Source of the DNA: Clostridia bacterium
GTDB lineage: Bacteria > Bacillota > Clostridia > TANB77 > CAG-508
Assembly (NCBI GenBank): GCA_017510245.1
Contig: JAFWNQ010000013.1
Coordinates: forward strand, 82,720-146,719
DNA length: 64,000 bases
Direction: 5' to 3'
Shown here: piece by piece, positions 1 to 64,000 of the stretch
Numbering within the stretch: the first letter of the stretch is position 1
How the letters are laid out: every line of letters begins with the position of its first letter
Made by a program: the position numbers and the translations under genes
The notes under the pieces: model-generated
What the model saw: only the letters and a program-made list of their open reading frames with translations
Told to the model about the DNA's origin: nothing
Database searches by the model: none

Positions 1-706
1 TGGAGCAGCAGCTTTGGACAAAAATGTTTGCAAGGATTTTTATGCATGGGGATTTGACATAGTACAAGGATATGGACTTACAGAAACATCACCAGTGCTA
101 TCTGGTGAAAACTTGGAGAAATTCAGATTTGGTTCAATTGGAATGGCTATGAGTAATGTAGAGATAAAAATAGATAATCCAGATGAAAATGGAATAGGTG
201 AGCTGATTGCACGAGGACCAAATGTTATGCTTGGATACTATGATGATGAGGAGGCAACAAAGGAAATAATTAAAGATGGTTGGATATATACAGGTGATTT
301 AGCATATAAGGACAAAGATGGATTCATTTTTATTACAGGAAGAAAGAAAAATGTAATAGTATTAAAGAATGGTAAGAATATTTTCCCAGAAGAACTAGAA
401 CAAGTAATTAATAAAAGACCTTATGTTATAGAAAGTATGGTATTTGGTTATCCTAAGGGAGATGATTTTGTAGTTTCTTGCAAAGTAGTATATGACAAAG
501 ATTATATGAAAGATGAATTAAAACTGGAAGATGAAGATGAGATACAAAAATACATTTGGAAAGAAATAAAAGAAATAAATAAAGATATGCCACAATATAA
601 ACATATTAAAAAGTTGTACATTTCTGATGAAGAAATGGTTAAAACAAGTACAGCTAAAATTAAGAGATTCCAAGAAATAGATAAAATAATAGAAAATGAT
701 ATATAG
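1..706 (+). CDS. AMP-dependent synthetase / long-chain-fatty-acid--CoA ligase, C-terminal part (5' end outside window)
   Basis: The frame is open to the window edge; the track ORF starts at an internal TTG. GYGLTETSPV and GWIYTGDLAYKDKDGFIFITGRKKNVIVLKNGKNIFPEELE match the ANL-superfamily C-terminal half. Confidence 0.8.
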   Translation, partial: GAAALDKNVCKDFYAWGFDIVQGYGLTETSPVLSGENLEKFRFGSIGMAMSNVEIKIDNPDENGIGELIARGPNVMLGYYDDEEATKEIIKDGWIYTGDLAYKDKDGFIFITGRKKNVIVLKNGKNIFPEELEQVINKRPYVIESMVFGYPKGDDFVVSCKVVYDKDYMKDELKLEDEDEIQKYIWKEIKEINKDMPQYKHIKKLYISDEEMVKTSTAKIKRFQEIDKIIENDI

Positions 707-730
707 AAAAACGTCATATAGGGGGATAAA

Positions 731-1705
731 ATGGATAAAGAAAAGAATATTGCAATTATTTTGTGCTTTATTATTGGAATAATATTGATGTCACTAGGAG
801 TATTTCAAATTATAAAGACACATAGCTATTCTAAAACAACAGGGGAATTCACATATAGTGAAGAGCCTAAAAAAGAATCTAATCCTAATTATTACATATG
901 GCATTATAAGTTTACTGTCAATAATACTACTTATTTTACAAAATCTAAAACAGAATTTGTAAGAAAACCAGCTTCTAATAAAATAACAATCTATTATGAT
1001 TCTACAAATCCAGAAAAAAATAAATTAGCTAATGATTATACTAGTTATTATTTGATTATTATTGGACTAATTTTCTCAAGTGTAATATGTTTTTATTCTA
1101 AAACAAAAGTTGAAGAAGAAAATGAAGAAACAAATGCAAGAAATGATGCAAAAAAAATGGGATGGTTTATCTTATTATTCATTGGGGGATTTTTCTTTAT
1201 TATTCTTAGTGAATATGAATTTAGAATCACCGCAATGTTATTATCTATGTTTATACCTACTATACTACTTATTGCTTTTCTCATGATTGGTGTCAAACTT
1301 TTAATAAATGCATATAATCCAAATCATATATTTAAATATGAGTACAAAGATGGAACAAAAGCAGTTATTGATAGTTCTGATAATAATACGAGTAATGATG
1401 AATTAGCTAGTAGAGTTAATGATGTATTAAGCAGTGAAGAAACGAAAAATAAGGTATTTTTTATAAAAGGCATTATTCAGATTGCTATAGGGTCTTTTAT
1501 ATGTTTTATATATTCTATTCCAGCACTTATGGTTTTATTGGATATGCTTGGCAAGATTAATGGTTCTTATAAAATAGATGGTAAAGAAGTTACAGCAATC
1601 CAGTTTTTAAAATACACAACACTAGGATTTGGATTATTTTTCTTAATCCCTGGAATTATCTTAATAGTTTCTGGAATAAAAAAAATAAATAACAAAAGGC
1701 TGTAG
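731..1705 (+). CDS. multi-pass membrane protein, N-terminal DUF3592-like module, function unknown
   Basis: 324-aa ORF. A TM helix is followed by a soluble stretch (TTGEFTY..WHYKFTVNNTTYF..ITIYYDSTNPEKN) and then several hydrophobic helices. Confidence 0.6.
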   Translation: MDKEKNIAIILCFIIGIILMSLGVFQIIKTHSYSKTTGEFTYSEEPKKESNPNYYIWHYKFTVNNTTYFTKSKTEFVRKPASNKITIYYDSTNPEKNKLANDYTSYYLIIIGLIFSSVICFYSKTKVEEENEETNARNDAKKMGWFILLFIGGFFFIILSEYEFRITAMLLSMFIPTILLIAFLMIGVKLLINAYNPNHIFKYEYKDGTKAVIDSSDNNTSNDELASRVNDVLSSEETKNKVFFIKGIIQIAIGSFICFIYSIPALMVLLDMLGKINGSYKIDGKEVTAIQFLKYTTLGFGLFFLIPGIILIVSGIKKINNKRL

Positions 1706-1782
1706 AAAAATAGAAATATTACAGAAAATAATTAAGTAATGAAACAAAAAAGAAAAGTCATCTTTGACTTTTCTTTTTTGTT

Positions 1783-2382
1783 TCATTTTAAAGTATTTTT
1801 AATAACATTAATTACTTCAGATTTCATTATCTTATAATCAATTCTAGGGTGTTTATGATATACAACTTCATGACAATAGTTATCAATTATTCCATACGCA
1901 ATATGAACTTTTTCTAAAGGATGGTCTATAATTATATTATTACTTTTTAATAATTCAACTATTTTTTCCGTCATCTCAAATTCTGATTGTTTAAAAATCT
2001 TAGCAACATCATCATCTAGATGAGACATAGCCATAAGCTCTTCATGAGCCTTCTTTGTAATTTTATGATTATCTATAAAGCTATTGATAGTTTTATCAAT
2101 TACTTCATCAATGTTATCTAATTTTAATTCTTGATTTTTAATTACTGATAGCATAGGAAACATTATTGAATTAGAATAGTTTCTAACACCCTCAATAAAA
2201 ATCTCCTTTTTATCATTAAAATACTGATATATAATACCAGTGGAAACTCCAGCATACTTAGCTATATCAGGAGTGGATACGTTAAAATATCCTTTTTCAC
2301 ATATAAGTTCAAAGCCTTTTTCAACAATTCTATCTTTTTTTTCAATAGCACTTTTGTGCTTAGGAATTCTAACCTCAGACAT
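1783..2382 (-). CDS. TetR/AcrR family transcriptional regulator
   Basis: N-terminal HTH: IVEKGFELICEKGYFNVSTPDIAKYAGVSTGIIYQYFNDKKEIF. I moved the start to ATG 2382, which has a GGAGG 8 nt upstream. Divergent from the ABC exporter. Confidence 0.85.
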   Translation of the reverse strand: MSEVRIPKHKSAIEKKDRIVEKGFELICEKGYFNVSTPDIAKYAGVSTGIIYQYFNDKKEIFIEGVRNYSNSIMFPMLSVIKNQELKLDNIDEVIDKTINSFIDNHKITKKAHEELMAMSHLDDDVAKIFKQSEFEMTEKIVELLKSNNIIIDHPLEKVHIAYGIIDNYCHEVVYHKHPRIDYKIMKSEVINVIKNTLK

Positions 2383-2597
2383 GATTTTGACCTCCAAAAT
2401 ATATTATACAAGGAAATTATTAATAAATCAATAAAATATAAGAATAAAGTGACATAAAGCCTTAAAGTAAATATTAAATTATGGTAACATATTAATACTT
2501 TTCTTTGCTGTAAGGCAGTACTTTTTAGTATGGAAGGTACATATTATCATTTTGGGAAAATAAAGTCAAATATAGTTAAGTATATTTTAAAAGATTA

Positions 2598-2626
2598 TTG
2601 ACTTTAATTATAATAAGAAGTATAAT
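2598..2626 (+). promoter_or_regulatory. sigma-70-type promoter of the ABC exporter operon
   Basis: TTGACT (2598-2603), 17-nt spacer, TATAAT (2621-2626). Confidence 0.5.
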
Positions 2627-2634
2627 GTTTTAAA

Positions 2635-2654
2635 ATATGAAAAAAGTTTCATAT
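2635..2654. promoter_or_regulatory. palindromic candidate TetR operator
   Basis: ATATGAAA-AAAG-TTTCATAT. The 8-nt arms are perfect and lie between the -10 box and the RBS of the ABC ATPase gene. Confidence 0.4.
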
Positions 2655-2667
2655 AAAAGGAGGATCA

Positions 2668-3378
2668 ATGAAAGAATTAATAAAATTTAAAAATGTAAAG
2701 AAAACATATAAAACTGGTGAAAAGACATTTAATGCATTAGATGGCGCAAGCTTTAATATAAATAAGGGTGAACTTGTAGTTATTCTAGGGCCATCTGGTG
2801 CAGGCAAGTCAACTATATTAAATTTGCTTGGTGGTATGGATAAAGCTACATCTGGTGACATAATTATAGATGGGGAAAATATTGCAAAATACAATGATAA
2901 ACAACTTACAAACTATAGAGCTGAGAATATTGGCTTTATTTTTCAATTCTATAATATATTACCCACATTAACTGTTTTAGAAAATGTTGAAATAGTAAAT
3001 GATATTGTAAAAGAACCTAAAGATGCTACTGAAATATTGAAAGAAGTAGGTTTAGATAAACATGCCAATAGATTTCCTAATCAACTTTCTGGGGGGGAAC
3101 AGCAAAGAGTTAGTATAGCCAGAGCAGTTGCGAAAAAACCTTTATTACTATTATGTGATGAGCCAACTGGTGCTCTAGATTCTAAAACTGGAGTTGAAAT
3201 TTTAAAACTACTAAAAACACAATGTGAGAGTAATAATGGAGATAATACTGTAGTAATAGTTACTCACAATAGTTTAATAGCTGAAATAGCTAATAGAGTA
3301 ATTAAAATAAAGAATGGAAAAGTTGAAAGTAATAATATTAATAAAACTCCTAAGAAAATAGAAGAAATAGAATGGTAA
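2668..3378 (+). CDS. ABC transporter ATP-binding protein (MacB/FtsE-like)
   Basis: Walker [10 protein letters not shown], signature [14 protein letters not shown], Walker [13 protein letters not shown]. Confidence 0.9.
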
Positions 3379-3491
3379 GTTTTATCGATTAGTAGAAATA
3401 AAAAATTGAGCTTTAGAATAAGCTCACACAGAGGAGCAAACAATATGAAATACAATAAATAAGTGTAATTGCATAAGTAAGGGGGATTTTT

Positions 3492-5876
3492 ATGACTAAA
3501 CTAACTAAAAAAATGATTAGAGATATAAAGCTTAATTTATCTCAATTTATTACAATATTTTTAATGGTAATGATTGGAGTAATGGCTTATTCAGGTATAG
3601 AAGCATATATGAATGGAATGATTAATGCTGCTGATAAGTTTTATTCTGAAAACAATTTACAAGATTTAAATATAATGGGAATAGGCTTTTCTAAGGAAAA
3701 TTTGGATAAGATAAAAGATATAAATAATGTAAAAAATGCAGAAAGAAAATTAGTATTAAATGCAATTAACAGTTATGATAACGATAAAGGATATCTAATT
3801 TCTTTTATAGAATCAAATGAAATATCAAAGTTTTATGTTTCGGAGGGTGAAGAATTTGATGTAAATAAATCTGGAGTATGGCTTGATAAGTTTTATGCTG
3901 ATGAAAACAATCTACATGTTGGAGACAAAATAAAATTCAAGTATGATAGTTTAGAATTAGAAGAAAAGATTTTGGGAACCATTCAAGTTCCTGACCATTT
4001 ATATGATGTAAAAGATGAATCCGAATTATTACCAAACCGTGAGATTTATGGATTTGCGTATGTATCTGTGAATGAAATTCCTGAGAGTTATATAAAAAGT
4101 GAAGTAATGAAAAATATGAATATAGAGGATGAAACTATATTTGATATGTATGTAAAAGACTTTAACTACAAAGAATATATTCCTTATAATTATATTATGG
4201 TAGATGTTGATAATACGGAAGAGATTAGTCAAGTTAAAAAAGAAATAGAAGATACTATAGAAAATGCATTAGCTATAATAAATATTGAAGATACTCCATC
4301 TTATCAAATGTATCAAGGAGAAATAGATGAAGGAAAAGCATATGTAGGTGTATTTTCAGGTCTATTCTTGTTTATAGCTGTGCTTTCAGTAATAACAACA
4401 ATGACTAGGGTAATTAATAAACAAAGAATACAAATAGGTACACTAAAAGCTTTAGGATTTAAAGACTTTAGAGTACTTACACATTATGTAGGATATGGCT
4501 TTTGGGTATCGCTACTTGGGGCTTTGTGTGGATTAATTGCAGGTAGATTTTTTATAGGTGAAGTATTCTTGGGAATGGAAATGGATTATTTTGAGGTACC
4601 AAATGGAGTTCCTATAATAACTATTCAAAGCTATATTGTTGCAGGATTAGTAACGTTAGGTATTTCACTAGTTACATACTTGACTTGCAGAAAACAGTTA
4701 AGAGAAAATCCTGCTGAGACATTAAGACTTGAATTGCCAAAGGTAAAATCTAATAGTTTGAATATAACAACTAAGGGCTTTTTTAAAGAAACAGGATTTT
4801 CTACAAAGTGGAACATAAGAGATATAGTTCGCAATAAAATAAGAACTATAACAGGTATTGCAGGTATAACTGGGTGCTGTTTATTAATAGTATGTGCATT
4901 AGGCATGCTTAATAGTATGAACTATTTTATAGAATTACAGTTTGAAGACTTATATAATTTTAATTATAAGCTATCACTGAAAGAAGATATATCTGATGAA
5001 GATACAAAAGAATTAGAAGATAAATATGGTGCAAATACATCAAAGACATTAGGAATAGAAATAAAAGATAAAGATGGTAATAGAAATTCAAATAATATAT
5101 TTGTTTATGATGCAAATGAATATGTTAGATTTCATGATGATAAGGATAATTACATAAATATTGACAATGACGGAGGAATATATGTAACTTATAAGTTAGC
5201 TGAGACAAAAGGATATAAGTTGGGAGATATAATTAATTGGCATATATATGGAGACAACAACTATTATGAATCTGAAATTGTTGGATTCAATAGAGATCCA
5301 CAAAATCAAAATGTTACAATGACCAGGAATTATTTAGAAAGCTTGGGAATAGAATATAAACCTGATACAATATACACTAATTTAGATTTATCCAATAATA
5401 AAGATATACAAAATGTAGAATCGGTTCAAGATATTAATACTTTGAAAGATAGTATATCAGAAATGCTTAGTATGATGAAATCAATGATAATTATAATAAT
5501 AGGAGTTGCTGTAGTACTAGGGGTTGTAATAATATATAATATGGGAGTTCTTTCTTATAGTGAAAAACAATATCAATTTGCAACATTAAAAGTATTAGGA
5601 TTTACCGATAAAAAAATAAAAAGCATATTTATAAAACAGAACAATTGGATTGCAATTATTTCAATAATTCTGGGGCTTCCTGGAGGAAACTATTTAACAG
5701 ATTGGCTCTTTAAGGCTGCAATAGATGAACAATACGATTTTGGAACTCATATTAATGTTGAAACCTATATAATAGCTGCAATTGGAACATATCTAGTATC
5801 ATATTTAGTGTCAAAAATACTTTCAAAGAAAATAGAAAAAATAGATATGGTTTCAAGTTTGAAAAGTAATGAATAA
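3492..5876 (+). CDS. ABC transporter permease, duplicated FtsX-type (MacB-like)
   Basis: 794 aa. Two FtsX modules (QIGTLKALGF.. and QFATLKVLGF..), each followed by TM helices, are separated by large extracytoplasmic segments. Adjacent to the ATPase. Confidence 0.85.
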   Translation: MTKLTKKMIRDIKLNLSQFITIFLMVMIGVMAYSGIEAYMNGMINAADKFYSENNLQDLNIMGIGFSKENLDKIKDINNVKNAERKLVLNAINSYDNDKGYLISFIESNEISKFYVSEGEEFDVNKSGVWLDKFYADENNLHVGDKIKFKYDSLELEEKILGTIQVPDHLYDVKDESELLPNREIYGFAYVSVNEIPESYIKSEVMKNMNIEDETIFDMYVKDFNYKEYIPYNYIMVDVDNTEEISQVKKEIEDTIENALAIINIEDTPSYQMYQGEIDEGKAYVGVFSGLFLFIAVLSVITTMTRVINKQRIQIGTLKALGFKDFRVLTHYVGYGFWVSLLGALCGLIAGRFFIGEVFLGMEMDYFEVPNGVPIITIQSYIVAGLVTLGISLVTYLTCRKQLRENPAETLRLELPKVKSNSLNITTKGFFKETGFSTKWNIRDIVRNKIRTITGIAGITGCCLLIVCALGMLNSMNYFIELQFEDLYNFNYKLSLKEDISDEDTKELEDKYGANTSKTLGIEIKDKDGNRNSNNIFVYDANEYVRFHDDKDNYINIDNDGGIYVTYKLAETKGYKLGDIINWHIYGDNNYYESEIVGFNRDPQNQNVTMTRNYLESLGIEYKPDTIYTNLDLSNNKDIQNVESVQDINTLKDSISEMLSMMKSMIIIIIGVAVVLGVVIIYNMGVLSYSEKQYQFATLKVLGFTDKKIKSIFIKQNNWIAIISIILGLPGGNYLTDWLFKAAIDEQYDFGTHINVETYIIAAIGTYLVSYLVSKILSKKIEKIDMVSSLKSNE

Positions 5877-5932
5877 TTATGTTGCGCATTTCTAATTGAT
5901 ATGATAAAATTTTCATAGAAAGAAGGCTGTGT

Positions 5933-7795
5933 ATGAATAAAGAAGTAAAGAATAAACTAATACAAATAGTTTTATCAGCTATTTCCTTTATAATTGCTGT
6001 AATTATAGAAAGAAATATGAACCTGCCTATGTGGGAGAATTTATTGGTATTTTTGGTACCATATTTAATTGCTGGATATGATGTGCTAAAAGAAGCCGTT
6101 GAGAGTATTTTAGAAGGGGAATTTCTAGGAGAAGACTTTTTAATGACTATCGCAACTGTAGGTGCATTAGCAATAGGATTCTTACCAAATACAGAATCAC
6201 AATTTGCTGAAGCGGTTTTTGTAATGTTGTTTTTTAAGATTGGAGAACTTTTTGAGGAAATTGCAGAAGAAAAAAGCGAAAAAGCAATTTCTGAGCTAAT
6301 GAACATTAGACCAGACTATGCAAATATCGAAAAAAATGGAAAACTAAAAAAGGTAAAACCTGAATCAATTGAAGTAGGTGATATAATTGTAGTAAAACCT
6401 GGTGAAAGAATACCTTTAGATGGCATTATAAAAGATGGAAAAAGTAGTTTAAATACAGTTGCATTAACAGGAGAGAGTATTCCAAGAGATGTTAATGAGG
6501 GAGATACTGCAAATTCAGGATGTATTAACTTATCAAGCTTAATTAAAATCAAAGTTACAAAAATATTTGAAGAGTCTACTGCTTCTAAAATAATAGATTT
6601 AGTTGAAAATGCTGCTGAAAACAAATCACAAAGTGAAAAGTTTATTACTAAGTTTTCAAAGTATTATACTCCTGTAGTTGTTGTGACAGCTCTTGTTCTA
6701 GCATTTATTCCACCAATTATTTTGGGAAACTTTTCGATATGGCTAACAAGAGCATTAACTTTTTTAGTAGTATCATGTCCTTGTGCACTAGTGATTTCTG
6801 TACCATTAACATTTTTTGGAGGAATAGGTTGTGCTTCTAAAAAGGGAATACTTATTAAAGGAGCTAATTATATAGAAAAGCTTTCTAAAGTAAAAACAGT
6901 TGTGTTTGATAAGACAGGAACTTTAACAGAAGGTGTATTTGAAGTTACTGCTGTACATCCTGAAATATATGATGAAAACAAACTATTGCATTTAGCAGCA
7001 CACGTTGAAAGATATTCAACACATCCTATTGCGCTTTCTCTAAAAGAAGCTTATGAACATGAAGATGATGATTGCTCAGTTTCAGAAATAAAGGAATATT
7101 CAGGAAATGGTATTAAAGCTAAAGTGAATGAGGATATTGTTTATGTTGGAAATTCAAAAATGATGAATGAAATAGGAATAAAATGGAAAAAGTGCAAACA
7201 CTCAGGCACAATAGTTCATGTTGCTATTAATGATGAATATTTAGGCCATATAGTAATTTCTGACAGAATAAAAGAAGAAGCAACTGAAACAGTAAGAGAA
7301 ATTAGAAAAAACAAAATAGGAACAATAATGCTTACTGGTGATCAGGAGAATGTTGCAAAAGCAGTTGCTGAAAAAATAGGAATTGATAAATACTATTCTG
7401 AGCTTCTTCCACAAGATAAGGTGTCTAAATTGGAAGAAGTAATTAGTACTAACAAAGAATATACTGCATTTGTTGGTGATGGAATAAATGATGCACCTGT
7501 TTTAGCAAGATCTGATATAGGAATTGGAATGGGAGGAATTGGATCTGATGCGGCAATAGAAGCAGCAAATGTTGTTATAATGGATGATAAAGTGTCAAAA
7601 ATCTGTAAAGCAATTGAGATTTCTAGAAGAACTCTTATGATTGCTAAAGAAAATATTGTATTTGCAATAGGAATTAAAATACTTGTATTGATACTTGCAT
7701 CATTAGGACTTGCAACTATGTGGATGGCAGTGTTTGCTGATGTGGGTGTAACAGTAATTGCAGTTATCAATGCAATGAGAACTTTATATAAATAG
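5933..7795 (+). CDS. heavy-metal (Cd/Zn/Co-type) P1B-type ATPase without N-terminal metal-binding domain
   Basis: DKTGTLT, SCPCALV (CPC motif), STHPIA (HP motif), GDGINDAP. Confidence 0.9.
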   Translation: MNKEVKNKLIQIVLSAISFIIAVIIERNMNLPMWENLLVFLVPYLIAGYDVLKEAVESILEGEFLGEDFLMTIATVGALAIGFLPNTESQFAEAVFVMLFFKIGELFEEIAEEKSEKAISELMNIRPDYANIEKNGKLKKVKPESIEVGDIIVVKPGERIPLDGIIKDGKSSLNTVALTGESIPRDVNEGDTANSGCINLSSLIKIKVTKIFEESTASKIIDLVENAAENKSQSEKFITKFSKYYTPVVVVTALVLAFIPPIILGNFSIWLTRALTFLVVSCPCALVISVPLTFFGGIGCASKKGILIKGANYIEKLSKVKTVVFDKTGTLTEGVFEVTAVHPEIYDENKLLHLAAHVERYSTHPIALSLKEAYEHEDDDCSVSEIKEYSGNGIKAKVNEDIVYVGNSKMMNEIGIKWKKCKHSGTIVHVAINDEYLGHIVISDRIKEEATETVREIRKNKIGTIMLTGDQENVAKAVAEKIGIDKYYSELLPQDKVSKLEEVISTNKEYTAFVGDGINDAPVLARSDIGIGMGGIGSDAAIEAANVVIMDDKVSKICKAIEISRRTLMIAKENIVFAIGIKILVLILASLGLATMWMAVFADVGVTVIAVINAMRTLYK

Positions 7796-7826
7796 TACAT
7801 AGGTTAATAAAAAGTATATAGTGGGG

Positions 7827-7872
7827 ATGTTTCTAAATTCTTATAAATGTGAGTTTAGAAACATTCTTTTTT
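7827..7872 (+). terminator. intrinsic terminator
   Basis: ATGTTTCTAAA (7827-7837) pairs with TTTAGAAACAT (7854-7864), followed by a T run. Confidence 0.6.
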
Positions 7873-8022
7873 ATATAACAAAGTATTATTCTTTTATGAT
7901 GAGATTAAGTATTATTGTATTAAATTAAGATTGTTTAAAATATGCTTTTTTAAATTATATTGTATTGAAAATTGATAGTTATTGTGGTAAAATTTTTGAT
8001 ATACACAATGGAGGAATAGTAA

Positions 8023-8655
8023 ATGAAATATAATAGATTAATTTTTTCTACAAAAAATCAAGGAAAATTAGAGCAGGTAAGGAATTTACTAATAATTAAT
8101 AATGTAGAAGGTATAGATATTATCTCAGAAAAAGATGTTGGATTTTTAGACGAAGTAATAGAAGATGGAAAAACTTTTGAAGAAAACTCAGAAAAAAAAG
8201 CAAGAACATTATATAATTATTGTATTGAAAACAATATTAATTTAGACAATACAGTAATTTTTGCAGATGATTCAGGTTTGTGCATTGATAAATTGGATGG
8301 AGCACCAGGAATTTATTCTGCTAGGTTTGCTGGAGAAGGTGCTACTGATGATGAAAAAAGAGAAGAAATAATGAATGTTATGAAAGAGTATGAAACTACA
8401 GAAGATAGATCTGCTAGTTTTGTAACTGTGATGACTGGAATACTACCTAATGGAGAAAAAATAGTTTCAAGGGGTGAATGCAAAGGAAGTGTAACAAAGG
8501 AGATTGGAAAAACATTTAGTAAGTTAACATACAATCCAATATTTGTACCAGCAGGATTTGAGAAGCCAATATCAGAAATGAATGAAGAAGAGTTTAAACT
8601 TGTTCCTCACCATAGAGAGATGGCTTTAATGGGGTTAATAAGACAGATATTATAA
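8023..8655 (+). CDS. rdgB: non-canonical purine NTP pyrophosphatase, bacterial RdgB/Ham1 type
   Basis: STKNQGKLEQ and FADDSGLCIDKLDGAPGIYSARFAG motifs. Confidence 0.85.
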   Translation: MKYNRLIFSTKNQGKLEQVRNLLIINNVEGIDIISEKDVGFLDEVIEDGKTFEENSEKKARTLYNYCIENNINLDNTVIFADDSGLCIDKLDGAPGIYSARFAGEGATDDEKREEIMNVMKEYETTEDRSASFVTVMTGILPNGEKIVSRGECKGSVTKEIGKTFSKLTYNPIFVPAGFEKPISEMNEEEFKLVPHHREMALMGLIRQIL

Positions 8656-8715
8656 TACTTGAAAAAAAATAATAACTGTGTTAAATTATTTATAAAGTTT
8701 ACCAAGGAGGAATTG

Positions 8716-8934
8716 GTGTTGAAGAATAATGAAAAAGGTATCACTTTAGCTATGCTAGTAGTTACGATAATAGTAATGCTTATATTGGCAGGGGTAACAT
8801 TAAAAGAACTATCAGAAGATGGCGTTGTTTATGAAGTAAAAAATGCAACACAAAACCAACAAAAAACAATAGATGATGAACAAAAAAAGATGGATGAAGA
8901 AAAAAATGAGCAATTAAAAGATTGGGGATTTTAG
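8716..8934 (+). CDS. 72-aa pseudopilin-like leader protein (stub paralog of the island cassette genes)
   Basis: GTG 8716 lies 5 nt after AAGGAGG. NEKGITLAMLVVTIIVMLILAGVTL is near-identical to the N-termini of the genes at 40106, 42749 and 46074. Confidence 0.55.
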   Translation: MLKNNEKGITLAMLVVTIIVMLILAGVTLKELSEDGVVYEVKNATQNQQKTIDDEQKKMDEEKNEQLKDWGF

Positions 8935-8937
8935 TAA

Positions 8938-9666
8938 ATGTATAGCTTTTTTGTTGATGATGAAAATATAGTGGATAATTATGCTTACGTTGAGGGAGAT
9001 GACTATAATCACATTAAAAATGCATTGAGAATGAAAGAAGGCGAAATAATAAAGATATGCAATAAAAAAAATGGGGACAGTTTTAAAACAAAGATTGAAA
9101 AGATAACTGATACAGAAATACAATGTGCTATTATTGAAAAAATGGATTCAACAGAGTCGAGTGTCAAAGTTGTTATATATCAAGGTTTACCAAAATCAGA
9201 TAAAATGGAATACATAATTCAAAAGTCTGTTGAATTAGGAGTATACAGCATTGTTCCAGTTGAGATGAAATATTGTATAGCCAAAATGAAAAATCATGAA
9301 AAGAAAACTAAAAGGTGGAATTTAATTTCTGAGGCTGCTGCAAAGCAAAGCAAGAGGAGTATTATTCCAAAAATAGAAAATGTTATTGATATAAAAAAGT
9401 TATGTGAGGAAATAAAAAAATATGATTTATCAATTGTGGCCTATGAAAAGGAAAATAAAAAAAGCATAAAAGAATTAATTTCAAATAAGAATAAATTAAA
9501 AGCAATTGCTATAGTGATTGGCCCAGAAGGTGGAATTGACGAATCAGAGGTTGAAATGTTAGAAAAAAATGGAGCTGTATGTGCAACCTTAGGAAAAAGA
9601 ATTTTAAGAACGGAAACTGCTTCAAGTGCAATATTAAGTATGATTATGTATGAATATGAATTATAA
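8938..9666 (+). CDS. rsmE: 16S rRNA (uracil1498-N3)-methyltransferase
   Basis: RsmE-type C-terminus IGPEGGIDESEV ... LGKRILRTETA. Confidence 0.85.
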   Translation: MYSFFVDDENIVDNYAYVEGDDYNHIKNALRMKEGEIIKICNKKNGDSFKTKIEKITDTEIQCAIIEKMDSTESSVKVVIYQGLPKSDKMEYIIQKSVELGVYSIVPVEMKYCIAKMKNHEKKTKRWNLISEAAAKQSKRSIIPKIENVIDIKKLCEEIKKYDLSIVAYEKENKKSIKELISNKNKLKAIAIVIGPEGGIDESEVEMLEKNGAVCATLGKRILRTETASSAILSMIMYEYEL

Positions 9667-9740
9667 AATAATTAATGGAATATAATTCTTTTAAGACTTT
9701 TATATGATTTTGAGCATTGAATGAAAGGAAAAAGATTTTT

Positions 9741-10235
9741 ATGAGAAAGAAAAAAGACGAAAAAGTGCTAGAAAATGAGGATGAGAAAGTTGAGATTAAA
9801 GAGGAACACCTTGAAAAAATTGCAAAAGAGATAGATGATAATAAAAGCAAAAGTATTACTAAAAAAGAAATAAAATATAAGAATATTATTAGAAATATTT
9901 TAATAGCTATTTGCATTATTATTTATTTTGCTCTTTTATTGTTTGGAAAAGGGAAAATCTCAACTATAGATTATATAAGAATACTTAAAACAATTATTGC
10001 TATTGATGTGTTAGTTTCTATAGTATTATTTGAAATTTCGATGAAAAAGGATAATATAGAAATAGGAATACATGGCTTAGAAATGATTTTTGTTGGTGGT
10101 TTCACAGTATATATTTTGGAACTATTTAATACACAAAATAATAATATAAACATTTATTTTTCTATTTTTATAGGTATTACAGTAATTTACTATATAGTAA
10201 AATCTATAATTCTAGCAATAAAAAAGAAATTATAG
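9741..10235 (+). CDS. membrane protein, function unknown
   Basis: K/E-rich N-terminus followed by four hydrophobic helices. Start taken at ATG 9741 (the track start is TTG 9717). Confidence 0.55.
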   Translation: MRKKKDEKVLENEDEKVEIKEEHLEKIAKEIDDNKSKSITKKEIKYKNIIRNILIAICIIIYFALLLFGKGKISTIDYIRILKTIIAIDVLVSIVLFEISMKKDNIEIGIHGLEMIFVGGFTVYILELFNTQNNNINIYFSIFIGITVIYYIVKSIILAIKKKL

Positions 10236-10300
10236 ATTTGACTAATTAAGAAAAATGTTGTAAAATTAATTTCATATCTTTAATTTGAAAGGAGAAAAAA

Positions 10301-10564
10301 ATGTTAGTTAAACCTACAGTAGCAGAACTTTTAGAAAAGGGTGAAAATAGATATAGATTAGTAATAGCTACAGCAAAAAGAGCAAGACAGATTTCTGCTG
10401 GTAGTAATCCAATGATAAAAACAGAGGATACATCACCAGTATCTGTTGCAGCAGATGAGATTGAAGAAAGTGCAATTAAAATATATGATGATGAAGAATG
10501 GAAAGAAATTCAAAGTCATATTATTCATAGTACATCTACACAAACTCAAAAAAATGAAGAATAA
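10301..10564 (+). CDS. rpoZ: DNA-directed RNA polymerase subunit omega
   Basis: 87 aa; the NRYRLVIATAKRARQI core is typical of RpoZ. Strong RBS AAAGGAG. Confidence 0.85.
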   Translation: MLVKPTVAELLEKGENRYRLVIATAKRARQISAGSNPMIKTEDTSPVSVAADEIEESAIKIYDDEEWKEIQSHIIHSTSTQTQKNEE

Positions 10565-10599
10565 TTTGTAATAATAAATGAAAAAGGGGATGTAAACAA

Positions 10600-11154
10600 A
10601 TGAACAAAAAGCATATTATTTCATTAGCTGGAGATTTGGCTAGTGGAAAAGGAACTGTATCAAAGATAATAGCAGAAAGACTCAATTTTAAAATTTATAA
10701 AAATGGAGATTATTTTAGACAACTTGCAAAAGAGATGAATATGGATGTTACTTCATTTAATGAATATGTAAAGGATCATCCTGAAATAGATAGACAAATT
10801 GAGAATAGCGCAACCGAGTATGCAAGGAACAATGATAACTTTATTATAGATGCTAGATTAGGATGGTATGCTGTTCCAGAATCTTTTAAAGTATATATGA
10901 GAGTAGATACTAAAGTTGCTGCTCAACGAGCTTTTAATGATCCAAATAGAAAGTCAACAGAATCGTTTAAGACAGTTGAAGAGCAAGAACAAGACATGAT
11001 AAAAAGATATAGCTTAGAGAATGAAAGATATTTTGTGCTTTATGGTGTTCATAAAGATGATATGTCAAACTATGATTTTGTGATTGATACAACATCACTT
11101 ACACCAGACGAAGTTGCAGATAGAATAATTGATGAATACCAAAAATGGTTATAA
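10600..11154 (+). CDS. cytidylate-kinase-like P-loop kinase family protein
   Basis: P-loop GDLASGKGT; 184 aa with nucleoside-monophosphate-kinase-like layout. Exact substrate not determinable. Confidence 0.6.
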   Translation: MNKKHIISLAGDLASGKGTVSKIIAERLNFKIYKNGDYFRQLAKEMNMDVTSFNEYVKDHPEIDRQIENSATEYARNNDNFIIDARLGWYAVPESFKVYMRVDTKVAAQRAFNDPNRKSTESFKTVEEQEQDMIKRYSLENERYFVLYGVHKDDMSNYDFVIDTTSLTPDEVADRIIDEYQKWL

Positions 11155-11321
11155 TAATATTGAAGTAATTTTGGGAATTTTCCCAAAATTTTTTTGTTTT
11201 AAAATTGTTATGAGTACTTTTTAAAAGTGACTAACTTTAAAAAAAATAGAAAATACCAAATATTGACAAAAGAAAGATTAAGACATATAATTAACAAAAT
11301 TTTAGTTAAAAGGAGTTTGTC

Positions 11322-11964
11322 ATAGAAATTAATATAGTATATGAAGATGACTTAGCTTATCCAACAAGCTTACGTAACATCAATAATAGACCAAAAAAAT
11401 TATTTGTACTAGGAAATATTGAAAATCTAAGAAGAAATTGTGTTGCTATTGTAGGAAGTAGAGACTGTACTAAATATGGTAAAGATATTTCAAAATCAAT
11501 AGCTTTTAATTTAGCGAAAGCTAACAATGTTATTGTTAGTGGGTTAGCAAAAGGAGTTGACTCTTTTGCACATATAGGGGCTTTAGAGGCAAAGGAAAAA
11601 ACGATAGCAGTCTTAGGACATGGATTAGATAGAATATATCCAAAACAAAACTATGGATTAGCTAAAAGGATTATTTATGAAGGAGGAACTATTGTTACGG
11701 AGTATGAAAGCAATTCAAAAATTAATAAAGAAAACTTTATTAAAAGAAATAGAATTATAAGTGGCTTATCTAGAAGTGTAATTATAGTAGAAGCGAAACA
11801 AAAAAGTGGAGCATTAATTACTGCAAATTTTGCTTTAAATCAGGGAAGAGATATATTTGCAGTGCCTCGGAAATATTAACAATGATAATTCTATAGGAAC
11901 AAATGAATTAATAAAAAATGGAGCTCAAATATTGTATTCTTTTTCGAATTGTAATATAATATAG
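11322..11964 (+). pseudogene. dprA: DNA-processing protein DprA/Smf, frameshifted and without a canonical start codon
   Basis: Rossmann-core motifs VAIVGSRDCTKYG, VSGLAKGVDSFAH and RNRIISGLS. The frame stops at 11877-11879. A +1 frame continues GNINNDNSIGTNELIKNGAQIL to 11964. ATA sits where the ATG is expected, 6 nt after AGGAG. Confidence 0.75.
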
Positions 11965-11997
11965 ATATTAATGTAAATAGGAGGTTTATATTATATT

Positions 11998-14646
11998 ATG
12001 AAGCGTAAAAAGACTAAACATGAAATAGATGAAGAAGAAGATAGAGACGTAAAAAAATACGAAAAAAAGATTGAAAAAAACATAAAAAAGAAAAACAAAA
12101 AGAATAAAAAAAGCAAGAAGAAAAAGCATAAAAAACTAAAAATATTTTTGATAATTATATTTCTTTTGATATTAATTGCTGGAATTTCTGGTGCAGGAGT
12201 GATATATGCTATTTTTAAAACAGACAAGTGGACTGTAACTAAGGAAGACTTTTTAAGTGAGGCTGGAGCTACTGTGTATGATTCTGCAGGTAATGAAATT
12301 GCAGCTCTAACAGGAGATGAAATCAACAAAAAAGTTGATTTAGAGGAAATGGGGAAAATCCCAGAAGCTTTTATTTCAATTGAGGATGAAAGATTTTATA
12401 GCCATGACGGAATAGATTATAAAAGAACGGCTCATGCTATTTTGAATTATGTTATGCACAAAGGTAATTCATCATTTGGTGGAAGTACAATAACACAACA
12501 ACTAGTAAAAATAACAATGAAAGATACTGACCAGACTTGGGAAAGAAAGATAAGAGAATGGTCTAGAGCTAGACAAGTTGAAGAAATGCTAACAAAAGAA
12601 CAAATTCTTCAAAGATATTTAAACAGAATTTATCTTGGAAGTGCATCAGGCTTGGAAGTTAGAGGGGTTGAAGCTGCTTCTAATTATTACTTCAATAAAT
12701 CAGCTAAGGATTTGTCTATTGCTGAAAGTGCATTTATTGCTGGAATTAACCATTCACCAAACAGTTATAATGCAATCACTCTTGGAGATGAGATTGCAGA
12801 TAAAGTTAAAAGTAGAACAAAAATAGTTGTTGATAAAATGCATGAATTGGGAAAAATCAATGATGAAGAGTATAACAGCTCAATAGAAGAGATTAATAAC
12901 GGAATGAAGTTTGAGCAAGGAAATCTGTCAAACGGAAAAAACGATTTGAAATTCCATACTGCAGCTGCAATCAATCAAATTGCTAGTGAACTTTCAGACA
13001 AAAATGATATATCTTATGATGAAGCAAGAGAACAAGCTATAAATAGTGGATACAAGATATATACTACAATGAATAGTGATATACAGGCAAAGATGGAAGC
13101 TGTTTTTGCAGATGAAAAATATATTTACACAGGTTCACGTGCAAAGAATAGAGATGAAGACCATAAAGGACAGTCAGCTATGGTAGTAATTGAGCCTGAA
13201 ACAGGATATGTTGTAGGAGAAGTTGGAGGACTAGGAAAAGACTTAAATACACTAGGAATTAATAGAGGGTTATCAAAGAGACAAGGTGGATCTGCTTTTA
13301 AACCTTTAGTAACTATTGCTCCTGCATTAGAAAATAAAGTAATAACTGCTTCAACATTATTCTACGATACAAAAACATCTTTTGGTAGATATACAGTATC
13401 TAATGATAGTAATGCATACTTTGGAATTGCTAATATGAGAACTATATTAACTCATTCTTGTAATGTACCAGAAGTAAAAATGCTGTCTATTATGGGAACA
13501 GATAAATCAGCTGAATTTTTAGGAGAAATAGGCATAGAAGTTGATCCTGATGTGGTAGGACTTAGTATGGCTCTTGGAACAGTTGATGTTTCTCCATTAC
13601 AAATGGCAGCAGGTTATGCAATGCTTGCAAACAAAGGAACTTATATTTCACCTACATTCTATACAAAGGTTACAGATAAGGATGATAATGTTGTTATTGA
13701 ACCAGAACAAGAAAAGAAACAAGTAATGTCAGAAGCAAATGCATATATTGAAACATCTTTACTAGAAGGACCTATAAAGAGTGGTACAGCATCACAATTC
13801 AATGGATTTTTAGGAAGTATGGATGTATCAGGAAAAACAGGAACAACTGAAACAGCAGGAGATAGATGGTTCTGTGGGTATACTCCATATTATGCAGGAG
13901 CATGCTGGTATGGAAATGACAACAATAATGGAGAATTTCATAATGATGTATGTGGAGGAAGAAATCCAGCTGCAACTGTTTGGTTTAATTCTATGAAAAA
14001 GATTCAGGAAGGACTTGAAACAAAAAAGTTTGAAAAACCAGAAGATGTAATTTCAGTAAGAACTTGTAAAGCAACTGGCAAGAAAGCAACTGGTGGATGT
14101 TCTGATACTTATACTGAAATTTTTGCTAAAGGATGTGTTCCACAAGAATGTGATGGTCATTCAGTTGTTGAAATATGTAAAGAATCTAAAAAGAAAGCTA
14201 CAGAATTTTGCCCAGAAAAAGAGAAAAAGACTTATGGATATGTTATAGACACAGAAAAAAATGCAAACTGGAAGCCAAGAATGGAGCATGCTAGTGCACC
14301 TTCTGAAACTTGTGATATACATACTGAAGCACCAAAAGAAAGTGTTCCTCCTGTTGTAGGAGAAAGTCAATCAAGTGCTACTAAAAAATTAAAAGCTGCA
14401 GGATTTGATGTAAAAATAGAAAAGGATAATGACAAGAAAAAGAAGAAGGGTGTAGTCTTAAGGCAAAGTGCAACCGAAGCTAGTAAAGGAGCAACTATAG
14501 TATTAACAGTAAATGAATATGATGGTGGGAAAGACTCTGAAACTGGAAAGAATAATACTGTAACAAATGAAACTAGTGGAAATTCTGGTGGAAATAAAAA
14601 CAATACAACATCAACAGACACTACAGAAGAATCAGAAACTGAATAA
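11998..14646 (+). CDS. bifunctional class A penicillin-binding protein (PBP1A-type) with C-terminal PASTA-like module
   Basis: GT51 motifs EDERFYSHDGID, GGSTITQQLVK and RKIREW. Transpeptidase motifs SAFK, SCN and KTGTT. K-rich cytoplasmic tail plus TM. Confidence 0.9.
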   Translation: MKRKKTKHEIDEEEDRDVKKYEKKIEKNIKKKNKKNKKSKKKKHKKLKIFLIIIFLLILIAGISGAGVIYAIFKTDKWTVTKEDFLSEAGATVYDSAGNEIAALTGDEINKKVDLEEMGKIPEAFISIEDERFYSHDGIDYKRTAHAILNYVMHKGNSSFGGSTITQQLVKITMKDTDQTWERKIREWSRARQVEEMLTKEQILQRYLNRIYLGSASGLEVRGVEAASNYYFNKSAKDLSIAESAFIAGINHSPNSYNAITLGDEIADKVKSRTKIVVDKMHELGKINDEEYNSSIEEINNGMKFEQGNLSNGKNDLKFHTAAAINQIASELSDKNDISYDEAREQAINSGYKIYTTMNSDIQAKMEAVFADEKYIYTGSRAKNRDEDHKGQSAMVVIEPETGYVVGEVGGLGKDLNTLGINRGLSKRQGGSAFKPLVTIAPALENKVITASTLFYDTKTSFGRYTVSNDSNAYFGIANMRTILTHSCNVPEVKMLSIMGTDKSAEFLGEIGIEVDPDVVGLSMALGTVDVSPLQMAAGYAMLANKGTYISPTFYTKVTDKDDNVVIEPEQEKKQVMSEANAYIETSLLEGPIKSGTASQFNGFLGSMDVSGKTGTTETAGDRWFCGYTPYYAGACWYGNDNNNGEFHNDVCGGRNPAATVWFNSMKKIQEGLETKKFEKPEDVISVRTCKATGKKATGGCSDTYTEIFAKGCVPQECDGHSVVEICKESKKKATEFCPEKEKKTYGYVIDTEKNANWKPRMEHASAPSETCDIHTEAPKESVPPVVGESQSSATKKLKAAGFDVKIEKDNDKKKKKGVVLRQSATEASKGATIVLTVNEYDGGKDSETGKNNTVTNETSGNSGGNKNNTTSTDTTEESETE

Positions 14647-14665
14647 TTTGCTATGGAGGTATTAA

Positions 14666-16096
14666 ATGGAGGAAAGAAGTCAAAATAGAATTAGTGAAAT
14701 AAAACTATTTAATACATTAACACATAAAAAAGAGAATTTTACTCCGATAAATAAAAATGAAATAAAAATGTATAGCTGTGGACCAACTGTATACAGCTAT
14801 GCACATATCGGAAATTTTAGAACCTATATTTTCATGGATTGCTTAAGAAGAATGTTCAAATATAATGGATTTAAGATGAACCATGTTATGAATATTACAG
14901 ATGTTGGACACTTGACTTCAGATGCTGATTCTGGAGAAGACAAAATGGAAAAGGCAGCAAGAAAAGAAGGGAAGAATCCATATGAGATAGCTAAGTTTTA
15001 TACAGATGCTTTTTTAAAAGATATGAAATTACTTAATATTGATACTCCAGAGGTGATTACAAAAGCAACAGATAATATACCTCAAATGTTAAGTATGGTA
15101 GAAGAAATTGTAAGCAATGGTTATGGATATGAAACAAGCAAAGGGATATATTTTGATGTATCAAAATTAGATAAATATCCAGTACTTTCAAATAATGATT
15201 TATCAGGGCAAGAAGCTGGAGCTAGGATAGATATTGATGAAGAAAAAAGAAATCCTTATGACTTTGCTTTATGGATTAAAGCTCCTGAAAATCATCTTAT
15301 GAAGTGGGATAGCCCTTGGGGAAAATCATATCCTGGTTGGCATATAGAGTGTTCAGCTATGAGCAGGAGGTTTTTAGGTGAAAACTTTGACATACATACC
15401 GGAGGTGTAGATCATATTCCAATTCATCATGAAAATGAGATTGCACAATGCAAAGGAGCATTTGGACACAATCCTGCAAATTTCTGGATGCACTGCGAAT
15501 TTCTACTTGTAGATGGTGGAAAAATGTCTAAATCATTAGGAAATATTTATACTATTGAACAGTTACAAGAAAAAGGAATAGAACCATTAGCATATAAACT
15601 ATTTTGCTTTAGTTCTCATTACAGAAATAAGTTGAATTTCACTTTTGAAGGAGCCAAGTCAAGCCAAGTAGCACTTAACAGACTAAGAAAAGGATTTTTA
15701 TTACATAAAAATAGCAATGAGGATATTGATGAAACAATAATTAATTCATTAGAAATTAGATTTAATGATGCAATTAATGATGATCTAAACATGACTGAAG
15801 CAATGAGTATACTTTGGGAAGCTATCAAATTAAAAGCTAAATCAAAGAAAATTGCCAATCTTATTATGAAGTTTGATGAGGTTTTAGGATTGGATATTAA
15901 AAATTCAGAAAAATACATAAAAAAAATAGAAGATAATATTCCTGATGAAATTATGCAATTAGCAGAATTAAGAAAAATAGCCAAAGCTAATAAAGAATGG
16001 ACAAAAGCAGATGAATATAGAGATAAGATAAATGAAATGGGTTACACTATAAAAGATATGCCTAATGGCGAAGCCACAATTGAGAAAATTATGTAA
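14666..16096 (+). CDS. cysS: cysteine--tRNA ligase
   Basis: HIGN (AHIGNFRTY) and KMSKS motifs; the CGPTVY start is typical of CysRS. Confidence 0.95.
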   Translation: MEERSQNRISEIKLFNTLTHKKENFTPINKNEIKMYSCGPTVYSYAHIGNFRTYIFMDCLRRMFKYNGFKMNHVMNITDVGHLTSDADSGEDKMEKAARKEGKNPYEIAKFYTDAFLKDMKLLNIDTPEVITKATDNIPQMLSMVEEIVSNGYGYETSKGIYFDVSKLDKYPVLSNNDLSGQEAGARIDIDEEKRNPYDFALWIKAPENHLMKWDSPWGKSYPGWHIECSAMSRRFLGENFDIHTGGVDHIPIHHENEIAQCKGAFGHNPANFWMHCEFLLVDGGKMSKSLGNIYTIEQLQEKGIEPLAYKLFCFSSHYRNKLNFTFEGAKSSQVALNRLRKGFLLHKNSNEDIDETIINSLEIRFNDAINDDLNMTEAMSILWEAIKLKAKSKKIANLIMKFDEVLGLDIKNSEKYIKKIEDNIPDEIMQLAELRKIAKANKEWTKADEYRDKINEMGYTIKDMPNGEATIEKIM

Positions 16097-16105
16097 GGAG
16101 GCATC

Positions 16106-17194
16106 ATGGAAAAGAAACAAAAAGATAAAGAAGAAATTAATAATGAAAAAAACACTACAAAGAACAATAAAAAGAATGATTCAAAAGATAATAAAAAGAC
16201 TAATTCTCAAAATAATATAAAAACAGCTTCAGAGAATAAAATAAAAAATAATAATAAAGAAGAATCTAATAACAATAAAAAGCTTAAAGAGAGCAATAAA
16301 AAAGAAAAAGAGCTAAAACTAAACTTTATTCAAAAGCTAAATATAAGTGTGGTCAGCTTTGAACACTACTTTCTTATTGCAGCAGATGGATGGAAAAGAG
16401 CAATAAAATATTTAGCTCAACTATTATTGATTTTTTCTTTTATACTAGCGTGTTGTGTAACGTATAAATCAAATCAAACATTGAATGAAATATGTGATTA
16501 TGCAAAGAATAAGATGCCTAACTTTGGAGTAAAAGAAGGATCATTTTGGATAGATTCAGAAGAACCAGTAGTATTGATTAATGATAAATCAACAAAAGTT
16601 GTTTTGGGAAATAGTGAATCTGCAAGTGACTATATAGATGAAACAAAAGACTCTAGAAAAGATCTTATAATTGTTAATAAAAATAGTATAAATGTAAGAA
16701 ATGACTATTCTGGAGAAGTATCTTACAGTTTTGATAATTTATCTGTTTTGATGGGGTCTTCAGAAATAACAAAAAATGATATTATACAAATAATATCTAA
16801 CAAAAAAATAGTACTAATTATATTTATATATAGCTTCTTAGCAGTATTTATTACTTACTTTATTAGCATGTTGATTGATATTTTAGCATTATCTATTGTA
16901 GGTCATTTACTATCTAGAATAATAGTCATTCCATTAAAATATTCTGCGATATTTGGAATGGCAACATCAGCCATGAGTTTACCAATAATTTTGACACTAT
17001 GTTACATAATTGCTAATTTGATTACCGGGTTTAAAATGGCATACTTCCAAATTATGATAACAGTAATATCTTATATTTATATGATATCAACTTTGATGAT
17101 AATGAAGTCAAATCTAATAAGTGGTGATAGCGAGAAAAAAGAAAAAAAGAAGAAAAATAGAGAAGAAAATAGAGAGGAACCTGACACTGAATAA
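16106..17194 (+). CDS. membrane protein with K/N-rich low-complexity N-terminus (DUF1189-like, low certainty)
   Basis: 362 aa; about 75 aa of low complexity, then a segment with several TM helices. Confidence 0.6.
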   Translation: MEKKQKDKEEINNEKNTTKNNKKNDSKDNKKTNSQNNIKTASENKIKNNNKEESNNNKKLKESNKKEKELKLNFIQKLNISVVSFEHYFLIAADGWKRAIKYLAQLLLIFSFILACCVTYKSNQTLNEICDYAKNKMPNFGVKEGSFWIDSEEPVVLINDKSTKVVLGNSESASDYIDETKDSRKDLIIVNKNSINVRNDYSGEVSYSFDNLSVLMGSSEITKNDIIQIISNKKIVLIIFIYSFLAVFITYFISMLIDILALSIVGHLLSRIIVIPLKYSAIFGMATSAMSLPIILTLCYIIANLITGFKMAYFQIMITVISYIYMISTLMIMKSNLISGDSEKKEKKKKNREENREEPDTE

Positions 17195-17213
17195 TAAATA
17201 GAAAGGAAAAAAA

Positions 17214-19049
17214 ATGCAGAATAACGAAAAAAATGGGAAAAGTGCAAATAATAAAAAGAAAAGAATAGTATTAATTGTTTTATTGTGCATAATAACAGTT
17301 GCACTTGGATCGGTATGTGGATATATACTATTAAAAAACAGAAAAAACAATAATGAAGAAAAAGATGATAAAAAAGTTGCATACACACAATTAATAAAAG
17401 ATATAGAAGAAGCTAAAATTGAGAAAATTGAAATGACAGTTAATAGTACATCAATAAAGGTAAAATATAAGGGGACTGAAGAAGGGGAAGAAAAAAGCGC
17501 TATAATTCCAAGTACTCAAGCTTTTGTTGAACTGATTCAAGAAAAAGTTGAAAAAGGAAACGAAATTGAATTAATTCAAAATCCAAGAAATGCTTTTATT
17601 TCAACTATTGGAGGATTAATATCATTTTTACCTACAATTATAATGCTAGTATTAGCTTATATGATTATAGAAATGCAAGGACTAGGGGATAAAGGAAAGG
17701 TATATAATCCTGATGTTTCTAAGAATAAAGTGACTTTTAAAGATGTTGCAGGACTTAAAGAAGAAAAAGCTGAAATGATAGAAATAGTTGAATTTCTAAA
17801 GAAACCAAAAAAATATATTGAAATGGGAGCAAGAGTACCAAAAGGAGTATTGCTTTGTGGAAAACCTGGAACTGGAAAAACACTAATAGGTAGAGCAATT
17901 GCAGGTGAAGCAAATGTACCATTTATTTCAATGAGTGGATCTGAGTTTATAGAAATGTTTGCGGGGTTAGGCGCTTCTAGAGTAAGAAAACTATTTGAAA
18001 AGGCAGAAAAAATTTCTCCTTGTATAATATTTATTGATGAGATTGATGCAATAGGTTCAAGAAGAACAAGTAATAGTGGAGCTGATACAGAGAACAATCA
18101 AACTCTAAATCAATTATTAGTGGAAATGGATGGCTTTGATACAGATACTTCTATTATTGTAATGGCAGCTACTAATAGACCAGAAATGCTTGATGAAGCA
18201 TTATTAAGACCAGGAAGATTTGATAGGACTATTAACATTGGATTACCAGATATTAAAGACAGGGAAGAAATATTAAAAATACATTCTAAGAACAAAAAAT
18301 TAGCAGAAGAAGTAAATCTAAAATCTATAGCTGAAGATACAGCAGGATTTTCTGGTGCTGAACTTGAAAATATATTGAATGAATCCGCAATTTATGCTAC
18401 AAATAGAAACCATAAATCTATTACTCAAACAGATATTGAAGATGCGGTTAAAAAAGTTACTGTTGGTCTTGAAAAACAGGAAAAAGTTGTATCTGAAAAA
18501 GATAAAAAATTGACAGCATATCATGAGGCTGGACATGCATTAGTAAGCAAATTCCTACCATCACAGGATAATGTAAAAGAAGTTTCTATAATACCAAGGG
18601 GAGTTGCTGGTGGATACACTATGTATAAATCTAGTGAAGATAAGTGGTATGTATCAAAAACTGAGATGGAAGAAAAGATGATTGCTTTAATGGGAGGTAG
18701 GGCTGCTGAAAAAGTTGCCTTAGATGAAATTTCTACTGGAGCAAGTAATGATATAGAAGTTGCAATGAAAATTGCAAGAGATATGATAACTGTTTATGGA
18801 ATGAGTGAGAGAATTGGTCCAATGTCTATTAATATAGAAAGAGACCCTTATCAACTTCAACTATTAGGTAATAATTTAGAAGATGAAATAGGTAAAGAAG
18901 TTAGAGAAATTTTAGAGAATGCTTATGAAAAAGCACAACAAATATTAAAAGCTAATAGACCAAAGCTAGATGCAATAGCAAAAGTATTACTTGAAAAAGA
19001 GAAAATAAATGAGGATGAATTTAATGCTATATGTGGAGACTTAAAATAA
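17214..19049 (+). CDS. ftsH: ATP-dependent zinc metalloprotease FtsH
   Basis: Walker A GKPGTGKT, Walker B IIFIDEIDA, zinc site HEAGHA. Confidence 0.95.
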   Translation: MQNNEKNGKSANNKKKRIVLIVLLCIITVALGSVCGYILLKNRKNNNEEKDDKKVAYTQLIKDIEEAKIEKIEMTVNSTSIKVKYKGTEEGEEKSAIIPSTQAFVELIQEKVEKGNEIELIQNPRNAFISTIGGLISFLPTIIMLVLAYMIIEMQGLGDKGKVYNPDVSKNKVTFKDVAGLKEEKAEMIEIVEFLKKPKKYIEMGARVPKGVLLCGKPGTGKTLIGRAIAGEANVPFISMSGSEFIEMFAGLGASRVRKLFEKAEKISPCIIFIDEIDAIGSRRTSNSGADTENNQTLNQLLVEMDGFDTDTSIIVMAATNRPEMLDEALLRPGRFDRTINIGLPDIKDREEILKIHSKNKKLAEEVNLKSIAEDTAGFSGAELENILNESAIYATNRNHKSITQTDIEDAVKKVTVGLEKQEKVVSEKDKKLTAYHEAGHALVSKFLPSQDNVKEVSIIPRGVAGGYTMYKSSEDKWYVSKTEMEEKMIALMGGRAAEKVALDEISTGASNDIEVAMKIARDMITVYGMSERIGPMSINIERDPYQLQLLGNNLEDEIGKEVREILENAYEKAQQILKANRPKLDAIAKVLLEKEKINEDEFNAICGDLK

Positions 19050-19092
19050 GTATATAATATAAAAAAGAGATGTTTATAAAACATCTCTTTAT

Positions 19093-19121
19093 TTGACACT
19101 GTTATGTAAACATGCTATAAT
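19093..19121 (+). promoter_or_regulatory. consensus sigma-70 promoter of GC-rich module A
   Basis: TTGACA (19093-19098), 17 nt, TATAAT (19116-19121). Confidence 0.55.
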
Positions 19122-19156
19122 AAAACTATGTGTAAATCACGATTTGAGGAGAAACG

Positions 19157-19354
19157 ATGGGACATTTACTTCAAAGAGAGTACAGAGTGCAGGAATGCAT
19201 TGAGGAGGAAGTTGAAATCGAACAGACTTTTACTGTTTCTCAGATTTGTCGTATTTTCGAAATGGCGAGAGAAGGAAAGGTGCCGGACTGGCATTACTCT
19301 GACAACGAGTGCTGCCTTTGGGAGATTTTTAGGCGGTATTTGAGGGAGGAGTAG
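19157..19354 (+). CDS. 65-aa acidic hypothetical protein (GC-rich module A)
   Basis: GAGGAG lies 5 nt upstream of the ATG. Many codons start with G (GAG/GAA/GTT...). 44% G+C by hand count. Two other frames are also open, so coding status is not certain. Confidence 0.5.
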   Translation: MGHLLQREYRVQECIEEEVEIEQTFTVSQICRIFEMAREGKVPDWHYSDNECCLWEIFRRYLREE

Positions 19355-19362
19355 CTCCTCAG

Positions 19363-19405
19363 GCGTGGGGTGATGAACTAACCATCCCACGCTATCTTTG
19401 TTTTT
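19363..19405 (+). terminator. intrinsic terminator of module A
   Basis: GCGTGGGGTG pairs with CCATCCCACGC, giving about a 10-bp GC-rich stem followed by a T-rich run. Confidence 0.65.
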
Positions 19406-19495
19406 ATATGATTAAAAATTTGATTTTTTAGTTAAAAAGTGCTATAATAAAGTGATGGACAAAACTTTCTTTTATTAAAAGAAAGGAGGATAAAA

Positions 19496-22400
19496 ATGAA
19501 AAATCATATAATTAGAAACATTTTGCTGATGATTATTATTGTAAGTGCAATCCTAGTTCAAAATTGTGTATTTGGAGCTAACGAGTTAATACTTGGAGAC
19601 ATAAATAAAGATGAAAAAATAGATTCAATAGATCTACTTTATATGATGAGGCACATAGTAGCAGAAAATGATGGAAATCATAAAGAGTGGATTTTAGAGG
19701 ATGAAAAGTATAAGTTAGCAGATATTACACAAAATGGAATAGTTAATTCAAGTGATTTGCTTGTTATATTAAGATATATAGCAGCAAACAACAATCCAGA
19801 AGAAATAGGAAAAAAACATAAAGAGTGGCTTGAAGTTAAAGAGATTGAATCACAAGAATCAAGAGAAGAAAATAATATACTAAAATCAGAAGACGATATT
19901 GAAAAAGAGAATACTTCTAAAAATACGATAGAAATAACCAATACAATTGAAGTATCAAATGAAATAATTGAGACAAATAGTTCTAAAATAGAACCAGATT
20001 TAGTTAATAATACTGAAATAGAAAAAACAAAATCTGAAGTAAAAGCAATTAATCTAAATAAATCTGTAATAGAGATAGAAAAAGGAACTACAGAACAGAT
20101 TATTGCAACAATTGAACCAAAAGAATTAAATAATGAAAAAATTGAATGGAAAATTGCAAATACTCAAATAGCAGAAGTAGATGAAACTGGAAAGATAACA
20201 GCTAAGAAAAATGGTGATACACTATTAACTGCAAGAACTACAAATGGAAAAGAAGCAGTAAGTAAAGTAAGAGTAGGAACATATCCAAAGTCAATAGAAA
20301 TAAACAAAGAAATAGTTAAGATGGACTTAAGTGGAAAAAGAACAGAAAAAGTTGAAGTAATTGTAAAACCAGATGATGCAAGTAATAAAGAAGTTAAAGT
20401 AGATAATAAAAATGAAAGAGTTGCTACAATAGATGGAGAAGGAAAGATAACAGCGAAAGAGAATGGCGAAACAGAGCTAACATTTAAAACTGCAAATGGC
20501 ATAGAGAAAAAGCTAAAAGTAAAAGTAGAAACAAGTGCAACTGGAGTGAAGCTTGATAAGAATTATATACAATTAGATTTAAGTAAAAATAAACAAAGCA
20601 CAATAAAAGCAACAATAGAACCAGGTACAACAAGTAATAAAGGAATAACATATAAGAGTAGTAATGCAGCAATTGCAACAGTAGATAAGAATGGAAAGAT
20701 AACAGCAAAAGGAAATGGAACTGCAAACATAATAGCTAGAACCGCAAATGGAAAAGAAGCAGTATGTAAAGTAGAAGTACAAACAGTAGCAACAAAGATT
20801 AATATGGATAAGAAAGTAAGCATAGACTTAAGTAAAAATACAGAGAAGAAAATAAAAGTAGAAGTAAAACCAGATAGTGCGACTAATAAGTCAGTAATGA
20901 TAAGAAGTGATAATGAAGCAGTAGCAACAATAGATTCTAGTGGAACTATAAAAGCAAAGAAAAATGGGACAGCAACAATTACAGCGCAGATAGCAGGAAC
21001 AGATATAGTAGAGACATGTAAAGTAACAGTAACAACAAGTCCAACAGGATTAAAGATGAGTAAAACAAATGTAAAATTAGATATGAGTGGAACAAAATCA
21101 ATAAAAATAACTGCAGAGGTACAACCAAGTACAGCAAGTAACAAGAAAATAAAATGGACTAATGGAAATAGTAATATAGTATATATGAGTGCATCGGGAA
21201 AAACTGCAACGATAACAGGACTAAAAAATGGAGAAGCCACAATAATAGCAGAAATAGAAGGAACCAACATAAAGAAAACAATTAAAGTAACTGTAACAAC
21301 GAGTCCAACTAAAATAACTTTGAATAAAACAAGTGAAACATTGGATATGAGCGGAGCAAAAACAGTACAACTAAAAGCAAAAGTTGAGCCAAGCACGGCA
21401 GAAAATAAAACAGTAACCTGGAGTAGTGATAATACTAAAGTTGCAACAGTAGATAAAAATGGAAAAGTTACAGGAAAAAATGAAGGAATTGCAACAATAA
21501 CTGCTAAAACACATAATGGAAAAAAAGACACATTCAAAATAACCATAAATAGTACAAAGATATCATTGGATAGGACAATATTAATGATTGATAATACGCA
21601 CTATAATATAGCTGATTTACAAGCTAATCTAAGTTCGACAGCTATATATAAAGGCGATGATATTACATGGACAATTTCAAATTCAAGTGTTGCAAAATTC
21701 AATAAAGATGGAAAGAAGTATTCAACTATTAAGGGAAGTGCAAAAGTTCAAATAGTGGGACTAAGTTTTGGTACAGCAAAAATAACAGTAAAAATACCAA
21801 ATGGTAAGACTGCTACATGTAACTTGAAAGTAATTACTTCATCAAAAGAACAATCTAATGGAGATAGAAGTTACTATTTTAGCAAAGGACATGGAATTAA
21901 TAATAATATGTTTTACTTAAGAAGTGGAACATGGGGAAATGAATATGTTGAAGCATATGTAGATAATATTGCTAAAATAGTTAAAAAGTATCAAGATACA
22001 AAATTTAAAGATGAGGCAGCAGCTAAAAAACTATATTGTTATGAACAAAAAAGTATGAGCATTATCACTAACAATAATACAATAACGAATGTTTCTGGAA
22101 AAGGATATCCTTATACTACAAGTGTTACACCATATAATAATGGCGATTTTAGAAAAATAATAAAAAATAAAGCTAAAGGAGAGATAACACCTAATGACTA
22201 TATTCTACTATTTACATCAAAAAATCAATGGGCATATCTATTGAAAAGAAATAAAAAAGGAAATTGGAAAGTTGTAAGTGCAAATCAGTCTTCAGGAGGA
22301 TATGAGAGAGATCAATTTGAAAGATACTTATGTATAAAATGGATAAGAAGTGGAATAGGACTATCATTAACAGATGTTATCTATAGCGAAACTGCATCAG

Positions 22401-22546
22401 TATATCAGAATTTAATACATACTGGACAAACACCTGGAGTACCAACAAGTGCTGGATGTATACATTTAGCTGGAAGCTATCAAGCAAAAATATACTATAG
22501 ACTATTTGTGGAAGCTGGAGTAGGAACTAGATTTATACTATTCTAA
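19496..22546 (+). CDS. large secreted surface protein: signal peptide + dockerin-type repeats + 7 Big_2 Ig-like repeats + C-terminal YkuD-like (L,D-transpeptidase fold) domain
   Basis: Dockerin EF-hand-like pair GDINKDEKIDSIDLLYMMRHI and ADITQNGIVNSSDLLVILRYIA. Repeated ..ATVDKNGKITAKGNGTA.I.A.. Ig modules. C-terminal HTGQTPGVPTSAGCIHL catalytic-type motif. Confidence 0.85.
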   Translation: MKNHIIRNILLMIIIVSAILVQNCVFGANELILGDINKDEKIDSIDLLYMMRHIVAENDGNHKEWILEDEKYKLADITQNGIVNSSDLLVILRYIAANNNPEEIGKKHKEWLEVKEIESQESREENNILKSEDDIEKENTSKNTIEITNTIEVSNEIIETNSSKIEPDLVNNTEIEKTKSEVKAINLNKSVIEIEKGTTEQIIATIEPKELNNEKIEWKIANTQIAEVDETGKITAKKNGDTLLTARTTNGKEAVSKVRVGTYPKSIEINKEIVKMDLSGKRTEKVEVIVKPDDASNKEVKVDNKNERVATIDGEGKITAKENGETELTFKTANGIEKKLKVKVETSATGVKLDKNYIQLDLSKNKQSTIKATIEPGTTSNKGITYKSSNAAIATVDKNGKITAKGNGTANIIARTANGKEAVCKVEVQTVATKINMDKKVSIDLSKNTEKKIKVEVKPDSATNKSVMIRSDNEAVATIDSSGTIKAKKNGTATITAQIAGTDIVETCKVTVTTSPTGLKMSKTNVKLDMSGTKSIKITAEVQPSTASNKKIKWTNGNSNIVYMSASGKTATITGLKNGEATIIAEIEGTNIKKTIKVTVTTSPTKITLNKTSETLDMSGAKTVQLKAKVEPSTAENKTVTWSSDNTKVATVDKNGKVTGKNEGIATITAKTHNGKKDTFKITINSTKISLDRTILMIDNTHYNIADLQANLSSTAIYKGDDITWTISNSSVAKFNKDGKKYSTIKGSAKVQIVGLSFGTAKITVKIPNGKTATCNLKVITSSKEQSNGDRSYYFSKGHGINNNMFYLRSGTWGNEYVEAYVDNIAKIVKKYQDTKFKDEAAAKKLYCYEQKSMSIITNNNTITNVSGKGYPYTTSVTPYNNGDFRKIIKNKAKGEITPNDYILLFTSKNQWAYLLKRNKKGNWKVVSANQSSGGYERDQFERYLCIKWIRSGIGLSLTDVIYSETASVYQNLIHTGQTPGVPTSAGCIHLAGSYQAKIYYRLFVEAGVGTRFILF
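20039..21835 (+). repeat. seven tandem ~80-codon Big_2-type coding repeats
   Basis: Periodic protein repeats are visible in the translation. This repetitiveness also produces the long spurious antisense ORFs. Confidence 0.8.
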
Positions 22547-22550
22547 GAAT

Positions 22551-22588
22551 AAAAAAACTCAAAGTCAATTAAGGCTTTGAGTTTTTTT
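22551..22588 (+). terminator. intrinsic terminator
   Basis: CTCAAAG pairs with CTTTGAG; A run upstream and T run downstream. Confidence 0.65.
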
Positions 22589-22601
22589 ATGAGAAAATTA
22601 A

Positions 22602-22631
22602 TTGACAAGTAATTAACAAATATGTTATAAT
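22602..22631 (+). promoter_or_regulatory. rplU-rpmA promoter
   Basis: TTGACA (22602-22607), 18 nt, TATAAT (22626-22631), with an upstream TG (extended -10). Confidence 0.55.
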
Positions 22632-22634
22632 AGA

Positions 22635-22722
22635 TAACTGTAAACCGCCTGAGTCGGGTAACTAAATTCTGGATATACCAGATACCTTGAATTTATGCTT
22701 AGCGAGTCTTATAAATAAAGGA
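22635..22722 (+). promoter_or_regulatory. possible L21-leader-type structured 5' UTR
   Basis: About 90-nt UTR that is relatively GC-rich, with hairpins (TCTGG-ATATA-CCAGA; CCG..CGG) directly upstream of rplU. Assigned by position only. Confidence 0.3.
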
Positions 22723-22734
22723 GGTGTACAATAA

Positions 22735-23049
22735 ATGTACGCAATAATTGAAAGTTGTGGAAAACAATACAAAGTAGCAGAAGGAGATGTAGTTTTCTTT
22801 GAAAAGTTAGATGTTGAAGAAGGAAAAAAAGTTACATTTGATAATGTAGTACTTGTATCTGACGAGAAAGATGTGAAAGTTGGAGCTCCTTATGTTAAAA
22901 GTGCATCAGTAGAGGGAACTGTAGTATCACACGGAAAAGGCAAGAAAATAATAGTTTATAAATATAAGCCTAAGAAAAACTACAGAAGAACACAAGGACA
23001 TAGACAACCATATACAAAGGTTGAAATAAAATCTATTAAAGTTGGATAA
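22735..23049 (+). CDS. rplU: 50S ribosomal protein L21
   Basis: [14 protein letters not shown] start, 104 aa, strong RBS AAAGGAGG. Confidence 0.95.
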
Positions 23050-23087
23050 TAATTATTATAAATTAATAAGAAGGAAGGTGAATATAT

Positions 23088-23468
23088 ATGGCACATCATA
23101 AAGGGCAAGGTAGTACCGATAACGGACGTGACAGTGAGTCAAAGAGATTGGGTATGAAAAGAGCTGATGGACAATTAGTTCAAGCAGGAAATATATTATT
23201 TAGACAAAGAGGAACAAAAATGCATCCAGGTACTAATGTAGGAATTGGAAGCGATGATACATTATATGCAAAAATAACTGGAATAATGAAAGTTGAACGA
23301 TTAGGAAGAGATAAGAAGAAAATTAGCGTTTATTCTAAAGAAGAATTAGCAGCTAAGGATTCAAAAAAGGCTCCTGCTAAAAAAGCAGAAGCAAAGAAAA
23401 CAACTACAGCTAAGAAATCATCTTCAACAAAAAAGGTAGCAACAAAAAAGGAAGTAGCTACAGCATAA
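23088..23468 (+). CDS. rpmA: 50S ribosomal protein L27 with K/A/T-rich C-terminal extension
   Basis: [24 protein letters not shown] core directly at the N-terminus, plus a ~40-aa tail [34 protein letters not shown]. Confidence 0.9.
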
Positions 23469-23519
23469 ATTGTTAATAAAAATAAAACAGCAACTATTTA
23501 AGTCGCTGTTTTATTTTTA

Positions 23520-25946
23520 TTAAATATGTTTATTTAGATTTCCTTTTGTATATTCACTTCCAGTGAAAATCTTATTATTCTTAACTTTGTCAATTATTTC
23601 ATTTATTTCATCAACATTTCTATCTATAATTGAAATTCTTACAGAATCAACATTAAAATCAGAATATCTGATAGAAGTGATTTTACTATTATATATAGTA
23701 GAAATTGTTTGTAAATTGTCAGGAATTACTCTAAACTTCATATTCAATCTATCTTTTAAGAAATAACGGCTATTCTCACGTCTACAACTTGTTTTACAGG
23801 TTGGATAACACTTATTAGATGTTCCTAGTAAGCAATAGCCTGCATACATTACAGGTAATTTTCCATATACTAAAATCTCAGTAGGCAATGAACTATTATT
23901 TGCCAATATCTTTAATGACTTTTTATCAAGTTCCGGAGAAAGAGTAGCTTTAGTTATACCTAGTTGCTTTAAGTAATCAATACTAAAATTATTAAATATA
24001 TTAAAATTTGAGTTGGCTATAATTTCATGATTACTAAGTTTTTCTTTTAGATAACCAATAGAAGATAGATTTGATATTACAATTCCCTTAATATTAAAAT
24101 TTTGAAGTATATTATCAAAATTATTTAATATGATGTTTCTATAATTATCTTTGATTATTACTGGCATATAAATGTAAATATTTGCTTTAGTAGAAAGTTT
24201 TTTTATTGCTTTTGAATAGTTTTCATCAATGAAGTATTTAAAAGGAATATATATACTATCAATATCGTAAAGTTTGGTATAATCTTCTCTATAATTAATA
24301 GTATTTAGTAATAATGAAAGCTTAGGGTTATTATGTATTTTTTTATTCTTACTTGAATAAGAGACTTTATACTTGATAGGAATATTTTCAAATCTCTTAA
24401 TTGCCTGATTTTCTATGTCTTTAATGCATTCTCTTCGTAATTCATTAATAGTTGATATCTTTGGAATATAAATATTTTCATCCATATTAACGTGTATGTA
24501 TTTAAATACAAAAGGAGTATTTGTTGTTTTTGAAAGCTGACTCTTAATTCTTTCAGAAGAAATTGGGTTACTTATTGCATCTATTGGACATATTTGAGAA
24601 GTTTTTACTGATGACATAGAGAAGTAGTTACCATCTTCTTTGTCGCAAGATGTTACCTCTAAAGAAATAGGAGTATCTTTTTTTACTGTTATATTTGCAA
24701 CAAGCGGAATCTTTATATTTTCTTTATTTATATATTCGTTAACTGTTTTATAAGAAGAAATACTAGAAAGCTTATATACTTTATCACCTAAATTAATATT
24801 GCCTTTCATTCTTCCAATAGTAATAACATCTTTTATATTTGACTCTTTTATGTTCTTGTTATTTTGAGTTAGCTCTGAAATAGTATAAGAATGATCTTCG
24901 TTTTCAAAAGAAACTTTATCTCCAATTTGCAATTTTTCTAAAGATTCAAGAGTAATTAATCCTTTATTAGAATTCAGTTTAGATACATTGCCGATATATA
25001 GACCTATATTATTAGGTTTTTCCTTAAAAACATAATCTATATTGGGCTCACTATTAAAGTTTCCATCAGAGAATCCACCTCTATTAAATACTTGCATTAA
25101 TTCTTTAATATCTTTTTCATCAACAATATATGGTTCGTTAGAGTAAGCTAAGTTTATATACTTTTTGTATATTCTAGTTACAGTAGCAACATAAATGGGA
25201 GATTTCATTCTTCCTTCTATTTTTAAACACTTTACTCCAGCCTTTATTAAATCTGGAATATAATTTAAACCACATAAATCTCGTGGACTTAACAAATATC
25301 CTTTATCAACAGTTAGTTCTTTTAAGCTAGATGAAGATTCTTTAATTAATTTATAGGGAAGGCGACAAGGCTGAGCACATTTTCCTCTATTTCCAGACCT
25401 ACCTCCTATAGAACTTGAAAAAAGACATTGACCAGAGTAAGAAATACATAAAGCACCATGGATAAATGTTTCGATTTCTATTGAGCTATTATTACATATG
25501 TATTCTATCTCTCTTATAGACAATTCACGAGATAAAACTACGCGCTTAAAACCTAAATCTTGTAATTCTAATACACCATCCAAATTATGAGTTGTCATTT
25601 GCGTACTTGCATGAATAGCTAAATCAGGAAATGTCTTAATTAAATAAGTAGCAAGACCAATATCTTGCACAATTATTGAATCAACACCTAATGAATATAC
25701 ATAATTAGCTAAATCAACAGCTTGTTCAAATTCGTCATTTTTGATTAAAGTATTTAATACAAAGTTAACTTTTACATTTCGAAGCTTAGCATATATTATT
25801 GCTTTTTTTAGTTCATCATTATTAAAATTAGTAGCATATTCTCTTGCATTAAACATATTATTTCCAAAATATACGGAGTCAGCCCCGTTTTGAACAGCTG
25901 CTTTTAAACAATCATAGTCTCCAACAGGAGAAAGTAATTCTATCAT
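23520..25946 (-). CDS. peptidase U32 family protein (long, 808 aa)
   Basis: MIELLSPVGD..AAVQNGADSVYFG N-terminus and ETFIHGALCISYSGQC signature. Confidence 0.85.
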   Translation of the reverse strand: MIELLSPVGDYDCLKAAVQNGADSVYFGNNMFNAREYATNFNNDELKKAIIYAKLRNVKVNFVLNTLIKNDEFEQAVDLANYVYSLGVDSIIVQDIGLATYLIKTFPDLAIHASTQMTTHNLDGVLELQDLGFKRVVLSRELSIREIEYICNNSSIEIETFIHGALCISYSGQCLFSSSIGGRSGNRGKCAQPCRLPYKLIKESSSSLKELTVDKGYLLSPRDLCGLNYIPDLIKAGVKCLKIEGRMKSPIYVATVTRIYKKYINLAYSNEPYIVDEKDIKELMQVFNRGGFSDGNFNSEPNIDYVFKEKPNNIGLYIGNVSKLNSNKGLITLESLEKLQIGDKVSFENEDHSYTISELTQNNKNIKESNIKDVITIGRMKGNINLGDKVYKLSSISSYKTVNEYINKENIKIPLVANITVKKDTPISLEVTSCDKEDGNYFSMSSVKTSQICPIDAISNPISSERIKSQLSKTTNTPFVFKYIHVNMDENIYIPKISTINELRRECIKDIENQAIKRFENIPIKYKVSYSSKNKKIHNNPKLSLLLNTINYREDYTKLYDIDSIYIPFKYFIDENYSKAIKKLSTKANIYIYMPVIIKDNYRNIILNNFDNILQNFNIKGIVISNLSSIGYLKEKLSNHEIIANSNFNIFNNFSIDYLKQLGITKATLSPELDKKSLKILANNSSLPTEILVYGKLPVMYAGYCLLGTSNKCYPTCKTSCRRENSRYFLKDRLNMKFRVIPDNLQTISTIYNSKITSIRYSDFNVDSVRISIIDRNVDEINEIIDKVKNNKIFTGSEYTKGNLNKHI

Positions 25947-26545
25947 ATGTTATTAATTACTACATACTATTGTAGCATCCTTTCATTTTATTATTTATAT
26001 GCATATATTTTATCACAAAAAATAAGATATGTAAAAATGAAAAAAATATTATTACAAAATTATTACAAAATGATTAAAAAAACGTAAAATACAAAAAATG
26101 ATTTTTTGAAAATAACAAAAAATAAAATACGAGAAATTTAAAGAATAACGCAAAAACGGCATTCTAGAAATAAAATGCAGTAAAAATAATAGTAAAAAAT
26201 GGAGAAAAATAAAAAAATAATTTTTTAAAAAAGTGATAAAAAAATTAAAAAAATATAACAAAACGCCATAATTCAATATTGTAGGTTTTTAAATTGTCGG
26301 AATAGCTAAAAATGCAGAATGATATATAAAGCCAGAGTCTTAGATACAAGCTGAAACTAAGCAATGAATTACATAATAAATATAATTTGACATTACAAAA
26401 AAAGAAAGGTATTATAATTTTGCAAAAGGGGGAAAACAAAAAAATCCCACTTAATAATTTATATACAAACTATAACTATGATGTATTAAATGGCTTGAAT
26501 GGCTATCCTACAACAGGACGTTAAGTTTGCAGAAAGGATAAAAAA

Positions 26546-28813
26546 ATGAAGGTAGTAAAAAGAGATGGAAAAATCATTGATTTTGATTCAGAAAGAATCA
26601 GAGTTGCTATCAATAAAGCAAACAAAGAAGTTGATGATGATGAAAGAGCAAATGAAGAAGAAATCGAAGAAATTGTTAATTTCGTAAAGAAAATTAGAAA
26701 AAGAAGAATTCTAGTTGAAGACATTCAAGACATTATCGAAAACAAATTAATGGATATGCAAAAACATAATTTAGCTAGAGCATATATAACATATCGCTAT
26801 AATAGAGCTTTAGTTAGAAAAGCTAATACAACAGATCAAACCATTAAAGAGTTAATAGATGGAACAAGTGAATATTGGAATAGTGAAAACTCAAATAAAA
26901 ATGCTAAAATAGTTACAACACAGAGAGACTATTTGGCTGGAATTACTAGCACTGATATTACAAGAAGATTTTTATTAGATCCAGACATAGTTAAAGCACA
27001 TGATGAAGGAATTATTCATTTCCATGATGCAGACTATTTTGCTCAAAATGCTCTTCACAACTGTGACTTGGTAAATTTAGATGATATGCTTCAAAATGGA
27101 ACAAACATTAATGGTGTTCAAATTGATAAACCACATAGATTTCTAACTGCAATGACTATAGCTACTCAAATAATTACAGCAGTTAATTCAAGTCAATACG
27201 GAGGAGTTACAGTTACAATGACTCATTTAGCTCCATTTGTAAGAGATAGTTATAATAAATATTATAAGAAATATGAAGAAAGAAAACTTTCTAAAAAAGA
27301 CTGTGAAAAATATGCTAAAGAAGATTTAAAGAAAGAAGTAGAAGATGGAGTTCAAACATTCCAATATCAAATTAATTCAATGACAACTACTAATGGACAA
27401 GCTCCTTTCTTAAGTGTTTGCCTATATTTAGGTGAAACAGATGAATACAAAGAAGAATTAGCAATGATAATAGAAGAAATGTTAAAACAACGTATAGTTG
27501 GAATGAAAAATGAAAAGGGAGTTTTCATTACACCAGCATTTCCTAAATTATTATATGTTTTAGAAGAAGACAACATCCATAAAGATAGCAAGTATTATTA
27601 TCTAACAGAATTAGCAGCTAAATGTACTGCAAAGAGAATGGTTCCAGACTATATTTCTGAAAAAATGATGCTACAATTAAAGATAAATGAAAATGGAGAA
27701 GGTGATTGCTACCCATGTATGGGATGTAGATCTTTCTTAACACCAGATAGAACAATGAGTCTTGGAAACATTGCAAAAGCAAAGAACTATGTTGAGGGTA
27801 AACCAAAATACTATGGAAGATTTAATCAAGGAGTTGTTACAATCAACTTACCAGATGTTGCTTTATCATCAAGAAGAGATATGGATGAGTTCTGGAAAAT
27901 ATTTGATGAAAGACTTGAACTTTGTCATAGAGCTTTACAAGCAAGAAATGAAAGACTTGAAAGTGCAACAAGTGATTGTGCACCAATACTATGGCAAAAT
28001 GGAGCATTAGCAAGACTTGATAAGGGTGAATCACTTCATGAATTATTACATCATGGATATTCAACAATATCATTAGGTTTTGCAGGACTATATGAATGTG
28101 TAAAATATATGACAGGACATAGTCATACTGATGGAGCAGAAGGAGAAAAATTTGGATTAGAAGTAATGCAACATCTTAATGATAAATGTAAAGAATGGAA
28201 AGCTGCAGAAGATATTGATTATAGTGTATATGGAACACCAATAGAATCAACAACTTATAAATTTGCAAAATGTTTAAAACAAAGATTTGGAACTGTTGAA
28301 GGAGTTACAGATAGAGATTATATTACAAACTCTTATCATGTTCCTGTATTTGAGGAAATAGATGCATTTGAAAAACTAGCACTAGAAAGTAAATTCCAAA
28401 AGCTATCACCAGGTGGTGCTATAAGCTATGTAGAAACACCAAATTTACAAAACAATTTAGATGTTGTTGAACAATTAATACAATTTATTTATGACAATAT
28501 AATGTATGCTGAATTAAATACAAAATCAGATTATTGCCAACAATGTGGATTTGATGGAGAAATATTAATTGATGAAAACTTAGATTGGTATTGCCCAAAC
28601 TGCGGAAACAAAGACCATAGAACATTAAATGTTGCTAGAAGAACTTGTGGATATATTGGAACAAACTTCTGGAACAAAGGAAGAACTCAAGAGATAAAAG
28701 AAAGGGTTTTACATATTGATAATAAAGATTCAGAGCATTGTTGCTCAAAAGAACATGAAAAAGAAAAAGCTACTAAAAAAGAGAATGTAATGGAACAAGT
28801 TAGAATGTACTAA
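26546..28813 (+). CDS. nrdD: anaerobic ribonucleoside-triphosphate reductase
   Basis: ATP-cone N-terminus, Zn ribbon CQQCG..CPNCG, glycyl-radical motif RRTCGYIG. Confidence 0.95.
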   Translation: MKVVKRDGKIIDFDSERIRVAINKANKEVDDDERANEEEIEEIVNFVKKIRKRRILVEDIQDIIENKLMDMQKHNLARAYITYRYNRALVRKANTTDQTIKELIDGTSEYWNSENSNKNAKIVTTQRDYLAGITSTDITRRFLLDPDIVKAHDEGIIHFHDADYFAQNALHNCDLVNLDDMLQNGTNINGVQIDKPHRFLTAMTIATQIITAVNSSQYGGVTVTMTHLAPFVRDSYNKYYKKYEERKLSKKDCEKYAKEDLKKEVEDGVQTFQYQINSMTTTNGQAPFLSVCLYLGETDEYKEELAMIIEEMLKQRIVGMKNEKGVFITPAFPKLLYVLEEDNIHKDSKYYYLTELAAKCTAKRMVPDYISEKMMLQLKINENGEGDCYPCMGCRSFLTPDRTMSLGNIAKAKNYVEGKPKYYGRFNQGVVTINLPDVALSSRRDMDEFWKIFDERLELCHRALQARNERLESATSDCAPILWQNGALARLDKGESLHELLHHGYSTISLGFAGLYECVKYMTGHSHTDGAEGEKFGLEVMQHLNDKCKEWKAAEDIDYSVYGTPIESTTYKFAKCLKQRFGTVEGVTDRDYITNSYHVPVFEEIDAFEKLALESKFQKLSPGGAISYVETPNLQNNLDVVEQLIQFIYDNIMYAELNTKSDYCQQCGFDGEILIDENLDWYCPNCGNKDHRTLNVARRTCGYIGTNFWNKGRTQEIKERVLHIDNKDSEHCCSKEHEKEKATKKENVMEQVRMY

Positions 28814-28881
28814 ACTTAAGAAAAGATTGCTAAATAAGCTATGCTACATTTGGCAATCTTTTTCTTTACTATAAAAAGGAG

Positions 28882-29379
28882 ATGGAAATGAGATACAATA
28901 AAATAAGAAAAATGGATATTTCAAATGGACCAGGTGTTAGAGTTTCAATTTTTTTGCAGGGATGTGCTTTTCACTGCGAAGGTTGTTTTAATCCTGAAAC
29001 ATGGGATTTTGAGGCTGGAGAAGAATTTACAGAAGAAACTGTGGATGAAGTGATGGAACTTTGTGGAAAGAGTCACATAAAGGGATTGTCAATATTGGGT
29101 GGTGAACCAATGCATCCTTCTAATATAAAAGCAACAGAAATGCTTGCTAAAAGGTTTAAAAAAATGTACCCAGATAAAAATCTATGGGGATGGTCAGGAT
29201 ATACTTTTGAGGATTATTTAAGTAAACAAGATGTAATTAAATACTTTGACGTAATAGTAGATGGACAATTTGATATTAAACTAAGAAACCCTAAATTAGA
29301 ATGGAAGGGATCAGAAAATCAAAGAGTAATAGATGTTCAAAAAAGTTTAAAAAATGGGAAAGTAGAAATATTAGAATAA
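28882..29379 (+). CDS. nrdG: anaerobic ribonucleotide reductase activating protein
   Basis: 165 aa; NGPGVRVSIFLQGCAFHCEGCFN radical-SAM cluster motif; follows nrdD. Confidence 0.9.
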   Translation: MEMRYNKIRKMDISNGPGVRVSIFLQGCAFHCEGCFNPETWDFEAGEEFTEETVDEVMELCGKSHIKGLSILGGEPMHPSNIKATEMLAKRFKKMYPDKNLWGWSGYTFEDYLSKQDVIKYFDVIVDGQFDIKLRNPKLEWKGSENQRVIDVQKSLKNGKVEILE

Positions 29380-29405
29380 AAATACCTTCAGATTAGCTGA
29401 AGGTA

Positions 29406-29492
29406 TTTTTAAAAATGGTGCAGATGGTGGGACTTGAACCCACACATGATTTCTCATAACAGATTTTGAGTCTGTCGCGTCTACCAATTCCA
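29406..29492 (-). tRNA. tRNA-Leu (anticodon CAA), long variable arm
   Basis: The reverse complement folds as GCAGATG / GTG-GAATTGGTAGA-CGC / ACAGA-CTCAAAA-TCTGT / long variable arm / GTGGG-TTCAAGT-CCCAC / CATCTGC-A-CCA. Confidence 0.9.
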
Positions 29493-29537
29493 CCACATCT
29501 GCATATCTAAATATGTGCATTGCATCTAATAACGTCT
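29476..29537. repeat. 62-nt direct repeat, copy 1 (5' 17 nt of tRNA-Leu plus its upstream region)
   Basis: aattccaccacatctgcatatctaaatatgtgcattgcatctaataacgtctacctgcatct. Confidence 0.9.
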
Positions 29538-29630
29538 ACCTGCATCTCCGCTTATTCAGAGATTCTTACGAATCTCTTGCTCCGATGCATAAGTTATCTG
29601 TAACTCGCAGAAGCTCGAACAGCTAACTTA

Positions 29631-29692
29631 AATTCCACCACATCTGCATATCTAAATTTGTGCATTGCATCTAAAAAAGTCTACCTGCATCT
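29631..29692. repeat. 62-nt direct repeat, copy 2
   Basis: Same sequence with 3 mismatches, 155 nt from copy 1. The intervening ~90 nt is richer in G+C. Confidence 0.9.
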
Positions 29693-30030
29693 GCATATAA
29701 ATAATATTGAAAAACTATAATATATATTAACACAAAAAAAAGATAATGTCTAGTAAAAATCAAAATTTAGTATTATATTACAAAAAACAACACAAATTAT
29801 TACAAAATGTCATAAAAAAATAACCAGATTGTAACAAACAACCAAAAGACTTGTGACTGTAAGAAAAAAACGACAACTACTAAATTAATACTATTGAATA
29901 AGATATCAATATTTGCTACAATACAATAGTAAATTAAGTCAATTATAGCATAATTGCAAAAACTACGTATACAATATATCTATAAAATTTATGACTTCAG
30001 GAAGGATGTGATTGTATAGAAAAAAAGAAA

Positions 30031-31158
30031 TTGATACTGCTGAGTTTAGGAATTCTGTTTTTTTGCTTAATGAGTGTTTCTGGAATTCTTGCATTGACTA
30101 ATCAAGAAGTTACAGGAATAAGTACAAGTGCTGTAGATATAGAAATAAGAGAATTTAAGCTTAATAGCAATAATCAGGAAGAAGAGTATACCGAAAGTAA
30201 TGGACGTAGAGTACTTGGAGGAGAAACAGTCTCCTTGATACCTAAAATATATAATTTTGGTGAGAATTGCTATATAAGAATAAAAGTCGATTATGTAGAT
30301 GATCAAACAGACTTTAGAAATTATGTTTCTGGCTTTTCTGATAAATGGGATAAATCTGGAGATTACTATTACTACAAGGATGTTGTTAAAAAAAATGACA
30401 TAATTACATTATTTAATACAATCGATATACCAGATGATATAAGAGAAAAATCTGAAAATGGAGTCATAGAGTTAAAGATTTGTGCAGAGGCTATACAAGA
30501 AAAAAACACAGAAATAAAAGAAAATCTATCAGAAAATTGGGAGGGGATTACACCTGCTCAAAGTATTGGAAATGCATATAACCTTGATATAGAAAATAAT
30601 TCAAAAACAGTAATTAGATATGAAAATGATACCAACAAGGATGTTAGTGTTCCAAATAGTTTTCTAAATAGTTTTAGTAGGATAATGCCAGGTGATAGAT
30701 TTAAAGATTCTATTGAAATAAAAAACTCTAGTAAGGAAAACAAAAAATATTATATAAGAACTGATACAAATGAAAATAATACTAAGGAATTAGAACTATT
30801 AGATAAAATAGAACTGATAATAGTAAATCAAGGAGGAAGTATACTCTATAGTGGAAAGCTATTAACTAGCAGCCCAATATTTCTAGGAGAGTATAGTCCA
30901 AATGATGAGGACAAACTAGAATTCTATATTTCAATTCCAAGTGAATTGGAAAATGAGTATTCAATACTTAGTCCAAACCTAAATTTAGTGCTTTCTTCAG
31001 AAGAAGAGAGTCGTATTTGGGAAAGAATAATAAATCCTAAAACAGGGGATTCATTTGATTTAACTATAACAATATTCATTCTTTCTTCAATTAGCTTAAT
31101 TATATTAATGATTATAGCTTGTATTGAAAAAAGAAAAGAGAATATTGATAGTATATAA
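30031..31158 (+). CDS. secreted protein with SipW-type-like N-terminus and C-terminal sortase-type sorting signal (NPKTG + TM + KRKE)
   Basis: C-terminus NPKTGDSFDLTITIFILSSISLIILMIIACIEKRKEN. The N-terminus resembles the neighbouring TasA-like leader. The start is uncertain (TTG 30031, or ATA 30016). Confidence 0.75.
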   Translation: MILLSLGILFFCLMSVSGILALTNQEVTGISTSAVDIEIREFKLNSNNQEEEYTESNGRRVLGGETVSLIPKIYNFGENCYIRIKVDYVDDQTDFRNYVSGFSDKWDKSGDYYYYKDVVKKNDIITLFNTIDIPDDIREKSENGVIELKICAEAIQEKNTEIKENLSENWEGITPAQSIGNAYNLDIENNSKTVIRYENDTNKDVSVPNSFLNSFSRIMPGDRFKDSIEIKNSSKENKKYYIRTDTNENNTKELELLDKIELIIVNQGGSILYSGKLLTSSPIFLGEYSPNDEDKLEFYISIPSELENEYSILSPNLNLVLSSEEESRIWERIINPKTGDSFDLTITIFILSSISLIILMIIACIEKRKENIDSI

Positions 31159-31194
31159 AATTTTAATATTCTTAAAAACGAAAGGAGAAAAGAA

Positions 31195-31797
31195 ATGAAT
31201 AAGAAAAAAACAATTGCAGTTGCTATAGTATTAGCACTAGTATTACTAATAGGAGGAATGTTAGCATTTTTCACAGATACAGATACGGCAACAAACGTAT
31301 TTGTTCTAGGAGATAATATTGAAATATCTTTAAGCGAAACAGATTGGGATCCAGCTGATGCAAATGGAATACATCCTGGAGCAGTAGTTGATAAAAACCC
31401 AGTTATAACAAATGATTCAACAACAACACCAGCTTACGTATTTGCAGAGGTTATTGTACCTTGCTACTCTTCAAATGCAAATACAACAATAGACACACCA
31501 TTATTCTCATTAGATACTATAGGATCAGGATGGAATCTAATGAGCACAAGTTCTATAGATCAAACAAATAAGACAATCACTTATGTTTATAATTATGGAA
31601 CAGCTTCAGGAATGACATCTTTAGCTGCAGAAGCATCTACTCCTGCTGTATTTGCAACAGTAACATTAGATGATGACTTAACTGCTGCACAAAAAGCTAC
31701 AGCAAGTGCTACTACAAATATTGTTGTAAATGCATATGGAATCCAAATAGATAACCTTGGAGTAACAGCACCATCAGCAATTTTTGATTTATTTTAG
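31195..31797 (+). CDS. TasA/camelysin-like SipW-dependent secreted protein
   Basis: The leader ...LLIGGMLAFFTDTDTATNVFVLGDNIEISL matches the SipW-cognate signal class (A-x-F-T-D ... N-x-F). 200 aa. Confidence 0.75.
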   Translation: MNKKKTIAVAIVLALVLLIGGMLAFFTDTDTATNVFVLGDNIEISLSETDWDPADANGIHPGAVVDKNPVITNDSTTTPAYVFAEVIVPCYSSNANTTIDTPLFSLDTIGSGWNLMSTSSIDQTNKTITYVYNYGTASGMTSLAAEASTPAVFATVTLDDDLTAAQKATASATTNIVVNAYGIQIDNLGVTAPSAIFDLF

Positions 31798-31824
31798 TAA
31801 TTAAAACTTCTTAGGTGGTAGTAT

Positions 31825-32325
31825 ATGGATAAAGTATTTAAAGTCATCAAGGCATTATTAAATGCCTTGATGACATTGATTTTAATAATAGGAATAGCTT
31901 TTGTATTATTATATGTAATTGGTATAGAACCATTTGTTGTTGAAACAGGCTCAATGAGGCCTGCTATTTCTGTTGGAAGTTTAAGTTTTATTAATACCCA
32001 CTATAATTATGATAGTATAAAAGTACAAGATGTTGTTGCATTTAAAGTTAGTACAGGAAACCAAGTTGTACATAGAGCTATAAATATAACAGAAGAAGGT
32101 ATTGAAACAAAAGGTGATGCAAATGATAATTCTGATGGAATTTCTACTAATAGAAAGAACTATATGGGAAAACTTGTTTTTTCAATACCAAAAGTTGGGT
32201 TTGCTATAAAGCTTATACAAACACCTAAAGGTAAAATAATACTTGTTACATTCATAATAGTGATACTGTTATCTGGATTTTTACTTGATGATAATAGTAA
32301 AGGAAAAAGATATAAGGAAGAATAA
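31825..32325 (+). CDS. sipW: signal peptidase I, SipW (archaeal/ER) type
   Basis: VVETGSMRPAISVGS, VVHRAI and ETKGDANDNSDG motifs; C-terminal TM. Confidence 0.85.
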   Translation: MDKVFKVIKALLNALMTLILIIGIAFVLLYVIGIEPFVVETGSMRPAISVGSLSFINTHYNYDSIKVQDVVAFKVSTGNQVVHRAINITEEGIETKGDANDNSDGISTNRKNYMGKLVFSIPKVGFAIKLIQTPKGKIILVTFIIVILLSGFLLDDNSKGKRYKEE

Positions 32326-32383
32326 AGAGAAGGAAGCATATAGTGTTTTCTTCTTTATTTATGTTAATTTATATAATAATATA

Positions 32384-32412
32384 TTGTAAATAAGCCATTA
32401 ATATGGTATAAT
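32384..32412 (+). promoter_or_regulatory. promoter of GC-rich module B
   Basis: TTGTAA (32384-32389), 17 nt, TATAAT (32407-32412). Confidence 0.5.
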
Positions 32413-32512
32413 TACAGTATTCTAGAGTTTTTCTAGACTAATCATTTTTCTCCAGTTTACAACTGGTTTATATAGCATAAAAAAACTAATGTTTAGGAGA
32501 AGGGAAAAGTAC

Positions 32513-33019
32513 ATGAAGGTATTACAAATCACAGTAGACTACGAAGAGCACAATGAATGGCTGGATTCAGAACTTGATGGATTTGCAGTTTACGATGAAG
32601 AGTCAAGTCTGATAACTGGTTATATCAGCAGGTTCTCATACTTTTCTTCTATGGAGTCTATTAGCTACATAATTGGTAGCTATGATGAAGAGACTAAAGA
32701 ACTTGAGTTTCTAGAGATTATTGATTGTTGTTCTCGCATGGAAGATGACAACCTTTTTATCTTTGAGGATTCAAGTAAGGAAGGAGTTTGGGGAAACTGT
32801 GACTTGAAGACTAACTACTTCAGTGTACAAGGTAAGGCTAGAACATATGTAAGAGAGACTACACAGAGAAGTGTTAGGGATGTGAGCAGAATTGTCGATC
32901 ATCTTGAAGAAATGATTGACGACAGTGATGTTCTGTTTGCTATCACAGACTATAATCGACACATTCACAAGAAGTTCTCGGGAGTATTTAGGGACTATTT
33001 CGACAATAGTGCTAAATAG
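32513..33019 (+). CDS. 168-aa acidic hypothetical protein (GC-rich module B)
   Basis: ATG 32513 follows AGGAGAAGGGA. No motif I recognise. Composition is clearly richer in G+C than the flanks. Confidence 0.6.
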   Translation: MKVLQITVDYEEHNEWLDSELDGFAVYDEESSLITGYISRFSYFSSMESISYIIGSYDEETKELEFLEIIDCCSRMEDDNLFIFEDSSKEGVWGNCDLKTNYFSVQGKARTYVRETTQRSVRDVSRIVDHLEEMIDDSDVLFAITDYNRHIHKKFSGVFRDYFDNSAK

Positions 33020-33045
33020 ATTATAAGTAAACTATTCTGGCTTTG

Positions 33046-33090
33046 TTGAACCCGTATTAAGTATTTACTTGATACGGGTTCAATTTTTTA
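33046..33090 (+). terminator. intrinsic terminator of module B
   Basis: Perfect 12-bp stem TTGAACCCGTAT / ATACGGGTTCAA followed by a T run. Confidence 0.75.
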
Positions 33091-33117
33091 GAATATATAG
33101 AAAATACTTGCTTTTTA

Positions 33118-33146
33118 TTGACAAATGAGCATTATGATGATATTAT
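33118..33146 (+). promoter_or_regulatory. suf operon promoter
   Basis: TTGACA (33118-33123), 17 nt, TATTAT (33141-33146). Confidence 0.5.
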
Positions 33147-33180
33147 ATAAAATGTTAGATTAATCTAACATTTTATATAA
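33143..33180. promoter_or_regulatory. perfect 38-bp palindrome overlapping the suf -10 box (candidate operator or 5' hairpin)
   Basis: ttatataaaatgttagatt|aatctaacattttatataa. I checked this base by base; all 19 positions pair. Confidence 0.5.
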
Positions 33181-33194
33181 GAAAGGTAATAAAG

Positions 33195-33929
33195 ATGGAA
33201 TTATTAAGTATTAAAGATTTACATGCAAATGTTGGAGAAAAAGAAATTTTAAAAGGTTTAAATTTAAAAATAAATAAAGGTGAAGTTCATGTTATTATGG
33301 GACCTAATGGAGCCGGAAAATCTACTCTTGCAAATATCATATTAAACAATCCTCAATACACAATCATGAAAGGCGATATTGAGTTTGAGGGAGAGAATAT
33401 AAATAATCTAAAAACTGACGAAAGAGCTAAAAAGGGTATTTTTATGTCCTTCCAAACCCCAGAGGAAGTACCAGGTATTTCAGTTACTAACTTTTTAAAA
33501 ACAGCTAAATCATCAACAACAGGAGAGCCTGTAAAAATCTTTAAATTTAAAAAAGAACTTGAAGAAAACATGGAGAAATTGGACATGGATCCTACTTATA
33601 GTACTAGAGACTTGAATGTAGGTTTTTCGGGTGGAGAAAAAAAGAAGAATGAAATTCTTCAAATGCTAACTTTAAACCCAAAACTAGCTATTTTAGATGA
33701 AACTGACTCTGGCCTTGATGTTGATGCAATTAAAATAGTCTCAAAAGGAATAAATATGTATAAAAATAGTGACAATGCAGTTCTTATAATTACACATTCA
33801 ACAAAAATTTTGAAGAAGTTAAATGTTGATAAAGTACATATTTTAGTTGATGGAAAAATAGTAAAGACAGGGGATGGAAGTTTAGCAGAGCAAATAGAAG
33901 AAGAAGGATATGCTAGATATATAAAATAG
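33195..33929 (+). CDS. sufC: Fe-S cluster assembly ATPase SufC
   Basis: GPNGAGKST, FSGGEKKKNE, LAILDETDSGLD. Confidence 0.95.
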   Translation: MELLSIKDLHANVGEKEILKGLNLKINKGEVHVIMGPNGAGKSTLANIILNNPQYTIMKGDIEFEGENINNLKTDERAKKGIFMSFQTPEEVPGISVTNFLKTAKSSTTGEPVKIFKFKKELEENMEKLDMDPTYSTRDLNVGFSGGEKKKNEILQMLTLNPKLAILDETDSGLDVDAIKIVSKGINMYKNSDNAVLIITHSTKILKKLNVDKVHILVDGKIVKTGDGSLAEQIEEEGYARYIK

Positions 33930-33968
33930 TCAATATATAAGTGTAGATAGAGAGGAATAAAGAAAGAG

Positions 33969-35375
33969 TTGAAAACTGATATATCAAAAATTGAAGATAA
34001 GAGAACAAAAAACATATATAATATAAAAAATGAAGATAATTATAGTTATAAAACTATTGGCTTGACCGAAGAAGTTATTAGAGATATCTCAAGTAAAAAG
34101 AAAGAACCAAGTTGGATGCTAGATTTAAGATTAATGGCATTAAAAAAGTTTTATGAGCTAGAAATGCCAACATGGGGACCAGACTTAAGTGAATTGGATA
34201 TGAGCAAAATAGCAACATATGTTAAGCCTAAGACTGAAATGCAAAGAACATGGGATGATGTACCAGATGATATAAAAAGTACTTTTGATGCATTGGGAAT
34301 ACCGGAAGCAGAAAAGACATCATTAGCTGGTGTAGGAGCTCAGTATGACTCAGAAATAGTATATCATAGTATAAAGGAAGACTTAGTAAAACAAGGTGTT
34401 ATATATACAGATTTTGATGAAGCCGTAAAAAAATATCCTGATATAGTAAGGAAATATTTTATGAAGTGTGTGCCAGTAACAGATCATAAATTTGTGGCAT
34501 TACACTATGCGGTATGGTCTGGAGGCTCATTTGTATTTGTACCAAAAGGAATAAATGTTGATATACCACTTCAATCATATTTTAGACTAAATGCACCAGG
34601 AGCAGGACAATTTGAACATACTTTAATAATAGTTGATGAAGGAGCTTCATTACAATTTATTGAAGGATGCTCAGCTCCTAAATATAATGAGATTAATTTA
34701 CATGCAGGGTGTGTTGAATTGTTTGTAAATGATAATGCATTTTTAAGATATTCAACAATAGAAAATTGGTCTAAAAATATGATGAACCTAAATACGAAAA
34801 GAGTCATAGTAGGCAAAAATGGAAAGATAGAATGGGTAACAGGTTCATTTGGATCAAAAATATCAATGCTTTATCCTATGAGCGTATTAAATGGTGAGAA
34901 TGCAAAATGTGAATTTACTGGTATATCATTTGCAGGAGGTGGACAAAACTTAGATACAGGATTAAAAATAGTTCACAATGCTCCACATACCTCATCTGTA
35001 GTGGATTCAAAATCTATTTCAAAAGATGGAGGAATTTGCACATTTAGAAGTAATGTAGTAATTCATCCAAAGGCAGTACATTCTAAACTAACAGTAGACT
35101 GTGAATCACTAATGTTAGATAGCATTTCACGTTCTGATACAATACCAGTTAACACAATAGAAACAGATGATGTTGAATACTCTCATGAAGCAAAAATAGG
35201 AAAAATATCTGATGAAGCTATTTTCTATTTAATGACAAGAGGAATATCTGAAGCAGAAGCAAAAGCTATGATAGTAAGAGGATTTGCGGATCCTATTTCA
35301 AAAGCGCTTCCTCTTGAATATGCTGTAGAGATGAATAATCTAATTAATCTTGAACTTGAAGGTAGCATTGGATAA
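33969..35375 (+). CDS. sufB: Fe-S cluster assembly protein SufB
   Basis: 468 aa. SufB-type beta-helix region (FIEGCSAP, HNAPHTSS..) and position after sufC. Confidence 0.9.
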   Translation: MKTDISKIEDKRTKNIYNIKNEDNYSYKTIGLTEEVIRDISSKKKEPSWMLDLRLMALKKFYELEMPTWGPDLSELDMSKIATYVKPKTEMQRTWDDVPDDIKSTFDALGIPEAEKTSLAGVGAQYDSEIVYHSIKEDLVKQGVIYTDFDEAVKKYPDIVRKYFMKCVPVTDHKFVALHYAVWSGGSFVFVPKGINVDIPLQSYFRLNAPGAGQFEHTLIIVDEGASLQFIEGCSAPKYNEINLHAGCVELFVNDNAFLRYSTIENWSKNMMNLNTKRVIVGKNGKIEWVTGSFGSKISMLYPMSVLNGENAKCEFTGISFAGGGQNLDTGLKIVHNAPHTSSVVDSKSISKDGGICTFRSNVVIHPKAVHSKLTVDCESLMLDSISRSDTIPVNTIETDDVEYSHEAKIGKISDEAIFYLMTRGISEAEAKAMIVRGFADPISKALPLEYAVEMNNLINLELEGSIG

Positions 35376-35420
35376 TTGGGTAATAGCTGATGCTCAATTA
35401 GAATAGAAGGAGAATAATTA

Positions 35421-36473
35421 ATGGAAAAATATATACTTAATCCAACACCAATTAGAACTTCAGTAAATTACAATATAAATGACATAAAATTGGACTTGGA
35501 AATACCTAAATATAAAAGATTTGATAACATTAGTATTTATACAGAAGAATTAGACAAGATAGAAGTAGATATAGAAGAATCATATAGTGGAAAGCTCACG
35601 TCTAAAATTGGACTAGAATATAATAAATACGAAAAAATAGTTATTACAATTCCTAAAAGTATAAAAATAAAAAATCCAATTGTGCTTGATTATTTATTTG
35701 ATGAAGATAATAAATACTTAGTGGATAATGTCGAAATAAATATGGGAGAAAATTCATCAGCAAGTTTTATTATACATTATTGTGACGAGAATAATGTAAA
35801 CCACTACTTTCATCAATTACAACAGACTACTAAATTGCAAAAAAACTCAAATGCTGATATAGTAATAGCTAATTTAATAAATAATACTTCTGATAGTTTC
35901 ATTTCAATAGAAAATGATTTAGAAGAAAATTCAAAATTAAATCATATTTTAATTGAAATGGGAGGAATGCATAAGATTTCTAATTACTATACTTCATTAA
36001 CTGGAGACAGTTCGGAAAATGATTTAAAAAGTATCTATTTAGGAACCGAAAATGATATTATTGACATAAACTATAATATAGAAACAATAGGCAAAAATAC
36101 AAAATGTAATATAGAATCTCAAGGTGCAATTGATGACAATTCAAAAAAGAGTTTTAAAGGAACAATTGACTTTAAAGAAGGGTCTAAAAAAGCAGTTGGA
36201 ATTGAAAATGAGAATTGTATGATTTTATCAAATAAAGCAAAATCAAAGTCTATGCCTGTTTTACTTTGCCATGAAGAAGATGTAAATGGAGAACATGGTG
36301 TTTCATCTGGAAAATTAGATGAAGACAAATTATTCTATATTATGACAAAAGGAATTTCATATGATGATGCAAGAAAACTTATTGTGAAAGCGAATTTCAA
36401 TAATATCATTAATAAAATTACTAATAAGGAATTAAAAAAAGAAATAATTAGTGAAATAGATAAAAAAATATAG
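35421..36473 (+). CDS. sufD: Fe-S cluster assembly protein SufD
   Basis: SufB/D-family C-terminus (..EHGVSSGKLDEDKLFYIMTKGISYDDARKLIV..) and operon position. Confidence 0.8.
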   Translation: MEKYILNPTPIRTSVNYNINDIKLDLEIPKYKRFDNISIYTEELDKIEVDIEESYSGKLTSKIGLEYNKYEKIVITIPKSIKIKNPIVLDYLFDEDNKYLVDNVEINMGENSSASFIIHYCDENNVNHYFHQLQQTTKLQKNSNADIVIANLINNTSDSFISIENDLEENSKLNHILIEMGGMHKISNYYTSLTGDSSENDLKSIYLGTENDIIDINYNIETIGKNTKCNIESQGAIDDNSKKSFKGTIDFKEGSKKAVGIENENCMILSNKAKSKSMPVLLCHEEDVNGEHGVSSGKLDEDKLFYIMTKGISYDDARKLIVKANFNNIINKITNKELKKEIISEIDKKI

Positions 36474-36574
36474 AATTATTAGAATCTATCCAATATATAC
36501 TATAATTAAATCTTGAAATACATTTTTAAATTAGGTAGAAACAGGTTTAATTATTAATAGAAAAAGGAGAAAAA

Positions 36575-37789
36575 ATGAAAGATATAAAGAATGATTTTCC
36601 TATTTTAAATAAAAGCAATATTACTTATTTAGATAGCGGAGCTACAACGCAGAAACCTCAGCAAGTTATTGATGCTATGAATAAGTATTATGAAGAAGAC
36701 AATGCAAATCCTCATAGAGGAGCTTATAAGTTAAGTTTAAGAGCTACTGAAGTATATGAACATGCAAGAGAAGTAGTCTCAAAATTCATAAATGCATCTA
36801 TGCCAGAAGAAATAGTCTTTACAAGAAATACATCTGAAAGCTTAAATTTAATTGCATATTCATATGGATTAAATAATATTCAAGAGGGTGACAAAATAGT
36901 TATTTCTATAATGGAACATCACTCAAATCTAGTTCCTTGGCAATATGTTTCTAAAAAGAAAAATGCTGAACTTGAATATATGTATATTGACGAGAATGGA
37001 ACAATACCTTTAGAAGAAATAAAAAAGAAAATAGTTCCAGGCGTAAAAATAGTTGGAATAGGTCAAGTGTCAAATGTATTAGGAACAATTAATCCAGTTA
37101 AAGAGATAGTTAAAAGAGCGCACGAGGTAGGAGCAATTGCAGTTGTTGATGGAGCTCAAAGTGTTCCACATATGAAAGTTGACGTTCAAGATATAGACGC
37201 AGACTTTTTGGTATTTTCTGGTCATAAAATGCTAGCTCCCCTTGGAATAGGTGTACTTTATGGAAAAAAAGAATTATTAGATAAAATGCCTCCTTTTCTT
37301 TTTGGAGGAGATATGATAGAATACGTGTATGAGCAAGAAACAACATTTGCTCCTGTACCAGCAAAATTTGAAGCAGGTACCCAAAATGTTGAAGGTGCAG
37401 TAGGATTAGAAGCAGCTATTAACTATTTAAATGAAATTGGAATGGAGAATGTACAAAAAATCGAAGAAAATATTATAAAATATGCTTTAGAAGAATTGAC
37501 AAAACTTGATTTTATCACAGTCTATGGACCAAGGGAAATTGAGAAGAAAGCAGGAGTTATTTCTTTTAATGTAAATGGAGTGCATCCTCATGATGTAGCA
37601 AGTGTGCTTGATAATAATAATGTATGCATTAGATCTGGAAATCATTGTGCACAACCATTATTAAAATATATGAACCTAGAGTCAACATGTAGAGCTAGTT
37701 TTTATATTTATAATACAAAGGAGGATGTTGACAAACTTATTGATGCATTAAAAAAGACACATGAAATATTTAAAAGATGGATTCAATAA
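36575..37789 (+). CDS. sufS: cysteine desulfurase SufS
   Basis: Class V aminotransferase; PLP lysine in FSGHKM; active-site Cys in RSGNHCAQP. Confidence 0.9.
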   Translation: MKDIKNDFPILNKSNITYLDSGATTQKPQQVIDAMNKYYEEDNANPHRGAYKLSLRATEVYEHAREVVSKFINASMPEEIVFTRNTSESLNLIAYSYGLNNIQEGDKIVISIMEHHSNLVPWQYVSKKKNAELEYMYIDENGTIPLEEIKKKIVPGVKIVGIGQVSNVLGTINPVKEIVKRAHEVGAIAVVDGAQSVPHMKVDVQDIDADFLVFSGHKMLAPLGIGVLYGKKELLDKMPPFLFGGDMIEYVYEQETTFAPVPAKFEAGTQNVEGAVGLEAAINYLNEIGMENVQKIEENIIKYALEELTKLDFITVYGPREIEKKAGVISFNVNGVHPHDVASVLDNNNVCIRSGNHCAQPLLKYMNLESTCRASFYIYNTKEDVDKLIDALKKTHEIFKRWIQ

Positions 37790-37848
37790 AAAGGAGGTAG
37801 GATTTATTTAAAGCAGTTTTAATGAAGCTTTTTTTAAATCAAATTAAA

Positions 37849-38277
37849 ATGGACAATTTAAATGACATATATACTGATGTAATTATGGAGCACAGTACTG
37901 CAACATATAACAAGCATAAATTAGAATGTGCAACTAATTCAGAACATGGACATAATCCAAGTTGTGGAGATGATATAACAATAGAAATAAAAATGAATGG
38001 AGAAGTAATAGAAGATGTAGCATTTACAGGACATGGATGTGCAATATCTCAAGCATCAACATCAATAATGATAGATTTACTAAAGGGAAAAACTAAAGAA
38101 GAAGCAATAGAATTAATAAATATTTTTTTGAAAATGATGAAAAGAGAGAAAGTTACAGAAGATGAACTAGAGAGAATAGAAGAAGCTAATGCTCTAAAGA
38201 ATATTTCTAATATGCCTGCTAGAATTAAATGCGCTGAATTAGCATGGTATACAATGGAAAGCTTATTAAAAAAATAA
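37849..38277 (+). CDS. sufU: SUF-system Fe-S scaffold / sulfur acceptor SufU
   Basis: Cys ligands in NPSCGD, GHGCAIS and RIKCAEL. The start is placed at ATG 37849 by comparison with typical SufU N-termini (the track start is 37822). Confidence 0.85.
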   Translation: MDNLNDIYTDVIMEHSTATYNKHKLECATNSEHGHNPSCGDDITIEIKMNGEVIEDVAFTGHGCAISQASTSIMIDLLKGKTKEEAIELINIFLKMMKREKVTEDELERIEEANALKNISNMPARIKCAELAWYTMESLLKK

Positions 38278-38292
38278 ATGTAGTTTTAGGGG

Positions 38293-39195
38293 ATGTTCGT
38301 CTTGGAAATAATAGTTGAAAAAAAACTAAATATAAAAAAATTCATAGCTGCCACATTAATATGTATAATATTAATGCTAGTGGCTATTAATTGCGTATAT
38401 GACAACTTTATTTCAAACAAAAATAAAGAAGCAACCATTGGATATGTACAAGAAGTTGAGGCAAAGAAACAGGAGGAATTAAAACAGAAAAAGGAATTAG
38501 AAGAAAAGAAAATTAAAAAATATGATGCTTTGAATAATGATGAAATAGCGAAGATTGAGAATATATATGAACATTCTGAACCCAAAAGAGTCTTTTTAAC
38601 TTTTGATGATGGACCAACAGAAGCAGTTACACCATTTATATTAGATTTACTAAAGAAAGAGAATATTAAGGGAACATTCTTTGTTTTAGGAAGTATGGTT
38701 GAAAACTATCCAGACTTAGTTAAAAGAGAATATGAAGAAGGACATTTTATTGCAAATCATGGATATTCACATAGATATAAGGAAATATATCAAAGCTCCG
38801 ATAGCGTGTTAGATGAGTATAACAGAACTAATGATTTAATTAAAAATGCTATAGGAATACCATACTATAATTCATTAGTTTTTAGATTTCCTGGAGGCTC
38901 AAGTGGAGGATACTATCATGACTTAAAGCAAGAAGCAAAAAACAAATTAAAAGAACAGGGAATTGCTAGTCTTGATTGGAACGCATTAACAAGAGATTCA
39001 GAAGGAGCCACAACTAAAGAAGCAATTATAGAAAACTTTAGTGAAACTGTACAGGACAAGACAAGTGTTGTTCTTTTAATGCATGATGCTTCAGATAAAA
39101 TATTAACATATGAAGCATTACCTGATATTATTACATATTTTAGGAACAATGGATATGTATTTAAAACAGTTTTTGATTTATTTGATAGAGAATAA
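38293..39195 (+). CDS. membrane-anchored polysaccharide (peptidoglycan) deacetylase, NodB family
   Basis: FLTFDDGP, HGYSH, LMHD motifs; N-terminal TM. Confidence 0.85.
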   Translation: MFVLEIIVEKKLNIKKFIAATLICIILMLVAINCVYDNFISNKNKEATIGYVQEVEAKKQEELKQKKELEEKKIKKYDALNNDEIAKIENIYEHSEPKRVFLTFDDGPTEAVTPFILDLLKKENIKGTFFVLGSMVENYPDLVKREYEEGHFIANHGYSHRYKEIYQSSDSVLDEYNRTNDLIKNAIGIPYYNSLVFRFPGGSSGGYYHDLKQEAKNKLKEQGIASLDWNALTRDSEGATTKEAIIENFSETVQDKTSVVLLMHDASDKILTYEALPDIITYFRNNGYVFKTVFDLFDRE

Positions 39196-39200
39196 AAACG

Positions 39201-39239
39201 TGGAAGCCCCTCCCAAAAAGTGCGTGGAAGGGGCTTCCA
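39201..39239. terminator. bidirectional GC-rich hairpin terminator
   Basis: TGGAAGCCCCT pairs with AGGGGCTTCCA. It lies between convergent genes. Confidence 0.7.
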
Positions 39240-39246
39240 TTTGAGA

Positions 39247-39486
39247 TTAATAGAGTAGGTTGTTTACAAACCTACAAAATCGCACCCAGGAACTTTGAAT
39301 GAACCTGGCAATGGGGAAGAACTCTGTTGAGTAATAGTTAGCAGGCCTGATGTAACACCAGTCTCCCCTTGGAAGTTCGTCCTTAGTCCTTTCAATCTTC
39401 CGAGCCTCACCAATGTTATGCATTGCTACACAACAAGAGACGAAGAAATATGCAAAGAAGAGAACGAACAGGATAGTGGAGATCAT
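39247..39486 (-). CDS. 79-aa hypothetical membrane-anchored protein (GC-rich module C)
   Basis: AAAGGAG 8 nt upstream of the ATG; N-terminal hydrophobic helix MISTILFVLFFAYFFVSCCVA. Higher G+C than the flanks. Confidence 0.5.
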   Translation of the reverse strand: MISTILFVLFFAYFFVSCCVAMHNIGEARKIERTKDELPRGDWCYIRPANYYSTEFFPIARFIQSSWVRFCRFVNNLLY

Positions 39487-39552
39487 ATCTCACACTCCTT
39501 TCAACCAGAAGAATAAACTTGTTATTCTACAAACTAACGGATATTAATAATC

Positions 39553-39581
39553 ATTATACCACATTATGTAAAATAAAGCAA
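39553..39581 (-). promoter_or_regulatory. promoter of module C
   Basis: On the minus strand: TTGCTT, 17 nt, TATAAT preceded by TG. Confidence 0.5.
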
Positions 39582-39640
39582 ATATTTACTTAATTATTGA
39601 TATTTAAAAATTATTATGCTAAAATAATCATATATTAAAT

Positions 39641-39716
39641 GCCAATATAGCTCAGTTGGTAGAGCAACGGATTCGTAACCCGTAGGTCAGCAGTTCGATT
39701 CTGCTTATTGGCTCCA
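39641..39716 (+). tRNA. tRNA-Thr (anticodon CGT)
   Basis: GCCAATA / GCTC-AGTTGGTA-GAGC / ACGGA-TTCGTAA-CCCGT / AGCAG-TTCGATT-CTGCT / TATTGGC-T-CCA. Confidence 0.9.
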
Positions 39717-39723
39717 AATTTAT

Positions 39724-39797
39724 GCAGATGTAGTTCATCGGTAGAATGTGGCCTTCCCAAGGCTAAGAGGTGGGTTCGATTCCCATCATCTGCTCCA
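39724..39797 (+). tRNA. tRNA-Gly (anticodon CCC), copy 1
   Basis: GCAGATG / TGGCC-TTCCCAA-GGCTA / GTGGG-TTCGATT-CCCAT / CATCTGC-T-CCA. The U73 discriminator is typical of Gly. Confidence 0.9.
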
Positions 39798-39811
39798 TAA
39801 GAAAATATTCG

Positions 39812-39841
39812 AACTCTAGTGTAATTGCTAGAGTTTTTTTA
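39812..39841 (+). terminator. terminator of the tRNA pair
   Basis: AACTCTAG pairs with CTAGAGTT, followed by a T run. Confidence 0.7.
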
Positions 39842-39920
39842 TTAGTTTGTTGAAAAACTAAATACTGAAAAGATATATAAATAATATTATACTTGTAAAA
39901 TATACCCCCATAACAAACTC

Positions 39921-39965
39921 CAAAAAAATATTGCAATTTTTAAAAATTTTTGTAATAATAGAAAT
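39921..39965 (+). promoter_or_regulatory. cassette promoter block P1
   Basis: caaaaaaatattgcaatttttaaaaatttttgtaataatagaaat. TTGCAA, 17 nt, TGt-AATAAT. Repeated at 42570 and 45957. Confidence 0.6.
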
Positions 39966-40105
39966 CGAAGATATTTATTAAGAGTTTTATTTTAATATTT
40001 TAAATAGTAAAAATGAGTATTTAAAGCTAATAAATGTTACAAAAGAAATCTATTCTAAAAATATGGAATAGTCAAATGAACTAATGAAAGGGGAAGTTTA
40101 TATTT

Positions 40106-41666
40106 ATGAAAAATTTTGAGAAAAAAGAGATCAAAACTAGTAAAGGTATTACTTTGATAGCCCTTGTTGTTACTATAATAGTTCTTTTAGTTTTAGCTGG
40201 AATATCAATTAATATAGCAATGGGAAGTAATGGATTAATACAACGAGCCAGAGATTCTAAAATTGAAAATGAAAAAGGGCGAGAAAAGGAAATTATTGCA
40301 TTTGCTTATGATTCTGCATTAATTAAAAAAACAAGTAATGGTGATTCAACAGCTGTAACAGTAGAAGATTTAAATATTGAATTAGCAAATCAAGGAGCAA
40401 CAGCTGATGGAAGTAGCCCAATTAAAGTTACATTTACAGCATCTAAACGACAATATAATATAAATAATGGAATAGTAGATTATGCTGGAATAAAAACGGA
40501 TAATCCAGCGGGAGATGGACTAGAAGGCTTATCTAGTGCAGAAGTAGCATTACTTCCAACAGGAGTTACAGAAAAAGCAATAGAAAAAATATCAAATGAT
40601 AACTTAAAAGATGCTACGAAAATAAAAGCTGTAATTACAGATAGTGATAATGGAGAAGTACCAATTCCAAAAGGTGCTAGTTATAAAGAAGGAAGTGAAT
40701 CATCAGGCGTAGTAATTGAATATAAAGGAAGTCAATTTGTATGGGTTCCAATAGATGGTAATTTAACAGTAAAAGGAACTAACAAATTAATGGCAAAAGA
40801 ATCAACAGGAGATTATGCAGGAACAACTAATGGACTAACTAATTATGATGGAATGCTATATGATTTTGTAAATATAAATTCTACATTTGATCCAAGGACA
40901 GGACCATCAACTACCATTACAGTGTTAGATGAACCTCAGCCTATATCAAGAACTCAAAGCGAAAATTATAGTGCATGGTCAATAGAACCTGATTTATTAG
41001 AATCGTATGATACGGACGATCTAGATAAAATAAAAACGGAATTTTACTATAAAACGGGTGATGCAAGCGTAGAAAATTTAACACAGACATATATAGAATC
41101 AATAGGATATTCAACAACTACTCTCTGGAAAAACGAATTACAAGGTAGTTATAATGCTATGATAGACAGTGTAAAAAAGTATGGTGGATTCTATGTTGGA
41201 AGATATGAAAGTAGTATAAGTGGAACAACAGTAGCATCAATATCAGGTGTAACACCAATGAGCAATATAAATTGGTATCAAATGTATAAAAAACAAAAAG
41301 ATTTTTCAGGAAATGGAACAGATACTTTACAGTCAAATATGATATGGGGAAGCCAATATGATGCTATGCTTAATTGGATGTTAACGGGTTCAGATGCAGA
41401 AAAGATAAATTTATCATCAAATGATAATACTAGCACAACAAATACTGGAGCAACAGAAACAGATATACTAAATAATATATATGATTTAAAAGGCAATTAC
41501 ATTGAATTTACAGCGGAAGCAAGAAATAGTGGTGCTACGGCTACCCCAACAATGAGGAGTGTTAGACGGCAAAAATTATGCTCTTGCTGGATATCGTGAC
41601 TGTTTGGAACCTGATTACAATGGTTATAGTGATTGTTCATCTAGGATGGCATTGTATATTAATTGA
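40106..41666 (+). pseudogene. cassette gene 1: pseudopilin-like leader + FGE-sulfatase/C-type-lectin-like ectodomain, +1 frameshift near the 3' end
   Basis: SKGITLIALVVTIIVLLVLAGISI leader; GGFYVGRYE ... NNIYDLKGNYIEFT blocks. The track ORF ends at 41599. A second frame (41556-41666) encodes ..YALAGYRDCLEPDYNGYSDCSSRMALYIN, homologous to the remnant at 42240-42461. Confidence 0.7.
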
Positions 41667-41701
41667 ATATTCACTAAAAAAGATAGTGTAAAATAAATTG
41701 C

Positions 41702-41745
41702 AGGGTATTAAGAGATTTTTAATACCCTCAACTATTGTTTTTATC
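41702..41745 (+). terminator. probable terminator of cassette gene 1
   Basis: AGGGTATTAA pairs with TTAATACCCT. The downstream T run is weak. Confidence 0.5.
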
Positions 41746-42095
41746 ATTTATTATAAAAAAAATTAAAAATTACACACTATTGACAAAGTCGTTTAATCTC
41801 GTTATAGAAAAGTTTCTTCTACCTACCTGCTATTTTTCAAAATCCCATTCTTTTTCTCTATCTTCTCTTTTCACTTGCTTTTCAACATCTTACAAAATAT
41901 AGCTTTCTCTTTCAAAATCTATAACTAAATTTTTTCATCTGTAATATCAAATTAATTTTACAAACTTAAAATTTTCCTTGACAAAACAATAATAATTATG
42001 TTAAGCTGAAAGCAATAAATCGAGTTATATAAGAGATCTTGAAACAAAGTATGTCATTTTTTCGCATACCTGTTTCAAAATCGCTCCAATTTTAT

Positions 42096-42169
42096 GCAGA
42101 TGTAGTTCATCGGTAGAATGTGGCCTTCCCAAGGCTAAGAGGTGGGTTCGATTCCTATCATCTGCTCCA
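42096..42169 (+). tRNA. tRNA-Gly (anticodon CCC), copy 2 (one T-stem C-to-T change giving a G-U pair)
   Basis: Identical to copy 1 except for 1 nt within the tRNA. The duplication also includes GCTCCAA.TTTA upstream. Confidence 0.8.
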
Positions 42170-42171
42170 AA

Positions 42172-42461
42172 AGAAAGAACTCAAGAAACTCGGAGAGAAA
42201 CTTGTAGGGAAACTCGGGGACGTCCATCAAAATTCCCATGAAGCAATAAAAACTGGAGAATATGAGCAAACAAAATCAAATAATATATATGATTTAGCGG
42301 GAAATTTAGCAGAATGGACTACAGAATCTTGTAATGACACATTAAGGACTTTAAGAGGATCTGAATTTGGTGAAGGTGGATATGGTGTTGATAATCGTGC
42401 TGAAGAACAAACTTCTTATGATGGAGATATTACAGGTTTTCGACTTGCATTATATTTGTAA
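42172..42461 (+). pseudogene. orphan 3' remnant of an FGE/C-type-lectin-like cassette gene
   Basis: ..SNNIYDLAGNLAEWTTESCNDTLRTLRGSEFGEGGYGVDNRAEEQTSYDGDITGFRLALYL aligns with the C-terminus of gene 1. There is no leader, promoter or RBS. The track ORF start lies inside the tRNA. Confidence 0.6.
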
Positions 42462-42569
42462 TTCAGAAATAGATTAGTATATAGAGATGGGAATACCATC
42501 TCTTATTATTGTAAATATAACTCATTTTCTTTATCCCAAAGTCCAATTAAGTAATTCCTAAATAATAGT

Positions 42570-42614
42570 CAAAAAACTATTGCATTTTTATAAAACTTTT
42601 GTAATAATAGAAAA
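42570..42614 (+). promoter_or_regulatory. cassette promoter block P2
   Basis: caaaaaactattgcatttttataaaacttttgtaataatagaaaa. TTGCAT, 17 nt, TGt-AATAAT. Confidence 0.6.
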
Positions 42615-42748
42615 TGAATATATATTAATAGCTTAGTTTAAATATCCCAAATACAAAAATTAGTAATTAAAAACAATAAATATTACTTAAGAAGTATTCT
42701 ACGAAAATACTAAATACTAAAATGTACTAAAGAAAGGAAAAAATTACT

Positions 42749-44095
42749 ATGAAAAATATATTTATAAATGTTCAAAAATCAAGTAAAGGTATCACTCTGA
42801 TAGCCATGGTTGTTACAATAATAGTTTTACTAATCTTAGCAGGAATAAGTATTACAATGACTATAGGGGAAAATGGATTAATAACAAAAGCAGGAGGAGG
42901 ATCAAAGAGTATAAAATATGCAACATATAAAGAAGAAGTAGACTTATATTTTCAAGGTGAATTCACAAAAAGCAAAGGTAATAGTGACGCTTATAATGTA
43001 TCTATAACAGATAAAACAAAATTAAAAGAAATAATGCCAAAAGCTACAGATACAGATTTAGATAAACTATTAATTCAAAATGGAAAACTAGTATATGATC
43101 CAGAAAAAGTTGACAATTCAGAAAAAGAATTAATGGAAAGGATAGGAATATTATCAATGACTCTTAGAGCTACGATAGTATTTATAGTAAATGGACAAGA
43201 GTATGCTAGAATACAATCTGATAAAATAGAATTTCCAGAGCTTATACCAGAATCAACTTCTGATGGATATACTTTTATAGGCTGGTATTATGATCAAGAA
43301 GCTATCTATCCTTTTATTAATAGAGCAGATATCCTAAACAATATTTCTGGAGGATATATGGATGCGTCAGTACATGAACAAAACAAAGCATATGAGGGTG
43401 ATGATATTGATGAAAATGAAATAACTCTTTATGCAACTTTTAGAGGAAATTCAGCTCTAAATACTTGTTTAGCTAAAGGAACCAAGGTTACACTTGCAGA
43501 TAAATCAAAAAAGAATATAGAAGATATAACTTATGAAGATAGATTACTTGTATGGAATTTTGATGAAGGAAAAATTGATAATGCAGAGCCGGTATGGATT
43601 ATGAAGAAAGAACAAGCAAATAAATATTTGCAATTTAAATTTGAAAATGGTATGGAATTAAAACTTACTATACATAGAATATTTAATGTTGATAAGCAAA
43701 TATTCGCAAATGCAGATATGGATGAAGAAATGCCAATTGGAACAACAGTATTTTTAGAAGATGGAACAACAACAAAATTAATTGAAAAGAATGAAATAGA
43801 AGAAGTTATAGATGTTTATAATGTTATGACAAAAGAGCATATTAATCTATTTGCAGAAGGAATTTTAACATCATTAAGATTTAATGAACTATACGATATT
43901 AAAAATATGAAATTTATAAAAGATAATAGGGAACTAAATGAAAGAGAAAAATATGAAAATATACCAGATAACTATTTCTATGGTTTAAGACTTGCAGAAC
44001 AAAAAAATACCTTAACAGAAGATGGTAATATTTGGTGGGAAGATAGAGTAATCAATGTATTAATGAAGAATGAAAGATATTCAAATGCTAGCTAA
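42749..44095 (+). CDS. cassette gene 2: pseudopilin-like leader + Listeria-Bacteroides-type B-repeat + Hint (hedgehog/intein-like) module + 73-aa tail
   Basis: SSKGITLIAMVVTIIVLLILAGISI; GYTFIGWYYDQ..ITLYATF; C240-LAKGTKVTLADKSKKNIEDITYEDRLLVW ... VIDVYNVMTKEHINLFAEGILTS. Confidence 0.8.
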   Translation: MKNIFINVQKSSKGITLIAMVVTIIVLLILAGISITMTIGENGLITKAGGGSKSIKYATYKEEVDLYFQGEFTKSKGNSDAYNVSITDKTKLKEIMPKATDTDLDKLLIQNGKLVYDPEKVDNSEKELMERIGILSMTLRATIVFIVNGQEYARIQSDKIEFPELIPESTSDGYTFIGWYYDQEAIYPFINRADILNNISGGYMDASVHEQNKAYEGDDIDENEITLYATFRGNSALNTCLAKGTKVTLADKSKKNIEDITYEDRLLVWNFDEGKIDNAEPVWIMKKEQANKYLQFKFENGMELKLTIHRIFNVDKQIFANADMDEEMPIGTTVFLEDGTTTKLIEKNEIEEVIDVYNVMTKEHINLFAEGILTSLRFNELYDIKNMKFIKDNRELNEREKYENIPDNYFYGLRLAEQKNTLTEDGNIWWEDRVINVLMKNERYSNAS

Positions 44096-44135
44096 AAAAG
44101 CATTTATAAACAAAAAGTATATGTAGGAGAAAACT

Positions 44136-44909
44136 GTGAATGTAAAAGAAAATCTTAGAATTTCAATTACATCATTATGTAATATGCAATGCAGATATTG
44201 CCATAATGAGGGAAACATTGAAGAATCAATACTCACAAAAAATCAAATAAAAAAGATTATTGATAGCTTAGATGGACATGAAATTGCATCAGTAAGACTT
44301 ACTGGAGGTGAGCCACTTATATCTCCAGAAATTGAAGATATATGTGAATTGCTAGCCATACAATATGGAATAAATGTTGAAATAAATACTAATGGTATAG
44401 AGATAGATAAACTTTTAAAATTAATCAATAGAGGCTGGGTAAAAGGGGTAGTAATTGGAATTGATTTATTTGATGCAGATATATCAAAAAGTTCGCCAAT
44501 TGGACAAAGCTCAAAAACTATAAAAGAAAATATTTTAAGAATTAAACAAACTGATTGCAATGTATATATTGATATGGTATACAATGGGGATAATAATAAT
44601 GCTGAAAAAATGATTAGATGGGCTATTAATAACGACATTGAAATAAGAATTCTTGAGATGGTAAGTAGACACATTGATAAATTATATGTTAAAAAGTTTA
44701 ATGAGTTACAAAGTATAATTTCAAATAAAATTGAACTTAATTGGTATATTGATAGAGAATTACACGAATTAAAAGGAACTATGAATGGAAAAACTTTAGT
44801 AATATTTTATAATTCATTATGCAGATTACAATTATGCAACTTGTGCAAAAAAATACAAATTAGAATTACAAGCAATGGTACTTTTAGACCATGTATAATG
44901 AACTTTTAA
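44136..44909 (+). CDS. MoaA-family radical SAM protein lacking the MoaA C-terminal tail
   Basis: GTG start 6 nt after AGGAG. LRISITSLCNMQCRYCHNEG, VRLTGGEPL, NTNG, IEIRILEM, CNLCKKIQIRITSNGTFRPCI. The ORF ends 4 codons later. Confidence 0.85.
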   Translation: MNVKENLRISITSLCNMQCRYCHNEGNIEESILTKNQIKKIIDSLDGHEIASVRLTGGEPLISPEIEDICELLAIQYGINVEINTNGIEIDKLLKLINRGWVKGVVIGIDLFDADISKSSPIGQSSKTIKENILRIKQTDCNVYIDMVYNGDNNNAEKMIRWAINNDIEIRILEMVSRHIDKLYVKKFNELQSIISNKIELNWYIDRELHELKGTMNGKTLVIFYNSLCRLQLCNLCKKIQIRITSNGTFRPCIMNF

Positions 44910-44912
44910 GAA

Positions 44913-44930
44913 CTTAGGGACGTCCCTAAG
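44913..44930. terminator. GC-rich 18-bp perfect palindrome / hairpin after the radical SAM gene
   Basis: CTTAGGGACGTCCCTAAG; the downstream region is T-rich. Confidence 0.5.
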
Positions 44931-44961
44931 TCTAAAAGTCTAAGTTTTTCTGGTAAAAATG

Positions 44962-44990
44962 TTGTGGTCTACATAATTTCGTGATATAAT
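44962..44990 (+). promoter_or_regulatory. promoter of GC-rich module D
   Basis: TTGTGG, 17 nt, TGa-TATAAT (44985-44990). Confidence 0.5.
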
Positions 44991-45109
44991 AATATAAGTG
45001 TTACTTTGTTAAAACTAATTATGCGATATGAGGAGAGTGAAAACATCATGTGATAGCATCAAATGAAACATTTTTAGGACTAATGTTAGACGACTACTAA
45101 GGAGCTATT

Positions 45110-45853
45110 GTGAAGAAGAGCATTGGTTTTCTGATAATAATAATCTGCATGTTTGCTATTTTAGGGGTTACAGCATGTGGATCAACTGCACAGGTTGAGA
45201 AAGAATCTGAAAACAGTCAAGAAGATTCACCGACCTGGGTGACAGAACTTGCAGAGGCAGAGAATGCAGAGCAGGTATTTGTGATAGCAGGTGTGGGAGA
45301 CACAACTGCTTACGTCTCAATGCATGAACGCACTTCTGATGGAAATTGGAAGACGATTATGACCACGCCTGGATATATTGGCAAAAAAGGTCTAGGTAAG
45401 ACGAAAGAAGGAGACGCAAAGACTCCGGTTGGTACATATCACTTTACTAGAGCTTTTGGAATTGCTCCAGATCCTGGATGCACTGATTTCGACTACAAAC
45501 AAGTAAGTGATGACGATTGGTGGTCAGGAGATTCAAACTACCATTATAACGAGATGGTAGATATTAAGGATTATCCGGAACTTAGCCAAGATGACAGTGA
45601 GCATATAGTCGATTATACTTATCAATACCAGTATTGCTTGAACATTAGCTATAACGAAGATGGTGAGGCGGGAAAGGGCTCTGCAATTTTCTTGCATTGC
45701 TTTGGTCCTTATAAACCTTATACTGGTGGGTGTGTTTCGATTCCTAGAGCTGAAATGGAAACGGTTTTGAAAAACGTCAGAAAGGATTGTATTGTAATTA
45801 TCGATTCTCTTGAAAATCTCAGTCCTGAAACATGGGAGGAATGGGATTTGTAG
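45110..45853 (+). CDS. lipoprotein with L,D-transpeptidase-like (YkuD-fold) domain (GC-rich module D)
   Basis: Lipobox ILGVTAC; GKGSAIFLHCFGPYKPYTGGCVSIP catalytic-type motif. GTG start after AAGGAG. 47% G+C in a hand-counted 100-nt sample. Confidence 0.85.
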   Translation: MKKSIGFLIIIICMFAILGVTACGSTAQVEKESENSQEDSPTWVTELAEAENAEQVFVIAGVGDTTAYVSMHERTSDGNWKTIMTTPGYIGKKGLGKTKEGDAKTPVGTYHFTRAFGIAPDPGCTDFDYKQVSDDDWWSGDSNYHYNEMVDIKDYPELSQDDSEHIVDYTYQYQYCLNISYNEDGEAGKGSAIFLHCFGPYKPYTGGCVSIPRAEMETVLKNVRKDCIVIIDSLENLSPETWEEWDL

Positions 45854-45865
45854 GATATCACTTAG

Positions 45866-45965
45866 TCGTTAAGCATTTTTACCGAGAAGTAGGAGCTATA
45901 TTTAGCTCCCACTTCTCGGTATTTATATTATATAATAAGACAAATATTGTAACTTCAAAAAAACT
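45866..45965. repeat. ~98-nt direct repeat, copy A (contains the terminator hairpin)
   Basis: tcgttaagcatttttaccgagaagtaggagctatatttagctcccacttctcggtatttatattatataataagacaaatattgtaacttcaaaaaaacta. Confidence 0.9.
45881..45920 (+). terminator. intrinsic terminator of module D
   Basis: ACCGAGAAGTAGGAGCT pairs with AGCTCCCACTTCTCGGT (one mismatch), followed by T-rich sequence. Confidence 0.75.
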
Positions 45966-46001
45966 ATTGCAATTATTATAGATTTTTGTAATAATAGAAA
46001 T
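45957..46001 (+). promoter_or_regulatory. cassette promoter block P3
   Basis: caaaaaaactattgcaattattatagatttttgtaataatagaaat. TTGCAA, 17 nt, TGt-AATAAT. Confidence 0.6.
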
Positions 46002-46073
46002 TGAAAAAGTATATTAAGATTTTTGAACGATTGAATATGACAAGCAAAAGTATAAAAAATGGAGAATCTGTAA

Positions 46074-47349
46074 ATGAAAAACTTAAGAAAAAATAAAGAA
46101 TTAGGAATAACATTAATAGCATTAGTTGTAACAATTATTGTAATACTAATTTTAGCAGGTGTAACAATTAGTATGGCTTTAGGAAGTGAAGGACTGATTC
46201 AAAGAACAAAAGATGTTAGTACTAAAACAGAAATAGCAAAAGAAAAAGAAATATTAGGTTTAGCAGTAAGTGGAGCAATGACTAATAAATATGGAGAAAT
46301 AGATGAAGATGCTTTTATAACCGAGTTAGAAAATAATAATGCTAGAGCTATTAAAATGGGCAGTAAGTATAAAGTAACATTTCCAAGTGAAAGACAATAT
46401 ATAGTTAATCAATCAGGAAATGTTAAAGAAAAGAATTCAAATGTACTAGAAATTGAAGAATTAAATGAAAATGGTAGTACATATTTTGGATGGGATGTAA
46501 TAAACTATGCTGAAACATTACCATCAAATCTGCAAGATACAAAATGGCAATTGTTTTATGCAGGAGCATTAGACGGAGAAACAGAAGAAAGGATTTATTT
46601 AATTTCAAAAGAATATGTAAAGAATTCTGTATTGCCAGCTGTAATAAAAAATGGGGCTGAAATAGAGACGGCAAAACCTATTTCAGGAAACAATGAATAT
46701 AAAGCCTGCTTTGGAAACAACACAAGTGATGGGATAATGCCACATTATGTAGGATCTGCTGATATATCAACTGAGATTAAAAAATACAATAAAGACTATT
46801 TTAAAGATTATACAAGTGCATCTCCAAATATGAAAGCTGTAGCATATATGCTAGATACTACTACATGGAGTGCATTTGCAACAAGTACGAAAAGCTATGC
46901 AGAATATGCAATGGGTGGACCATCTATAGAATTATTTCTTATAGCTTATAATAAATATTCAGGGACAAATTATAAATCAGATGCAGTATCAAACAAGGGA
47001 TACCAAGTAAGTGAAACTCCTAGTAGTACTTTTAATAATTCGATGACTATGGGGATAATTCCAGATGTCACAACTGGAGAAAAGCTAGAAGATAATCCTT
47101 TTTCTGTATCAAGTATAAGAGATGTAGCCGATGGATATTGGCTAGCTTCTCCATCAAATGCAAATTCAAATATTATAATGTTTATAACGAACAGAGGAGA
47201 TATTTTTACTTTTTTAAATTGGTATAATCGAGAATATAGTTATGCAGGATTCCGGATTTCGTCCTATAGTTCTATTAGATTCAAACTTTTCATTAGAAAA
47301 GGCAAAAGATTCAAATGGAAATGATGCATTTAAAATTGTAAATCTGTAA
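46074..47349 (+). pseudogene. cassette gene 3: pseudopilin-like leader + YWLASPS...GFRPIV-type ectodomain, frameshift near the 3' end
   Basis: ELGITLIALVVTIIVILILAGVTI leader. The track ORF ends at 47324. A second frame (47218-47349) reads ..DSGFRPIVLLDSNFSLEKAKDSNGNDAFKIVNL. A quasi-duplicated heptamer GGATTCC/GGATTTC sits at 47247-47260. Confidence 0.7.
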
Positions 47350-47440
47350 AAATATTATAAGAATTATTCTATAAAACCTATAATTGTAATACTGTTAATA
47401 GAATCTTTTTGGCAATAATTAAAGTACATATAGCACTAAA

Positions 47441-47539
47441 TCGTTAAGCATTTTTACCGAGAAGTGGGAGCTATATTTAGCTTCCACTTCTCGGTATTTA
47501 TATTATATAATAAGACATATATTGTAACTTCAAAAACTA
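47441..47539. repeat. ~98-nt direct repeat, copy B
   Basis: Same as 45866-45965 with 3 substitutions and a 2-nt difference in the A run. Similarity ends where copy A runs into promoter block P3. Confidence 0.9.
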
Positions 47540-47648
47540 CCGAACAGATGGAATAATCTATGGAATTTAAAATTTTACTGGACAACCTAAAGACTACTTG
47601 AAATAAATATATTAATATGATATAAAACATTTAAAAAAGGAGGAACAA

Positions 47649-48347
47649 ATGAAAATGAAAAGTAATAAGGAAAAAAATGGTTCGGGAATAGTTTTAGTAA
47701 TATTGACGTTTGCAATTATGCTCGTAATAACAGTCTCAATAGTAATCTATTTCATAATTAATTATAAGATTGATCAAGTTGGAGAAAAATATAATACAAT
47801 TGATAATACAGCTATAAATGAAAACACAATTAATGAAGAAGAATTACCAGACAATGAAGATGTAAAAAAAGCAATTAGTGATTTTTTAGAATTGTCGAAT
47901 GCTAGCAGTAATGGATATTTGTTAGAAACTTTAACCCAAAAAGGTCTGTTAAGATATGATTCTTCAAAAGATATAATACTAGATAATGAAAGGGCGACTA
48001 CAAATGTTAAGTTTTCTGATTATAAAAAGGCAATGCTAAATTTTGTTACTGAGACAGAATTTGAAATTGATTGGAAAAATGATCATTTTTCTATTGCCAA
48101 CTTTGAAGAGGATAGTAATGGATATGTAATAAAAAAAACATATAAACGAGGAGATGGAAATTACATTTATACAATAAATAACATCAGAGTAGATTCTATT
48201 AATAGAAAGAATGAACTTACTTATTATGTGGAGTCATCTTACGTTTCAAAAAATGATAACCAAGCAAAGAATGATAGCTTTTGGATTCATATATCAATTG
48301 TAAATGGAAAATGCCTTATAGATGGAAAAAAGATGTATATTGACTAG
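47649..48347 (+). CDS. membrane-anchored hypothetical protein
   Basis: 232 aa; N-terminal TM (GIVLVILTFAIMLVITVSIVIYFII). Strong RBS AAAGGAGG. No motif recognised. Confidence 0.6.
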   Translation: MKMKSNKEKNGSGIVLVILTFAIMLVITVSIVIYFIINYKIDQVGEKYNTIDNTAINENTINEEELPDNEDVKKAISDFLELSNASSNGYLLETLTQKGLLRYDSSKDIILDNERATTNVKFSDYKKAMLNFVTETEFEIDWKNDHFSIANFEEDSNGYVIKKTYKRGDGNYIYTINNIRVDSINRKNELTYYVESSYVSKNDNQAKNDSFWIHISIVNGKCLIDGKKMYID

Positions 48348-48391
48348 ATTGAATAATAAGTGAAAAAACATAAAATCAAGGAGAGACTTTA

Positions 48392-48982
48392 ATGGAAAAT
48401 GAAATAGTATTTGTGACACATAATAAAGGAAAAATAAAATCAGCTGAGAAGTATTTCAAAAATTTGAAGTTTAAAACATTTAATTATGAATTAGATGAAC
48501 CAAGAAGTGATGATATTAAAGAAATAGCGACAGCTAAAGTTAAGCAAGCATATGAAATAGTGAAAAGACCGTGTATTGCATTAGATACAGATTTTAGAAT
48601 AGATGCTCTTAATGGATTTCCAAGAGCTTTCGTAAATTTTGCATTAGACACCATTGGTATAGAAGGAATTTTAAAATTAATGAAAAATGTAGAAAACAGA
48701 GAATGTGCTTTTAATGAGTGTCTAGCTTACCATGATGGTAAAGAAATACACTATTTTTATGGAAGGCATCCTGGAATAGTATCAAGCTCAATAAAAGGGT
48801 GTGATAGGGTAGAAAAGTGGTCAGACTTGTGGTACATATTTGAACCTAAAGGATTTGAGAAAACTCTGGCTGAGATGAGCAATGATGAAAGAGAAGGAAG
48901 AAGAAAAGTAGATGGCTCAGTTCAGGCGATGAAAGAATTCGCAATTTGGTATGAAGGAGAAAAAAATGGAAAGAAATGCTGA
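48392..48982 (+). CDS. Ham1-family NTP pyrophosphatase, ITPA (archaeal/eukaryotic)-like paralog
   Basis: VFVTHNKGKIKSAE and ALDTDFRIDALNGFPRAFVNF. This resembles the ITPA-type EDT.L.F.AL.G.PG block rather than the RdgB DDSGL block. Confidence 0.75.
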   Translation: MENEIVFVTHNKGKIKSAEKYFKNLKFKTFNYELDEPRSDDIKEIATAKVKQAYEIVKRPCIALDTDFRIDALNGFPRAFVNFALDTIGIEGILKLMKNVENRECAFNECLAYHDGKEIHYFYGRHPGIVSSSIKGCDRVEKWSDLWYIFEPKGFEKTLAEMSNDEREGRRKVDGSVQAMKEFAIWYEGEKNGKKC

Positions 48983-51578
48983 AAAAAGAAATAGTATTGA
49001 AAAGACTATTATCGAAGACAGCAAGCTTGAAGTTGATAATCTTTTAAAAAAGTATAAAACATCACTTGAAGGAATAAGTGTTGTTGATGTAGATGAAAAA
49101 ATTGAGGAATATGGGAAAAACATTATAGACATTAAGGATAAGAATACATTGTTACACAAATTGAAAGAAGCTTTTATTAATCCTTTTAATACAGTTTTAA
49201 TGGTTGTAGCAGCAATTACTCTTTTTACAGATGTCATAATTTCGACACAAAAGGATTACGCAACTTTTCTTTTAATCGTAGGAACAGTTTTTATATCAGC
49301 TATGATATCTTTAAGAGAACAAACTAAATCAGATAATGCTGCTAAAAAACTAAAAAAGATGATTAGCAATAAGATGGAAGTTATTAGAGATGGAAATCAA
49401 GTAACTATAGACATGGAAAATGTGGTTCCTGGAGATATTGTAAAGCTATCTTCTGGAGATATGATTCCTGGAGATATTAGATTTATAGAAACAAAAGACT
49501 TGTTCATAGATCAAGCTTCTCTTACAGGTGAGTCAAATCCTGTAGAAAAGTTTAGTGTTCTTAAAGATTATGAAACTGTTACTGACATTTCTAATATAGG
49601 ATTTATGGGAACAAACATAGTTAGTGGAAGTAGTATGGCAGTAGTGTTAACTACAGGAAATAATACTTACTTTGGCAGTATGGCGAAATCATTATATAGT
49701 GTAAAGGAAAAAAACAGCTTTGAACAAGGAATTGATGACATTAGTAAACTATTAATTAAATTTATGGTAGTATTAGTTCCAATAATTTTATTTGTAAACA
49801 TTTTTACCACTGGAAAAATATTAGAATCTTTAATATTTGCAATAACAATTGCAGTTGGATTAACACCTGAAATGCTTCCTGTTATTACTACTTCAACACT
49901 TGCAAAAGGCGCGGTTGAAATGTCTAAAAAGAAAACTATAGTAAAAAGACTAAGTGCTATTCAAACTTTTGGACAAATGAATATTTTATGTACAGACAAA
50001 ACAGGAACGCTCACAGAAGATGAGGTTGTATTAGAAAAATATATGGATGTTTATGGCAATGAAAGTTTGAGAATTCTAAGACATGCATTTTTAAATAGCT
50101 ATTTTCAAACTGGATTAAAAAATCTGATAGATATAGCAATTATTAATAGAGCAGAAAAGGAGAATTTAAATATACTTAAGGAAAAGTATAAAAGAGAAGA
50201 CGAGATACCTTTTGACTTTGCTAGAAGAAGAATGAGTGTAGTGCTAAAAGATGAAAATGGAAAAAGACAATTAATTACAAAAGGCGCAGTAGATGAAATA
50301 CTATCAATTTGTTCTTTTGTTGAACAAGATGGAGAAGCAATAGAACTAACAGATGAGCTTAGAGAAAAAGTGTACAAAGTGTATGAGGAAAACAATAATG
50401 ATGGTCTTAGGGTACTTGCAATTGCTCAGAAAAACGAAATACATGATGTAGAAACTTTTGGTGTTCAAGATGAAAGCAATATGGTATTAATTGGATTTGT
50501 TGGATTCTTGGACCCTCCAAAAGAAAGCGCTAAGAAAGCTATTTCAGCTTTAAAAACTCATGGCGTAGATACAATTGTACTTACTGGAGACAGTGAAGGA
50601 GTTGCACTTAAGGTTTGCAAAAAAGTTGGAATACAAGTTACAAATTGCTTAACAGGAAAACAAGTTGATGAATTATCTGATGATGAAATAAAAGAGAAAG
50701 CAATGAGTTGCCATTTGTATTCAAAATTATCTCCATTACAAAAGCAAAGAATAGTAAGAATTTATCAAGAACTTGGAAATACAGTTGGTTATATGGGAGA
50801 TGGAATAAATGATAGTCCTCCATTAAAACAAGCAGATGTTGGAATCTCTGTAGACACAGCAGTTGATATCGCTAAGGAAACAGCAGATATTATTTTGCTA
50901 GAAAAAGACTTGAATGTTTTAGAAGAAGGTGTTATTAATGGAAGAAAGACTTTTACAAATTTGTTAAAATATATAAAAATGGCTACAAGTGGAAATTTTG
51001 GAAATATGTTATCAGTAATTATTGCAAGCATATTTTTGCCATTCCTTCCAATGCTACCAGTACATATATTAATCCAAAATTTATTGAATGATTTTGCACA
51101 AATAGGTATGCCTTTTGATAATGTTGATAAAGAATACTTAAAAAATCCAAAAAACTGGAATACTAAAGGGATAAAAAAGTTTATGTTTGCTTTTGGAAGT
51201 ATTAGCATGATACTTGACATTGCTTGCTTCACTGTTTTATGGTATGTTTTTAAATATAATTCAATTGAGAAAGCTGTAATGTTTCAGAGTGGATGGTTTG
51301 TTTTTGGAATTCTTTCACAAACTTTAATTATTCATATGATAAGAACAAGTAAAATACCATTTATTGAAAGTAAATCATCAAAGCAGTTATTAATATCAAC
51401 TTTTACAATAGTTGTAATAACTTTACTTATATCATTTACTAATGTTGCAACTGTATTTGATTTAAGTAAGTTACCATATAGATATTTAATTTGGATATTT
51501 ATTTTAATGTGTTTGTATGTACTATTTATACAGATATATAAAAAGATTTATATAAGAAATAATAAGGAATGGCTATAA
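48966..51578 (+). CDS. mgtA: magnesium-translocating P-type ATPase
   Basis: DKTGTLTED, GDGINDSPPL, and the MgtA-type C-terminal region LNDFAQIGMPFDNVDKEYLKNPKNW. ATG 48966 follows GAAGGAG and overlaps the end of the upstream gene. Confidence 0.9.
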   Translation: MERNAEKRNSIEKTIIEDSKLEVDNLLKKYKTSLEGISVVDVDEKIEEYGKNIIDIKDKNTLLHKLKEAFINPFNTVLMVVAAITLFTDVIISTQKDYATFLLIVGTVFISAMISLREQTKSDNAAKKLKKMISNKMEVIRDGNQVTIDMENVVPGDIVKLSSGDMIPGDIRFIETKDLFIDQASLTGESNPVEKFSVLKDYETVTDISNIGFMGTNIVSGSSMAVVLTTGNNTYFGSMAKSLYSVKEKNSFEQGIDDISKLLIKFMVVLVPIILFVNIFTTGKILESLIFAITIAVGLTPEMLPVITTSTLAKGAVEMSKKKTIVKRLSAIQTFGQMNILCTDKTGTLTEDEVVLEKYMDVYGNESLRILRHAFLNSYFQTGLKNLIDIAIINRAEKENLNILKEKYKREDEIPFDFARRRMSVVLKDENGKRQLITKGAVDEILSICSFVEQDGEAIELTDELREKVYKVYEENNNDGLRVLAIAQKNEIHDVETFGVQDESNMVLIGFVGFLDPPKESAKKAISALKTHGVDTIVLTGDSEGVALKVCKKVGIQVTNCLTGKQVDELSDDEIKEKAMSCHLYSKLSPLQKQRIVRIYQELGNTVGYMGDGINDSPPLKQADVGISVDTAVDIAKETADIILLEKDLNVLEEGVINGRKTFTNLLKYIKMATSGNFGNMLSVIIASIFLPFLPMLPVHILIQNLLNDFAQIGMPFDNVDKEYLKNPKNWNTKGIKKFMFAFGSISMILDIACFTVLWYVFKYNSIEKAVMFQSGWFVFGILSQTLIIHMIRTSKIPFIESKSSKQLLISTFTIVVITLLISFTNVATVFDLSKLPYRYLIWIFILMCLYVLFIQIYKKIYIRNNKEWL

Positions 51579-51623
51579 ATCACGAAATATTTTTCAGTTA
51601 GATAATTAATAATAAATATATTA

Positions 51624-51645
51624 GGCGACCATAGGTCGCCTTTTT
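51624..51645. terminator. bidirectional terminator
   Basis: GGCGACC-ATA-GGTCGCC followed by a T run, between convergent genes. Confidence 0.7.
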
Positions 51646-51654
51646 CTTATTAGT

Positions 51655-52098
51655 TTATTCATCATCTGTTTCATTATTCGAGTAATGCCATATTAGTATA
51701 ACTGCAAGAATAACTACTACTGCTATTATTAACCACCACCATGTGGTAGTATTCATACCTAAGAATGTATTTGCATCAATTGTTCCAGCTGTAGTGGCAT
51801 GATATTCATTATTAAGGTTTCCTTCTAAAGCGTCATTAACTTCATTATCCATATCATTTATACCTTCACGAACATCATTTGTAATGTTTTCTACGACATT
51901 TGTTACACCATTAATAGCACTCTCAGTTGTACCAGTAACACTATTAGCAACATCTCTAGCAACATTAGTTGTTCCGTTTATTGCCTCTCCAGTTACTCCT
52001 CCTACAATTTCCTCATTAGCAAAGGTTTTAGTTGATAGAAGTATTATTGCTAAAATTGTAAAACTAATAATTGTTGCAAATATTGTTTTCTTATTCAT
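51655..52098 (-). CDS. secreted/membrane protein with short G-V-T-N-type repeats, function unknown
   Basis: Signal peptide; repeats (INGTTNVARDVANSVTGTTESAINGVTNVVENITNDV); C-terminal TM. Confidence 0.55.
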   Translation of the reverse strand: MNKKTIFATIISFTILAIILLSTKTFANEEIVGGVTGEAINGTTNVARDVANSVTGTTESAINGVTNVVENITNDVREGINDMDNEVNDALEGNLNNEYHATTAGTIDANTFLGMNTTTWWWLIIAVVVILAVILIWHYSNNETDDE

Positions 52099-52295
52099 AA
52101 TAACCTCCTACATATTAATTTGAAAAATGAACAATTTGCAATACAATTATTATTTGTTTTTATAAATAAATTATTCACAAAAAATAGTTTTTTATTTTAT
52201 TTTTACAAATTCAACGATTGTTATTTATTTAATTGACAAAATAGCTATTTTCTAATAAAATATATAGCATAATAAACTAGAAAGGAAGATGGATT

Positions 52296-53567
52296 ATGAA
52301 ATTAAGTCAAATTGGAATGGGAACAACAAGATTACAAAATATTGATGAACAATTTCCAGTACAAGACATATTGGTACAATCAGGACAATTAGTTCAATAT
52401 GGTTCTGGAATTTATGGATACCAAAATGTGCCGTTTCTAGTACAAGAGAATATTAAGAAAATAATTGTGGAAGAATTAAATAAAGTTGGATGTACACAAA
52501 TAATACTTCCAACACTACAACCACGCGATTTGTGGGAAAAGTCTAATAGATGGAGTAATTATGTTGATGCAGGTGTAATGCTTACTATTGAAACAGATAA
52601 AGGCGATTTTTGTGTTGCACCTACAGCAGAAGAAGCCGTTGTAGAATTCGCTACTACAAAAGTTAAATCATATAAAGATTTACCGGTGACTTTATATCAG
52701 ATAAGTGAAAAGTTTAGAAATGAACTTAGAGCAAGAGGATTTCTTTTAAGAGGAAAGTGCTTTTTAATGATGGATGCATATAGTTTTGATACTGACGTTG
52801 ATGGACTTGTAAAATCATATGAAAATATTAAAGAAGCATACTTGAAAATTTTTGAAAGACTTGGACTAAAAGCTATTCCTGTTGTTGCTGACAATGGAGA
52901 TATGGGTGGTAAAAAATCTGAAGAGTTTATGTACTTATCTGAACTTGGAGAAGATACAATTCTTTATGATGAAGAAACAGGAATTGGACTTAATATTGAA
53001 ATTTTAGAAAAAGAAAATTATGAGCAATATTTGGAAGAAGAATATGGAATTAAAGATATCTCAAAATTACAGAAAAAAAGAGCGATTGAATTAGGACATA
53101 TTTTTCAACTAGGAGAAAGATACTCTGAAACAATGAATGCTAGTTTTACTGATAAAGATGGAAAAGAAAAGCCATTTGTTATGGGATGCTATGGAATAGG
53201 TGTGAGTAGAGTATTAGCAACCGTTTATGAAGCAAACTTGGTTAAAAATAAAAAAGGATTACCAGCTGGTTCATCTTTGCCAAAAGAGATTGCACCATAC
53301 CCATTACATATTATTTATAAAGAAGACAAAAAAGATATGGCAGGAGAACTCTATGATTATTTAGAAAAGCATGGTATAGAGGCAATAATTGATGATCGTG
53401 AAGGAATTTCTCTTGGAGCAAGAATAGGAGATTGTAATATTCTTGGAACACCTTATCTAACAGTTTTAGGCGATCAGGCTGATAAAGATAGTATAACTGT
53501 AGAGGCTACAAAAAATGGAGAAAAATTCACTCTTAGCAGAGAAAAATTAATTGAGTTTTTAAAATAG
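52296..53567 (+). CDS. proS: proline--tRNA ligase-like class II aaRS, minimal form without INS editing domain
   Basis: YQISEKFRNELRARGFLLRGKCFLMMDAYSF (motif 2 region) and GCYGIGVSR (motif 3). 423 aa. Confidence 0.7.
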   Translation: MKLSQIGMGTTRLQNIDEQFPVQDILVQSGQLVQYGSGIYGYQNVPFLVQENIKKIIVEELNKVGCTQIILPTLQPRDLWEKSNRWSNYVDAGVMLTIETDKGDFCVAPTAEEAVVEFATTKVKSYKDLPVTLYQISEKFRNELRARGFLLRGKCFLMMDAYSFDTDVDGLVKSYENIKEAYLKIFERLGLKAIPVVADNGDMGGKKSEEFMYLSELGEDTILYDEETGIGLNIEILEKENYEQYLEEEYGIKDISKLQKKRAIELGHIFQLGERYSETMNASFTDKDGKEKPFVMGCYGIGVSRVLATVYEANLVKNKKGLPAGSSLPKEIAPYPLHIIYKEDKKDMAGELYDYLEKHGIEAIIDDREGISLGARIGDCNILGTPYLTVLGDQADKDSITVEATKNGEKFTLSREKLIEFLK

Positions 53568-53574
53568 TTATATT

Positions 53575-53627
53575 AGATGGCAAGATTATTAATTATATGT
53601 GTAATTACATCTGCCATCTTGTTTTTT
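53575..53627 (+). terminator. intrinsic terminator
   Basis: AGATGGCA pairs with TGCCATCT, followed by a T run. Confidence 0.65.
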
Positions 53628-53675
53628 ATAATAGTTTTAAATAACTGAAAATCTATTACTTAAAAGGAGAAGAAA

Positions 53676-54911
53676 ATGATAAGTTTTAAAGAGCAGATTA
53701 ATGACATAATGAAATATGGAAGTCCAGTTTATGTATATGATAGAAATACTTTAAAAGATAGATGTGAAAAAATGGCTAAATTCAGAAAGGATATAGAAGA
53801 AAAACTTAAAAATGTAAAAGTTACAATGCATTATTCACCTAAAGCGAATAGTAATCCAGCCATTCTAAAGGAAGTAAAAAATGCTGGTTTGTGCGTTGAC
53901 TGTATGTCTCCACTAGAGTTAAGTCTAAATAAGAAGAGTGGATTTAATAATGAAGATATTATTTATGTATGTAATAATATAGATAAAGAAGAAATGAAAA
54001 TGGTTCATGATGAGGGAATCCTAATTTGTCTAGATTCCATTTCGCAAGTTGAGACCTGGGGACAATTATTTCCAGATACTGATATTATGATTAGATTAAA
54101 TCCAGGAATTGAGGGAGTGGGACATTCAGAAGATGTAATTACCGCTGGAAAAACAACAAAGTTTGGAATTACAGAAGCAAATCTAGATGAACTATTCAAA
54201 ATTGCAGAAAAATATAATCTAAGTATTATTGGTACACATCAACATCTTGGAAGTTTATTTTTAAATAATAAAATTGATGATTTTGTACTAGGAGTAAAAA
54301 CTGGATTAGATATCATTAGAAAACGTTTTAAGGGTGTATCAATTGTTGATTTAGGCGGTGGATTTGGTGTTCCTTATGAGCCAGAAGAGAATGACTTAGA
54401 TTTAGACTTATTAGCCCAAAAGCTTGAACCAGTATTAACTGATTTTGCTGAAAAATATCCTACACTAAAAGAGTTTAAATTTGAACCGGGCAGATTTATT
54501 CCTTGTGAGTCAGGATATTTAATTGGAAGAGTTAATGCAGTAAAACACGAAAATAATATATGGTGGATTGGAACAGACTTAGGAATGAATCAACTTGTAA
54601 GACCTTCTATGTATGAATCTTATCATGAAGTTACTATATTAAGTGAAGAAGGAGAAAAAGAGATTGTTGCAAATATTTGTGGAGATGTATGTGAAGGTGG
54701 AGACATAATTGCTAAAAATCGAAGAGTGATACTACCAGAAGTGGGAGATATAGTAATTGTTCATAATGCTGGAGCTTATGGATATTCAATGGCATCTAAT
54801 TATACAGGTAGACAAAGACCAGCAGAATTAATGATTGATAAGGATGAAATAAAACTCATAAGAAAAAGAGAGACATTAGAGTATTTGGAAGATAATATTA
54901 TCTGGGAATAA
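53676..54911 (+). CDS. lysA: diaminopimelate decarboxylase (Orn/DAP/Arg decarboxylase family 2)
   Basis: YSPKANSN (PLP Lys), HQHLGS, GGGFGVPY, EPGR, CGDVCEGGD. Confidence 0.8.
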   Translation: MISFKEQINDIMKYGSPVYVYDRNTLKDRCEKMAKFRKDIEEKLKNVKVTMHYSPKANSNPAILKEVKNAGLCVDCMSPLELSLNKKSGFNNEDIIYVCNNIDKEEMKMVHDEGILICLDSISQVETWGQLFPDTDIMIRLNPGIEGVGHSEDVITAGKTTKFGITEANLDELFKIAEKYNLSIIGTHQHLGSLFLNNKIDDFVLGVKTGLDIIRKRFKGVSIVDLGGGFGVPYEPEENDLDLDLLAQKLEPVLTDFAEKYPTLKEFKFEPGRFIPCESGYLIGRVNAVKHENNIWWIGTDLGMNQLVRPSMYESYHEVTILSEEGEKEIVANICGDVCEGGDIIAKNRRVILPEVGDIVIVHNAGAYGYSMASNYTGRQRPAELMIDKDEIKLIRKRETLEYLEDNIIWE

Positions 54912-54942
54912 AGAAAATAATTAGTAAAGGAAATTATTAAAA

Positions 54943-55938
54943 ATGAAAAATAAAAAACTAAAGATTAGTAAGATTATTATTACTATAAGTATTATTTTTA
55001 CAAGTATAATTATTGCTTTTTACACTAGTTTAATAGTAAATATTATTTCAAAGAAAATAAAAGATAAAAAGGCAGTAAATAGAGCTACTGAGATTGTATT
55101 GGATTATATGAATAAAAAATATAATAAAGAATTTAGTGCTAAACTAACTTCAAAAGGATATGCAGAAAAGTATGTACCTATTCCTCCAACAGGAGAAATA
55201 TATTGTGGTCATGATAGAAATATTATGAATTATGATTTTGAATTGAAATGTAATGAATCAAATGTGATATCATATGCTACTGTTTCACAAAATATTTCAG
55301 AAGGAAATGCAAGTGTGAATGAGGGAAATACTAGTTATGAATTAGCTCAGAGGCTAGCTGAAATAAACGAGAAAGTTTCAAGAATAGTAAAAAAGTATTA
55401 TGACGTATATAACAGCAAAAGTGACTTGAGTACAGAAAATTATAACAATGATAAGATAAAGGTGAATATTGAAAGCAATTATAAAAAGGAATTAAATCAA
55501 AATTTAGAACTAATATCAGATATAATTGAACTATTAAAAGAAAAGGATGTAGACACTATAGTGGAACTGAACTATAAGGGAATTATACTTGAAGTAGGAA
55601 AAGATGGCAATGTTGATAGCGGTAAAAGATACTTTGAATTTGTAGAAAAAGTTGAGAATTGCATGAAAAACAATTATGAAGAACCATACATCATTTATAC
55701 TAAAATGAGTCCTCCAAATCCAGATATAAATGTAAAGCTAGATGTAAAAATAAAAAAAGAGTATAACAGTGAACGTAGAAAGATATACTCAAAGTTATAT
55801 AGTGAATTAAAAAAGATTGTTGATGAAACAAAGATGAGTATTCAATTGGAATTCAAAGACAATGATGCATTTATTGGAACCTATTCTGATGATACCTTTG
55901 AAGAATACTATAAAGACTTTATAGCTAATTATGATTAA
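54943..55938 (+). CDS. membrane-anchored hypothetical protein
   Basis: 331 aa; N-terminal TM; no recognised motif. Confidence 0.55.
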   Translation: MKNKKLKISKIIITISIIFTSIIIAFYTSLIVNIISKKIKDKKAVNRATEIVLDYMNKKYNKEFSAKLTSKGYAEKYVPIPPTGEIYCGHDRNIMNYDFELKCNESNVISYATVSQNISEGNASVNEGNTSYELAQRLAEINEKVSRIVKKYYDVYNSKSDLSTENYNNDKIKVNIESNYKKELNQNLELISDIIELLKEKDVDTIVELNYKGIILEVGKDGNVDSGKRYFEFVEKVENCMKNNYEEPYIIYTKMSPPNPDINVKLDVKIKKEYNSERRKIYSKLYSELKKIVDETKMSIQLEFKDNDAFIGTYSDDTFEEYYKDFIANYD

Positions 55939-55952
55939 AATGGAAGAGAGCG

Positions 55953-56558
55953 ATGGTGTATTTTTTATATTTTTTAGGATTAGTTATTAATTATATACTT
56001 AACTTTATTCAATTAAACAAAGTAAAAAACAGACTTATAATCAGTATTATTACATTAGCCTGTATTATACTTGGTAGTAAAATACTAGATTATATTGTGA
56101 ATTACAGATTTTATGAATTTTATAATTTTGAAGAAGTATTAAAAAATGGTTATATGATTTATGGAGGAATTATTACAGCAATTGTAGAAGTAAATCTTTA
56201 TTGTTATCTAAATAAAATTGAGACAAAAAAAGTCTTTGATGTAATAATTCCTAATATGTTAATAATGTATTCTATATTCAAAATAGGATGTTTTATTAAT
56301 GGATGCTGCATTGGAAAATATGATATTCCAATACAACTGATAGAATCAATTGTATGCTTTATAGTTTATAGGATAATTAATAAATACTTTAACAACGATA
56401 AGATATCAGTGACTTGCATAGGATTTGGATTTATCAGAATATTAGATTTTATTATGAGAAAGCAAATTATGCTAGATAATTTAATCATTAATGAAATAAT
56501 TAGTATTTTTATACTTGTTTTTGGCATATATTATTATCGAAAGAATAATCAAAAATAA
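55953..56558 (+). CDS. polytopic membrane protein, possibly Lgt (prolipoprotein diacylglyceryl transferase) family
   Basis: YGGIITAI and FKIGCFINGCCIGKYDIPIQLIES resemble Lgt blocks, but the protein is short (201 aa). Confidence 0.45.
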   Translation: MVYFLYFLGLVINYILNFIQLNKVKNRLIISIITLACIILGSKILDYIVNYRFYEFYNFEEVLKNGYMIYGGIITAIVEVNLYCYLNKIETKKVFDVIIPNMLIMYSIFKIGCFINGCCIGKYDIPIQLIESIVCFIVYRIINKYFNNDKISVTCIGFGFIRILDFIMRKQIMLDNLIINEIISIFILVFGIYYYRKNNQK

Positions 56559-56595
56559 AAGATTTTGCATATAATAGCTTAAGGAGAGTTTAATT

Positions 56596-57102
56596 ATGAG
56601 TCTATTATATGATGCCAAAAACATTAAGAAAAAAGACCCAGCGTGCAAAAACTTATTTGAGGTTTTTGTGTTATATCAAGGCTTTCACATATTAATCTTT
56701 CATAGATTAGCACATTTTTTATTTATGAATAAATTAGTATTTATAGCAAAATTAGTTTCACAATTAGGTAGATTTTTTACTGGAGTTGAAATACATCCAG
56801 GAGCTAAGATAGGGAAAGGTTTATTTATAGACCATGGAATGGGTGTTGTCATTGGCGAAACTGCAACAATAGGAGATAATTGTACTATTTATCATGGAGT
56901 AACAATAGGAGGTACTGGAAAAGAGAAAGGTAAAAGGCATCCGGACATTGGAAATAATGTAATAATTGGTGCAGGAGCACAACTATTAGGTCCGATTAGT
57001 ATTGGAAATAACGTTAAGATAGGAGCGAATGCAACTGTTAGTAAAAATGTGCCAAGTAATTCAACGGTGATTAAGTTTAATGAGATAATTAGAAAAGATT
57101 AA
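56596..57102 (+). CDS. cysE: serine O-acetyltransferase
   Basis: Left-handed beta-helix hexapeptides: [44 protein letters not shown]. Confidence 0.85.
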
Positions 57103-57128
57103 AAGGTGAGTATAGCTCACCTTTTAAT
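57103..57128 (+). terminator. intrinsic terminator
   Basis: AAGGTGAG pairs with CTCACCTT, followed by a T run. Confidence 0.7.
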
Positions 57129-57321
57129 TTATTATTTGTAAAAAAATGCATAATTTAATATGTCAAGTCATTACAACTAATTACTTAAAAGATTTGAACA
57201 CTATGATGCAGAGGGGAGTAAAGAGATTTTATTATAAAAATAATTAAAAATTTGTTAGTTCTTGACAATATTTGTAATCTAGTATAATATAATATTGAAT
57301 ATTTATAAAAGAGGGATAAAA

Positions 57322-58476
57322 ATGATAGATTTTCTTATTGAGAATAAAAAAATAGTAATTATAATTTCAATAGTTTTAGTTTTAGCTATAGCAGGAACTG
57401 TTGCTTATAAAGTGTTTACAAGTAAGAATAAATATGAAGAGTCTGAATTTGAGCAAGAGTCAAAACAAGCTTGGGAAGAATATGACTCTTTTGATGATGA
57501 GGCAATTGCAGAACAATTTGAAGAACCAGAGGAAGGTTTAGAAGAAGGTGAAAAACCAAAAGTAGATCAAAATAAAAATAGTGATGGAAAGAGCAGTGGA
57601 GGAAATTCATTTTTAATTAAAGTAAATAAACAAGCAAATGTTGTTACTGTTTATAAAAAAGATGATAATGGAGACTATACAGTGCCAGTAAAGGCAATGA
57701 TTTGTTCAACTGGGCCATATACTCCTTCTTGTGGAAAATATCCAAAATCATCATATCAAACAACAGGTGGAAAAAGAAGATGGGCACTTTTACAGGGAAA
57801 TGTTTATGGTCAATATGCAACTCAGATAGTAGGTAATATTCTTTTCCATTCAGTACCTTATACTGCACAAAATCCATCTGCTTTGGAGTATTGGGAATAT
57901 GATAAGTTGGGAACAGCAGCTTCAGCTGGATGTATTAGACTAACTGTAGCAGATGCTCAATGGGTATATAATAATATAGGAGGAGGGACAACGGTTGAAT
58001 TTTACTCTAGTTCTAATCCTGGACCATTAGGAAAGCCATCAGCACAAAAGATTTCAAGTAATGAAAAATGTAGAGGATGGGATCCAACAGATTGGTCTGA
58101 AGGAAATCCATGGAAAAGTGTAAGTGTTCAACCACAACCAGAAGAATTGGATGCAAAACCGGAAGAAACTAATGAAACTAATACTACAACCAATACAAGC
58201 ACTAATTCAACTACAACAAATAAAACAAGTCCAGGAACTGGAACAGGAAAATCTTCTGGATATAGTCAAAATACAACTTCAAGCAATACTACAACCAATA
58301 CTACAAAATCTGAAACTGAATCAATAGATAATGATAATAATAGTGATGATGATAATTATGGAGCTTATTCTTCTTCAAGTGACAATACTCAAAGCCAGTC
58401 AGGAAGTGGAGAACAAACAGGTGGAACCACTGATTCTACAGTGAATGAAGGCACAGGAGAAACTCCATCTGAATAA
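57322..58476 (+). CDS. membrane-anchored L,D-transpeptidase (YkuD) with S/T/N-rich C-terminal tail
   Basis: FHSVPYTAQ...GTAASAGCIRLTVADAQWVYNN. ATG 57322 follows AGAGGGA. Confidence 0.85.
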   Translation: MIDFLIENKKIVIIISIVLVLAIAGTVAYKVFTSKNKYEESEFEQESKQAWEEYDSFDDEAIAEQFEEPEEGLEEGEKPKVDQNKNSDGKSSGGNSFLIKVNKQANVVTVYKKDDNGDYTVPVKAMICSTGPYTPSCGKYPKSSYQTTGGKRRWALLQGNVYGQYATQIVGNILFHSVPYTAQNPSALEYWEYDKLGTAASAGCIRLTVADAQWVYNNIGGGTTVEFYSSSNPGPLGKPSAQKISSNEKCRGWDPTDWSEGNPWKSVSVQPQPEELDAKPEETNETNTTTNTSTNSTTTNKTSPGTGTGKSSGYSQNTTSSNTTTNTTKSETESIDNDNNSDDDNYGAYSSSSDNTQSQSGSGEQTGGTTDSTVNEGTGETPSE

Positions 58477-58487
58477 TAATAATAAAC

Positions 58488-58522
58488 GGGCAGACCTTCT
58501 GTATACACATAATGGTCTGCCC
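58488..58522. terminator. bidirectional GC-rich hairpin
   Basis: GGGCAGACC pairs with GGTCTGCCC, between convergent genes. Confidence 0.7.
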
Positions 58523-58527
58523 TTGGC

Positions 58528-58746
58528 CTAACTGAAAGTGATAATGCCTATAGGCCGATAGCATGAGATTTCGACGCTGTCATGTCTACGTTCGAAAGAG
58601 ATTTCTTTCTCAATTTGCCTTAGCACTTCGTCAGATACCTCTTCAAGAGGAGTGAGGGTACGATAGTTTTCATAAATACCATAACCTTCTTCTGAAAACC
58701 TCCTATTTCTGAAGCGATACCTGAGTCTATATACATAAACCTTCAT
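58528..58746 (-). CDS. 72-aa basic/acidic hypothetical protein (GC-rich module E)
   Basis: ATG 58746 follows GAAGGG; begins MKVYVYRLRYRFRNRRF... Higher G+C than the flanks. Confidence 0.5.
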   Translation of the reverse strand: MKVYVYRLRYRFRNRRFSEEGYGIYENYRTLTPLEEVSDEVLRQIEKEISFERRHDSVEISCYRPIGIITFS

Positions 58747-58805
58747 AGTTGACCCTTCTCTAGCAGGCAAAAAACTATTTGCCTTAACTGAACTAGAACA
58801 ATATA

Positions 58806-58834
58806 ATTATAACATAAATTTACATAATATGCAA
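58806..58834 (-). promoter_or_regulatory. promoter of module E
   Basis: On the minus strand: TTGCAT, 17 nt, TGt-TATAAT. Confidence 0.5.
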
Positions 58835-58898
58835 TATTACCTTTATTTTTACTAATTTATATGATAGAATAATATTTAAATTTATTTTATTAAGGATA

Positions 58899-59690
58899 AT
58901 GAGTATGAAAGATAGTAAAATATATGCATTAGCTATTTCAATAGTTATAATTGCCATAATATTAAAAACTTATGAACGAATCAAACTGAGTAGAGAGGCT
59001 ATTTTAGAAGATGTTAATCAAATATCTAAAATTGAGGTTTTAGATGATAAAAATGATTATAAGGATGAAAATGCATTAACAATTGAATTAGAAAATAATA
59101 ATTTAGAAGAAAATATAGTAGTGGAAGAAATAGCTGAAAAAAAGTATAATGAAGGAATATCAGGATCAAATCCATATTATATAGTAGTTAATAAACAAGA
59201 AAATGTTGTTACAATATATACAAAAGATCAAGAAGGCTATTATACTGAACCATTTAAAGCAATGATATGTTCAACAGGAATTTATACTCCTCAATGTAGT
59301 AAGTATCCTAAAGAAACATATAAAACTACAGGTTCAAAGAATAGATGGAATTACTTACAAAGAAATGTTTATGGGCAATATGCAACACAAATAGTGGGAA
59401 ACATATTATTTCATTCAGTACCATATAAAAGAAGAGATGTTTCAACTTTGGAGTATTGGGAGTATGACTTGCTTGGAACAAAAGCTTCAGTGGGGTGTAT
59501 TAGACTTACTGTTGAAGATGCAAAATGGATATATGATAACATTTCTGCAGGAACGATGGTTAGATTTTGCGAGGAAGATGATGTAGGACCATTAGGTAAG
59601 CCAGAAGCAAAGAAGATTTCGGATAATGAAGAATGCCGAAATTGGGATCCAACAGATGACCATGAAGGAAATCCATGGAAAACAGAATAA
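58899..59690 (+). CDS. membrane-anchored L,D-transpeptidase (YkuD), paralog of 57322..58476
   Basis: FHSVPYKRR...GTKASVGCIRLTVEDAKWIYDN. Long blocks are identical to the upstream paralog. Confidence 0.85.
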   Translation: MSMKDSKIYALAISIVIIAIILKTYERIKLSREAILEDVNQISKIEVLDDKNDYKDENALTIELENNNLEENIVVEEIAEKKYNEGISGSNPYYIVVNKQENVVTIYTKDQEGYYTEPFKAMICSTGIYTPQCSKYPKETYKTTGSKNRWNYLQRNVYGQYATQIVGNILFHSVPYKRRDVSTLEYWEYDLLGTKASVGCIRLTVEDAKWIYDNISAGTMVRFCEEDDVGPLGKPEAKKISDNEECRNWDPTDDHEGNPWKTE

Positions 59691-59706
59691 AAGGGAATTT
59701 ATAGTA

Positions 59707-60225
59707 ATGAAAGATTTAAAAGTTTTAATAAATGAAAAAGAATTAATGGAAAGAGTGAATGAATTAGCTAATCAAATTGAAAAAGATTATTTAGATGAAG
59801 AAATTATACTTATATGTATTTTAAAAGGAGCTGTTTATTTTACTACAGATTTATCTAAGAGAATAAATAATAACAAAGTAGTTCTTGACTTTATGAAAGT
59901 AAGTAGCTATGGAAGTGCAACAGAAACAAGTGGAAAAGTTGACTTTCAGCTTGACTTAAGTGAAGATATAAAGGGAAGAAATGTAATAATAGTAGAGGAT
60001 ATCCTAGACTCAGGTGTTACGTTACATTATTTGATTAATATACTAAGTAAAAGAAATCCAAAATCAATTAAGATTTGTACACTTTTAGATAAACCTGAAA
60101 GAAGAAGAAAACAAGTCAAAGTTGATTATGTAGGATTTGAGATTAAAGATAAGTTTGTTGTAGGCTATGGAATGGACTATAATGAACATTATAGAAACTT
60201 ACCTTATATAGGATATTTTGAATAA
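59707..60225 (+). CDS. hpt: hypoxanthine phosphoribosyltransferase
   Basis: PRPP motif VIIVEDILDSGVTL; C-terminal VGYGMDYNEHYRNLPYIG. Confidence 0.9.
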   Translation: MKDLKVLINEKELMERVNELANQIEKDYLDEEIILICILKGAVYFTTDLSKRINNNKVVLDFMKVSSYGSATETSGKVDFQLDLSEDIKGRNVIIVEDILDSGVTLHYLINILSKRNPKSIKICTLLDKPERRRKQVKVDYVGFEIKDKFVVGYGMDYNEHYRNLPYIGYFE

Positions 60226-60308
60226 AGAATGAAAAATATTGATTATTACTATTGAAAAATAATGTTTTTAATGATTTAATATTATTAGATTATAACAGAG
60301 GAAGATAA

Positions 60309-60749
60309 ATGTATAGTATTAAAGAGTATCAAAAAGCATATGTTGAAGTTTTAACAGTGCTAGAATATTTAAAAGAAATAGATAAAGAAGACTATGATAA
60401 AATACCAATTGATAGAATTAAACATATGGAAAAAGAAAAAGATAAAGATTATTGCTTTAAATTTGACAAAGACATTTTAATAAAAAATCAAGTTTGTCAA
60501 CTTTCAAAAGAATTAATTGCATATATTTATTTTAATTATATTGCAAGTAATAGTAAGAGAATAGAAATACAAAGAAAAAAGACACAGATTAATAATGAAA
60601 TAAACCTTAATAATATAGAGTTAAGACCTCTATTTAAAGAAAAAGAAATAAAAAAACAGAATAATAATACTGCTTTAATAGTAAGAAAAAAGACAATACT
60701 AGAAATAATTAAAGAAAAAATGAAATCTATTATAGATAGATTTGTTTAA
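60309..60749 (+). CDS. hypothetical protein
   Basis: 146 aa, AT-rich like the host; no motif recognised. Confidence 0.55.
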   Translation: MYSIKEYQKAYVEVLTVLEYLKEIDKEDYDKIPIDRIKHMEKEKDKDYCFKFDKDILIKNQVCQLSKELIAYIYFNYIASNSKRIEIQRKKTQINNEINLNNIELRPLFKEKEIKKQNNNTALIVRKKTILEIIKEKMKSIIDRFV

Positions 60750-60750
60750 T

Positions 60751-60779
60751 TTGACGAAAATGTGAAAAAATGGTATAAT
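60751..60779 (+). promoter_or_regulatory. promoter of GC-rich module F
   Basis: TTGACG, 17 nt, TGg-TATAAT (60774-60779). Confidence 0.5.
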
Positions 60780-60813
60780 TATATTATACCCAATCAGAAG
60801 ATTGGAGGTTATT

Positions 60814-61053
60814 ATGGGCATCGAGAATGTGAAAGAAGTAGAAAAAGTCATTGAAGAGATCCAGGAGTTTACTGGTTTTGTACCGGAAGGAGAATTTGAT
60901 TCGATAGCTTATCTACACAAAGCAAGAGAAGTAATAAACGCGTACGATAGGATGGTTGCTTCTAAGAGTGACGAAGGTGTTTATGAAGAAATTGAACTCA
61001 TTCGTTACTATTTGAAAAACTATCCCCATTATCTCGAGTTCCATAGTGAGTAG
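60814..61053 (+). CDS. 79-aa acidic hypothetical protein (GC-rich module F)
   Basis: ATG 60814 lies 5 nt after GGAGG. 38% G+C by hand count, against 23% for the first 100 nt of the gene at 60309. Confidence 0.55.
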   Translation: MGIENVKEVEKVIEEIQEFTGFVPEGEFDSIAYLHKAREVINAYDRMVASKSDEGVYEEIELIRYYLKNYPHYLEFHSE

Positions 61054-61085
61054 GATCAAGCTTTAAACGAATCATAAAGCTTGAG

Positions 61086-61124
61086 GGGATACAGAAAAAT
61101 GCTATTATCTGTATCCCTTTTTTT
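61086..61124 (+). terminator. intrinsic terminator of module F
   Basis: GGGATACAG pairs with CTGTATCCC, followed by T7. A second hairpin (TCAAGCTTT / AAAGCTTGA) precedes it. Confidence 0.75.
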
Positions 61125-61140
61125 GTATAAGAGGTGAAAG

Positions 61141-63024
61141 ATGAGTAAAAATTCTATTATCAAACTAATAAATTCATATATACGATGTAAAAATGATTTG
61201 AATTCTGTGTTTTCTAATATTCCAAATTTGAATGATGAAAATGAAATAATAGTAATTAATCAAGTTAGTTATAGAATAAAAGATTTAGTAGATGGAAGTA
61301 TTAGAAGATGTGAAGGCATATTAGAAAATGGAATAAAACAAGTATTAGGGGAGAATTATAGTAAATTTGAGAGAATACTAGAATTGCAAGAGGAAATAGA
61401 AGACATTGAAGAAATGGAAAGATCAGAAAATCTAAAGCAAAGATGGATTGAAAGAAAAAGAAATGAAATAGAAAGATTAGAGAATGAACTAGATAATTCT
61501 TTGTCTCCTGAAAAAAAAATGCAACTAGAACGATTCATAAATAAAGTCCCTGCAGTTTTTTATACAGAAATTGGATGGGTAGTGAATCAAGCAGCACATC
61601 AACATAGAGAAAAAGAGAAGCAGTCAAGAAGAGGAAGTATAGGAAGAGAGAGAGAACGAAGAAAAGCAGATGATTTCTTCGCTTTTAAAGATACAAAAAT
61701 GGTAGAAATAATAGCAAATTATTTGCTAAATGCAGAAGGAGATGTAACAATTAGGTTAGATGAATCAGGAAATAAATGCCTATATATTTTCAACAATAAT
61801 TTACCAAGATTATTTGGAAGATCTCCAATAGGATTACATTTTGGTTCGGAAGATAAGTTTATAAGAATAATAAATAATGCAGATGGAATACTAAACAGTT
61901 ATGTGCTCGAACGTGGAAAAGATGCTTTTAGGGCTAAACTTAGATTAAGATATTTAAAAAAAGAGTCTTCGAAAAATAAAAGCGATAATAATTCTACAAT
62001 GCCAAGTGAAGGCTCTATAAAAGAACAAATAGAGATATTGACTGTTAAATATCTATTCTATAAAAAAAGAATAGATTCAATAAAGAACAAATTAAGAAAA
62101 AAAGGTAATGATCAAGAAAGATTAAATCTAGAAAAAAATATAAAAAAAATGAATGAATGCAAATTCATTTTACTAAGAGCATGTATACAATATCCAGATT
62201 TGGAAGAAAAGATTATGAAGTACATTAAAGAAACTCCAACCATTGATAAAAATGAACAAAAAGAACTTGAAGAACTTAATATGGATTTAAAATTATCCTT
62301 ATACATAAAAAAATCATTATTAAAGATTAAAAGCAATAAAGAATTAGTTGATTTTTTGAAAAAGAACATTGACTACATTGATAGTATTAAACAAGTTAAT
62401 TATATAGTTAATGGAGAAAATGACTTTACAAGTTTATTACAAACAATTCAAGAAATACAGAATGAAAAAGATGCTAATAAGAAAAATGAAATGATAAGAA
62501 TTTTGGTTTATAGATGTGTTGGAAAGGGAACAGAAGGGGAAGACGCTTTCTTTCCAAGTACAGATGATGATATTGATTCTAAAAAACAAATAATAGATTT
62601 TATTAAATCAATAGATTTAGGTGTTGCTGATGACTCTATTGAGTATTTGGTGGATGAAGCAATAAAGGATAAAACATCAATTAAAGAAGATCAAAATGGT
62701 GATTGGACAGAAGAGTATAAAGATATAGAAGATTCAAATAAATCAAATATCATTTCATTTTTTAAAAATGGAATGATAAAACATAAAATGGATTTAACAG
62801 AAGTTGAAGATGCAGTAGAAATATTAAAAAAATTAGAATTATTATATGGAAAAGATAAAGACGGAGTAATTGATGACATTTCAAGGACTATTGATGTAGC
62901 ATTTAATGGTGATAGAGCAAATAGTACAGAAGAAAAACAATTCCTTATGGATCAATTTGAAGACATAACTTTAGAAAATGATTATACTGCATTTTTTGAT
63001 TTATTGGAAAAAATAATAGAGTAA
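61141..63024 (+). CDS. 627-aa hypothetical protein, K/E-rich with probable coiled-coil segments
   Basis: Long ORF with RBS AGAGGTGAAAG; no catalytic or family motif recognised. Confidence 0.65.
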   Translation: MSKNSIIKLINSYIRCKNDLNSVFSNIPNLNDENEIIVINQVSYRIKDLVDGSIRRCEGILENGIKQVLGENYSKFERILELQEEIEDIEEMERSENLKQRWIERKRNEIERLENELDNSLSPEKKMQLERFINKVPAVFYTEIGWVVNQAAHQHREKEKQSRRGSIGRERERRKADDFFAFKDTKMVEIIANYLLNAEGDVTIRLDESGNKCLYIFNNNLPRLFGRSPIGLHFGSEDKFIRIINNADGILNSYVLERGKDAFRAKLRLRYLKKESSKNKSDNNSTMPSEGSIKEQIEILTVKYLFYKKRIDSIKNKLRKKGNDQERLNLEKNIKKMNECKFILLRACIQYPDLEEKIMKYIKETPTIDKNEQKELEELNMDLKLSLYIKKSLLKIKSNKELVDFLKKNIDYIDSIKQVNYIVNGENDFTSLLQTIQEIQNEKDANKKNEMIRILVYRCVGKGTEGEDAFFPSTDDDIDSKKQIIDFIKSIDLGVADDSIEYLVDEAIKDKTSIKEDQNGDWTEEYKDIEDSNKSNIISFFKNGMIKHKMDLTEVEDAVEILKKLELLYGKDKDGVIDDISRTIDVAFNGDRANSTEEKQFLMDQFEDITLENDYTAFFDLLEKIIE

Positions 63025-63049
63025 TTGTTTTATGCAAAATGGAGGTACT

Positions 63050-64000
63050 ATGGAAGAAAAATATCAAAAACTATTATATTGGTTTAAAGAGATTTCTAAA
63101 ATACCACGTAATTCGAAAGAGGAAGAAAAAATTGCTGAGTGGATTTGCAATTTTGCTAAAGAACGCAATCTTGAATATTATAAAGATGAATTACATAATG
63201 TTCTAATAAAGAAGAATGCATCAAAAGGTTATGAACAAAAAAAGCCTATAATACTTCAAGCTCATACTGATATGGTGTGCGTTAAAGACGAAGGAATTGA
63301 GCATGATTTTACAAAAGACTCTATAGAAATTATTGAGTCAAAAGATACTTATATTGCAAAAGGAACATCTCTAGGTGCAGATGATGGAATTGGAGTAGCA
63401 TATTTGCTTCTTATTTTAGATGATAATTCCATTAATCACCCAGAAATCAATTGTTTATTTACAACACAAGAAGAAATAGGAATGGATGGAGCAGGATTTT
63501 TTGATTATTCAAAAATCAAAGCTGATTATTTAATTAATGTAGATAATGAAGAAGAAAACACTGCAACAGTTGGCTGTGCAGGAGGTGTAAGACTTGAATA
63601 TTTAAAAAATATTCAAATGACAAAAATAAGAAGTCCTTATGTAAGAAGACTTAAGATTTCAGGACTATCAGGAGGACATTCTGGAGTTGATATAGATAAA
63701 AAAAGAATTAATGCAAATTTTTTAGCAGCTTATATTCTTAAAAATTATGTATTCTCTCCTAAGATTGTGAGCTTTAATGGTGGAACAAAGGACAATGCAA
63801 TTGCAAATAGTGTTGAAGTAGAATTTATTACGCCTAAAACACCAGTTAATGGAATAGAAACATTTAAAGAGGATTTATATAATAATGAAATACCAGAAAT
63901 TAAACTCACAGAGGCAGACAAAAATATAAATATTGAGATAGAAAGAAAAAGAGCAATAGTTGGAGAAAAAGGAGTTATTAAAACAGATGCATTATCTAAT
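63050..64000 (+). CDS. pepD: aminoacyl-histidine dipeptidase (M20 family PepD), 3' end outside window
   Basis: ATG 63050 follows GGAGG. LQAHTDMV, GADDGIGVAY and TTQEEIGMDGA motifs. The frame is open to the window end, so it is absent from the ORF track. Confidence 0.85.
   Translation, partial: MEEKYQKLLYWFKEISKIPRNSKEEEKIAEWICNFAKERNLEYYKDELHNVLIKKNASKGYEQKKPIILQAHTDMVCVKDEGIEHDFTKDSIEIIESKDTYIAKGTSLGADDGIGVAYLLLILDDNSINHPEINCLFTTQEEIGMDGAGFFDYSKIKADYLINVDNEEENTATVGCAGGVRLEYLKNIQMTKIRSPYVRRLKISGLSGGHSGVDIDKKRINANFLAAYILKNYVFSPKIVSFNGGTKDNAIANSVEVEFITPKTPVNGIETFKEDLYNNEIPEIKLTEADKNINIEIERKRAIVGEKGVIKTDALSN

Follow-up and report, generated by a model that had tools for sequence, protein, structure and literature searches.

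The genes g1, g2, and g3 of the 64,000-nucleotide stretch of DNA analyzed here (the window) are probably orphan paralogues within a very large, lineage-specific family of modular type IV pilins from uncultured low-GC gut and rumen Clostridia (Table 1). A preliminary description of this DNA had reported their nearly identical starts; a six-frame scan of the window found leader matches at these three genes and nowhere else, and the N terminus that they share is a genuine class III signal, of the type IV prepilin kind.

Table 1. Positions of the features of the locus, counted from the first letter of the window
Feature	Position	Strand	Details
tRNA-Thr(CGT)	39641..39716	+	ARAGORN; Rfam tRNA, 69 bits
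tRNA-Gly(CCC), copy 1	39724..39797	+	ARAGORN; within 94-nt repeat 39711-39804
Terminator-like hairpin	39811..39836	+	Past the tRNA pair
Promoter block 1	39929..39964	+	TTGCAA-17-AATAAT, TG-extended -10; ~140 nt 5' of g1
g1	40106..41666	+	Prepilin leader, 120-aa pilin module, FGE-sulfatase/C-type-lectin-fold module
Palindromic terminator-like hairpin	41702..41728		3' of g1
94-nt repeat, copy 2	42083..42176	+	Carries tRNA-Gly(CCC) copy 2, 42096-42169
3' remnant, leaderless and promoterless	42177..42461	+	From another FGE/C-type-lectin-type pilin gene
GGGACGTCC, site 1	42217..42225		5' edge of the remnant's homology
Promoter block 2	42578..42613	+	
g2	42749..44095	+	Intact, 448 aa; leader and small pilin module, B-repeat, Hint
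Short MoaA-like radical SAM gene	44136..44909	+	257 aa
18-nt perfect palindrome CTTAGGGACGTCCCTAAG	44913..44930		Centered on GGGACGTCC site 2; left edge of the foreign YkuD insert
YkuD (L,D-transpeptidase) lipoprotein gene	45110..45853	+	Pfam YkuD, 6e-8; foreign composition
107-nt repeat, copy 1	45855..45961	+	Terminator hairpin 45880-45921; runs into promoter block 3
Promoter block 3	45965..46000	+	
g3	46074..47349	+	Prepilin leader, 120-aa pilin module, DUF6273-type C-type-lectin-like module
107-nt repeat, copy 2	47430..47536	+	Terminator hairpin 47455-47496; promoter block at end, cut before -35

Leader, pilin module, and pilus operons of relatives

In related uncultured Clostridia the leader has the consensus KGITL(I/V)ALVVTIIVLLILAG. 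Of 115 leader genes of the clade, 111 have Ala at +5 and 4 have Ser, and none has Glu. The preliminary description had proposed a class III leader with Ala at +5, and the same leader is indeed carried by the pilins of complete pilus operons in relatives. In known systems Glu5 is missing only from the tip-capping subunit (PMC10191384); in this clade all pilins normally have Ala at +5, which does not mark a tip subunit. The Pfam N_methyl scores of g1, g2, and g3 (16.1, 11.8, and 12.3 bits) all lie under the gathering threshold of 21.2. These scores, and the lack in clade leaders of the canonical Glu5, which is considered important for assembly, count against a reading as pilus subunits.

Complete operons with PilMN, PilO, pilins, a prepilin peptidase, PilB, PilT, and PilC were found in 7 of 80 related loci, where the same leader begins two to five tandem pilins of 140 to 157 aa each. 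The operon proteins match A24_N_bact (peptidase, 3e-31), T2SSE (PilB, 1e-102), and T2SSF (PilC); the N-terminal domain alone of the peptidase is recognized by Pfam, and NCBIfam gives nothing. One contig (L041) holds both a 571-aa leader gene and a pilus operon.

The three proteins had been said to diverge completely after the leader, but the N-terminal 120 aa are common to g1 and g3 (48% identity) and ~67 aa are shared by g2. Family profiles match the solved pilins PilE1 of S. sanguinis (E of 0.0015, for the g3 type, and 0.0065) and Geopilin (7e-4), and AF2 models contain a long α1 helix and a small β-sheet, followed by a separate domain.

The promoter block repeated upstream of the genes is likewise present, in three copies with 0 to 2 mismatches (0 expected from shuffles), and spans 36 nt. 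It reads TATTGCA..TTTTGTAATAATAGAAA, with TTGCAA-17-AATAAT and TG upstream. At the DNA level the leaders are ~70% identical, and the leader-plus-promoter copies are 70 to 84% identical. Each gene would form a separate transcription unit, with a sigma-70-type extended -10 promoter, a 5' UTR of 70 to 140 nt, the gene, and a terminator. Its product would begin with a short basic leader closing in Gly, be cleaved past this Gly by the prepilin peptidase of the clade, and use the hydrophobic α1 helix that follows as the assembly interface of a type IV pilus built by PilB, PilC, PilM, PilN, and PilO and retracted by PilT, all presumably encoded elsewhere in the genome. The filament would then display the grafted C-terminal module, probably at or near its tip. 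Cleavage of the leader, entry into pili, display at the tip, and the roles of the modules are inferences from published work on modular pilins (PMC8179133, PMC10191384).

It is unlikely that the leader acts as a sorting or anchoring device only, placing the proteins, with or without prepilin-peptidase cleavage, in membrane-anchored or short pseudopilus-like surface assemblies and not in long pili, much like the archaeal "bindosome," in which sugar-binding proteins bear class III signals. The many and varied cargo domains (a GH5 cellulase and dockerins among others) resemble general exoprotein display more than adhesin tips, the genes are far from pilus operons at 73 of 80 loci, and Glu5, the driver of docking into canonical filaments, is absent (PMC10191384). 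However, the identical leader occurs on tandem small pilins in operons that include the PilT retraction ATPase, and therefore the missing Glu5 fails to separate cargo from filament subunits in this clade; in addition, the 120-aa module past the leader has a pilin fold and is more than a transmembrane helix. The preliminary description had named an invariant locus with an uncleaved anchor found on many unrelated exoproteins as the outcome that would speak against it. This outcome largely applies, in that a great number of unrelated exoproteins in the clade carry the leader, yet the leader is a prepilin signal and no plain anchor, and the view of the products as surface-displayed proteins with a pilin-type leader is upheld.

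Grafted modules and size of the family

Two of the three genes are frameshifted at their ends, as had been noticed. A 1-nt insertion at 41567 makes the written ORF of g1 stop at 41599, and a 7-nt insertion (GGATTCC, 47247-47253) makes that of g3 stop at 47324; intact homologues give restored products of 519 and 422 aa, respectively. The domain guesses made from the letters (FGE/C-type-lectin-like, B-repeat plus Hint, and DUF6273-like) hold in profiles, homologues, and structure models. The proposed HMM scans left N_methyl below threshold and the g1 and g3 ectodomains without recognition by Pfam; the latter were identified from family profiles, homologues, and structure models. Against the PDB, the g1 family profile matches SUMF2 (3e-8) and Treponema TvpA (8.5e-6), as well as PorK and FGE, with the TvpA/SUMF2 match spanning the C-terminal ~60 to 90 residues. 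An intact homologue 60% identical to g3 (P0122) gave an AF2 model with a pLDDT of 89.8, and Foldseek matched the g3 type to the T. ramosa IgAse (E of 4.6e-4), the N-terminal domain of which has been described as C-type-lectin-like (PMC12237041). On the filament, g1 would display an FGE-sulfatase/C-type-lectin-fold module, presumably ligand-binding, and g3 a DUF6273 C-type-lectin-like module.

In g2 the order is an InlB-type B-repeat (Flg_new), a bacterial intein-like (Hint) domain from Cys240, and a conserved helical tail, and both B-repeat and Hint would be displayed. The AF2 model (pLDDT 78.9) retrieves BIL2 (2.6e-12), a C. thermocellum BIL (2e-9), and Hedgehog (2.5e-7) in Foldseek. The 31 homologues compared all keep the N-terminal Cys and the block-B His; no conserved terminal Asn was seen in the alignment, judged by eye rather than by structural alignment. 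Because Cys and His are kept and the terminal Asn is absent, the domain is expected to form a thioester at residue 239/240, where it would then cleave or transfer, like Hedgehog and BIL domains.

The radical SAM gene next to g2 had been called truncated. It is not, as its orthologues, near g2 orthologues in other species, have the same length (265 and 291 aa, 50 to 60% identity across residues 4 to 256), and it is a conserved neighbor of the g2 family. In four other species, secA and/or the same short radical SAM gene adjoin g2-family genes. These neighbors conserved across species, together with the rarity of the family in viral contigs (6 matches in 2.9 million), argue against mobility.

Clustering at 50% identity gives 20,822 representatives that match the leader profile at E ≤ 1e-10; with the cutoff relaxed to E ≤ 1e-3, there are 32,025. 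Among the matches listed, at least 4,877 g3-type and at least 2,022 g2-type proteins scored. In relatives, the domains found grafted to this leader include LRR_5, FGE-sulfatase, dockerin, GLUG, GH5 cellulase, Big_2, and DUF6273.

Probable duplication and decay at the locus

The locus is >99.9% identical, frameshifts included, across every assembly retrieved from independent metagenomes; an assembly made from another ENA sample accession (L088) has both frameshifts unchanged, and SNPs between assemblies fall outside the gene 3' ends. The frameshifts swap out the last ~30 residues of g1 and g3, which are core strands of the lectin fold, and homology-supported frameshifts occur in 13 of 113 relatives (~12%). 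Both frameshifts are fixed in the strain, and both genes are probably decaying.

The debris noted around the genes is real for the most part. The tRNA-Gly(CCC) copies lie within a 94-nt repeat (97% identical), and the leaderless remnant aligns with the C terminus of the g1 family (~36% protein identity to g1, with no DNA repeat in common), its family homology beginning at ~42214 and its own terminator lying at 42483-42503. GGGACGTCC occurs in the window only at 42217 and 44917 (0 expected). The direct repeat spans 107 nt and not 98, with 94% identity between copies, and holds a terminator hairpin and the start of a promoter block. The lipoprotein gene is of foreign composition (GC 41%; GC3 35% versus 13 to 17% in its neighbors), and it alone. 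The term "island" does not fit, given the conserved neighbors of the g2 family in four other species and the location of relatives' leader genes away from tRNAs. No gene for an integrase, a transposase, or pilus machinery (prepilin peptidase and pilus ATPase included) was found in the 64-kb window, as first stated, or on related-sample contigs that continue past it by ~4 kb on the start side and ~2.4 kb on the end side.

Such debris (duplicated tRNA-Gly, leaderless remnant, 107-nt repeat with a cut-off promoter, and YkuD insert) would be left by a gene family evolving through birth and death, with tandem duplications, deletions, and a single foreign insertion, and with no switching mechanism. 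Simple decay does not account for the two GGGACGTCC sites or for the tendency of frameshifts to cluster close to the 3' ends of genes.

Gain, loss, and decay of genes at the locus agree with the preliminary description, while its diversification by exchange of cassettes on a constant leader and promoter is not supported. We consider it very unlikely that ectodomain cassettes are switched as in pilE/pilS or a shufflon, or that the C-terminal lectin folds are hypermutated in trans by a diversity-generating retroelement (DGR), with 3' frameshifts as by-products. Repeats and the remnant do flank the cassettes, and paralogues in other genomes also have 5' blocks in common (87 to 99% identity). A relative (L048) is a genuine DGR target, with all 24 mismatches between variable repeat and template repeat (VR/TR) at template adenines and an indel in the VR, and the profile of the g1 family picks up TvpA, a variable protein of a DGR. 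The frameshifts of g1, L044, L047, and L048 lie at or near the C-terminal lectin-fold RGG motif, the gene part that holds the VR in L048; that of L034 is ~12 residues from the C terminus, and contig L001 stops 10 nt short of the g1 frameshift. Yet no template repeat for the 3' ends of g1, the remnant, or g3 was detected in the window (≥55% ungapped identity), nor were a reverse transcriptase, a recombinase, or inverted repeats that could serve as recombination sites. Identity among the leader and promoter copies is only 70 to 84%, the remnant has no DNA repeat in common with g1, and the cross-assembly alignment proposed for detecting cassette turnover revealed the near identity described above, 3' ends included. 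By these sequence comparisons the locus appears to be duplication-and-decay debris rather than a cassette-swapping island.

It is also highly improbable that the g1 segment (39805-42082) is what is left of a decayed integrative element inserted at tRNA-Gly, the two tRNA copies then being attL and attR. The 2.3-kb segment is bounded by the tRNA-bearing direct repeat, a truncated gene abuts tRNA copy 2, and the single-gene YkuD insert shows that the region takes up DNA. Against this, neither an integrase nor any other gene of such an element is present, the repeat comprises the whole tRNA plus 13 nt upstream and not the tRNA 3' end alone, g1 is of native composition (GC3 14%), and none of 60 related loci has a tRNA gene adjoining a leader gene.

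Comparison with known systems

The g1 family resembles DGR variable proteins with C-type-lectin/FGE-sulfatase folds, such as Treponema denticola TvpA (PDB 2y3c), in its profile match to TvpA, and a relative (L048) has a genuine adenine-specific VR/TR pair; the window, in contrast, yielded no template repeat or reverse transcriptase, and its 3' ends do not vary from one assembly to another. The g2 model superposes on BIL2, the C. thermocellum BIL, and Hedgehog HhC (TM 0.78 to 0.87 of target), but its Hint domain sits at a pilin C terminus, lacks a conserved terminal Asn as judged by eye, and precedes a conserved helical tail of ~70 aa instead of a variable toxin. In the archaeal Sulfolobus bindosome, many unrelated extracellular proteins bear a prepilin-type (class III) signal, as in this clade; the clade, however, is bacterial, with a full pilin-fold module and, in relatives, a T4aP-like operon with PilT.

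With canonical pilins and pseudopilins (Pfam N_methyl, IPR012902) the family shares a basic leader up to Gly, an α1N of ~20 hydrophobic residues, an I-T-L-I at +1 to +4 that resembles F-T-L-I, and, in relatives, a PilD, PilB, PilC, and PilT gene neighborhood. It differs in having Ala for Glu5 in essentially all members, the presumed major pilins included.

Whereas the preliminary description could match the locus to no described system, it fits modular type IV pilins (Raynaud et al. 2021, PMC8179133), exemplified by PilB (vWA module) and PilC (lectin module) of S. sanguinis (PMC8179133, PMC9934059; Raynaud et al. 2021, Shahin et al. 2023). Both combine a class III signal and small pilin module with a short linker and a bulky module that is not pilus-specific, of predicted adhesive or lectin type, in a monoderm Firmicute. 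Unlike modular pilins of a pil locus, the window genes have Ala rather than Glu at +5 and are orphans outside a pilus operon, each with its own promoter; genomes of the clade hold many paralogues, and the modules extend to dockerins, a cellulase, and an autoprocessing domain of Hint/BIL type. An InterPro survey found modular pilins to be widespread, counting 264 architectures and ~1,200 proteins (PMC8179133); it would mostly miss the clade family because N_methyl scores are subthreshold. The scale of the family is far larger, at >20,000 clusters at 50% identity. The interest of the clade lies in its pili lacking Glu5, the scale of module grafting, and the one DGR-diversified relative.

The prepilin leader and its pilus operons in relatives

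The proteins encoded by g1, g2, and g3, the three genes with a pilin-type leader (at 40106, 42749, and 46074), begin with (K/L)GITLIA(L/M)VVTIIV, and a six-frame motif scan of the 64-kb window found no fourth copy. In MKNFEKKEIKTSKG/ITLIALVVTIIVLLVLAG a basic leader to Gly(-1) is followed by a hydrophobic alpha-1N of ~20 residues, with equivalents in g2 and g3; Gly, Thr+2, and Leu+3 occur without exception in the leaders of 96 relatives. The first 75 residues as a query retrieved hundreds of short proteins in which the KGITLIALVVTIIVLLILAGISI core hardly varies. Scanning one genome per GTDB species for the leader pattern gave at least 597 stretches, with 425 confirmed among the matches listed. 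The best 80 of these 425 all lie in uncultured Clostridia from rabbit, human, chicken, and rumen sources, often with several loci per MAG. Of 115 family genes, 111 have Ala at +5, 4 have Ser, and none has Glu; g1, g2, and g3 all have Ala. No paper with the motif ITLIALVVT turned up in a full-text literature search.

Seven of the best 80 related loci (L023, L030, L041, L053, L054, L060, and L069) contain 2 to 5 tandem leader genes of 140 to 157 aa within a complete type IV pilus operon that includes the peptidase, the assembly ATPase, and the platform protein. The operon order is PilM/N fusion, PilO-like protein, small membrane protein, pilins, prepilin peptidase, minor pilin, PilB, PilT, and PilC, and the Pfam matches are A24_N_bact for the peptidase (3e-31), T2SSE for PilB (1e-102) and PilT (7e-46), and T2SSF for PilC. 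One L041 contig carries both the pilus operon and a 571-aa leader gene. In the L030 and L041 operons only the N-terminal domain of the peptidase is recognized by Pfam; L030 also encodes a 361-aa minor pilin with Asp at +5. Because the same leader is found on small pilins within complete pilus operons, the leader of g1, g2, and g3 is a class III prepilin signal. The preliminary description had read it as a pilin-type leader with Ala for Glu at +5, a reading upheld by both the 115-gene count and the related operons.

Glu5 is regarded as a near-universal need for the docking of pilins into type IV filaments. In canonical type IV systems the capping subunit alone lacks it (PMC10191384). In this clade Ala5 is the norm, operon-encoded small pilins included, and does not mark a tip subunit. 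By analogy with the relatives and the literature, the products of the window genes would be cleaved as prepilins and incorporated into a pilus. The pilus operon was not found in the window or on contigs reaching ~4 kb past its start and ~2.4 kb past its end, and these contigs contain housekeeping genes only.

Coordinates of features in the window and in related loci (L-numbers)
Feature	Coordinates	Description
Complete Gram-positive type IV pilus operon	L030:7100-18905	3-5 tandem ~150-aa pilins, all Ala at +5
Complete Gram-positive type IV pilus operon	L041:6519-16373	3-5 tandem ~150-aa pilins, all Ala at +5
Second, different pilin-like N-terminus	L095:543-1972	Three tandem ~140-aa genes beginning MENASKALIIAGAILLSILL, upstream of pheST and a g2 orthologue
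Second leader gene of L095	L095:11479-13327	411 aa, runs into a Hint ORF in a separate frame
DGR pair	L048:3883-4030 and 4231-4377	VR, last 148 nt of gene; TR downstream
MobV-like ORF	L048:801-1988	
72-nt element	L034:11220-11291 and L048:4855-4926	TGGATTTAGGTCAAGTTTTTAGACACATTTTT...AGCTTCGCTGGAGGAG, 89% identity, in two different MAGs
Remnant	window:42177-42461	Leaderless 3' piece of a g1-type gene
YkuD lipoprotein gene	window:45110-45853	
Other two YkuD genes	window:57295-58476 and 58899-59690	Unrelated to the YkuD insert
GGGACGTCC sites	window:42217-42225 and within 44913-44930	Each preceded by AACTYR; only two sites in the window
Signal peptidase cluster	window:30031-33019	375-aa protein, Peptidase_M73-like protein (weak match), type I signal peptidase (S26), 176-aa protein
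Dockerin protein	window:19496-22546	1016 aa, dockerin and several Big_2/Ig-like domains
P-type ATPase and Ham1-like NTP pyrophosphatase gene pairs	window:5933-8655 and 48392-51578	Opposite gene order

Pilin module and grafted domains

The three proteins had been thought to diverge completely after a leader of ~40 residues. Instead, a 120-aa N-terminal module is common to g1 and g3 (48% identity), and g2 has ~67 aa in common with them. The AlphaFold2 model of P0122, an intact database homologue 60% identical to g3 (mean pLDDT 89.8), displays a long alpha-1 helix at residues 18-75, kinked at a conserved G.NG (segments 18-40 and 45-75), and a four-stranded sheet at 95-124, followed by a separate 290-residue domain. 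The g2 model begins with helices 15-39 and 48-74 and a short hairpin. Family profiles match Streptococcus sanguinis PilE1 (E 0.0015 and 0.0065) and a Geobacter pilin (7e-4). The N-terminal module is thus predicted to have a pilin fold, with an extended alpha-1 on a small antiparallel beta-sheet.

Pfam and NCBIfam gave no ectodomain match for g1 and g3, frameshift-corrected versions included, so these ectodomains were called by family profiles against the PDB and by structure models. The g1 family profile matches SUMF2 (3e-8), the Treponema DGR variable protein TvpA (8.5e-6), PorK/GldK, and FGE, which points to an FGE-sulfatase-type C-type-lectin fold, as the preliminary description had proposed. 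For the g3 module, the sole significant structural neighbor is the IgA peptidase of Thomasclavelia ramosa, taken as a whole enzyme (E 4.6e-4, probability 0.99); its N-terminal domain has been described as C-type-lectin-like, with a relationship to Legionella Lcl (PMC12237041). Pfam DUF6273 matches several homologues of g3, and a DUF6273/C-type-lectin-like module is predicted for g3. With a pilin module joined to a non-pilus domain, g1, g2, and g3 are modular pilins as defined by Raynaud et al. (2021).

The B-repeat, Hint domain, and tail previously described in g2 were recovered by profile (InlB B-repeat, 7e-7), by structural superposition, and in an alignment of 31 homologues. Its AlphaFold2 model (pLDDT 78.9 overall, about 90 in the Hint part) superposes on BIL2, a Clostridium thermocellum BIL (bacterial intein-like domain), and Hedgehog HhC (E 2.6e-12 to 2.5e-7; target TM 0.78-0.87). 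Conservation across the 31 homologues is concentrated in the Hint domain and the ~70-aa tail, and the middle of the protein is variable; Cys240, His309, His364, and Asn366 are invariant, and no conserved terminal Asn was seen. Given the latter, g2 likely performs Hedgehog- or BIL-like N-terminal thioester chemistry, as judged from these residues. Some homologues match PF07591, and we considered a pretoxin-HINT polymorphic toxin. This was rejected: the tail after the Hint domain, conserved in 31/31 while the protein middle varies, is not a variable toxin, and the downstream gene is the conserved short MoaA-like radical SAM gene (rSAM).

In four other species, g2-family genes adjoin secA and/or the same short rSAM gene. 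The rSAM gene lies between the Hint-type pilin gene and secA in L097, secA directly adjoins the Hint-type pilin gene in L100 and L101, where rSAM is absent, and a Hint-type pilin gene is found near secA fragments in L095. As secA is the steadier neighbor and rSAM is not adjacent in L100 and L101, we claim no functional link between g2 and rSAM. The secA neighborhood is conserved and has been lost by the window genome. Since g2-family genes have secA and/or rSAM beside them in four other species, the pair of g2 and rSAM belongs to the old content of the chromosome, and rSAM is a whole gene, not truncated as had been supposed. The second leader gene of L095 and the Hint ORF that follows it are another frameshifted Hint-type pilin, directly after an intact one.

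Probable decay, foreign DNA, and the history of the locus

The window has a GC content of about 29%, its genes lie nearly all on the + strand, and housekeeping content stands on both sides of the locus (NrdDG, the Suf operon, and a polysaccharide deacetylase upstream; Ham1, a P-type ATPase, and HisRS downstream). The features listed earlier for 39.6-47.6 kb are all present. The common promoter is a 36-nt block (TTGCAA, 17 nt, AATAAT, TG upstream) before each leader gene, seen three times against an expectation of 0 from shuffles; it is absent upstream of other species' leader genes, where fuzzy matches were spurious. The duplicated tRNA-Gly(CCC) lies within a 94-nt repeat of 97% identity. An Rfam scan of 39000-48500 found three tRNAs only, and no riboswitch in the long 5' UTRs. 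The remnant matches the C-terminal end of g1-family proteins (~36% protein identity to g1), consistent with its description as a leaderless 3' piece of a fourth family member; no DNA repeat was found between it and g1. A direct repeat flanks g3 as described, although over 107 nt (94% identity) rather than 98 nt; it contains a strong terminator hairpin, and its copy 2 ends in the promoter block, broken off before the -35.

Both reported frameshifts were located. Removal of a 1-nt insertion at 41567 in g1 gives a 519-aa product, and removal of a 7-nt insertion (GGATTCC) at 47247 in g3 gives a 422-aa product, each aligning end to end with intact homologues. L088, an assembly made from a separate ENA sample accession, has both lesions unchanged, so that they are genuine rather than read errors. 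All assemblies retrieved by exact-protein look-ups of flanking genes (same strain only) are >99.9% identical across the locus, with few SNPs and none in the ectodomain ends. In L001, a contig from another sample of the series corresponding to window 38937-41557, a C>T nonsense mutation at 40391 stops g1 after codon 95; the contig breaks off 10 nt short of the site of the g1 frameshift. The divergent tip of contig L085 near 39606 was considered as an alternative junction and rejected, as it looks like a noisy assembly end. Of the three orphan modular type IV pilin genes at the locus, one is intact and two are probably decaying.

The gene for a YkuD L,D-transpeptidase lipoprotein, with 41% GC and 35% GC3 against 13-17% GC3 in its neighbors, is a single-gene foreign insert, confirming its earlier designation as foreign, and is the sole clearly foreign part of the locus. 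The repeated core noted earlier corresponds to the two GGGACGTCC sites. The first lies at the 5' edge of the homology of the remnant, and the second forms the center of CTTAGGGACGTCCCTAAG, a perfect 18-nt palindrome bordering the YkuD insert on its left. GGGACGTCC is absent from other species' loci; the two sites may be junction scars, and no link to a known recombination system was found.

The preliminary description had regarded the locus as an island that exchanges cassettes on a constant leader and promoter, and as an undescribed system. A tRNA-integrated island was rejected: the repeat spans the whole tRNA, GC3 is native in g1, g2, and g3, and neither the window nor the contigs reaching a few kb past either end have an annotated recombinase, integrase, or transposase, in line with the earlier reading of the window, which had also noted the lack of pilus machinery. 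The conserved g2 neighborhood in four species likewise contradicts an island, as do 60 related loci in which leader genes are not adjacent to tRNA genes. Exchange fares no better: the leader and promoter copies of the three genes are 70-84% identical at the DNA level and are old paralogues rather than recently converted copies; in addition, a recombinase is lacking and the assemblies are nearly identical. Surface proteins on a pilin-type leader and gene gain and loss remain from that interpretation, whereas exchange, the island, and a new system do not, the locus fitting modular type IV pilins. In other MAGs, paralogues have their own common upstream blocks, tandem pairs are frequent, and homology-supported frameshifts occur in 13 of 113 relatives. 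Given the old paralogues, the conserved neighbors, the tandem pairs, the frameshifted relatives, and the invariant assemblies, the leader genes show the pattern of a birth-and-death family, in which genes duplicate in tandem, their grafted modules diverge, and copies decay.

One relative, L048, is a genuine target of a diversity-generating retroelement (DGR). There, a variable repeat (VR) at the end of a gene for a 520-aa pilin-leader/C-type-lectin protein and its template repeat (TR) form a 148-nt pair with 24/24 mismatches at template adenines; the VR also has a +1 G indel that shifts the frame. The remaining 600 nt of the contig contain no reverse transcriptase ORF. Frameshifts in the family cluster toward the 3' end of the gene. 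In FGE-type genes of several species (g1, L044, L047, and L048) they fall on or close to the RGG motif in the C-terminal lectin fold, and that of L034 is ~12 residues from the C-terminus; this 3' region is the part of the gene that bears the VR in L048. A DGR acting on the window genes, in trans or in the past, is unlikely, since the window has no annotated reverse transcriptase, no TR for the 3' ends of g1, the remnant, and g3 (with adenine mismatches unpenalized), and no variation between assemblies. The 72-nt element of L034 and L048 lies downstream of FGE-type pilin genes near a contig end.

Scale of the family and comparison with known systems

Pfam modules on the 96 related leader proteins include BspA-type LRRs (11), FGE-sulfatase (6), dockerin (4), GLUG (4), and LRR_8 (4), as well as a GH5 cellulase, DUF285, Big_2, and DUF6273. 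Searched against 1.84 billion cluster representatives, the leader profile matched 32,025 at E<=1e-3 and 20,822 at E<=1e-10. The family is not phage-borne, a possibility rejected because only 6 matches were found in 2.9 million viral contigs, mostly at contig ends. Three short proteins, P0110, P0036, and P0086, join the pilin leader to pieces of unrelated genes (a PF23493-matching domain, a PF02590 domain of the RlmH type, and a stretch like a helix-turn-helix), and they probably arose as chimeras of gene calling or assembly on short contigs.

The MAG titles (rabbit, chicken, Hadza/Nepal human gut, and roe-deer rumen) and sample names suggest an animal gut or rumen habitat for these organisms, where adhesion to fiber, mucus, and other cells matters. 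The dockerin/Big_2 protein of the window suggests a cellulosome-type or fiber-associated lifestyle, and dockerins are present on relatives' pilin-leader proteins too. The signal peptidase cluster of the window resembles TasA/SipW-type fiber loci.

The window locus is of modest importance alone. At the level of the clade, pilins without Glu5, a module repertoire that includes Hint, and occasional DGR targeting are of wider interest. It is tempting, if still doubtful, to assume that in the clade a type IV pilus lacking Glu5 has become an all-purpose display platform, with dozens of unrelated modules per genome (lectin folds, LRRs, dockerins, cellulase, and Hint) on a near-invariant pilin handle encoded by dispersed orphan genes, some subunits being hypermutated by DGRs and Hint subunits such as g2 releasing or covalently attaching pilus cargo by thioester chemistry. 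If so, pilus assembly would proceed without the salt bridge between Glu5 and the N-terminus, and monoderm bacteria would have a new route of surface display. A clade with Ala5 pilins is in any case a natural test of the Glu5 docking rule, and genes annotated as "hypothetical protein" that begin with KGITLIALVVTIIVLLILAG can be annotated as prepilins.

Unlike pilE/pilS and the R64 shufflon, the locus has no recombinase, the remnant has no DNA repeat in common with g1, and there is no isolate variation, the retrieved assemblies of the same strain being nearly identical. The S. sanguinis proteins PilB and PilC served to define modular pilins, whose survey relied on the N_methyl signature (PMC8179133). 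The three window genes score 16.1, 11.8, and 12.3 bits against Pfam N_methyl (PF07963), for which the gathering score is 21.2, and 19 of 96 relatives match at E<=1e-3; N_methyl-based surveys therefore mostly miss the family, in which the grafting of modules onto pilins occurs on a scale far above that of published surveys. In contrast to canonical type IV pilins, the clade's pilins, presumed major ones included, have Ala5 instead of Glu5, while the architecture of the window family is the same as that of the S. sanguinis modular pilins PilB and PilC.

Follow-up and report, generated by a model that had tools for sequence, protein, structure and literature searches.

Reviews distinguish four types of Hint domain, namely inteins, Hog-Hint, and the A-type and B-type BIL domains (PMC7765530). 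BIL domains have been reported to cleave themselves at the N-terminal side (PMC7765530), and BIL2 has been reported to move its N-extein onto lysine side chains (PMC8616854), while a branched thioester intermediate arises at C143 of hedgehog (PMC12054796). In modular (bimodular) type IV pilins, such as PilB of S. sanguinis, a pilin-type leader and helix are combined with grafted functional modules (PMC8179133). The module described here fits none of the four Hint types by the sequence features that define them, though its family is large and widespread. Literature searches combining Hint or BIL domains with pilins, tail fibres or receptor-binding proteins returned no report of the module, nor of a modular pilin bearing a Hint module.

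This report concerns an ORF of 448 aa within a window of 64,000 nucleotides, the window being the whole stretch of DNA that was analysed. The last 209 residues of the encoded protein constitute an autonomous, portable module that consists of a mini-Hint domain and a conserved extension of approximately 50-70 aa. Cys240 and the final residue lie exactly where the first-pass annotation had placed them (codon 43466-43468, and residue 448 ending at 44092). The features of the locus are as follows:

42749..44095, + strand: ORF of 448 aa, stop codon at 44093-44095
42749..42865, + strand: leader, aa 1-14, ending in KG with I at +1, and hydrophobic helix, aa 15-39; GITLIAMVVTIIVLLILAGISI
42866..43465, + strand: ectodomain (variable cargo), aa 40-239, from AF2 and Pfam
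43466..43468, + strand: Cys240, N-terminal nucleophile, with the predicted scissile bond Thr239-Cys240; Cys in 100% of 362 relatives
43466..43873, + strand: mini-Hint core, aa 240-375, 136 aa, from Foldseek and invariant columns
43673-43678, + strand: block B His309-Arg310, key core residues
43874..44017, + strand: conserved extension, aa 376-423, from conservation and AF2 (pLDDT 85-96)
44018..44092, + strand: aa 424-448, linker of varying length and amphipathic helix (429-439) at the terminus, from alignment and AF2
44136-44909: radical SAM gene, directly after the Hint-bearing ORF

The first-pass annotation had read from the sequence that a protein with a pilin-like leader ends in a Hint module, and the combination of AF2 and Foldseek identified this module as a true mini-Hint fold. 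The AF2 model of aa 236-448, based on an alignment of 92 sequences, reached a pLDDT of 93.2 and a pTM of 0.90, with the Hint core and the extension modelled as one compact unit. The top 50 Foldseek matches in the PDB were all Hint folds (BIL, intein, hedgehog); BIL2 of T. thermophila was the best of these (6y75; E 2e-12, TM on target 0.83), followed by a C. thermocellum BIL (2lwy; E 5e-9), many mini-inteins, and hedgehog (1at0; E 1.6e-7), each aligned over approximately 146 columns.

This structural support is decisive; comparison with Hint sequence models, which had been suggested as a check, gave weak support. The Pfam Hint model (PF01079) matched the query at E 5e-4 and 20 bits (20-22 bits in all, with a cutoff of 29.7), Hom_end_hint matched at E 3e-3, and NCBIfam intein_Nterm matched a fragment at 24.7 bits versus a cutoff of 24.5. 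Hint_2 (PF13403) matched neither the query at E≤1 nor the 92 relatives at E≤0.01, and PT-HINT (PF07591), with no match in the query at E≤1, gave weak matches in 9 of the 92 relatives (best E 3.9e-7). Sequence searches of the PDB were marginal only (BIL2, E 0.011), a profile search of the PDB returned nothing below E 0.07, and no family in PHROGs covers the module. Judged by these sequence models, the module is not covered above threshold by Pfam, NCBIfam (the fragment match aside) or PHROGs.

The catalytic residues of the core are strongly conserved, as both Cys240 and the block-B His309 are found in 100% of 362 relatives. Further key core residues are Tyr357-Asn358, His364, and Asn366, and Thr374-Ser375 close the last strand. 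The block-B threonine is displaced from the canonical TxxH spacing, with T-x-H in the query and T-x-x-x-H in the family consensus. An endonuclease insert is absent, as had been noted, and the core measures 136 aa. The His-Asn pair is absent as well; Thr374-Ser375 had been proposed as its replacement, and the HMMER alignment with BIL2 places Ser375-Leu376 there instead. In terms of this alignment the earlier register may have been one residue off, which leaves the conclusion on His-Asn unchanged. Ser375 is 99% conserved and position 376 varies between Cys, Leu, Asn, and Arg across the family, with Leu in the query and in 50 of the 59 members of the leader clade, and Cys in 51% of the family. 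Because a terminal Asn and a C-extein are both lacking, splicing is impossible, and the chemistry left to the module is cleavage on the N-terminal side, or transfer, at Cys240.

These features set the module apart from its closest structural matches. The BIL domains (A-type 2lwy, BIL2 6y75) likewise reside in secreted proteins that are variable and have no housekeeping role, but they lie internally, whereas the module stands at the terminus and has a conserved extension that is unique to it. It differs from A-type BIL domains by the absence of His-Asn, and from B-type BIL domains by the absence of Hint_2 matches in the query and the 92 relatives. Unlike inteins, it has no C-extein that starts with Cys, Ser or Thr and reaches the stop codon: in 381 proteins, the median number of residues past the aligned part is 6, and only 13 of these proteins have more than 40.

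The 73-aa tail announced by the first-pass annotation does follow the Hint core, and its first 48 or so residues are conserved as strongly as the catalytic core. This conserved extension carries the motif L-R-F-N-E-L-Y-D-I-K-N-M-K-F-I-K-D-N-R ... Y-F-Y-G-L-R-L-A-E-Q, and was modelled as a beta-hairpin (383-390) and a short helix (407-412). Near-invariant positions are R377, N379, Y382, I384, K391, R394, G412, R414, E417, and Q418; among these, Y382, I384, K391, R414, E417, and Q418 are 93-100% conserved in the 362 relatives, which span several phyla and viruses, and Y382, R414, and E417 reach at least 99%. Beyond it come a linker of variable length and the 'EYVxRL' helix, which is only semi-conserved in the family alignment. 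No solved structure in the PDB aligned past the Hint core in Foldseek, and the sole full-length fold match was Gaeavirus A0A3G5A239. The tail had been proposed as a small peptide that might be released. Across the 362 relatives it is not polymorphic, and AF2 modelled it together with the Hint core. The tail is thus an unvarying structural part of the Hint fold, an outcome that the first-pass annotation had itself named as contradicting its reading; in our explanation, the extension belongs to the catalytic or structural unit and is not cargo. Inferred from Hint topology, the extension would start next to the catalytic cleft, the site at which both termini of every Hint fold come together, and its polar near-invariant residues R414, E417, Q418, K391, and N379 appear to resemble a binding or catalytic site more than a passive cap.

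At the opposite end, the protein starts with a putative, divergent type-IV-pilin-like (class III) signal. Gly14 and the hydrophobic helix (17-39 in AF2) are present, and the leader departs from the G(F/M)xxxE consensus by Ile at +1 and by Ala instead of Glu at +5; Pfam N_methyl (PF07963) scored 16.1 bits, below its cutoff of 21.2. The same type of leader occurs in 59 of the 362 family members, and relatives from other phyla carry canonical FTLxE leaders. The protein resembles the modular type IV pilins in its architecture, yet differs from them by this divergent leader without Glu5. According to AF2, the ectodomain comprises a long helix (51-74), a small domain (79-132), and a beta domain (141-233), and Pfam detected a Listeria-Bacteroides (Flg_new) repeat at aa 142-184 (E 1.5e-4), which was also found in 38 of the 92 relatives. 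A disordered linker (234-237, pLDDT <50 in AF2) lies just ahead of Thr239.

The family to which the module belongs is large, with more than 2000 database proteins matching the query, which goes beyond chance, and 881 cassette representatives (clusters at 50% identity) at E≤1e-30 in a library of 1.84 billion proteins. In most of the matches listed, similarity begins at Cys240 or a few residues away and the N-termini are unrelated. The cassette consists of the Cys and approximately 205 residues up to the stop codon, in a fixed C-terminal place. An extra domain (HAD_SAK_2) follows the module in a few members. Bacterial carriers with pilin-like leaders belong to the Clostridia, Erysipelotrichaceae, Gastranaerophilaceae, and gut Alphaproteobacteria, and in other bacterial members the cassette is preceded by Sec or TAT signals. 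IMG/VR contigs encode tail-fibre-like N-termini before the cassette, with matches to PHROG tail-fibre and baseplate families, and the viral carriers also include giant-virus bins; tblastn found no cassette in INPHARED phage records or PLSDB plasmids. One cassette thereby links two classes of extracellular filament, the type-IV-pilin-like proteins and phage tail fibres. The same uncharacterised module closes hundreds of phage tail-fibre-like, giant-virus, and bacterial surface proteins, and is probably a portable self-cleaving cassette and not a device for toxin release.

On the basis of the modelled fold and the conserved residues, the function that best explains these observations, and that we hold with moderate confidence, is autocleavage at Thr239-Cys240, which would free the mature ectodomain from the module. 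After export by way of the pilin-like leader, the module would fold outside the membrane, where Cys240, helped by His309, would perform an N-to-S acyl shift and convert the Thr239-Cys240 peptide bond into a thioester. With terminal Asn and C-extein both missing, the splicing route would be closed off, and the thioester would be resolved by a nucleophile, by default water. The module of approximately 24 kDa would be cut away in this manner, leaving a mature ectodomain that ends at Thr239. Since the cassette is also found on phage tail-fibre-like proteins, it may be a module of general use in the maturation of extracellular fibres and adhesins, one that sits at the C-terminus and removes itself. 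Such a role would be similar to that of Peptidase_S74, the C-terminal intramolecular chaperone of phage tailspikes and tail fibres, which is also a constant, self-removing C-terminal module. This likeness would be one of role only, as Peptidase_S74 is unrelated in fold, chemistry, and origin, and employs a Ser-Lys dyad instead of the Hint thioester. If the cassette cleaves itself, annotations of tail fibres and adhesins in metagenomes overstate the mature protein by approximately 205 residues, and the module could be put to use as a small tag for self-cleavage or ligation at the C-terminus of proteins. Counterpoints to self-cleavage are the displaced block-B Thr, and the leader without Glu5 and with its sub-threshold N_methyl score.

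Hedgehog-like transfer, which had been raised as an alternative, is considered unlikely, although much of the architecture agrees with it. The thioester at Thr239 would in that case be passed to a specific acceptor that is placed by the conserved extension. An amine or hydroxyl could play this part, whether it belongs to the cell envelope, to an adjacent fibre subunit or to the target surface, and the cargo, pilin or tail fibre, would become covalently attached by its C-terminus. The module shares with the hedgehog Hog domain its place at the very C-terminus of secreted proteins whose N-terminal cargo can be swapped, the Cys1 nucleophile and block-B His, the lack of a terminal Asn and of splicing, and an extension of approximately 70 aa after the Hint. 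Moreover, half of the family has Cys at the position of hedgehog Cys143, which was equated with position 376 by comparison of the motifs N-G-I-L-T-S-x and N-S-V-A-A-S-C143 and not by hhalign; the Hint domain ends with N-G-I-L-T-S-C in 51% of members, but with Leu at this position in the query and in 50 of the 59 leader-clade members. BIL2, the closest solved structure, is the domain with reported transfer to lysine side chains (PMC8616854). The invariant Arg, Glu, Gln, and Tyr of the extension are as expected of a binding site, and because these polar residues are binding-site-like, directed transfer would fit them better than plain hydrolysis. In phage tail fibres the C-terminus is the distal, target-facing end.

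The extension is polar and charged, whereas the sterol-recognition region of hedgehog is hydrophobic, and no similarity between the two was detected. Alignment to Drosophila Hh-C by hhalign covered the first 88 columns only, with a probability of 5%, and is uninformative for the extension; in this low-confidence alignment the general base of hedgehog, Asp46, corresponds to Lys, and the family has Lys (68%) or Met (20%) at that position. The query stays below the Pfam Hint threshold (20 versus 29.7 bits), and the hosts of the module are bacteria and viruses, whereas those of Hog are eukaryotes. A universal acceptor would furthermore be needed for a single extension that is conserved from gut Clostridia and Proteobacteria to freshwater phages and giant viruses, and a conserved partner gene was not found in 61 bacterial and 80 viral loci. 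If cargo is transferred to an acceptor, ligation in the style of hedgehog would for the first time be known from outside eukaryotes. A broader version, to which we give even less credence, regards the module as the prokaryotic and viral counterpart of Hog, with an extension that positions the acceptor and a thioester that couples the C-terminal tip of an adhesin or tail fibre to a surface molecule or a neighbouring subunit. If true, it would represent covalent attachment independent of ATP and of sortase, and would suggest a route for the origin of Hog-type domains.

It is quite improbable that the Hint fold was co-opted as a non-cleaving domain for C-terminal binding or oligomerisation, with the Cys kept for metal binding or a disulfide. 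The non-canonical spacing of the block-B Thr and the variation at position 376 would agree with this, as would the extracellular location of the module, where Cys could oxidise. The invariant residues are nevertheless exactly the acyl-shift set (Cys1 and block-B His) plus the block F/G motifs, and the boundary of the cassette falls at Cys240. Catalytically dead Hint relatives usually lose Cys1.

That the Hint releases a toxin or a signalling peptide in the form of the 73-aa tail, in the style of polymorphic toxins, is extremely improbable and was rejected on account of the conservation of the tail and its modelled packing on the Hint core; the weak PT-HINT matches in relatives and HAD_SAK_2 after the module in a few members point towards it, but the query has no such match, an Asn or other known route for a cut between Hint and tail is absent, and no immunity-like or conserved gene lies downstream. 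The PT-HINT domains of polymorphic toxins also place a Hint fold in secreted multidomain proteins, but the polarity of the family is the reverse of theirs, with a variable N-terminal and a constant C-terminal side, and with neither toxin nor immunity gene.

Consistent with the earlier annotation, the next gene encodes a radical SAM protein and not an immunity-like one. As a functional partner it was rejected, as a 50%-identical orthologue adjoins only one other homologue, on the opposite side of the gene, and the adjacency is taken as local synteny. Besides SecA, present in 10 loci, ORF clustering revealed no common neighbour in the bacterial loci, and the viral loci likewise had no conserved partner gene, so that gene context provides no pointer to a dedicated partner and the cassette appears autonomous. 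Neither a second copy of the Hint cassette nor pilus machinery was found within the window. The leader type of the Hint-bearing ORF is present on three other ORFs in the window.

The Hint (hedgehog/intein-like) gene encodes a 448-residue protein, and translation of its ORF placed Cys240 and residue 448 exactly where the first-pass annotation had located the two ends of the module, i.e., the cassette from Cys240 to the stop codon.

Features of the window
8719-8856, ORF with a divergent pilin-like leader
40106-, ORF with a divergent pilin-like leader
42749..44095, + strand, Hint-bearing ORF, 448 aa, with a divergent pilin-like leader (42749-)
43466-43468, + strand, Cys240 codon; the last residue of the ORF ends at 44092
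44136-44909, radical SAM gene, MoaA-like, 257 aa, without the MoaA C-terminal domain, downstream neighbour of the Hint gene
46074-, ORF with a divergent pilin-like leader

In the AlphaFold2 (AF2) model of the whole protein (pLDDT 81), a membrane helix (aa 17-39) precedes an ectodomain consisting of a long helix (aa 51-74), a small domain (aa 79-132) and a beta domain (aa 141-233), and a disordered linker (aa 234-237) lies directly ahead of Cys240. Sub-threshold Pfam matches were obtained for N_methyl (aa 10-34) and the Listeria-Bacteroides repeat (aa 142-184).

Library sequence models only hint at membership of the Hint family. The HMM comparison proposed earlier gave a mixed outcome: NCBIfam intein_Nterm exceeded its cutoff on a module fragment (24.7 versus 24.5 bits), Pfam Hint PF01079 stayed below its own (E 5e-4, 20 bits; cutoff 29.7), Hom_end_hint matched the first 28 residues, and Hint_2 and PT-HINT gave no model match. 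The predicted structure settles the Hint fold of aa 240-375. Modelled by AF2 from a 92-sequence alignment, aa 236-448 reached a pLDDT of 93.2 and a pTM of 0.90, and Foldseek retrieved only Hint folds from the PDB, headed by Tetrahymena BIL2 (6y75, E 2e-12, TM 0.83 on the target) and followed by the bacterial intein-like (BIL) domain of Clostridium thermocellum (2lwy), dozens of mini-inteins and hedgehog (1at0, E 1.6e-7). Model confidence and the Hint-only matches together establish that the Hint module noticed at the C-terminus is real. Every PDB match spans ~146 aligned columns, i.e., the Hint core only. This core is a mini-Hint of 136 aa with an N-terminal Cys; it lacks an endonuclease insert and a terminal His-Asn and is followed by 73 residues, all as first described.

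A search of 5.8 billion proteins yielded more than 2000 relatives, the best 120 of which were mapped back on the query. Most of these 120 match residues ~240-418 alone, at 45-62% identity; similarity begins at Cys240 or a few residues from it, and the upstream parts are unrelated among the matching proteins. Across 362 aligned full-length modules from bacterial genomes, viral contigs and protein libraries, the tail is as conserved as the Hint core: in the core, Cys240 and His309 (100% each), Trp269, Phe271 and Asp272 (at least 99%), Asn358 (98%), His364 (96%), Asn366 (99%), Thr374 (98%) and Ser375 (99%); in the tail, Tyr382 (100%), Arg414 and Glu417 (99%), Lys391 (98%), Ile384 (97%), Gln418 (93%), and Arg377 and Arg394 (90% each). 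The survey for variation among homologous tails found it confined to the last ~25 residues, a linker plus an amphipathic helix. Structure prediction, likewise suggested beforehand, modelled the tail with high confidence along with the Hint domain (hairpin 383-390, helices 407-412 and 429-439). The tail belongs to the module, and its conservation and joint modelling speak against the proposal that it is a releasable toxin or peptide.

The module is nearly always terminal, with a median of 6 residues after the alignment end and more than 40 in only 13 of 381 proteins; the exceptions comprise a tandem duplication and four proteins in which HAD_SAK_2 follows the module. Tail-fibre-like P0121 (1052 aa) has two tandem modules at its C-terminus (residues 645-832 and 848-1042). 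The HAD_SAK_2 domain (PF18143, E 3.5e-17, ~145 aa) occurs in P0243, P0225, P0201 and L110:5347-7038, of which one belongs to a giant-virus bin; its motif I reads FLDHQG, not DxDG, and these are the only cases found of a C-terminal passenger on the module. In some members (P0072, P0109, P0092 and P0117; loci L014, L025 and L027) the first Hint-core hairpin contains a highly charged insert (e.g., EVEEEEEDEKGNKKKRRKKKR) just past Cys-x-x-G-T.

Scanning one genome per species revealed 61 bacterial loci, nearly all from uncultured MAGs, in Clostridia, Erysipelotrichaceae, Bacilli and Tenericutes, gut Alphaproteobacteria, Gastranaerophilaceae, Neisseriaceae, Burkholderiales and Arenicellales. Their N-termini carry leaders fitting each phylum: KGITLIALVV in Clostridia, KGFTLVELLAV in Erysipelotrichaceae, SAFTLAEVLITL in Gastranaerophilaceae, GRSMVEMLGVLAVIGVLS in Alphaproteobacteria, and Sec or TAT signals or membrane anchors in the remaining bacteria. 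Some MAGs hold several module copies with differing cargo. The IMG/VR scan listed at least 99 viral relatives, on contigs of 24 to 55% G+C; some of the contigs measure 300-570 kb, and two giant-virus bins are represented. The viral relatives lack a signal peptide. Their N-termini are typical of tail fibres (e.g., ...GDPLRTAFIKTDENFDNIW and collagen-like repeats), and the proteins match PHROG tail-fibre and baseplate-connector families. From 1.84 billion representatives, a module-only profile retrieved 881 proteins at E<=1e-30, a number that rises to 3033 at E<=1e-10. Deposited phage records and plasmids gave zero tblastn matches, no PHROGs family covers the module, and in BFVD one protein only, a Gaeavirus 'Hint domain-containing protein', matched the whole module (205 columns, TM 0.88, 42% identity). 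No description of the module was found in the literature searched. Its chemistry is itself familiar; new to specialists would be how large the family is, that it is restricted to uncultured bacteria and viruses, and that pilin-like proteins and tail fibres both use it.

The Hint core ends in N-G-I-L-T-S-C in 51% of members and 61% of phage-type members. Hedgehog reads N-S-V-A-A-S-C143, whose Cys accepts the acyl group to give a branched thioester (PMC12054796). The equivalent residue is Leu in the window protein, as in 50 of 59 same-leader members, and the branched-thioester step would therefore be skipped in the window protein. Like the hedgehog autoprocessing domain, the module sits behind its cargo at the extreme C-terminus and carries an extension; it differs in scoring below the model threshold, in having no detectable similarity to the sterol/adduct-recognition region and, in a low-confidence hhalign register, in aligning Lys with the general base Asp46. 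BIL domains are closest in structure, but A-type BILs have the His-Asn that is absent here, and the Hint_2 model of B-type BILs does not match. Unlike inteins, the module has neither C-extein nor Asn; unlike PT-HINT, it has no variable toxin and, as noted before, no immunity gene behind it. The module fails the defining features of each of these named types, and we regard it as a distinct, large Hint subfamily that has a conserved extension of its own and a consistent terminal position. The role proposed for the module on tail fibres parallels that of Peptidase_S74, an intramolecular chaperone to which it is not homologous.

All Hint reactions open with a step that depends on Cys1 and the block-B His; both residues are invariant in the family, and those for C-terminal cleavage and splicing (terminal Asn, +1 nucleophile on the C-extein) are missing. 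Cys240 would be linked to Thr239 by a thioester, which an external nucleophile would resolve, detaching the 209-aa module. The most likely function, one we consider probable, is self-cleavage that frees the mature ectodomain. In inteins and hedgehog both ends of the Hint fold come together at the active site; the start of the extension (L/C-R-x-N-N-x-Y) should therefore lie at the catalytic cleft, and its invariant polar residues could form part of the active site or an acceptor site. The main rival, directed, hedgehog-like ligation of the ectodomain, is considerably less likely; transfer to an amine has a precedent in BIL2, the closest solved structure, for which transfer of the N-extein onto lysine side chains is reported (PMC8616854). 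Still less likely, though possible, is a structural role without cleavage. Toxin release is essentially excluded, the polarity of polymorphic toxins being reversed (C-terminal part constant, N-terminal part variable); of the original functional reading, Hint autoprocessing stands and toxin or peptide release does not.

The contig is chromosomal (Suf cluster, aminoacyl-tRNA synthetases, FtsH, class A PBP, NrdD/NrdG, P-type ATPases), and its low-G+C (~29%), Clostridia-like host makes peptidoglycan. The leader GITLIALV (KGITLIALVVTIIVLLILAG) is common to four window ORFs, only one of which has the module; the 64-kb window contains no genes for pilus or competence machinery. The MoaA-like radical SAM gene does follow the Hint gene, as first reported; an orthologue (50% identical, L148 4991-5788) adjoins one other homologue on a second metagenome contig, on the opposite, upstream side, and was not found at the remaining module loci. 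Among the bacterial and viral loci, no gene family recurs beside the module except SecA, at 10 bacterial loci. Next to the closest homologue, P0002, a second leader-plus-Hint gene is split into two ORFs, of 411 and 217 aa, that overlap (L146 7479-8714 and 8674-9327); either frameshifting of a paralogue or an assembly error would account for the split. In the window, the 497-aa ORF at 40106-41599, which bears the GITLIALV leader, ends with the motif ...NNIYDLKGNYIEFTAEA, and a leaderless 113-aa ORF 520 bp downstream (42120-42461) repeats it as NNIYDLAGNLAEWTTES...RGSEF...GFRLALYL, with a weak FGE-sulfatase match (PF03781, E 0.009). This has the appearance of a disrupted or incomplete paralogue of a surface protein carrying an FGE-like domain, and may be a pseudogene. 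The window also encodes three L,D-transpeptidases of the YkuD type (45110-45853, 57295-58476 and 58899-59690), and a 1016-aa protein (19496-22546) combines six Big_2 domains with a type I dockerin at its N-terminus, which points to cohesin-dockerin surface display in this organism.

What the first reader, a model, noticed from the sequence alone, without database searches (positions are those of the whole stretch)
44136..44909. Orphan MoaA-family radical SAM enzyme missing the catalytic C-terminal tail, apparently co-transcribed with the Hint gene
Block-by-block resemblance to MoaA: LRISITSLCNMQCRYC, VRLTGGEPL, NTNG, IEIRILEM, and the second-cluster region CNLCKKIQIRITSNGTFRPCI. The comparison is to E. 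coli MoaA as I recall it. The ORF stops 4 codons after that last Cys, so the ~60-70-residue C-terminal segment is absent. In MoaA that segment ends in Gly-Gly and is needed for GTP 3',8-cyclisation. No moaB/C/D/E, mogA or moeA gene is in the window. The gene starts 40 nt after cassette gene 2 with no terminator between, and it lies inside the segment bounded by the GGGACGTCC cores. A nucleotide-acting radical SAM enzyme in a variable island recalls viperin-like chemistry. It could equally modify the neighbouring protein or its tail. Both ideas are speculation.
Basis: partly seen in the sequence, partly recalled or inferred. Interest (0 to 1): 0.65.

Follow-up and report, generated by a model that had tools for sequence, protein, structure and literature searches.

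The report
Orphan short MoaA-like radical SAM gene
This is a real, intact gene for a radical SAM enzyme that resembles the molybdenum-cofactor enzyme MoaA but belongs to a small uncharacterised clade that probably modifies a nucleotide, and here it sits alone behind a secreted Hint-domain protein gene.

Summary
The ORF at 44136-44909 (257 aa) is real, and MoaA is its closest known relative by sequence and by predicted fold. It is not MoaA. It scores 112 bits against a 284-bit equivalog cut-off, has no Mob_synth_C hit, and has no Gly-Gly tail.

It belongs to a rare clade (about 35 clusters at 50% identity among 1.84 billion). The clade has a conserved four-Cys motif and never a GG tail. Elsewhere its members sit in small cassettes with nucleotide-handling enzymes (nucleotidyltransferase, NUDIX, HIT, kinases, an HD hydrolase, a mobile ArgRS).

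The window copy has none of these partners. It lacks about 30 residues of the clade's own tail, yet keeps all 61 clade-conserved residues, has a good RBS, and ends in a terminator hairpin whose apex is the 'GGGACGTCC core'. Two or three other members are similarly short.

Hint or pseudopilin genes lie near the rSAM in the three other genomes of its subclade. Three other Hint-pseudopilin loci examined lack it.

Best reading: a functional, stand-alone, probably nucleotide-acting enzyme, probably co-transcribed with the Hint gene. A role in modifying that protein is unproven, and gene decay is not excluded.

The parts
42568..42637 (+). Conserved promoter-like element upstream of the Hint-pseudopilin gene. 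It is one of three copies; one stands before each pseudopilin-leader gene.
   Evidence: Direct-repeat family D2 at 39919, 42568 and 45955, 73-84% identity. TTGCAA-17-AATAAT matches were reported for the copies at 39931 and 45967; near this copy the scan found TTGTAA-16-TATATT at 42599.
42749..44095 (+). Upstream gene, 448 aa. It has a prepilin-type N-terminal leader, a List_Bact_rpt-like repeat, a Hint domain (from Cys240) and a conserved ~75-aa tail.
   Evidence: Weak Pfam hits to N_methyl, Flg_new, Hint and Hom_end_hint, and NCBIfam intein_Nterm. More than 2000 homologues were found.
44125..44129 (+). Shine-Dalgarno AGGAG, 6 nt before the GTG start of the rSAM gene.
   Evidence: Read directly from the sequence.
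44136..44909 (+). Radical SAM gene, 257 aa. MoaA-like two-cluster ('twitch') enzyme of an uncharacterised clade, in a short-tail form.
44178..44201 (+). Codons for C15-X3-C19-X2-C22, the radical SAM [4Fe-4S] motif (CNMQCRYC).
   Evidence: Aligns to C24/C28/C31 of S. aureus MoaA. Conserved in 98-99 of 100 clade members.
44820..44894 (+). Codons for the auxiliary-cluster region C229-X4-C234-X2-C237-X15-C253. It includes K238, K239 and R243.
   Evidence: C234/C237/C253 align to MoaA C261/C264/C278, and R243 to R268. C229 is conserved in 98 of 100 members and aligns to Val256 in MoaA.
44902..44949 (+). Terminator-like hairpin (44902-44939) that overlaps the TAA stop, followed by a T-run at 44945-44949. 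The palindromic GGGACGTCC at 44917-44926 is its apex.
   Evidence: RNA fold gives -16.5 kcal/mol, z = -2.8.
42217..42225 (+). Second GGGACGTCC copy, 48 nt after the duplicated tRNA-Gly and at the head of a 3' fragment of a pseudopilin/FGE-like gene. Its significance is unknown.
   Evidence: The motif is absent from related loci.
42096..42169 (+). Second copy of tRNA-Gly(CCC); the first is at 39724-39797. It marks the left edge of the segment that holds the Hint and rSAM genes.
   Evidence: ARAGORN. The 94-nt repeat D4 is 97% identical between copies. Run X6 carries a deletion joint between the two copies.

Best explanation
The ORF is an intact, probably expressed gene for a two-cluster radical SAM enzyme. 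It belongs to a small uncharacterised clade whose nearest known relative is MoaA, but it is neither MoaA nor part of molybdenum-cofactor synthesis.

Inferred mechanism:
- The N-terminal CX3CX2C [4Fe-4S] cluster binds and reductively cleaves SAM to the 5'-deoxyadenosyl radical.
- That radical abstracts a hydrogen from a substrate held next to a C-terminal auxiliary cluster (C229/C234/C237/C253).
- The substrate is most likely a nucleoside triphosphate or a similar nucleotide. Most of the MoaA residues I recall as nucleotide-binding are kept (two Arg exactly, two as Lys or Lys/Arg), and relatives sit in cassettes with a nucleotidyltransferase, NUDIX or HIT hydrolases, kinases or an HD hydrolase.
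- The chemistry is probably not the MoaA cyclisation. The GG tail is absent from the whole clade, several MoaA active-site residues differ, and a fourth conserved Cys may fully ligate the auxiliary cluster.

In this genome the gene is a stand-alone copy. It is the second cistron of a unit that reads promoter, Hint-pseudopilin gene, rSAM gene, hairpin terminator. That unit lies in a variable island next to a duplicated tRNA-Gly. The copy has lost the clade's last ~30 residues, which appear dispensable.

Shown: gene integrity, family placement, failure of the MoaA tests, neighbourhoods, operon-like anatomy. Inferred: substrate class, activity of the short form, co-transcription.
For: Family placement:
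- Radical_SAM 77 bits plus Fer4_12.
- MoaA equivalogs are the best hits but far below cut-off: 112 against 284 bits.
- MoaA is the best solved structure by sequence and by fold, TM 0.78.

The clade:
- Homologues at 38-60% identity, typically 285-297 aa.
- Only about 35 representatives score above 175 bits among 1.84 billion.

Neighbourhoods of relatives:
- [ArgRS]-DUF1919-rSAM-APH-HIT on a mobilisable element.
- Nucleotidyltransferase-rSAM-NUDIX, sometimes with a P-loop kinase.
- YcaO...-rSAM-NUDIX.
- SecA-rSAM-HD.

Conserved residues, mapped to S. aureus MoaA through and counted:
- R17 to R8 (98/100).
- R71 to R54 (99/100).
- R192 to R/K171 (99/100).
- R266 to K239 (K or R in 74/100).
- R268 to R243 (100/100).
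- 2FB2 is the R17/R266/R268 to Ala triple mutant.

Integrity of the window copy:
- 0 deviations at 61 positions that are at least 85% conserved in 100 members.
- AGGAG box and a terminator hairpin at the stop.
- Short tails also in P0016 (3 aa), P0017 (11 aa) and P0055 (7 aa).

Precedent: a small rSAM + kinase + NTPase cluster makes the nucleoside 4'-thiothymidine (PMC12691670).
Against: - No nucleotide-enzyme partner (NTase, NUDIX, HIT, APH, DUF1919) is present anywhere in the 64-kb window.
- The tail found in its two closest relatives (P0012, P0005) is missing, with no remnant downstream. Loss of activity is therefore possible.
- MoaA N124, S126 and K163 are replaced by V, G and Y.
- The fourth Cys could block MoaA-style binding of the substrate to an open Fe site. 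An NTP substrate is an inference from partial conservation and context only.
- One context type (YcaO plus a C39-like peptidase) would also fit peptide chemistry.
- The recurrent proximity to Hint or pseudopilin genes is not explained by this reading.
- No transcript or biochemical data exist.
Confidence: 0.55

Rival explanations
1. The enzyme is a dedicated partner of the pseudopilin-leader/Hint proteins. It modifies the neighbouring secreted protein (or its conserved tail), or attaches a nucleotide-derived group to it, so the two genes form a functional pair.
For: - The two genes are 40 nt apart with no terminator between them, and one terminator follows the rSAM.
- All four members of the subclade with usable context lie near Hint or pseudopilin genes although gene order differs:
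  - window: Hint then rSAM;
  - L095: rSAM, 212 nt, then Hint-pseudopilin (51% identical to the window's);
  - L092: rSAM, 33 nt, then two pseudopilin/FGE-like genes, with the Hint-pseudopilin 6.8 kb upstream;
  - L149: Hint-pseudopilin 4 kb upstream.
- The window has no SecA or alkaline phosphatase homologue of the kind that separates them elsewhere.
- Only three pseudopilin-leader genes occur in 64 kb, all in this island.
- The peptide maturases SuiB and SkfB are the next-best fold matches, TM 0.66-0.70.
Against: - The Hint-plus-tail module occurs in more than 2000 proteins.
- Three other full-length Hint-pseudopilin loci (L145/146, L147/148, L150/151) have SecA next door but no such rSAM within 8 kb.
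- The other roughly 40 clade loci carry no Hint or pseudopilin gene.
- In L095 the Hint gene has its own promoter-like site after the rSAM.
- No RRE-like N-terminal domain is present, and there is no Cys in the Hint protein's tail.
- Sequence similarity to peptide maturases is weak, 28-45 bits against 112 for MoaA.
- The linkage can be explained as inherited synteny (Hint-pseudopilin, [AlkP], SecA, rSAM) in one lineage.
Confidence: 0.13
2. The gene is a decaying, non-functional remnant of a nucleotide-modifying cassette (such as DUF1919-rSAM-APH-HIT). It lost its partners and its 3' end in a recombination-prone island.
For: - Its nearest large group of relatives (55-57% identity) is in the five-gene mobile cassette.
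- No partner gene is in the window.
- About 30 C-terminal residues are missing relative to its closest relatives, with no trace downstream.
- The island holds other damaged genes: a 3' gene fragment at 42230-42461 and apparent 3' frameshifts in both other pseudopilin genes.
- The island shows deletion variants in populations.
- A gene with 41% G+C follows immediately.
Against: - All 61 clade-conserved residues are intact.
- The 257-codon frame is open in 26% G+C DNA.
- The RBS is good, and a terminator is placed exactly at the stop.
- Short-tail forms recur on separate branches of the clade tree: P0016 and P0017, and perhaps P0055, which is known only from a 2.9x-coverage contig.
- Lone copies at 50-60% identity persist in at least four divergent genomes. 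That argues for long-term purifying selection without linked partners.
Confidence: 0.17
3. It is a viperin-like defence enzyme that converts an NTP into a chain-terminating analogue against phages.
For: - PADLOC pVip models hit at 56-57 bits.
- Viperins are among the fold matches, TM 0.6-0.7.
- It lies in a variable island.
- Some relatives sit next to kinases.
Against: - NCBIfam viperin_w_prok gives 47.9 bits against a 180-bit cut-off, and the match covers only the N-terminal rSAM core, residues 11-148.
- From the literature as I recall it, viperins have no auxiliary cluster. This clade has four conserved C-terminal Cys.
- Many nucleotidyltransferase-rSAM-NUDIX loci sit in a conserved gene order across genomes (c12, c3-c9, NTase, rSAM, NUDIX, c10, c11), which is unlike a defence island.
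- No other defence gene was recognised beside the window copy.
Confidence: 0.07
4. It is the genome's genuine MoaA (GTP 3',8-cyclase) in a reduced form.
For: MoaA is the top hit by sequence and by fold. One public source labels three of the listed relatives (P0010, P0024, P0095) as 'cyclic pyranopterin phosphate synthase'.
Against: - It scores well under half of every MoaA equivalog cut-off (112 against 284, 103 against 325, 99 against 231).
- There is no Mob_synth_C hit and no GG tail in any of 100 clade members.
- No Moco gene is in the window or in any Pfam-annotated relative's locus.
- MoaA N124, S126 and K163 are not conserved.
Confidence: 0.02

Closest known systems
MoaA, GTP 3',8-cyclase (S. 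aureus MoaA, PDB 1TV7/1TV8/2FB3; NCBIfam TIGR02666, TIGR02668, NF001199)
   Same: - N-terminal CX3CX2C radical SAM cluster.
- Partial TIM barrel.
- C-terminal auxiliary-cluster Cys triad at the equivalent place (C234/C237/C253 for C261/C264/C278).
- Conserved equivalents of R17, R71, R192 and R268.
- Best sequence match (84.6 to 112 bits) and best fold match (TM 0.78).
   Different: - Fails all three equivalog cut-offs.
- No Mob_synth_C hit.
- No C-terminal GG tail, either here or in any of 100 clade members.
- CX2CX15C spacing instead of CX2CX13C.
- An extra conserved Cys (C229).
- N124, S126 and K163 are replaced.
- Never seen next to Moco genes; its neighbours are nucleotidyltransferase, NUDIX, HIT and kinase genes.
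Nucleotide-modifying radical SAM enzymes of small nucleoside-antibiotic clusters: AbmM (albomycin, PDB 8WM2), and ThmA of thmA-thmB-thmC (4'-thiothymidine)
   Same: - AbmM matches the clade profile at 68 bits over the N-terminal half and is a fold match, TM 0.61.
- The thm cluster is rSAM plus nucleoside kinase plus NTPase, with the NTPase giving self-resistance (PMC12691670). That parallels the NTase-rSAM-NUDIX(-kinase) and rSAM-APH-HIT cassettes of this clade.
- From memory: the albomycin cluster carries a resistant seryl-tRNA synthetase. That would parallel the mobile ArgRS in cassette A.
   Different: - Similarity to AbmM is limited to the rSAM core.
- No product is known for this clade.
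- The window copy has no kinase or hydrolase partner.
Viperin and prokaryotic viperins (pVip)
   Same: Radical SAM enzymes that act on NTPs. There are weak profile hits (PADLOC pVip 57 bits) and fold similarity, TM 0.6-0.7.
   Different: - Far below the viperin_w_prok cut-off: 47.9 against 180 bits.
- Viperins have one cluster (from the literature as I recall it), whereas this clade has a conserved four-Cys C-terminal motif.
- The match covers the N-terminal core only.
Twitch/SPASM radical SAM peptide maturases (SkfB 6EFN, SuiB 5V1Q)
   Same: Radical SAM core plus a C-terminal auxiliary-cluster domain. Fold matches at TM 0.66-0.70. A fully Cys-ligated auxiliary cluster is possible here, as in many of these enzymes.
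   Different: - No N-terminal peptide-recognition (RRE) domain.
- Sequence scores are only 28-45 bits.
- No precursor-peptide gene was recognised.
- Most clade contexts are nucleotide enzymes.

Membership tests
Radical SAM superfamily | CX3CX2C motif and a match to the Radical_SAM domain above Pfam's threshold | tested here: met
   C15-X3-C19-X2-C22 is present. PF04055 scores 77.1 bits against a 29.5-bit cut-off, and Fer4_12 34.8 against 22.
MoaA (GTP 3',8-cyclase) | Score at or above the curated equivalog cut-off | tested here: not met
   TIGR02666 112.3 against 284; TIGR02668 103.3 against 325; NF001199 98.7 against 231. Full-length clade members also fail, at 117-126 bits.
MoaA (GTP 3',8-cyclase) | Mob_synth_C domain (PF06463) | tested here: not met
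   No hit at E <= 0.01. Precomputed Pfam shows PF06463 in only 2 of about 100 clade members but in the true MoaAs further down the list.
MoaA (GTP 3',8-cyclase) | Auxiliary [4Fe-4S] cluster bound by three Cys (CX2CX13C) | tested here: inconclusive
   C234-X2-C237-X15-C253 aligns to C261/C264/C278. The spacing differs, and a fourth Cys (C229, 98/100) is conserved. Cluster content was not measured.
MoaA (GTP 3',8-cyclase) | C-terminal Gly-Gly tail, required for activity according to the literature as I recall it | tested here: not met
   The protein ends ...RPCIMNF. 0 of 100 clade members end in GG or have GG in the last 12 residues. The bacterial-type MoaA hits P0106 and P0119 end in IGG.
MoaA (GTP 3',8-cyclase) | GTP-binding residues R17, R266 and R268 (mutated in PDB 2FB2), and N124, K163 and R192 (these three from my recollection of the S. 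aureus MoaA literature) | tested here: inconclusive
   R8, K239, R243 and R171 are kept. N124, S126 and K163 become V106, G108 and Y144.
MoaA (GTP 3',8-cyclase) | Genomic company of Moco genes (moaB, moaC, moaD, moaE, mogA, moeA) and Moco enzymes | tested here: not met
   None in the 64-kb window. None in the Pfam-annotated loci of relatives. A whole-genome inventory was not possible.
Viperin / pVip | Score at or above the viperin_w_prok cut-off, with full-length similarity | tested here: not met
   47.9 bits against 180, residues 11-148 only. PADLOC pVip gives 56-57 bits over the core only.
SPASM/twitch peptide maturases (RiPP) | Match to a maturase equivalog, an RRE domain, and an adjacent precursor peptide | tested here: not met
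   The best maturase models score 28-45 bits against cut-offs of 300-650. The protein starts 7 residues before the core strand, so there is no room for an RRE. No precursor-like small ORF was examined in detail.
Uncharacterised MoaA-like clade (this work: P0001-P0104) | At least 38% identity over the full core, the motif C-X4-C-X2-C-X15-C, the ISK.SP.G.SS block, and no GG tail | tested here: met
   E-values of 1e-42 to 1e-95 to clade members. All 61 conserved positions are present. The Cys motif is conserved.
Uncharacterised MoaA-like clade (this work) | An adjacent nucleotide-handling partner (nucleotidyltransferase, NUDIX, HIT, APH or P-loop kinase, HD) | tested here: not met
   No homologue of any partner is in the window. 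L092 and L095 of the same subclade also lack them, while L149 has an HD hydrolase.

The most novel reading that the evidence does not exclude
The MoaA-like enzyme has been recruited as a working partner of secreted pseudopilin-leader/Hint proteins. It would modify the protein directly, or make a nucleotide-derived group that ends up on it. That would explain why the two kinds of gene stay close in four divergent genomes despite shuffled order. It would be a new kind of radical SAM-dependent modification of type-IV-pilin-like secreted proteins.
Probability: 0.1. Interest if true: 0.75.

Novelty: new variant of a known kind. Interest (0 to 1): 0.45.

Why it matters
MoaA-like enzymes outside Moco synthesis are poorly charted. 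This clade is rare, is mostly seen in gut Clostridia and Bacilli in this sample, has no curated family, and carries a distinct four-Cys motif. Its steady company of nucleotidyltransferase, NUDIX, HIT and kinase genes points to an unknown radical reaction on a nucleotide.

One version travels on a mobilisable element together with a complete extra arginyl-tRNA synthetase, and its rSAM is recorded in 330 blocks of the contig index. That looks like a nucleoside-type antimetabolite or resistance module, though this is speculation.

The window copy itself matters less. It shows that the enzyme can persist alone and without the clade's C-terminal tail. It also raises a testable, still weak, link to secreted Hint-pseudopilin proteins.

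For annotation, the practical point is that such genes should not be called cyclic pyranopterin phosphate synthase or MoaA.

Tried and rejected
- Remnant of the missing tail: tblastn of 11 relatives' last 60 residues, and three-frame reading downstream of the stop, found nothing. Read-through gives unrelated sequence.
- GGGACGTCC as a shared recombination core: it is absent from all related loci. The copy next to the gene is the apex of a hairpin.
- Transcript evidence: no RNA run holds the region, so co-transcription is untested.
- Strain variants with a full-length gene: contigs from four gut metagenome runs showed cassette deletions elsewhere in the island but the same rSAM 3' junction.
- Partner genes elsewhere in the window (APH, HIT, DUF1919, NUDIX, NTase, SecA, AlkP, HD): none.
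- Defence-system membership: only weak pVip core hits for the rSAM, and weak hits to candidate systems PDC-S07 and PDC-S09 for the NUDIX and NTase partners.
- Literature: searches for MoaA-like rSAM with Nudix, MoaA in anti-phage defence, and DUF1919 found no description of this clade or of its cassettes.
- Organism identity: the GTDB representative scan found no copy above 57% identity. The source species, or at least this island, is therefore not in that set.
- dN/dS was not attempted, because relatives are only 50-60% identical and synonymous sites would be saturated.
Full report
**1. The observation**

The ORF 44136-44909 (+) exists.
- It starts with GTG, 6 nt after an AGGAG box.
- It encodes 257 residues and begins exactly 40 nt after the stop of the upstream 448-aa gene.
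- No terminator-like site lies between the two genes.

Pfam finds Radical_SAM (77 bits) and Fer4_12 but no Mob_synth_C. In NCBIfam the three MoaA equivalogs are the top hits but fall far below their cut-offs: 112 against 284, 103 against 325, and 99 against 231 bits. Residues 5-255 cover positions 10-279 of the 336-position bacterial model.

A profile of the clade finds S. aureus MoaA as the best solved structure, at 84.6 bits. An AlphaFold model (pLDDT 91.6) matches MoaA best, with TM 0.78. The protein ends four residues after the last auxiliary-cluster Cys.

So is the statement that no Moco gene is in the window. The annotated genes include nrdDG, the suf genes, FtsH, tRNA synthetases, ribosomal proteins, YkuD transpeptidases and P-type ATPases.

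**2. The protein family**

A search of 5.8 billion proteins found about 100 clusters at 38-60% identity, nearly all 285-297 aa long. True MoaAs appear only below 32% identity. A profile search of 1.84 billion representatives shows how small the clade is: about 35 representatives score above 175 bits, and below that begins the continuum of MoaA-like proteins.

Features that define the clade:
- a four-Cys motif, C229-X4-C234-X2-C237-X15-C253, conserved in 98-100 of 100 members;
- an ISK.SP.G.SS block;
- no Gly-Gly tail in any of 100 members, whereas bacterial-type MoaAs in the same hit list end in IGG.

I mapped residues to S. aureus MoaA through the alignment.
- The radical SAM Cys triad and the three auxiliary Cys are in place.
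- The equivalents of R17, R71, R192, R266 and R268 are kept: Arg at R8, R54 and R243, Lys or Arg at position 171, and usually Lys at 239. PDB 2FB2 is the R17/R266/R268 to Ala mutant.
- N124, S126 and K163 are replaced.
- C229 aligns to Val256 of MoaA.

Full-length clade members also fail the MoaA equivalogs, at 117-126 bits. So 'missing the catalytic tail' is first of all a property of the clade. This is not a truncated MoaA.

**3. The local truncation**

Within the clade the median tail after the last Cys is 33 residues. Here it is 4. The two closest relatives, P0012 and P0005 (59-60% identity), have full tails. No remnant of a tail is encoded downstream in any frame.

Several facts argue that the gene still works:
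- It deviates at none of the 61 positions that are at least 85% conserved among 100 members.
- Its stop codon lies inside the left arm of a strong hairpin (44902-44939, -16.5 kcal/mol, z = -2.8) that is followed by a T-run. The gene therefore has a proper end.
- Tails of 3 aa (P0016), 11 aa (P0017) and 7 aa (P0055) occur in other members, and P0016 and P0017 sit on separate branches of the NJ tree. The P0055 contig has only 2.9x coverage, so that case is weak.

I conclude that the tail is probably dispensable. Decay cannot be excluded.

**4. Neighbourhoods of relatives**

I examined about 45 distinct loci from GTDB genomes and metagenomes. Four context types stand out:
- **Type A.** [ArgRS]-DUF1919-rSAM-APH-HIT. 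The ArgRS is bona fide (414 bits against a 262-bit cut-off). The cassette often sits directly beside a serine recombinase, Mob_Pre and TnpV. Its rSAM (P0010) is recorded in 330 blocks of the contig index; the loci read came from gut metagenome assemblies. These rSAMs are 55-57% identical to the window's.
- **Type B.** The most common type: Pol-beta-type nucleotidyltransferase-rSAM-NUDIX, sometimes with a P-loop kinase.
- **Type C.** C39-like peptidase, a small protein, YcaO, a 320-aa protein with a nucleotidyltransferase-like hG[GS]...DxD motif (my reading), then rSAM and often NUDIX.
- **Scattered types.** APH next to the rSAM, HIT-rSAM, and a second rSAM with a pyruvate-kinase-like protein.

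The common theme is enzymes that make or break nucleotide phosphate bonds. None of these loci carries a Moco gene where Pfam labels were available.

A published three-gene cluster is a functional precedent. It consists of an rSAM, a nucleoside kinase and an NTPase (the NTPase gives self-resistance), and it makes 4'-thiothymidine (PMC12691670). AbmM, which swaps sulfur for oxygen in building albomycin's thiofuranose core (per PMC12691670), is also among the sequence and fold matches.

**5. The window's subclade and the Hint question**

The window protein groups with P0012, P0005, P0016 and P0017. None of these has the NTase, NUDIX, APH or HIT partners. Their contexts are as follows:
- **L095:** AlkP-SecA-rSAM, then 212 nt, then a Hint-pseudopilin 51% identical to the window's, then a pseudopilin/FGE-like gene.
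- **L092/L101:** Hint-pseudopilin, AlkP, SecA, MBOAT and a 430-aa gene, then the rSAM, then 33 nt, then two pseudopilin/FGE-like genes.
- **L149/L096:** Hint-pseudopilin, AlkP, SecA, rSAM, then an HD/HD_assoc hydrolase.

Against a functional tie:
- The Hint-plus-tail module occurs in more than 2000 proteins.
- Three other full-length Hint-pseudopilin loci pair with SecA and have no such rSAM.
- In L095 the Hint gene has its own promoter-like site.

The simplest reading is an ancestral neighbourhood (Hint-pseudopilin, [AlkP], SecA, rSAM) that was rearranged in the window's lineage. The window has no SecA or AlkP homologue of that kind. I give the functional-pair idea about 0.1-0.15.

**6. Anatomy of the island**

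- tRNA-Thr and tRNA-Gly(CCC) at 39641-39797 are followed by a pseudopilin/FGE-like gene (40106-41599).
- Next comes a second, 97%-identical copy of tRNA-Gly (42096-42169).
- Then follow a 3' fragment of another pseudopilin/FGE-like gene, the Hint-pseudopilin, the rSAM, a YkuD gene with 41% G+C (neighbours have 26-32%), a third pseudopilin gene (46074-47324), and housekeeping genes.
- Each pseudopilin gene is preceded by the same 70-nt promoter-like element.
- The first cassette is bracketed by the tRNA-Gly repeat and the third by a 107-nt repeat that carries a terminator.
- Deletion joints across both repeats exist in gut metagenome runs.
- The rSAM 3' junction is the same in all contigs seen.
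- The second GGGACGTCC (42217) lies 48 nt past the tRNA copy. The motif is absent from related loci, so I attach no mechanism to it.

**7. Mechanism and verdict**

Shown:
- The gene is intact and carries translation and termination signals.
- It belongs to a distinct MoaA-like clade and fails every MoaA-defining test that could be run.
- It has no Moco neighbours, while its clade has nucleotide-enzyme neighbours.
- The Hint linkage is confined to one lineage.

Inferred:
- SAM is cleaved at the N-terminal cluster.
- The 5'-deoxyadenosyl radical abstracts a hydrogen from a nucleotide-type substrate held by the conserved basic residues beside the auxiliary cluster.
- The reaction differs from GTP 3',8-cyclisation.
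- The short form is active.
- The gene is co-transcribed with the Hint gene.

Rivals are a protein-modifying partner of the Hint-pseudopilin, a decaying remnant, a viperin-like defence enzyme, and a true MoaA. Only the first two keep appreciable weight.

The gene is best filed as a new variant within the MoaA-like radical SAM enzymes. Interest is moderate: higher for the clade and its mobile ArgRS cassette than for this lone copy.

Noticed in passing
L001-L006, L098-L106 (e.g. L001:5509-10587); also L013, L014, L105: A five-gene cassette, ArgRS-DUF1919-rSAM-APH-HIT, often sits beside a serine recombinase, Mob_Pre and TnpV. The ArgRS is full length (414 bits against a 262-bit cut-off). The rSAM (P0010) is recorded in 330 blocks of the contig index; the loci read came from gut metagenome assemblies. 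It looks like a mobile nucleoside-type antimetabolite or resistance module. I found no description of it in the literature searched.
   Followed up: partly
window 39711-39804 and 42083-42176: tRNA-Gly(CCC) is duplicated (94-nt repeat, 97% identity) around the first pseudopilin cassette. A contig in run X6 joins 39718 to 42091, so a variant without that cassette exists.
   Followed up: partly
window 45855-45961 and 47430-47536: A 107-nt direct repeat (94% identity) carries a 19-bp terminator hairpin and brackets the third pseudopilin cassette. A contig in run X10 joins 45908 to 47484, which is a deletion variant.
   Followed up: partly
window 41540-41665 and 47240-47290: Both pseudopilin/FGE-like genes seem frameshifted near their 3' ends. 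The family-typical endings (...SSRMALYIN*, ...GFRPIVLL...) are in another frame. At 47247-47260 two near-identical 7-mers (GGATTCC and GGATTTC) stand side by side at the shift, which may be a small duplication. This could be pseudogenisation or phase variation.
   Followed up: partly
window 42120-42461: The 113-aa 'ORF' is not a gene. Its 5' part is the tRNA-Gly copy, and its 3' part (from about 42230) is a leftover C-terminal fragment of a pseudopilin/FGE-like gene with its own terminator at 42483-42503.
   Followed up: partly
window 45110-45853: This YkuD (L,D-transpeptidase) gene has 41% G+C, against 26-32% for its neighbours, and a possible promoter of its own that I read by eye (TTGTGG, 17 nt, TATAAT, about 44962-44990; not in the scan listing). 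It was probably acquired recently. One metagenome contig (L153) ends about 167 nt upstream of it, near the rSAM terminator.
   Followed up: partly
window 39919-39988, 42568-42637, 45955-46024: A conserved 70-nt element with a TTGCAA/TTGTAA-type promoter-like site lies upstream of each of the three pseudopilin-leader genes. These are the only three such genes in the 64 kb.
   Followed up: partly
L145-L151, L149, L092: Full-length Hint-pseudopilin genes lie immediately upstream of SecA, sometimes with an alkaline phosphatase gene between them, in five of the six related loci examined. That suggests a link between this secreted protein and the Sec machinery. In L092 and L149 the SecA gene is split into two ORFs, and in L092 the AlkP gene is also in pieces; this could be pseudogenes or assembly errors.
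   Followed up: no
window 8023-8655 and 48392-48982: There are two Ham1/RdgB-type NTP pyrophosphatase genes. One is canonical (146 bits). The other is divergent (86 bits), overlaps the start of a P-type ATPase gene, and lies 3.5 kb downstream of the rSAM. I found no evidence that links it to the rSAM.
   Followed up: no
L016, L021, L022, L024, L110, L113, L125: In one branch of the clade the rSAM follows a C39-like peptidase, a ~110-aa protein, a YcaO enzyme and a 320-aa nucleotidyltransferase-like protein, and is often followed by NUDIX. This is an unusual mix of peptide-type and nucleotide-type enzymes.
   Followed up: no
window 19496-22546: A 1016-aa protein has Dockerin_1 and several Big_2/Ig-like domains. 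Together with nrdDG at 26546-29379, this fits an anaerobic gut member of the Clostridia.
   Followed up: no
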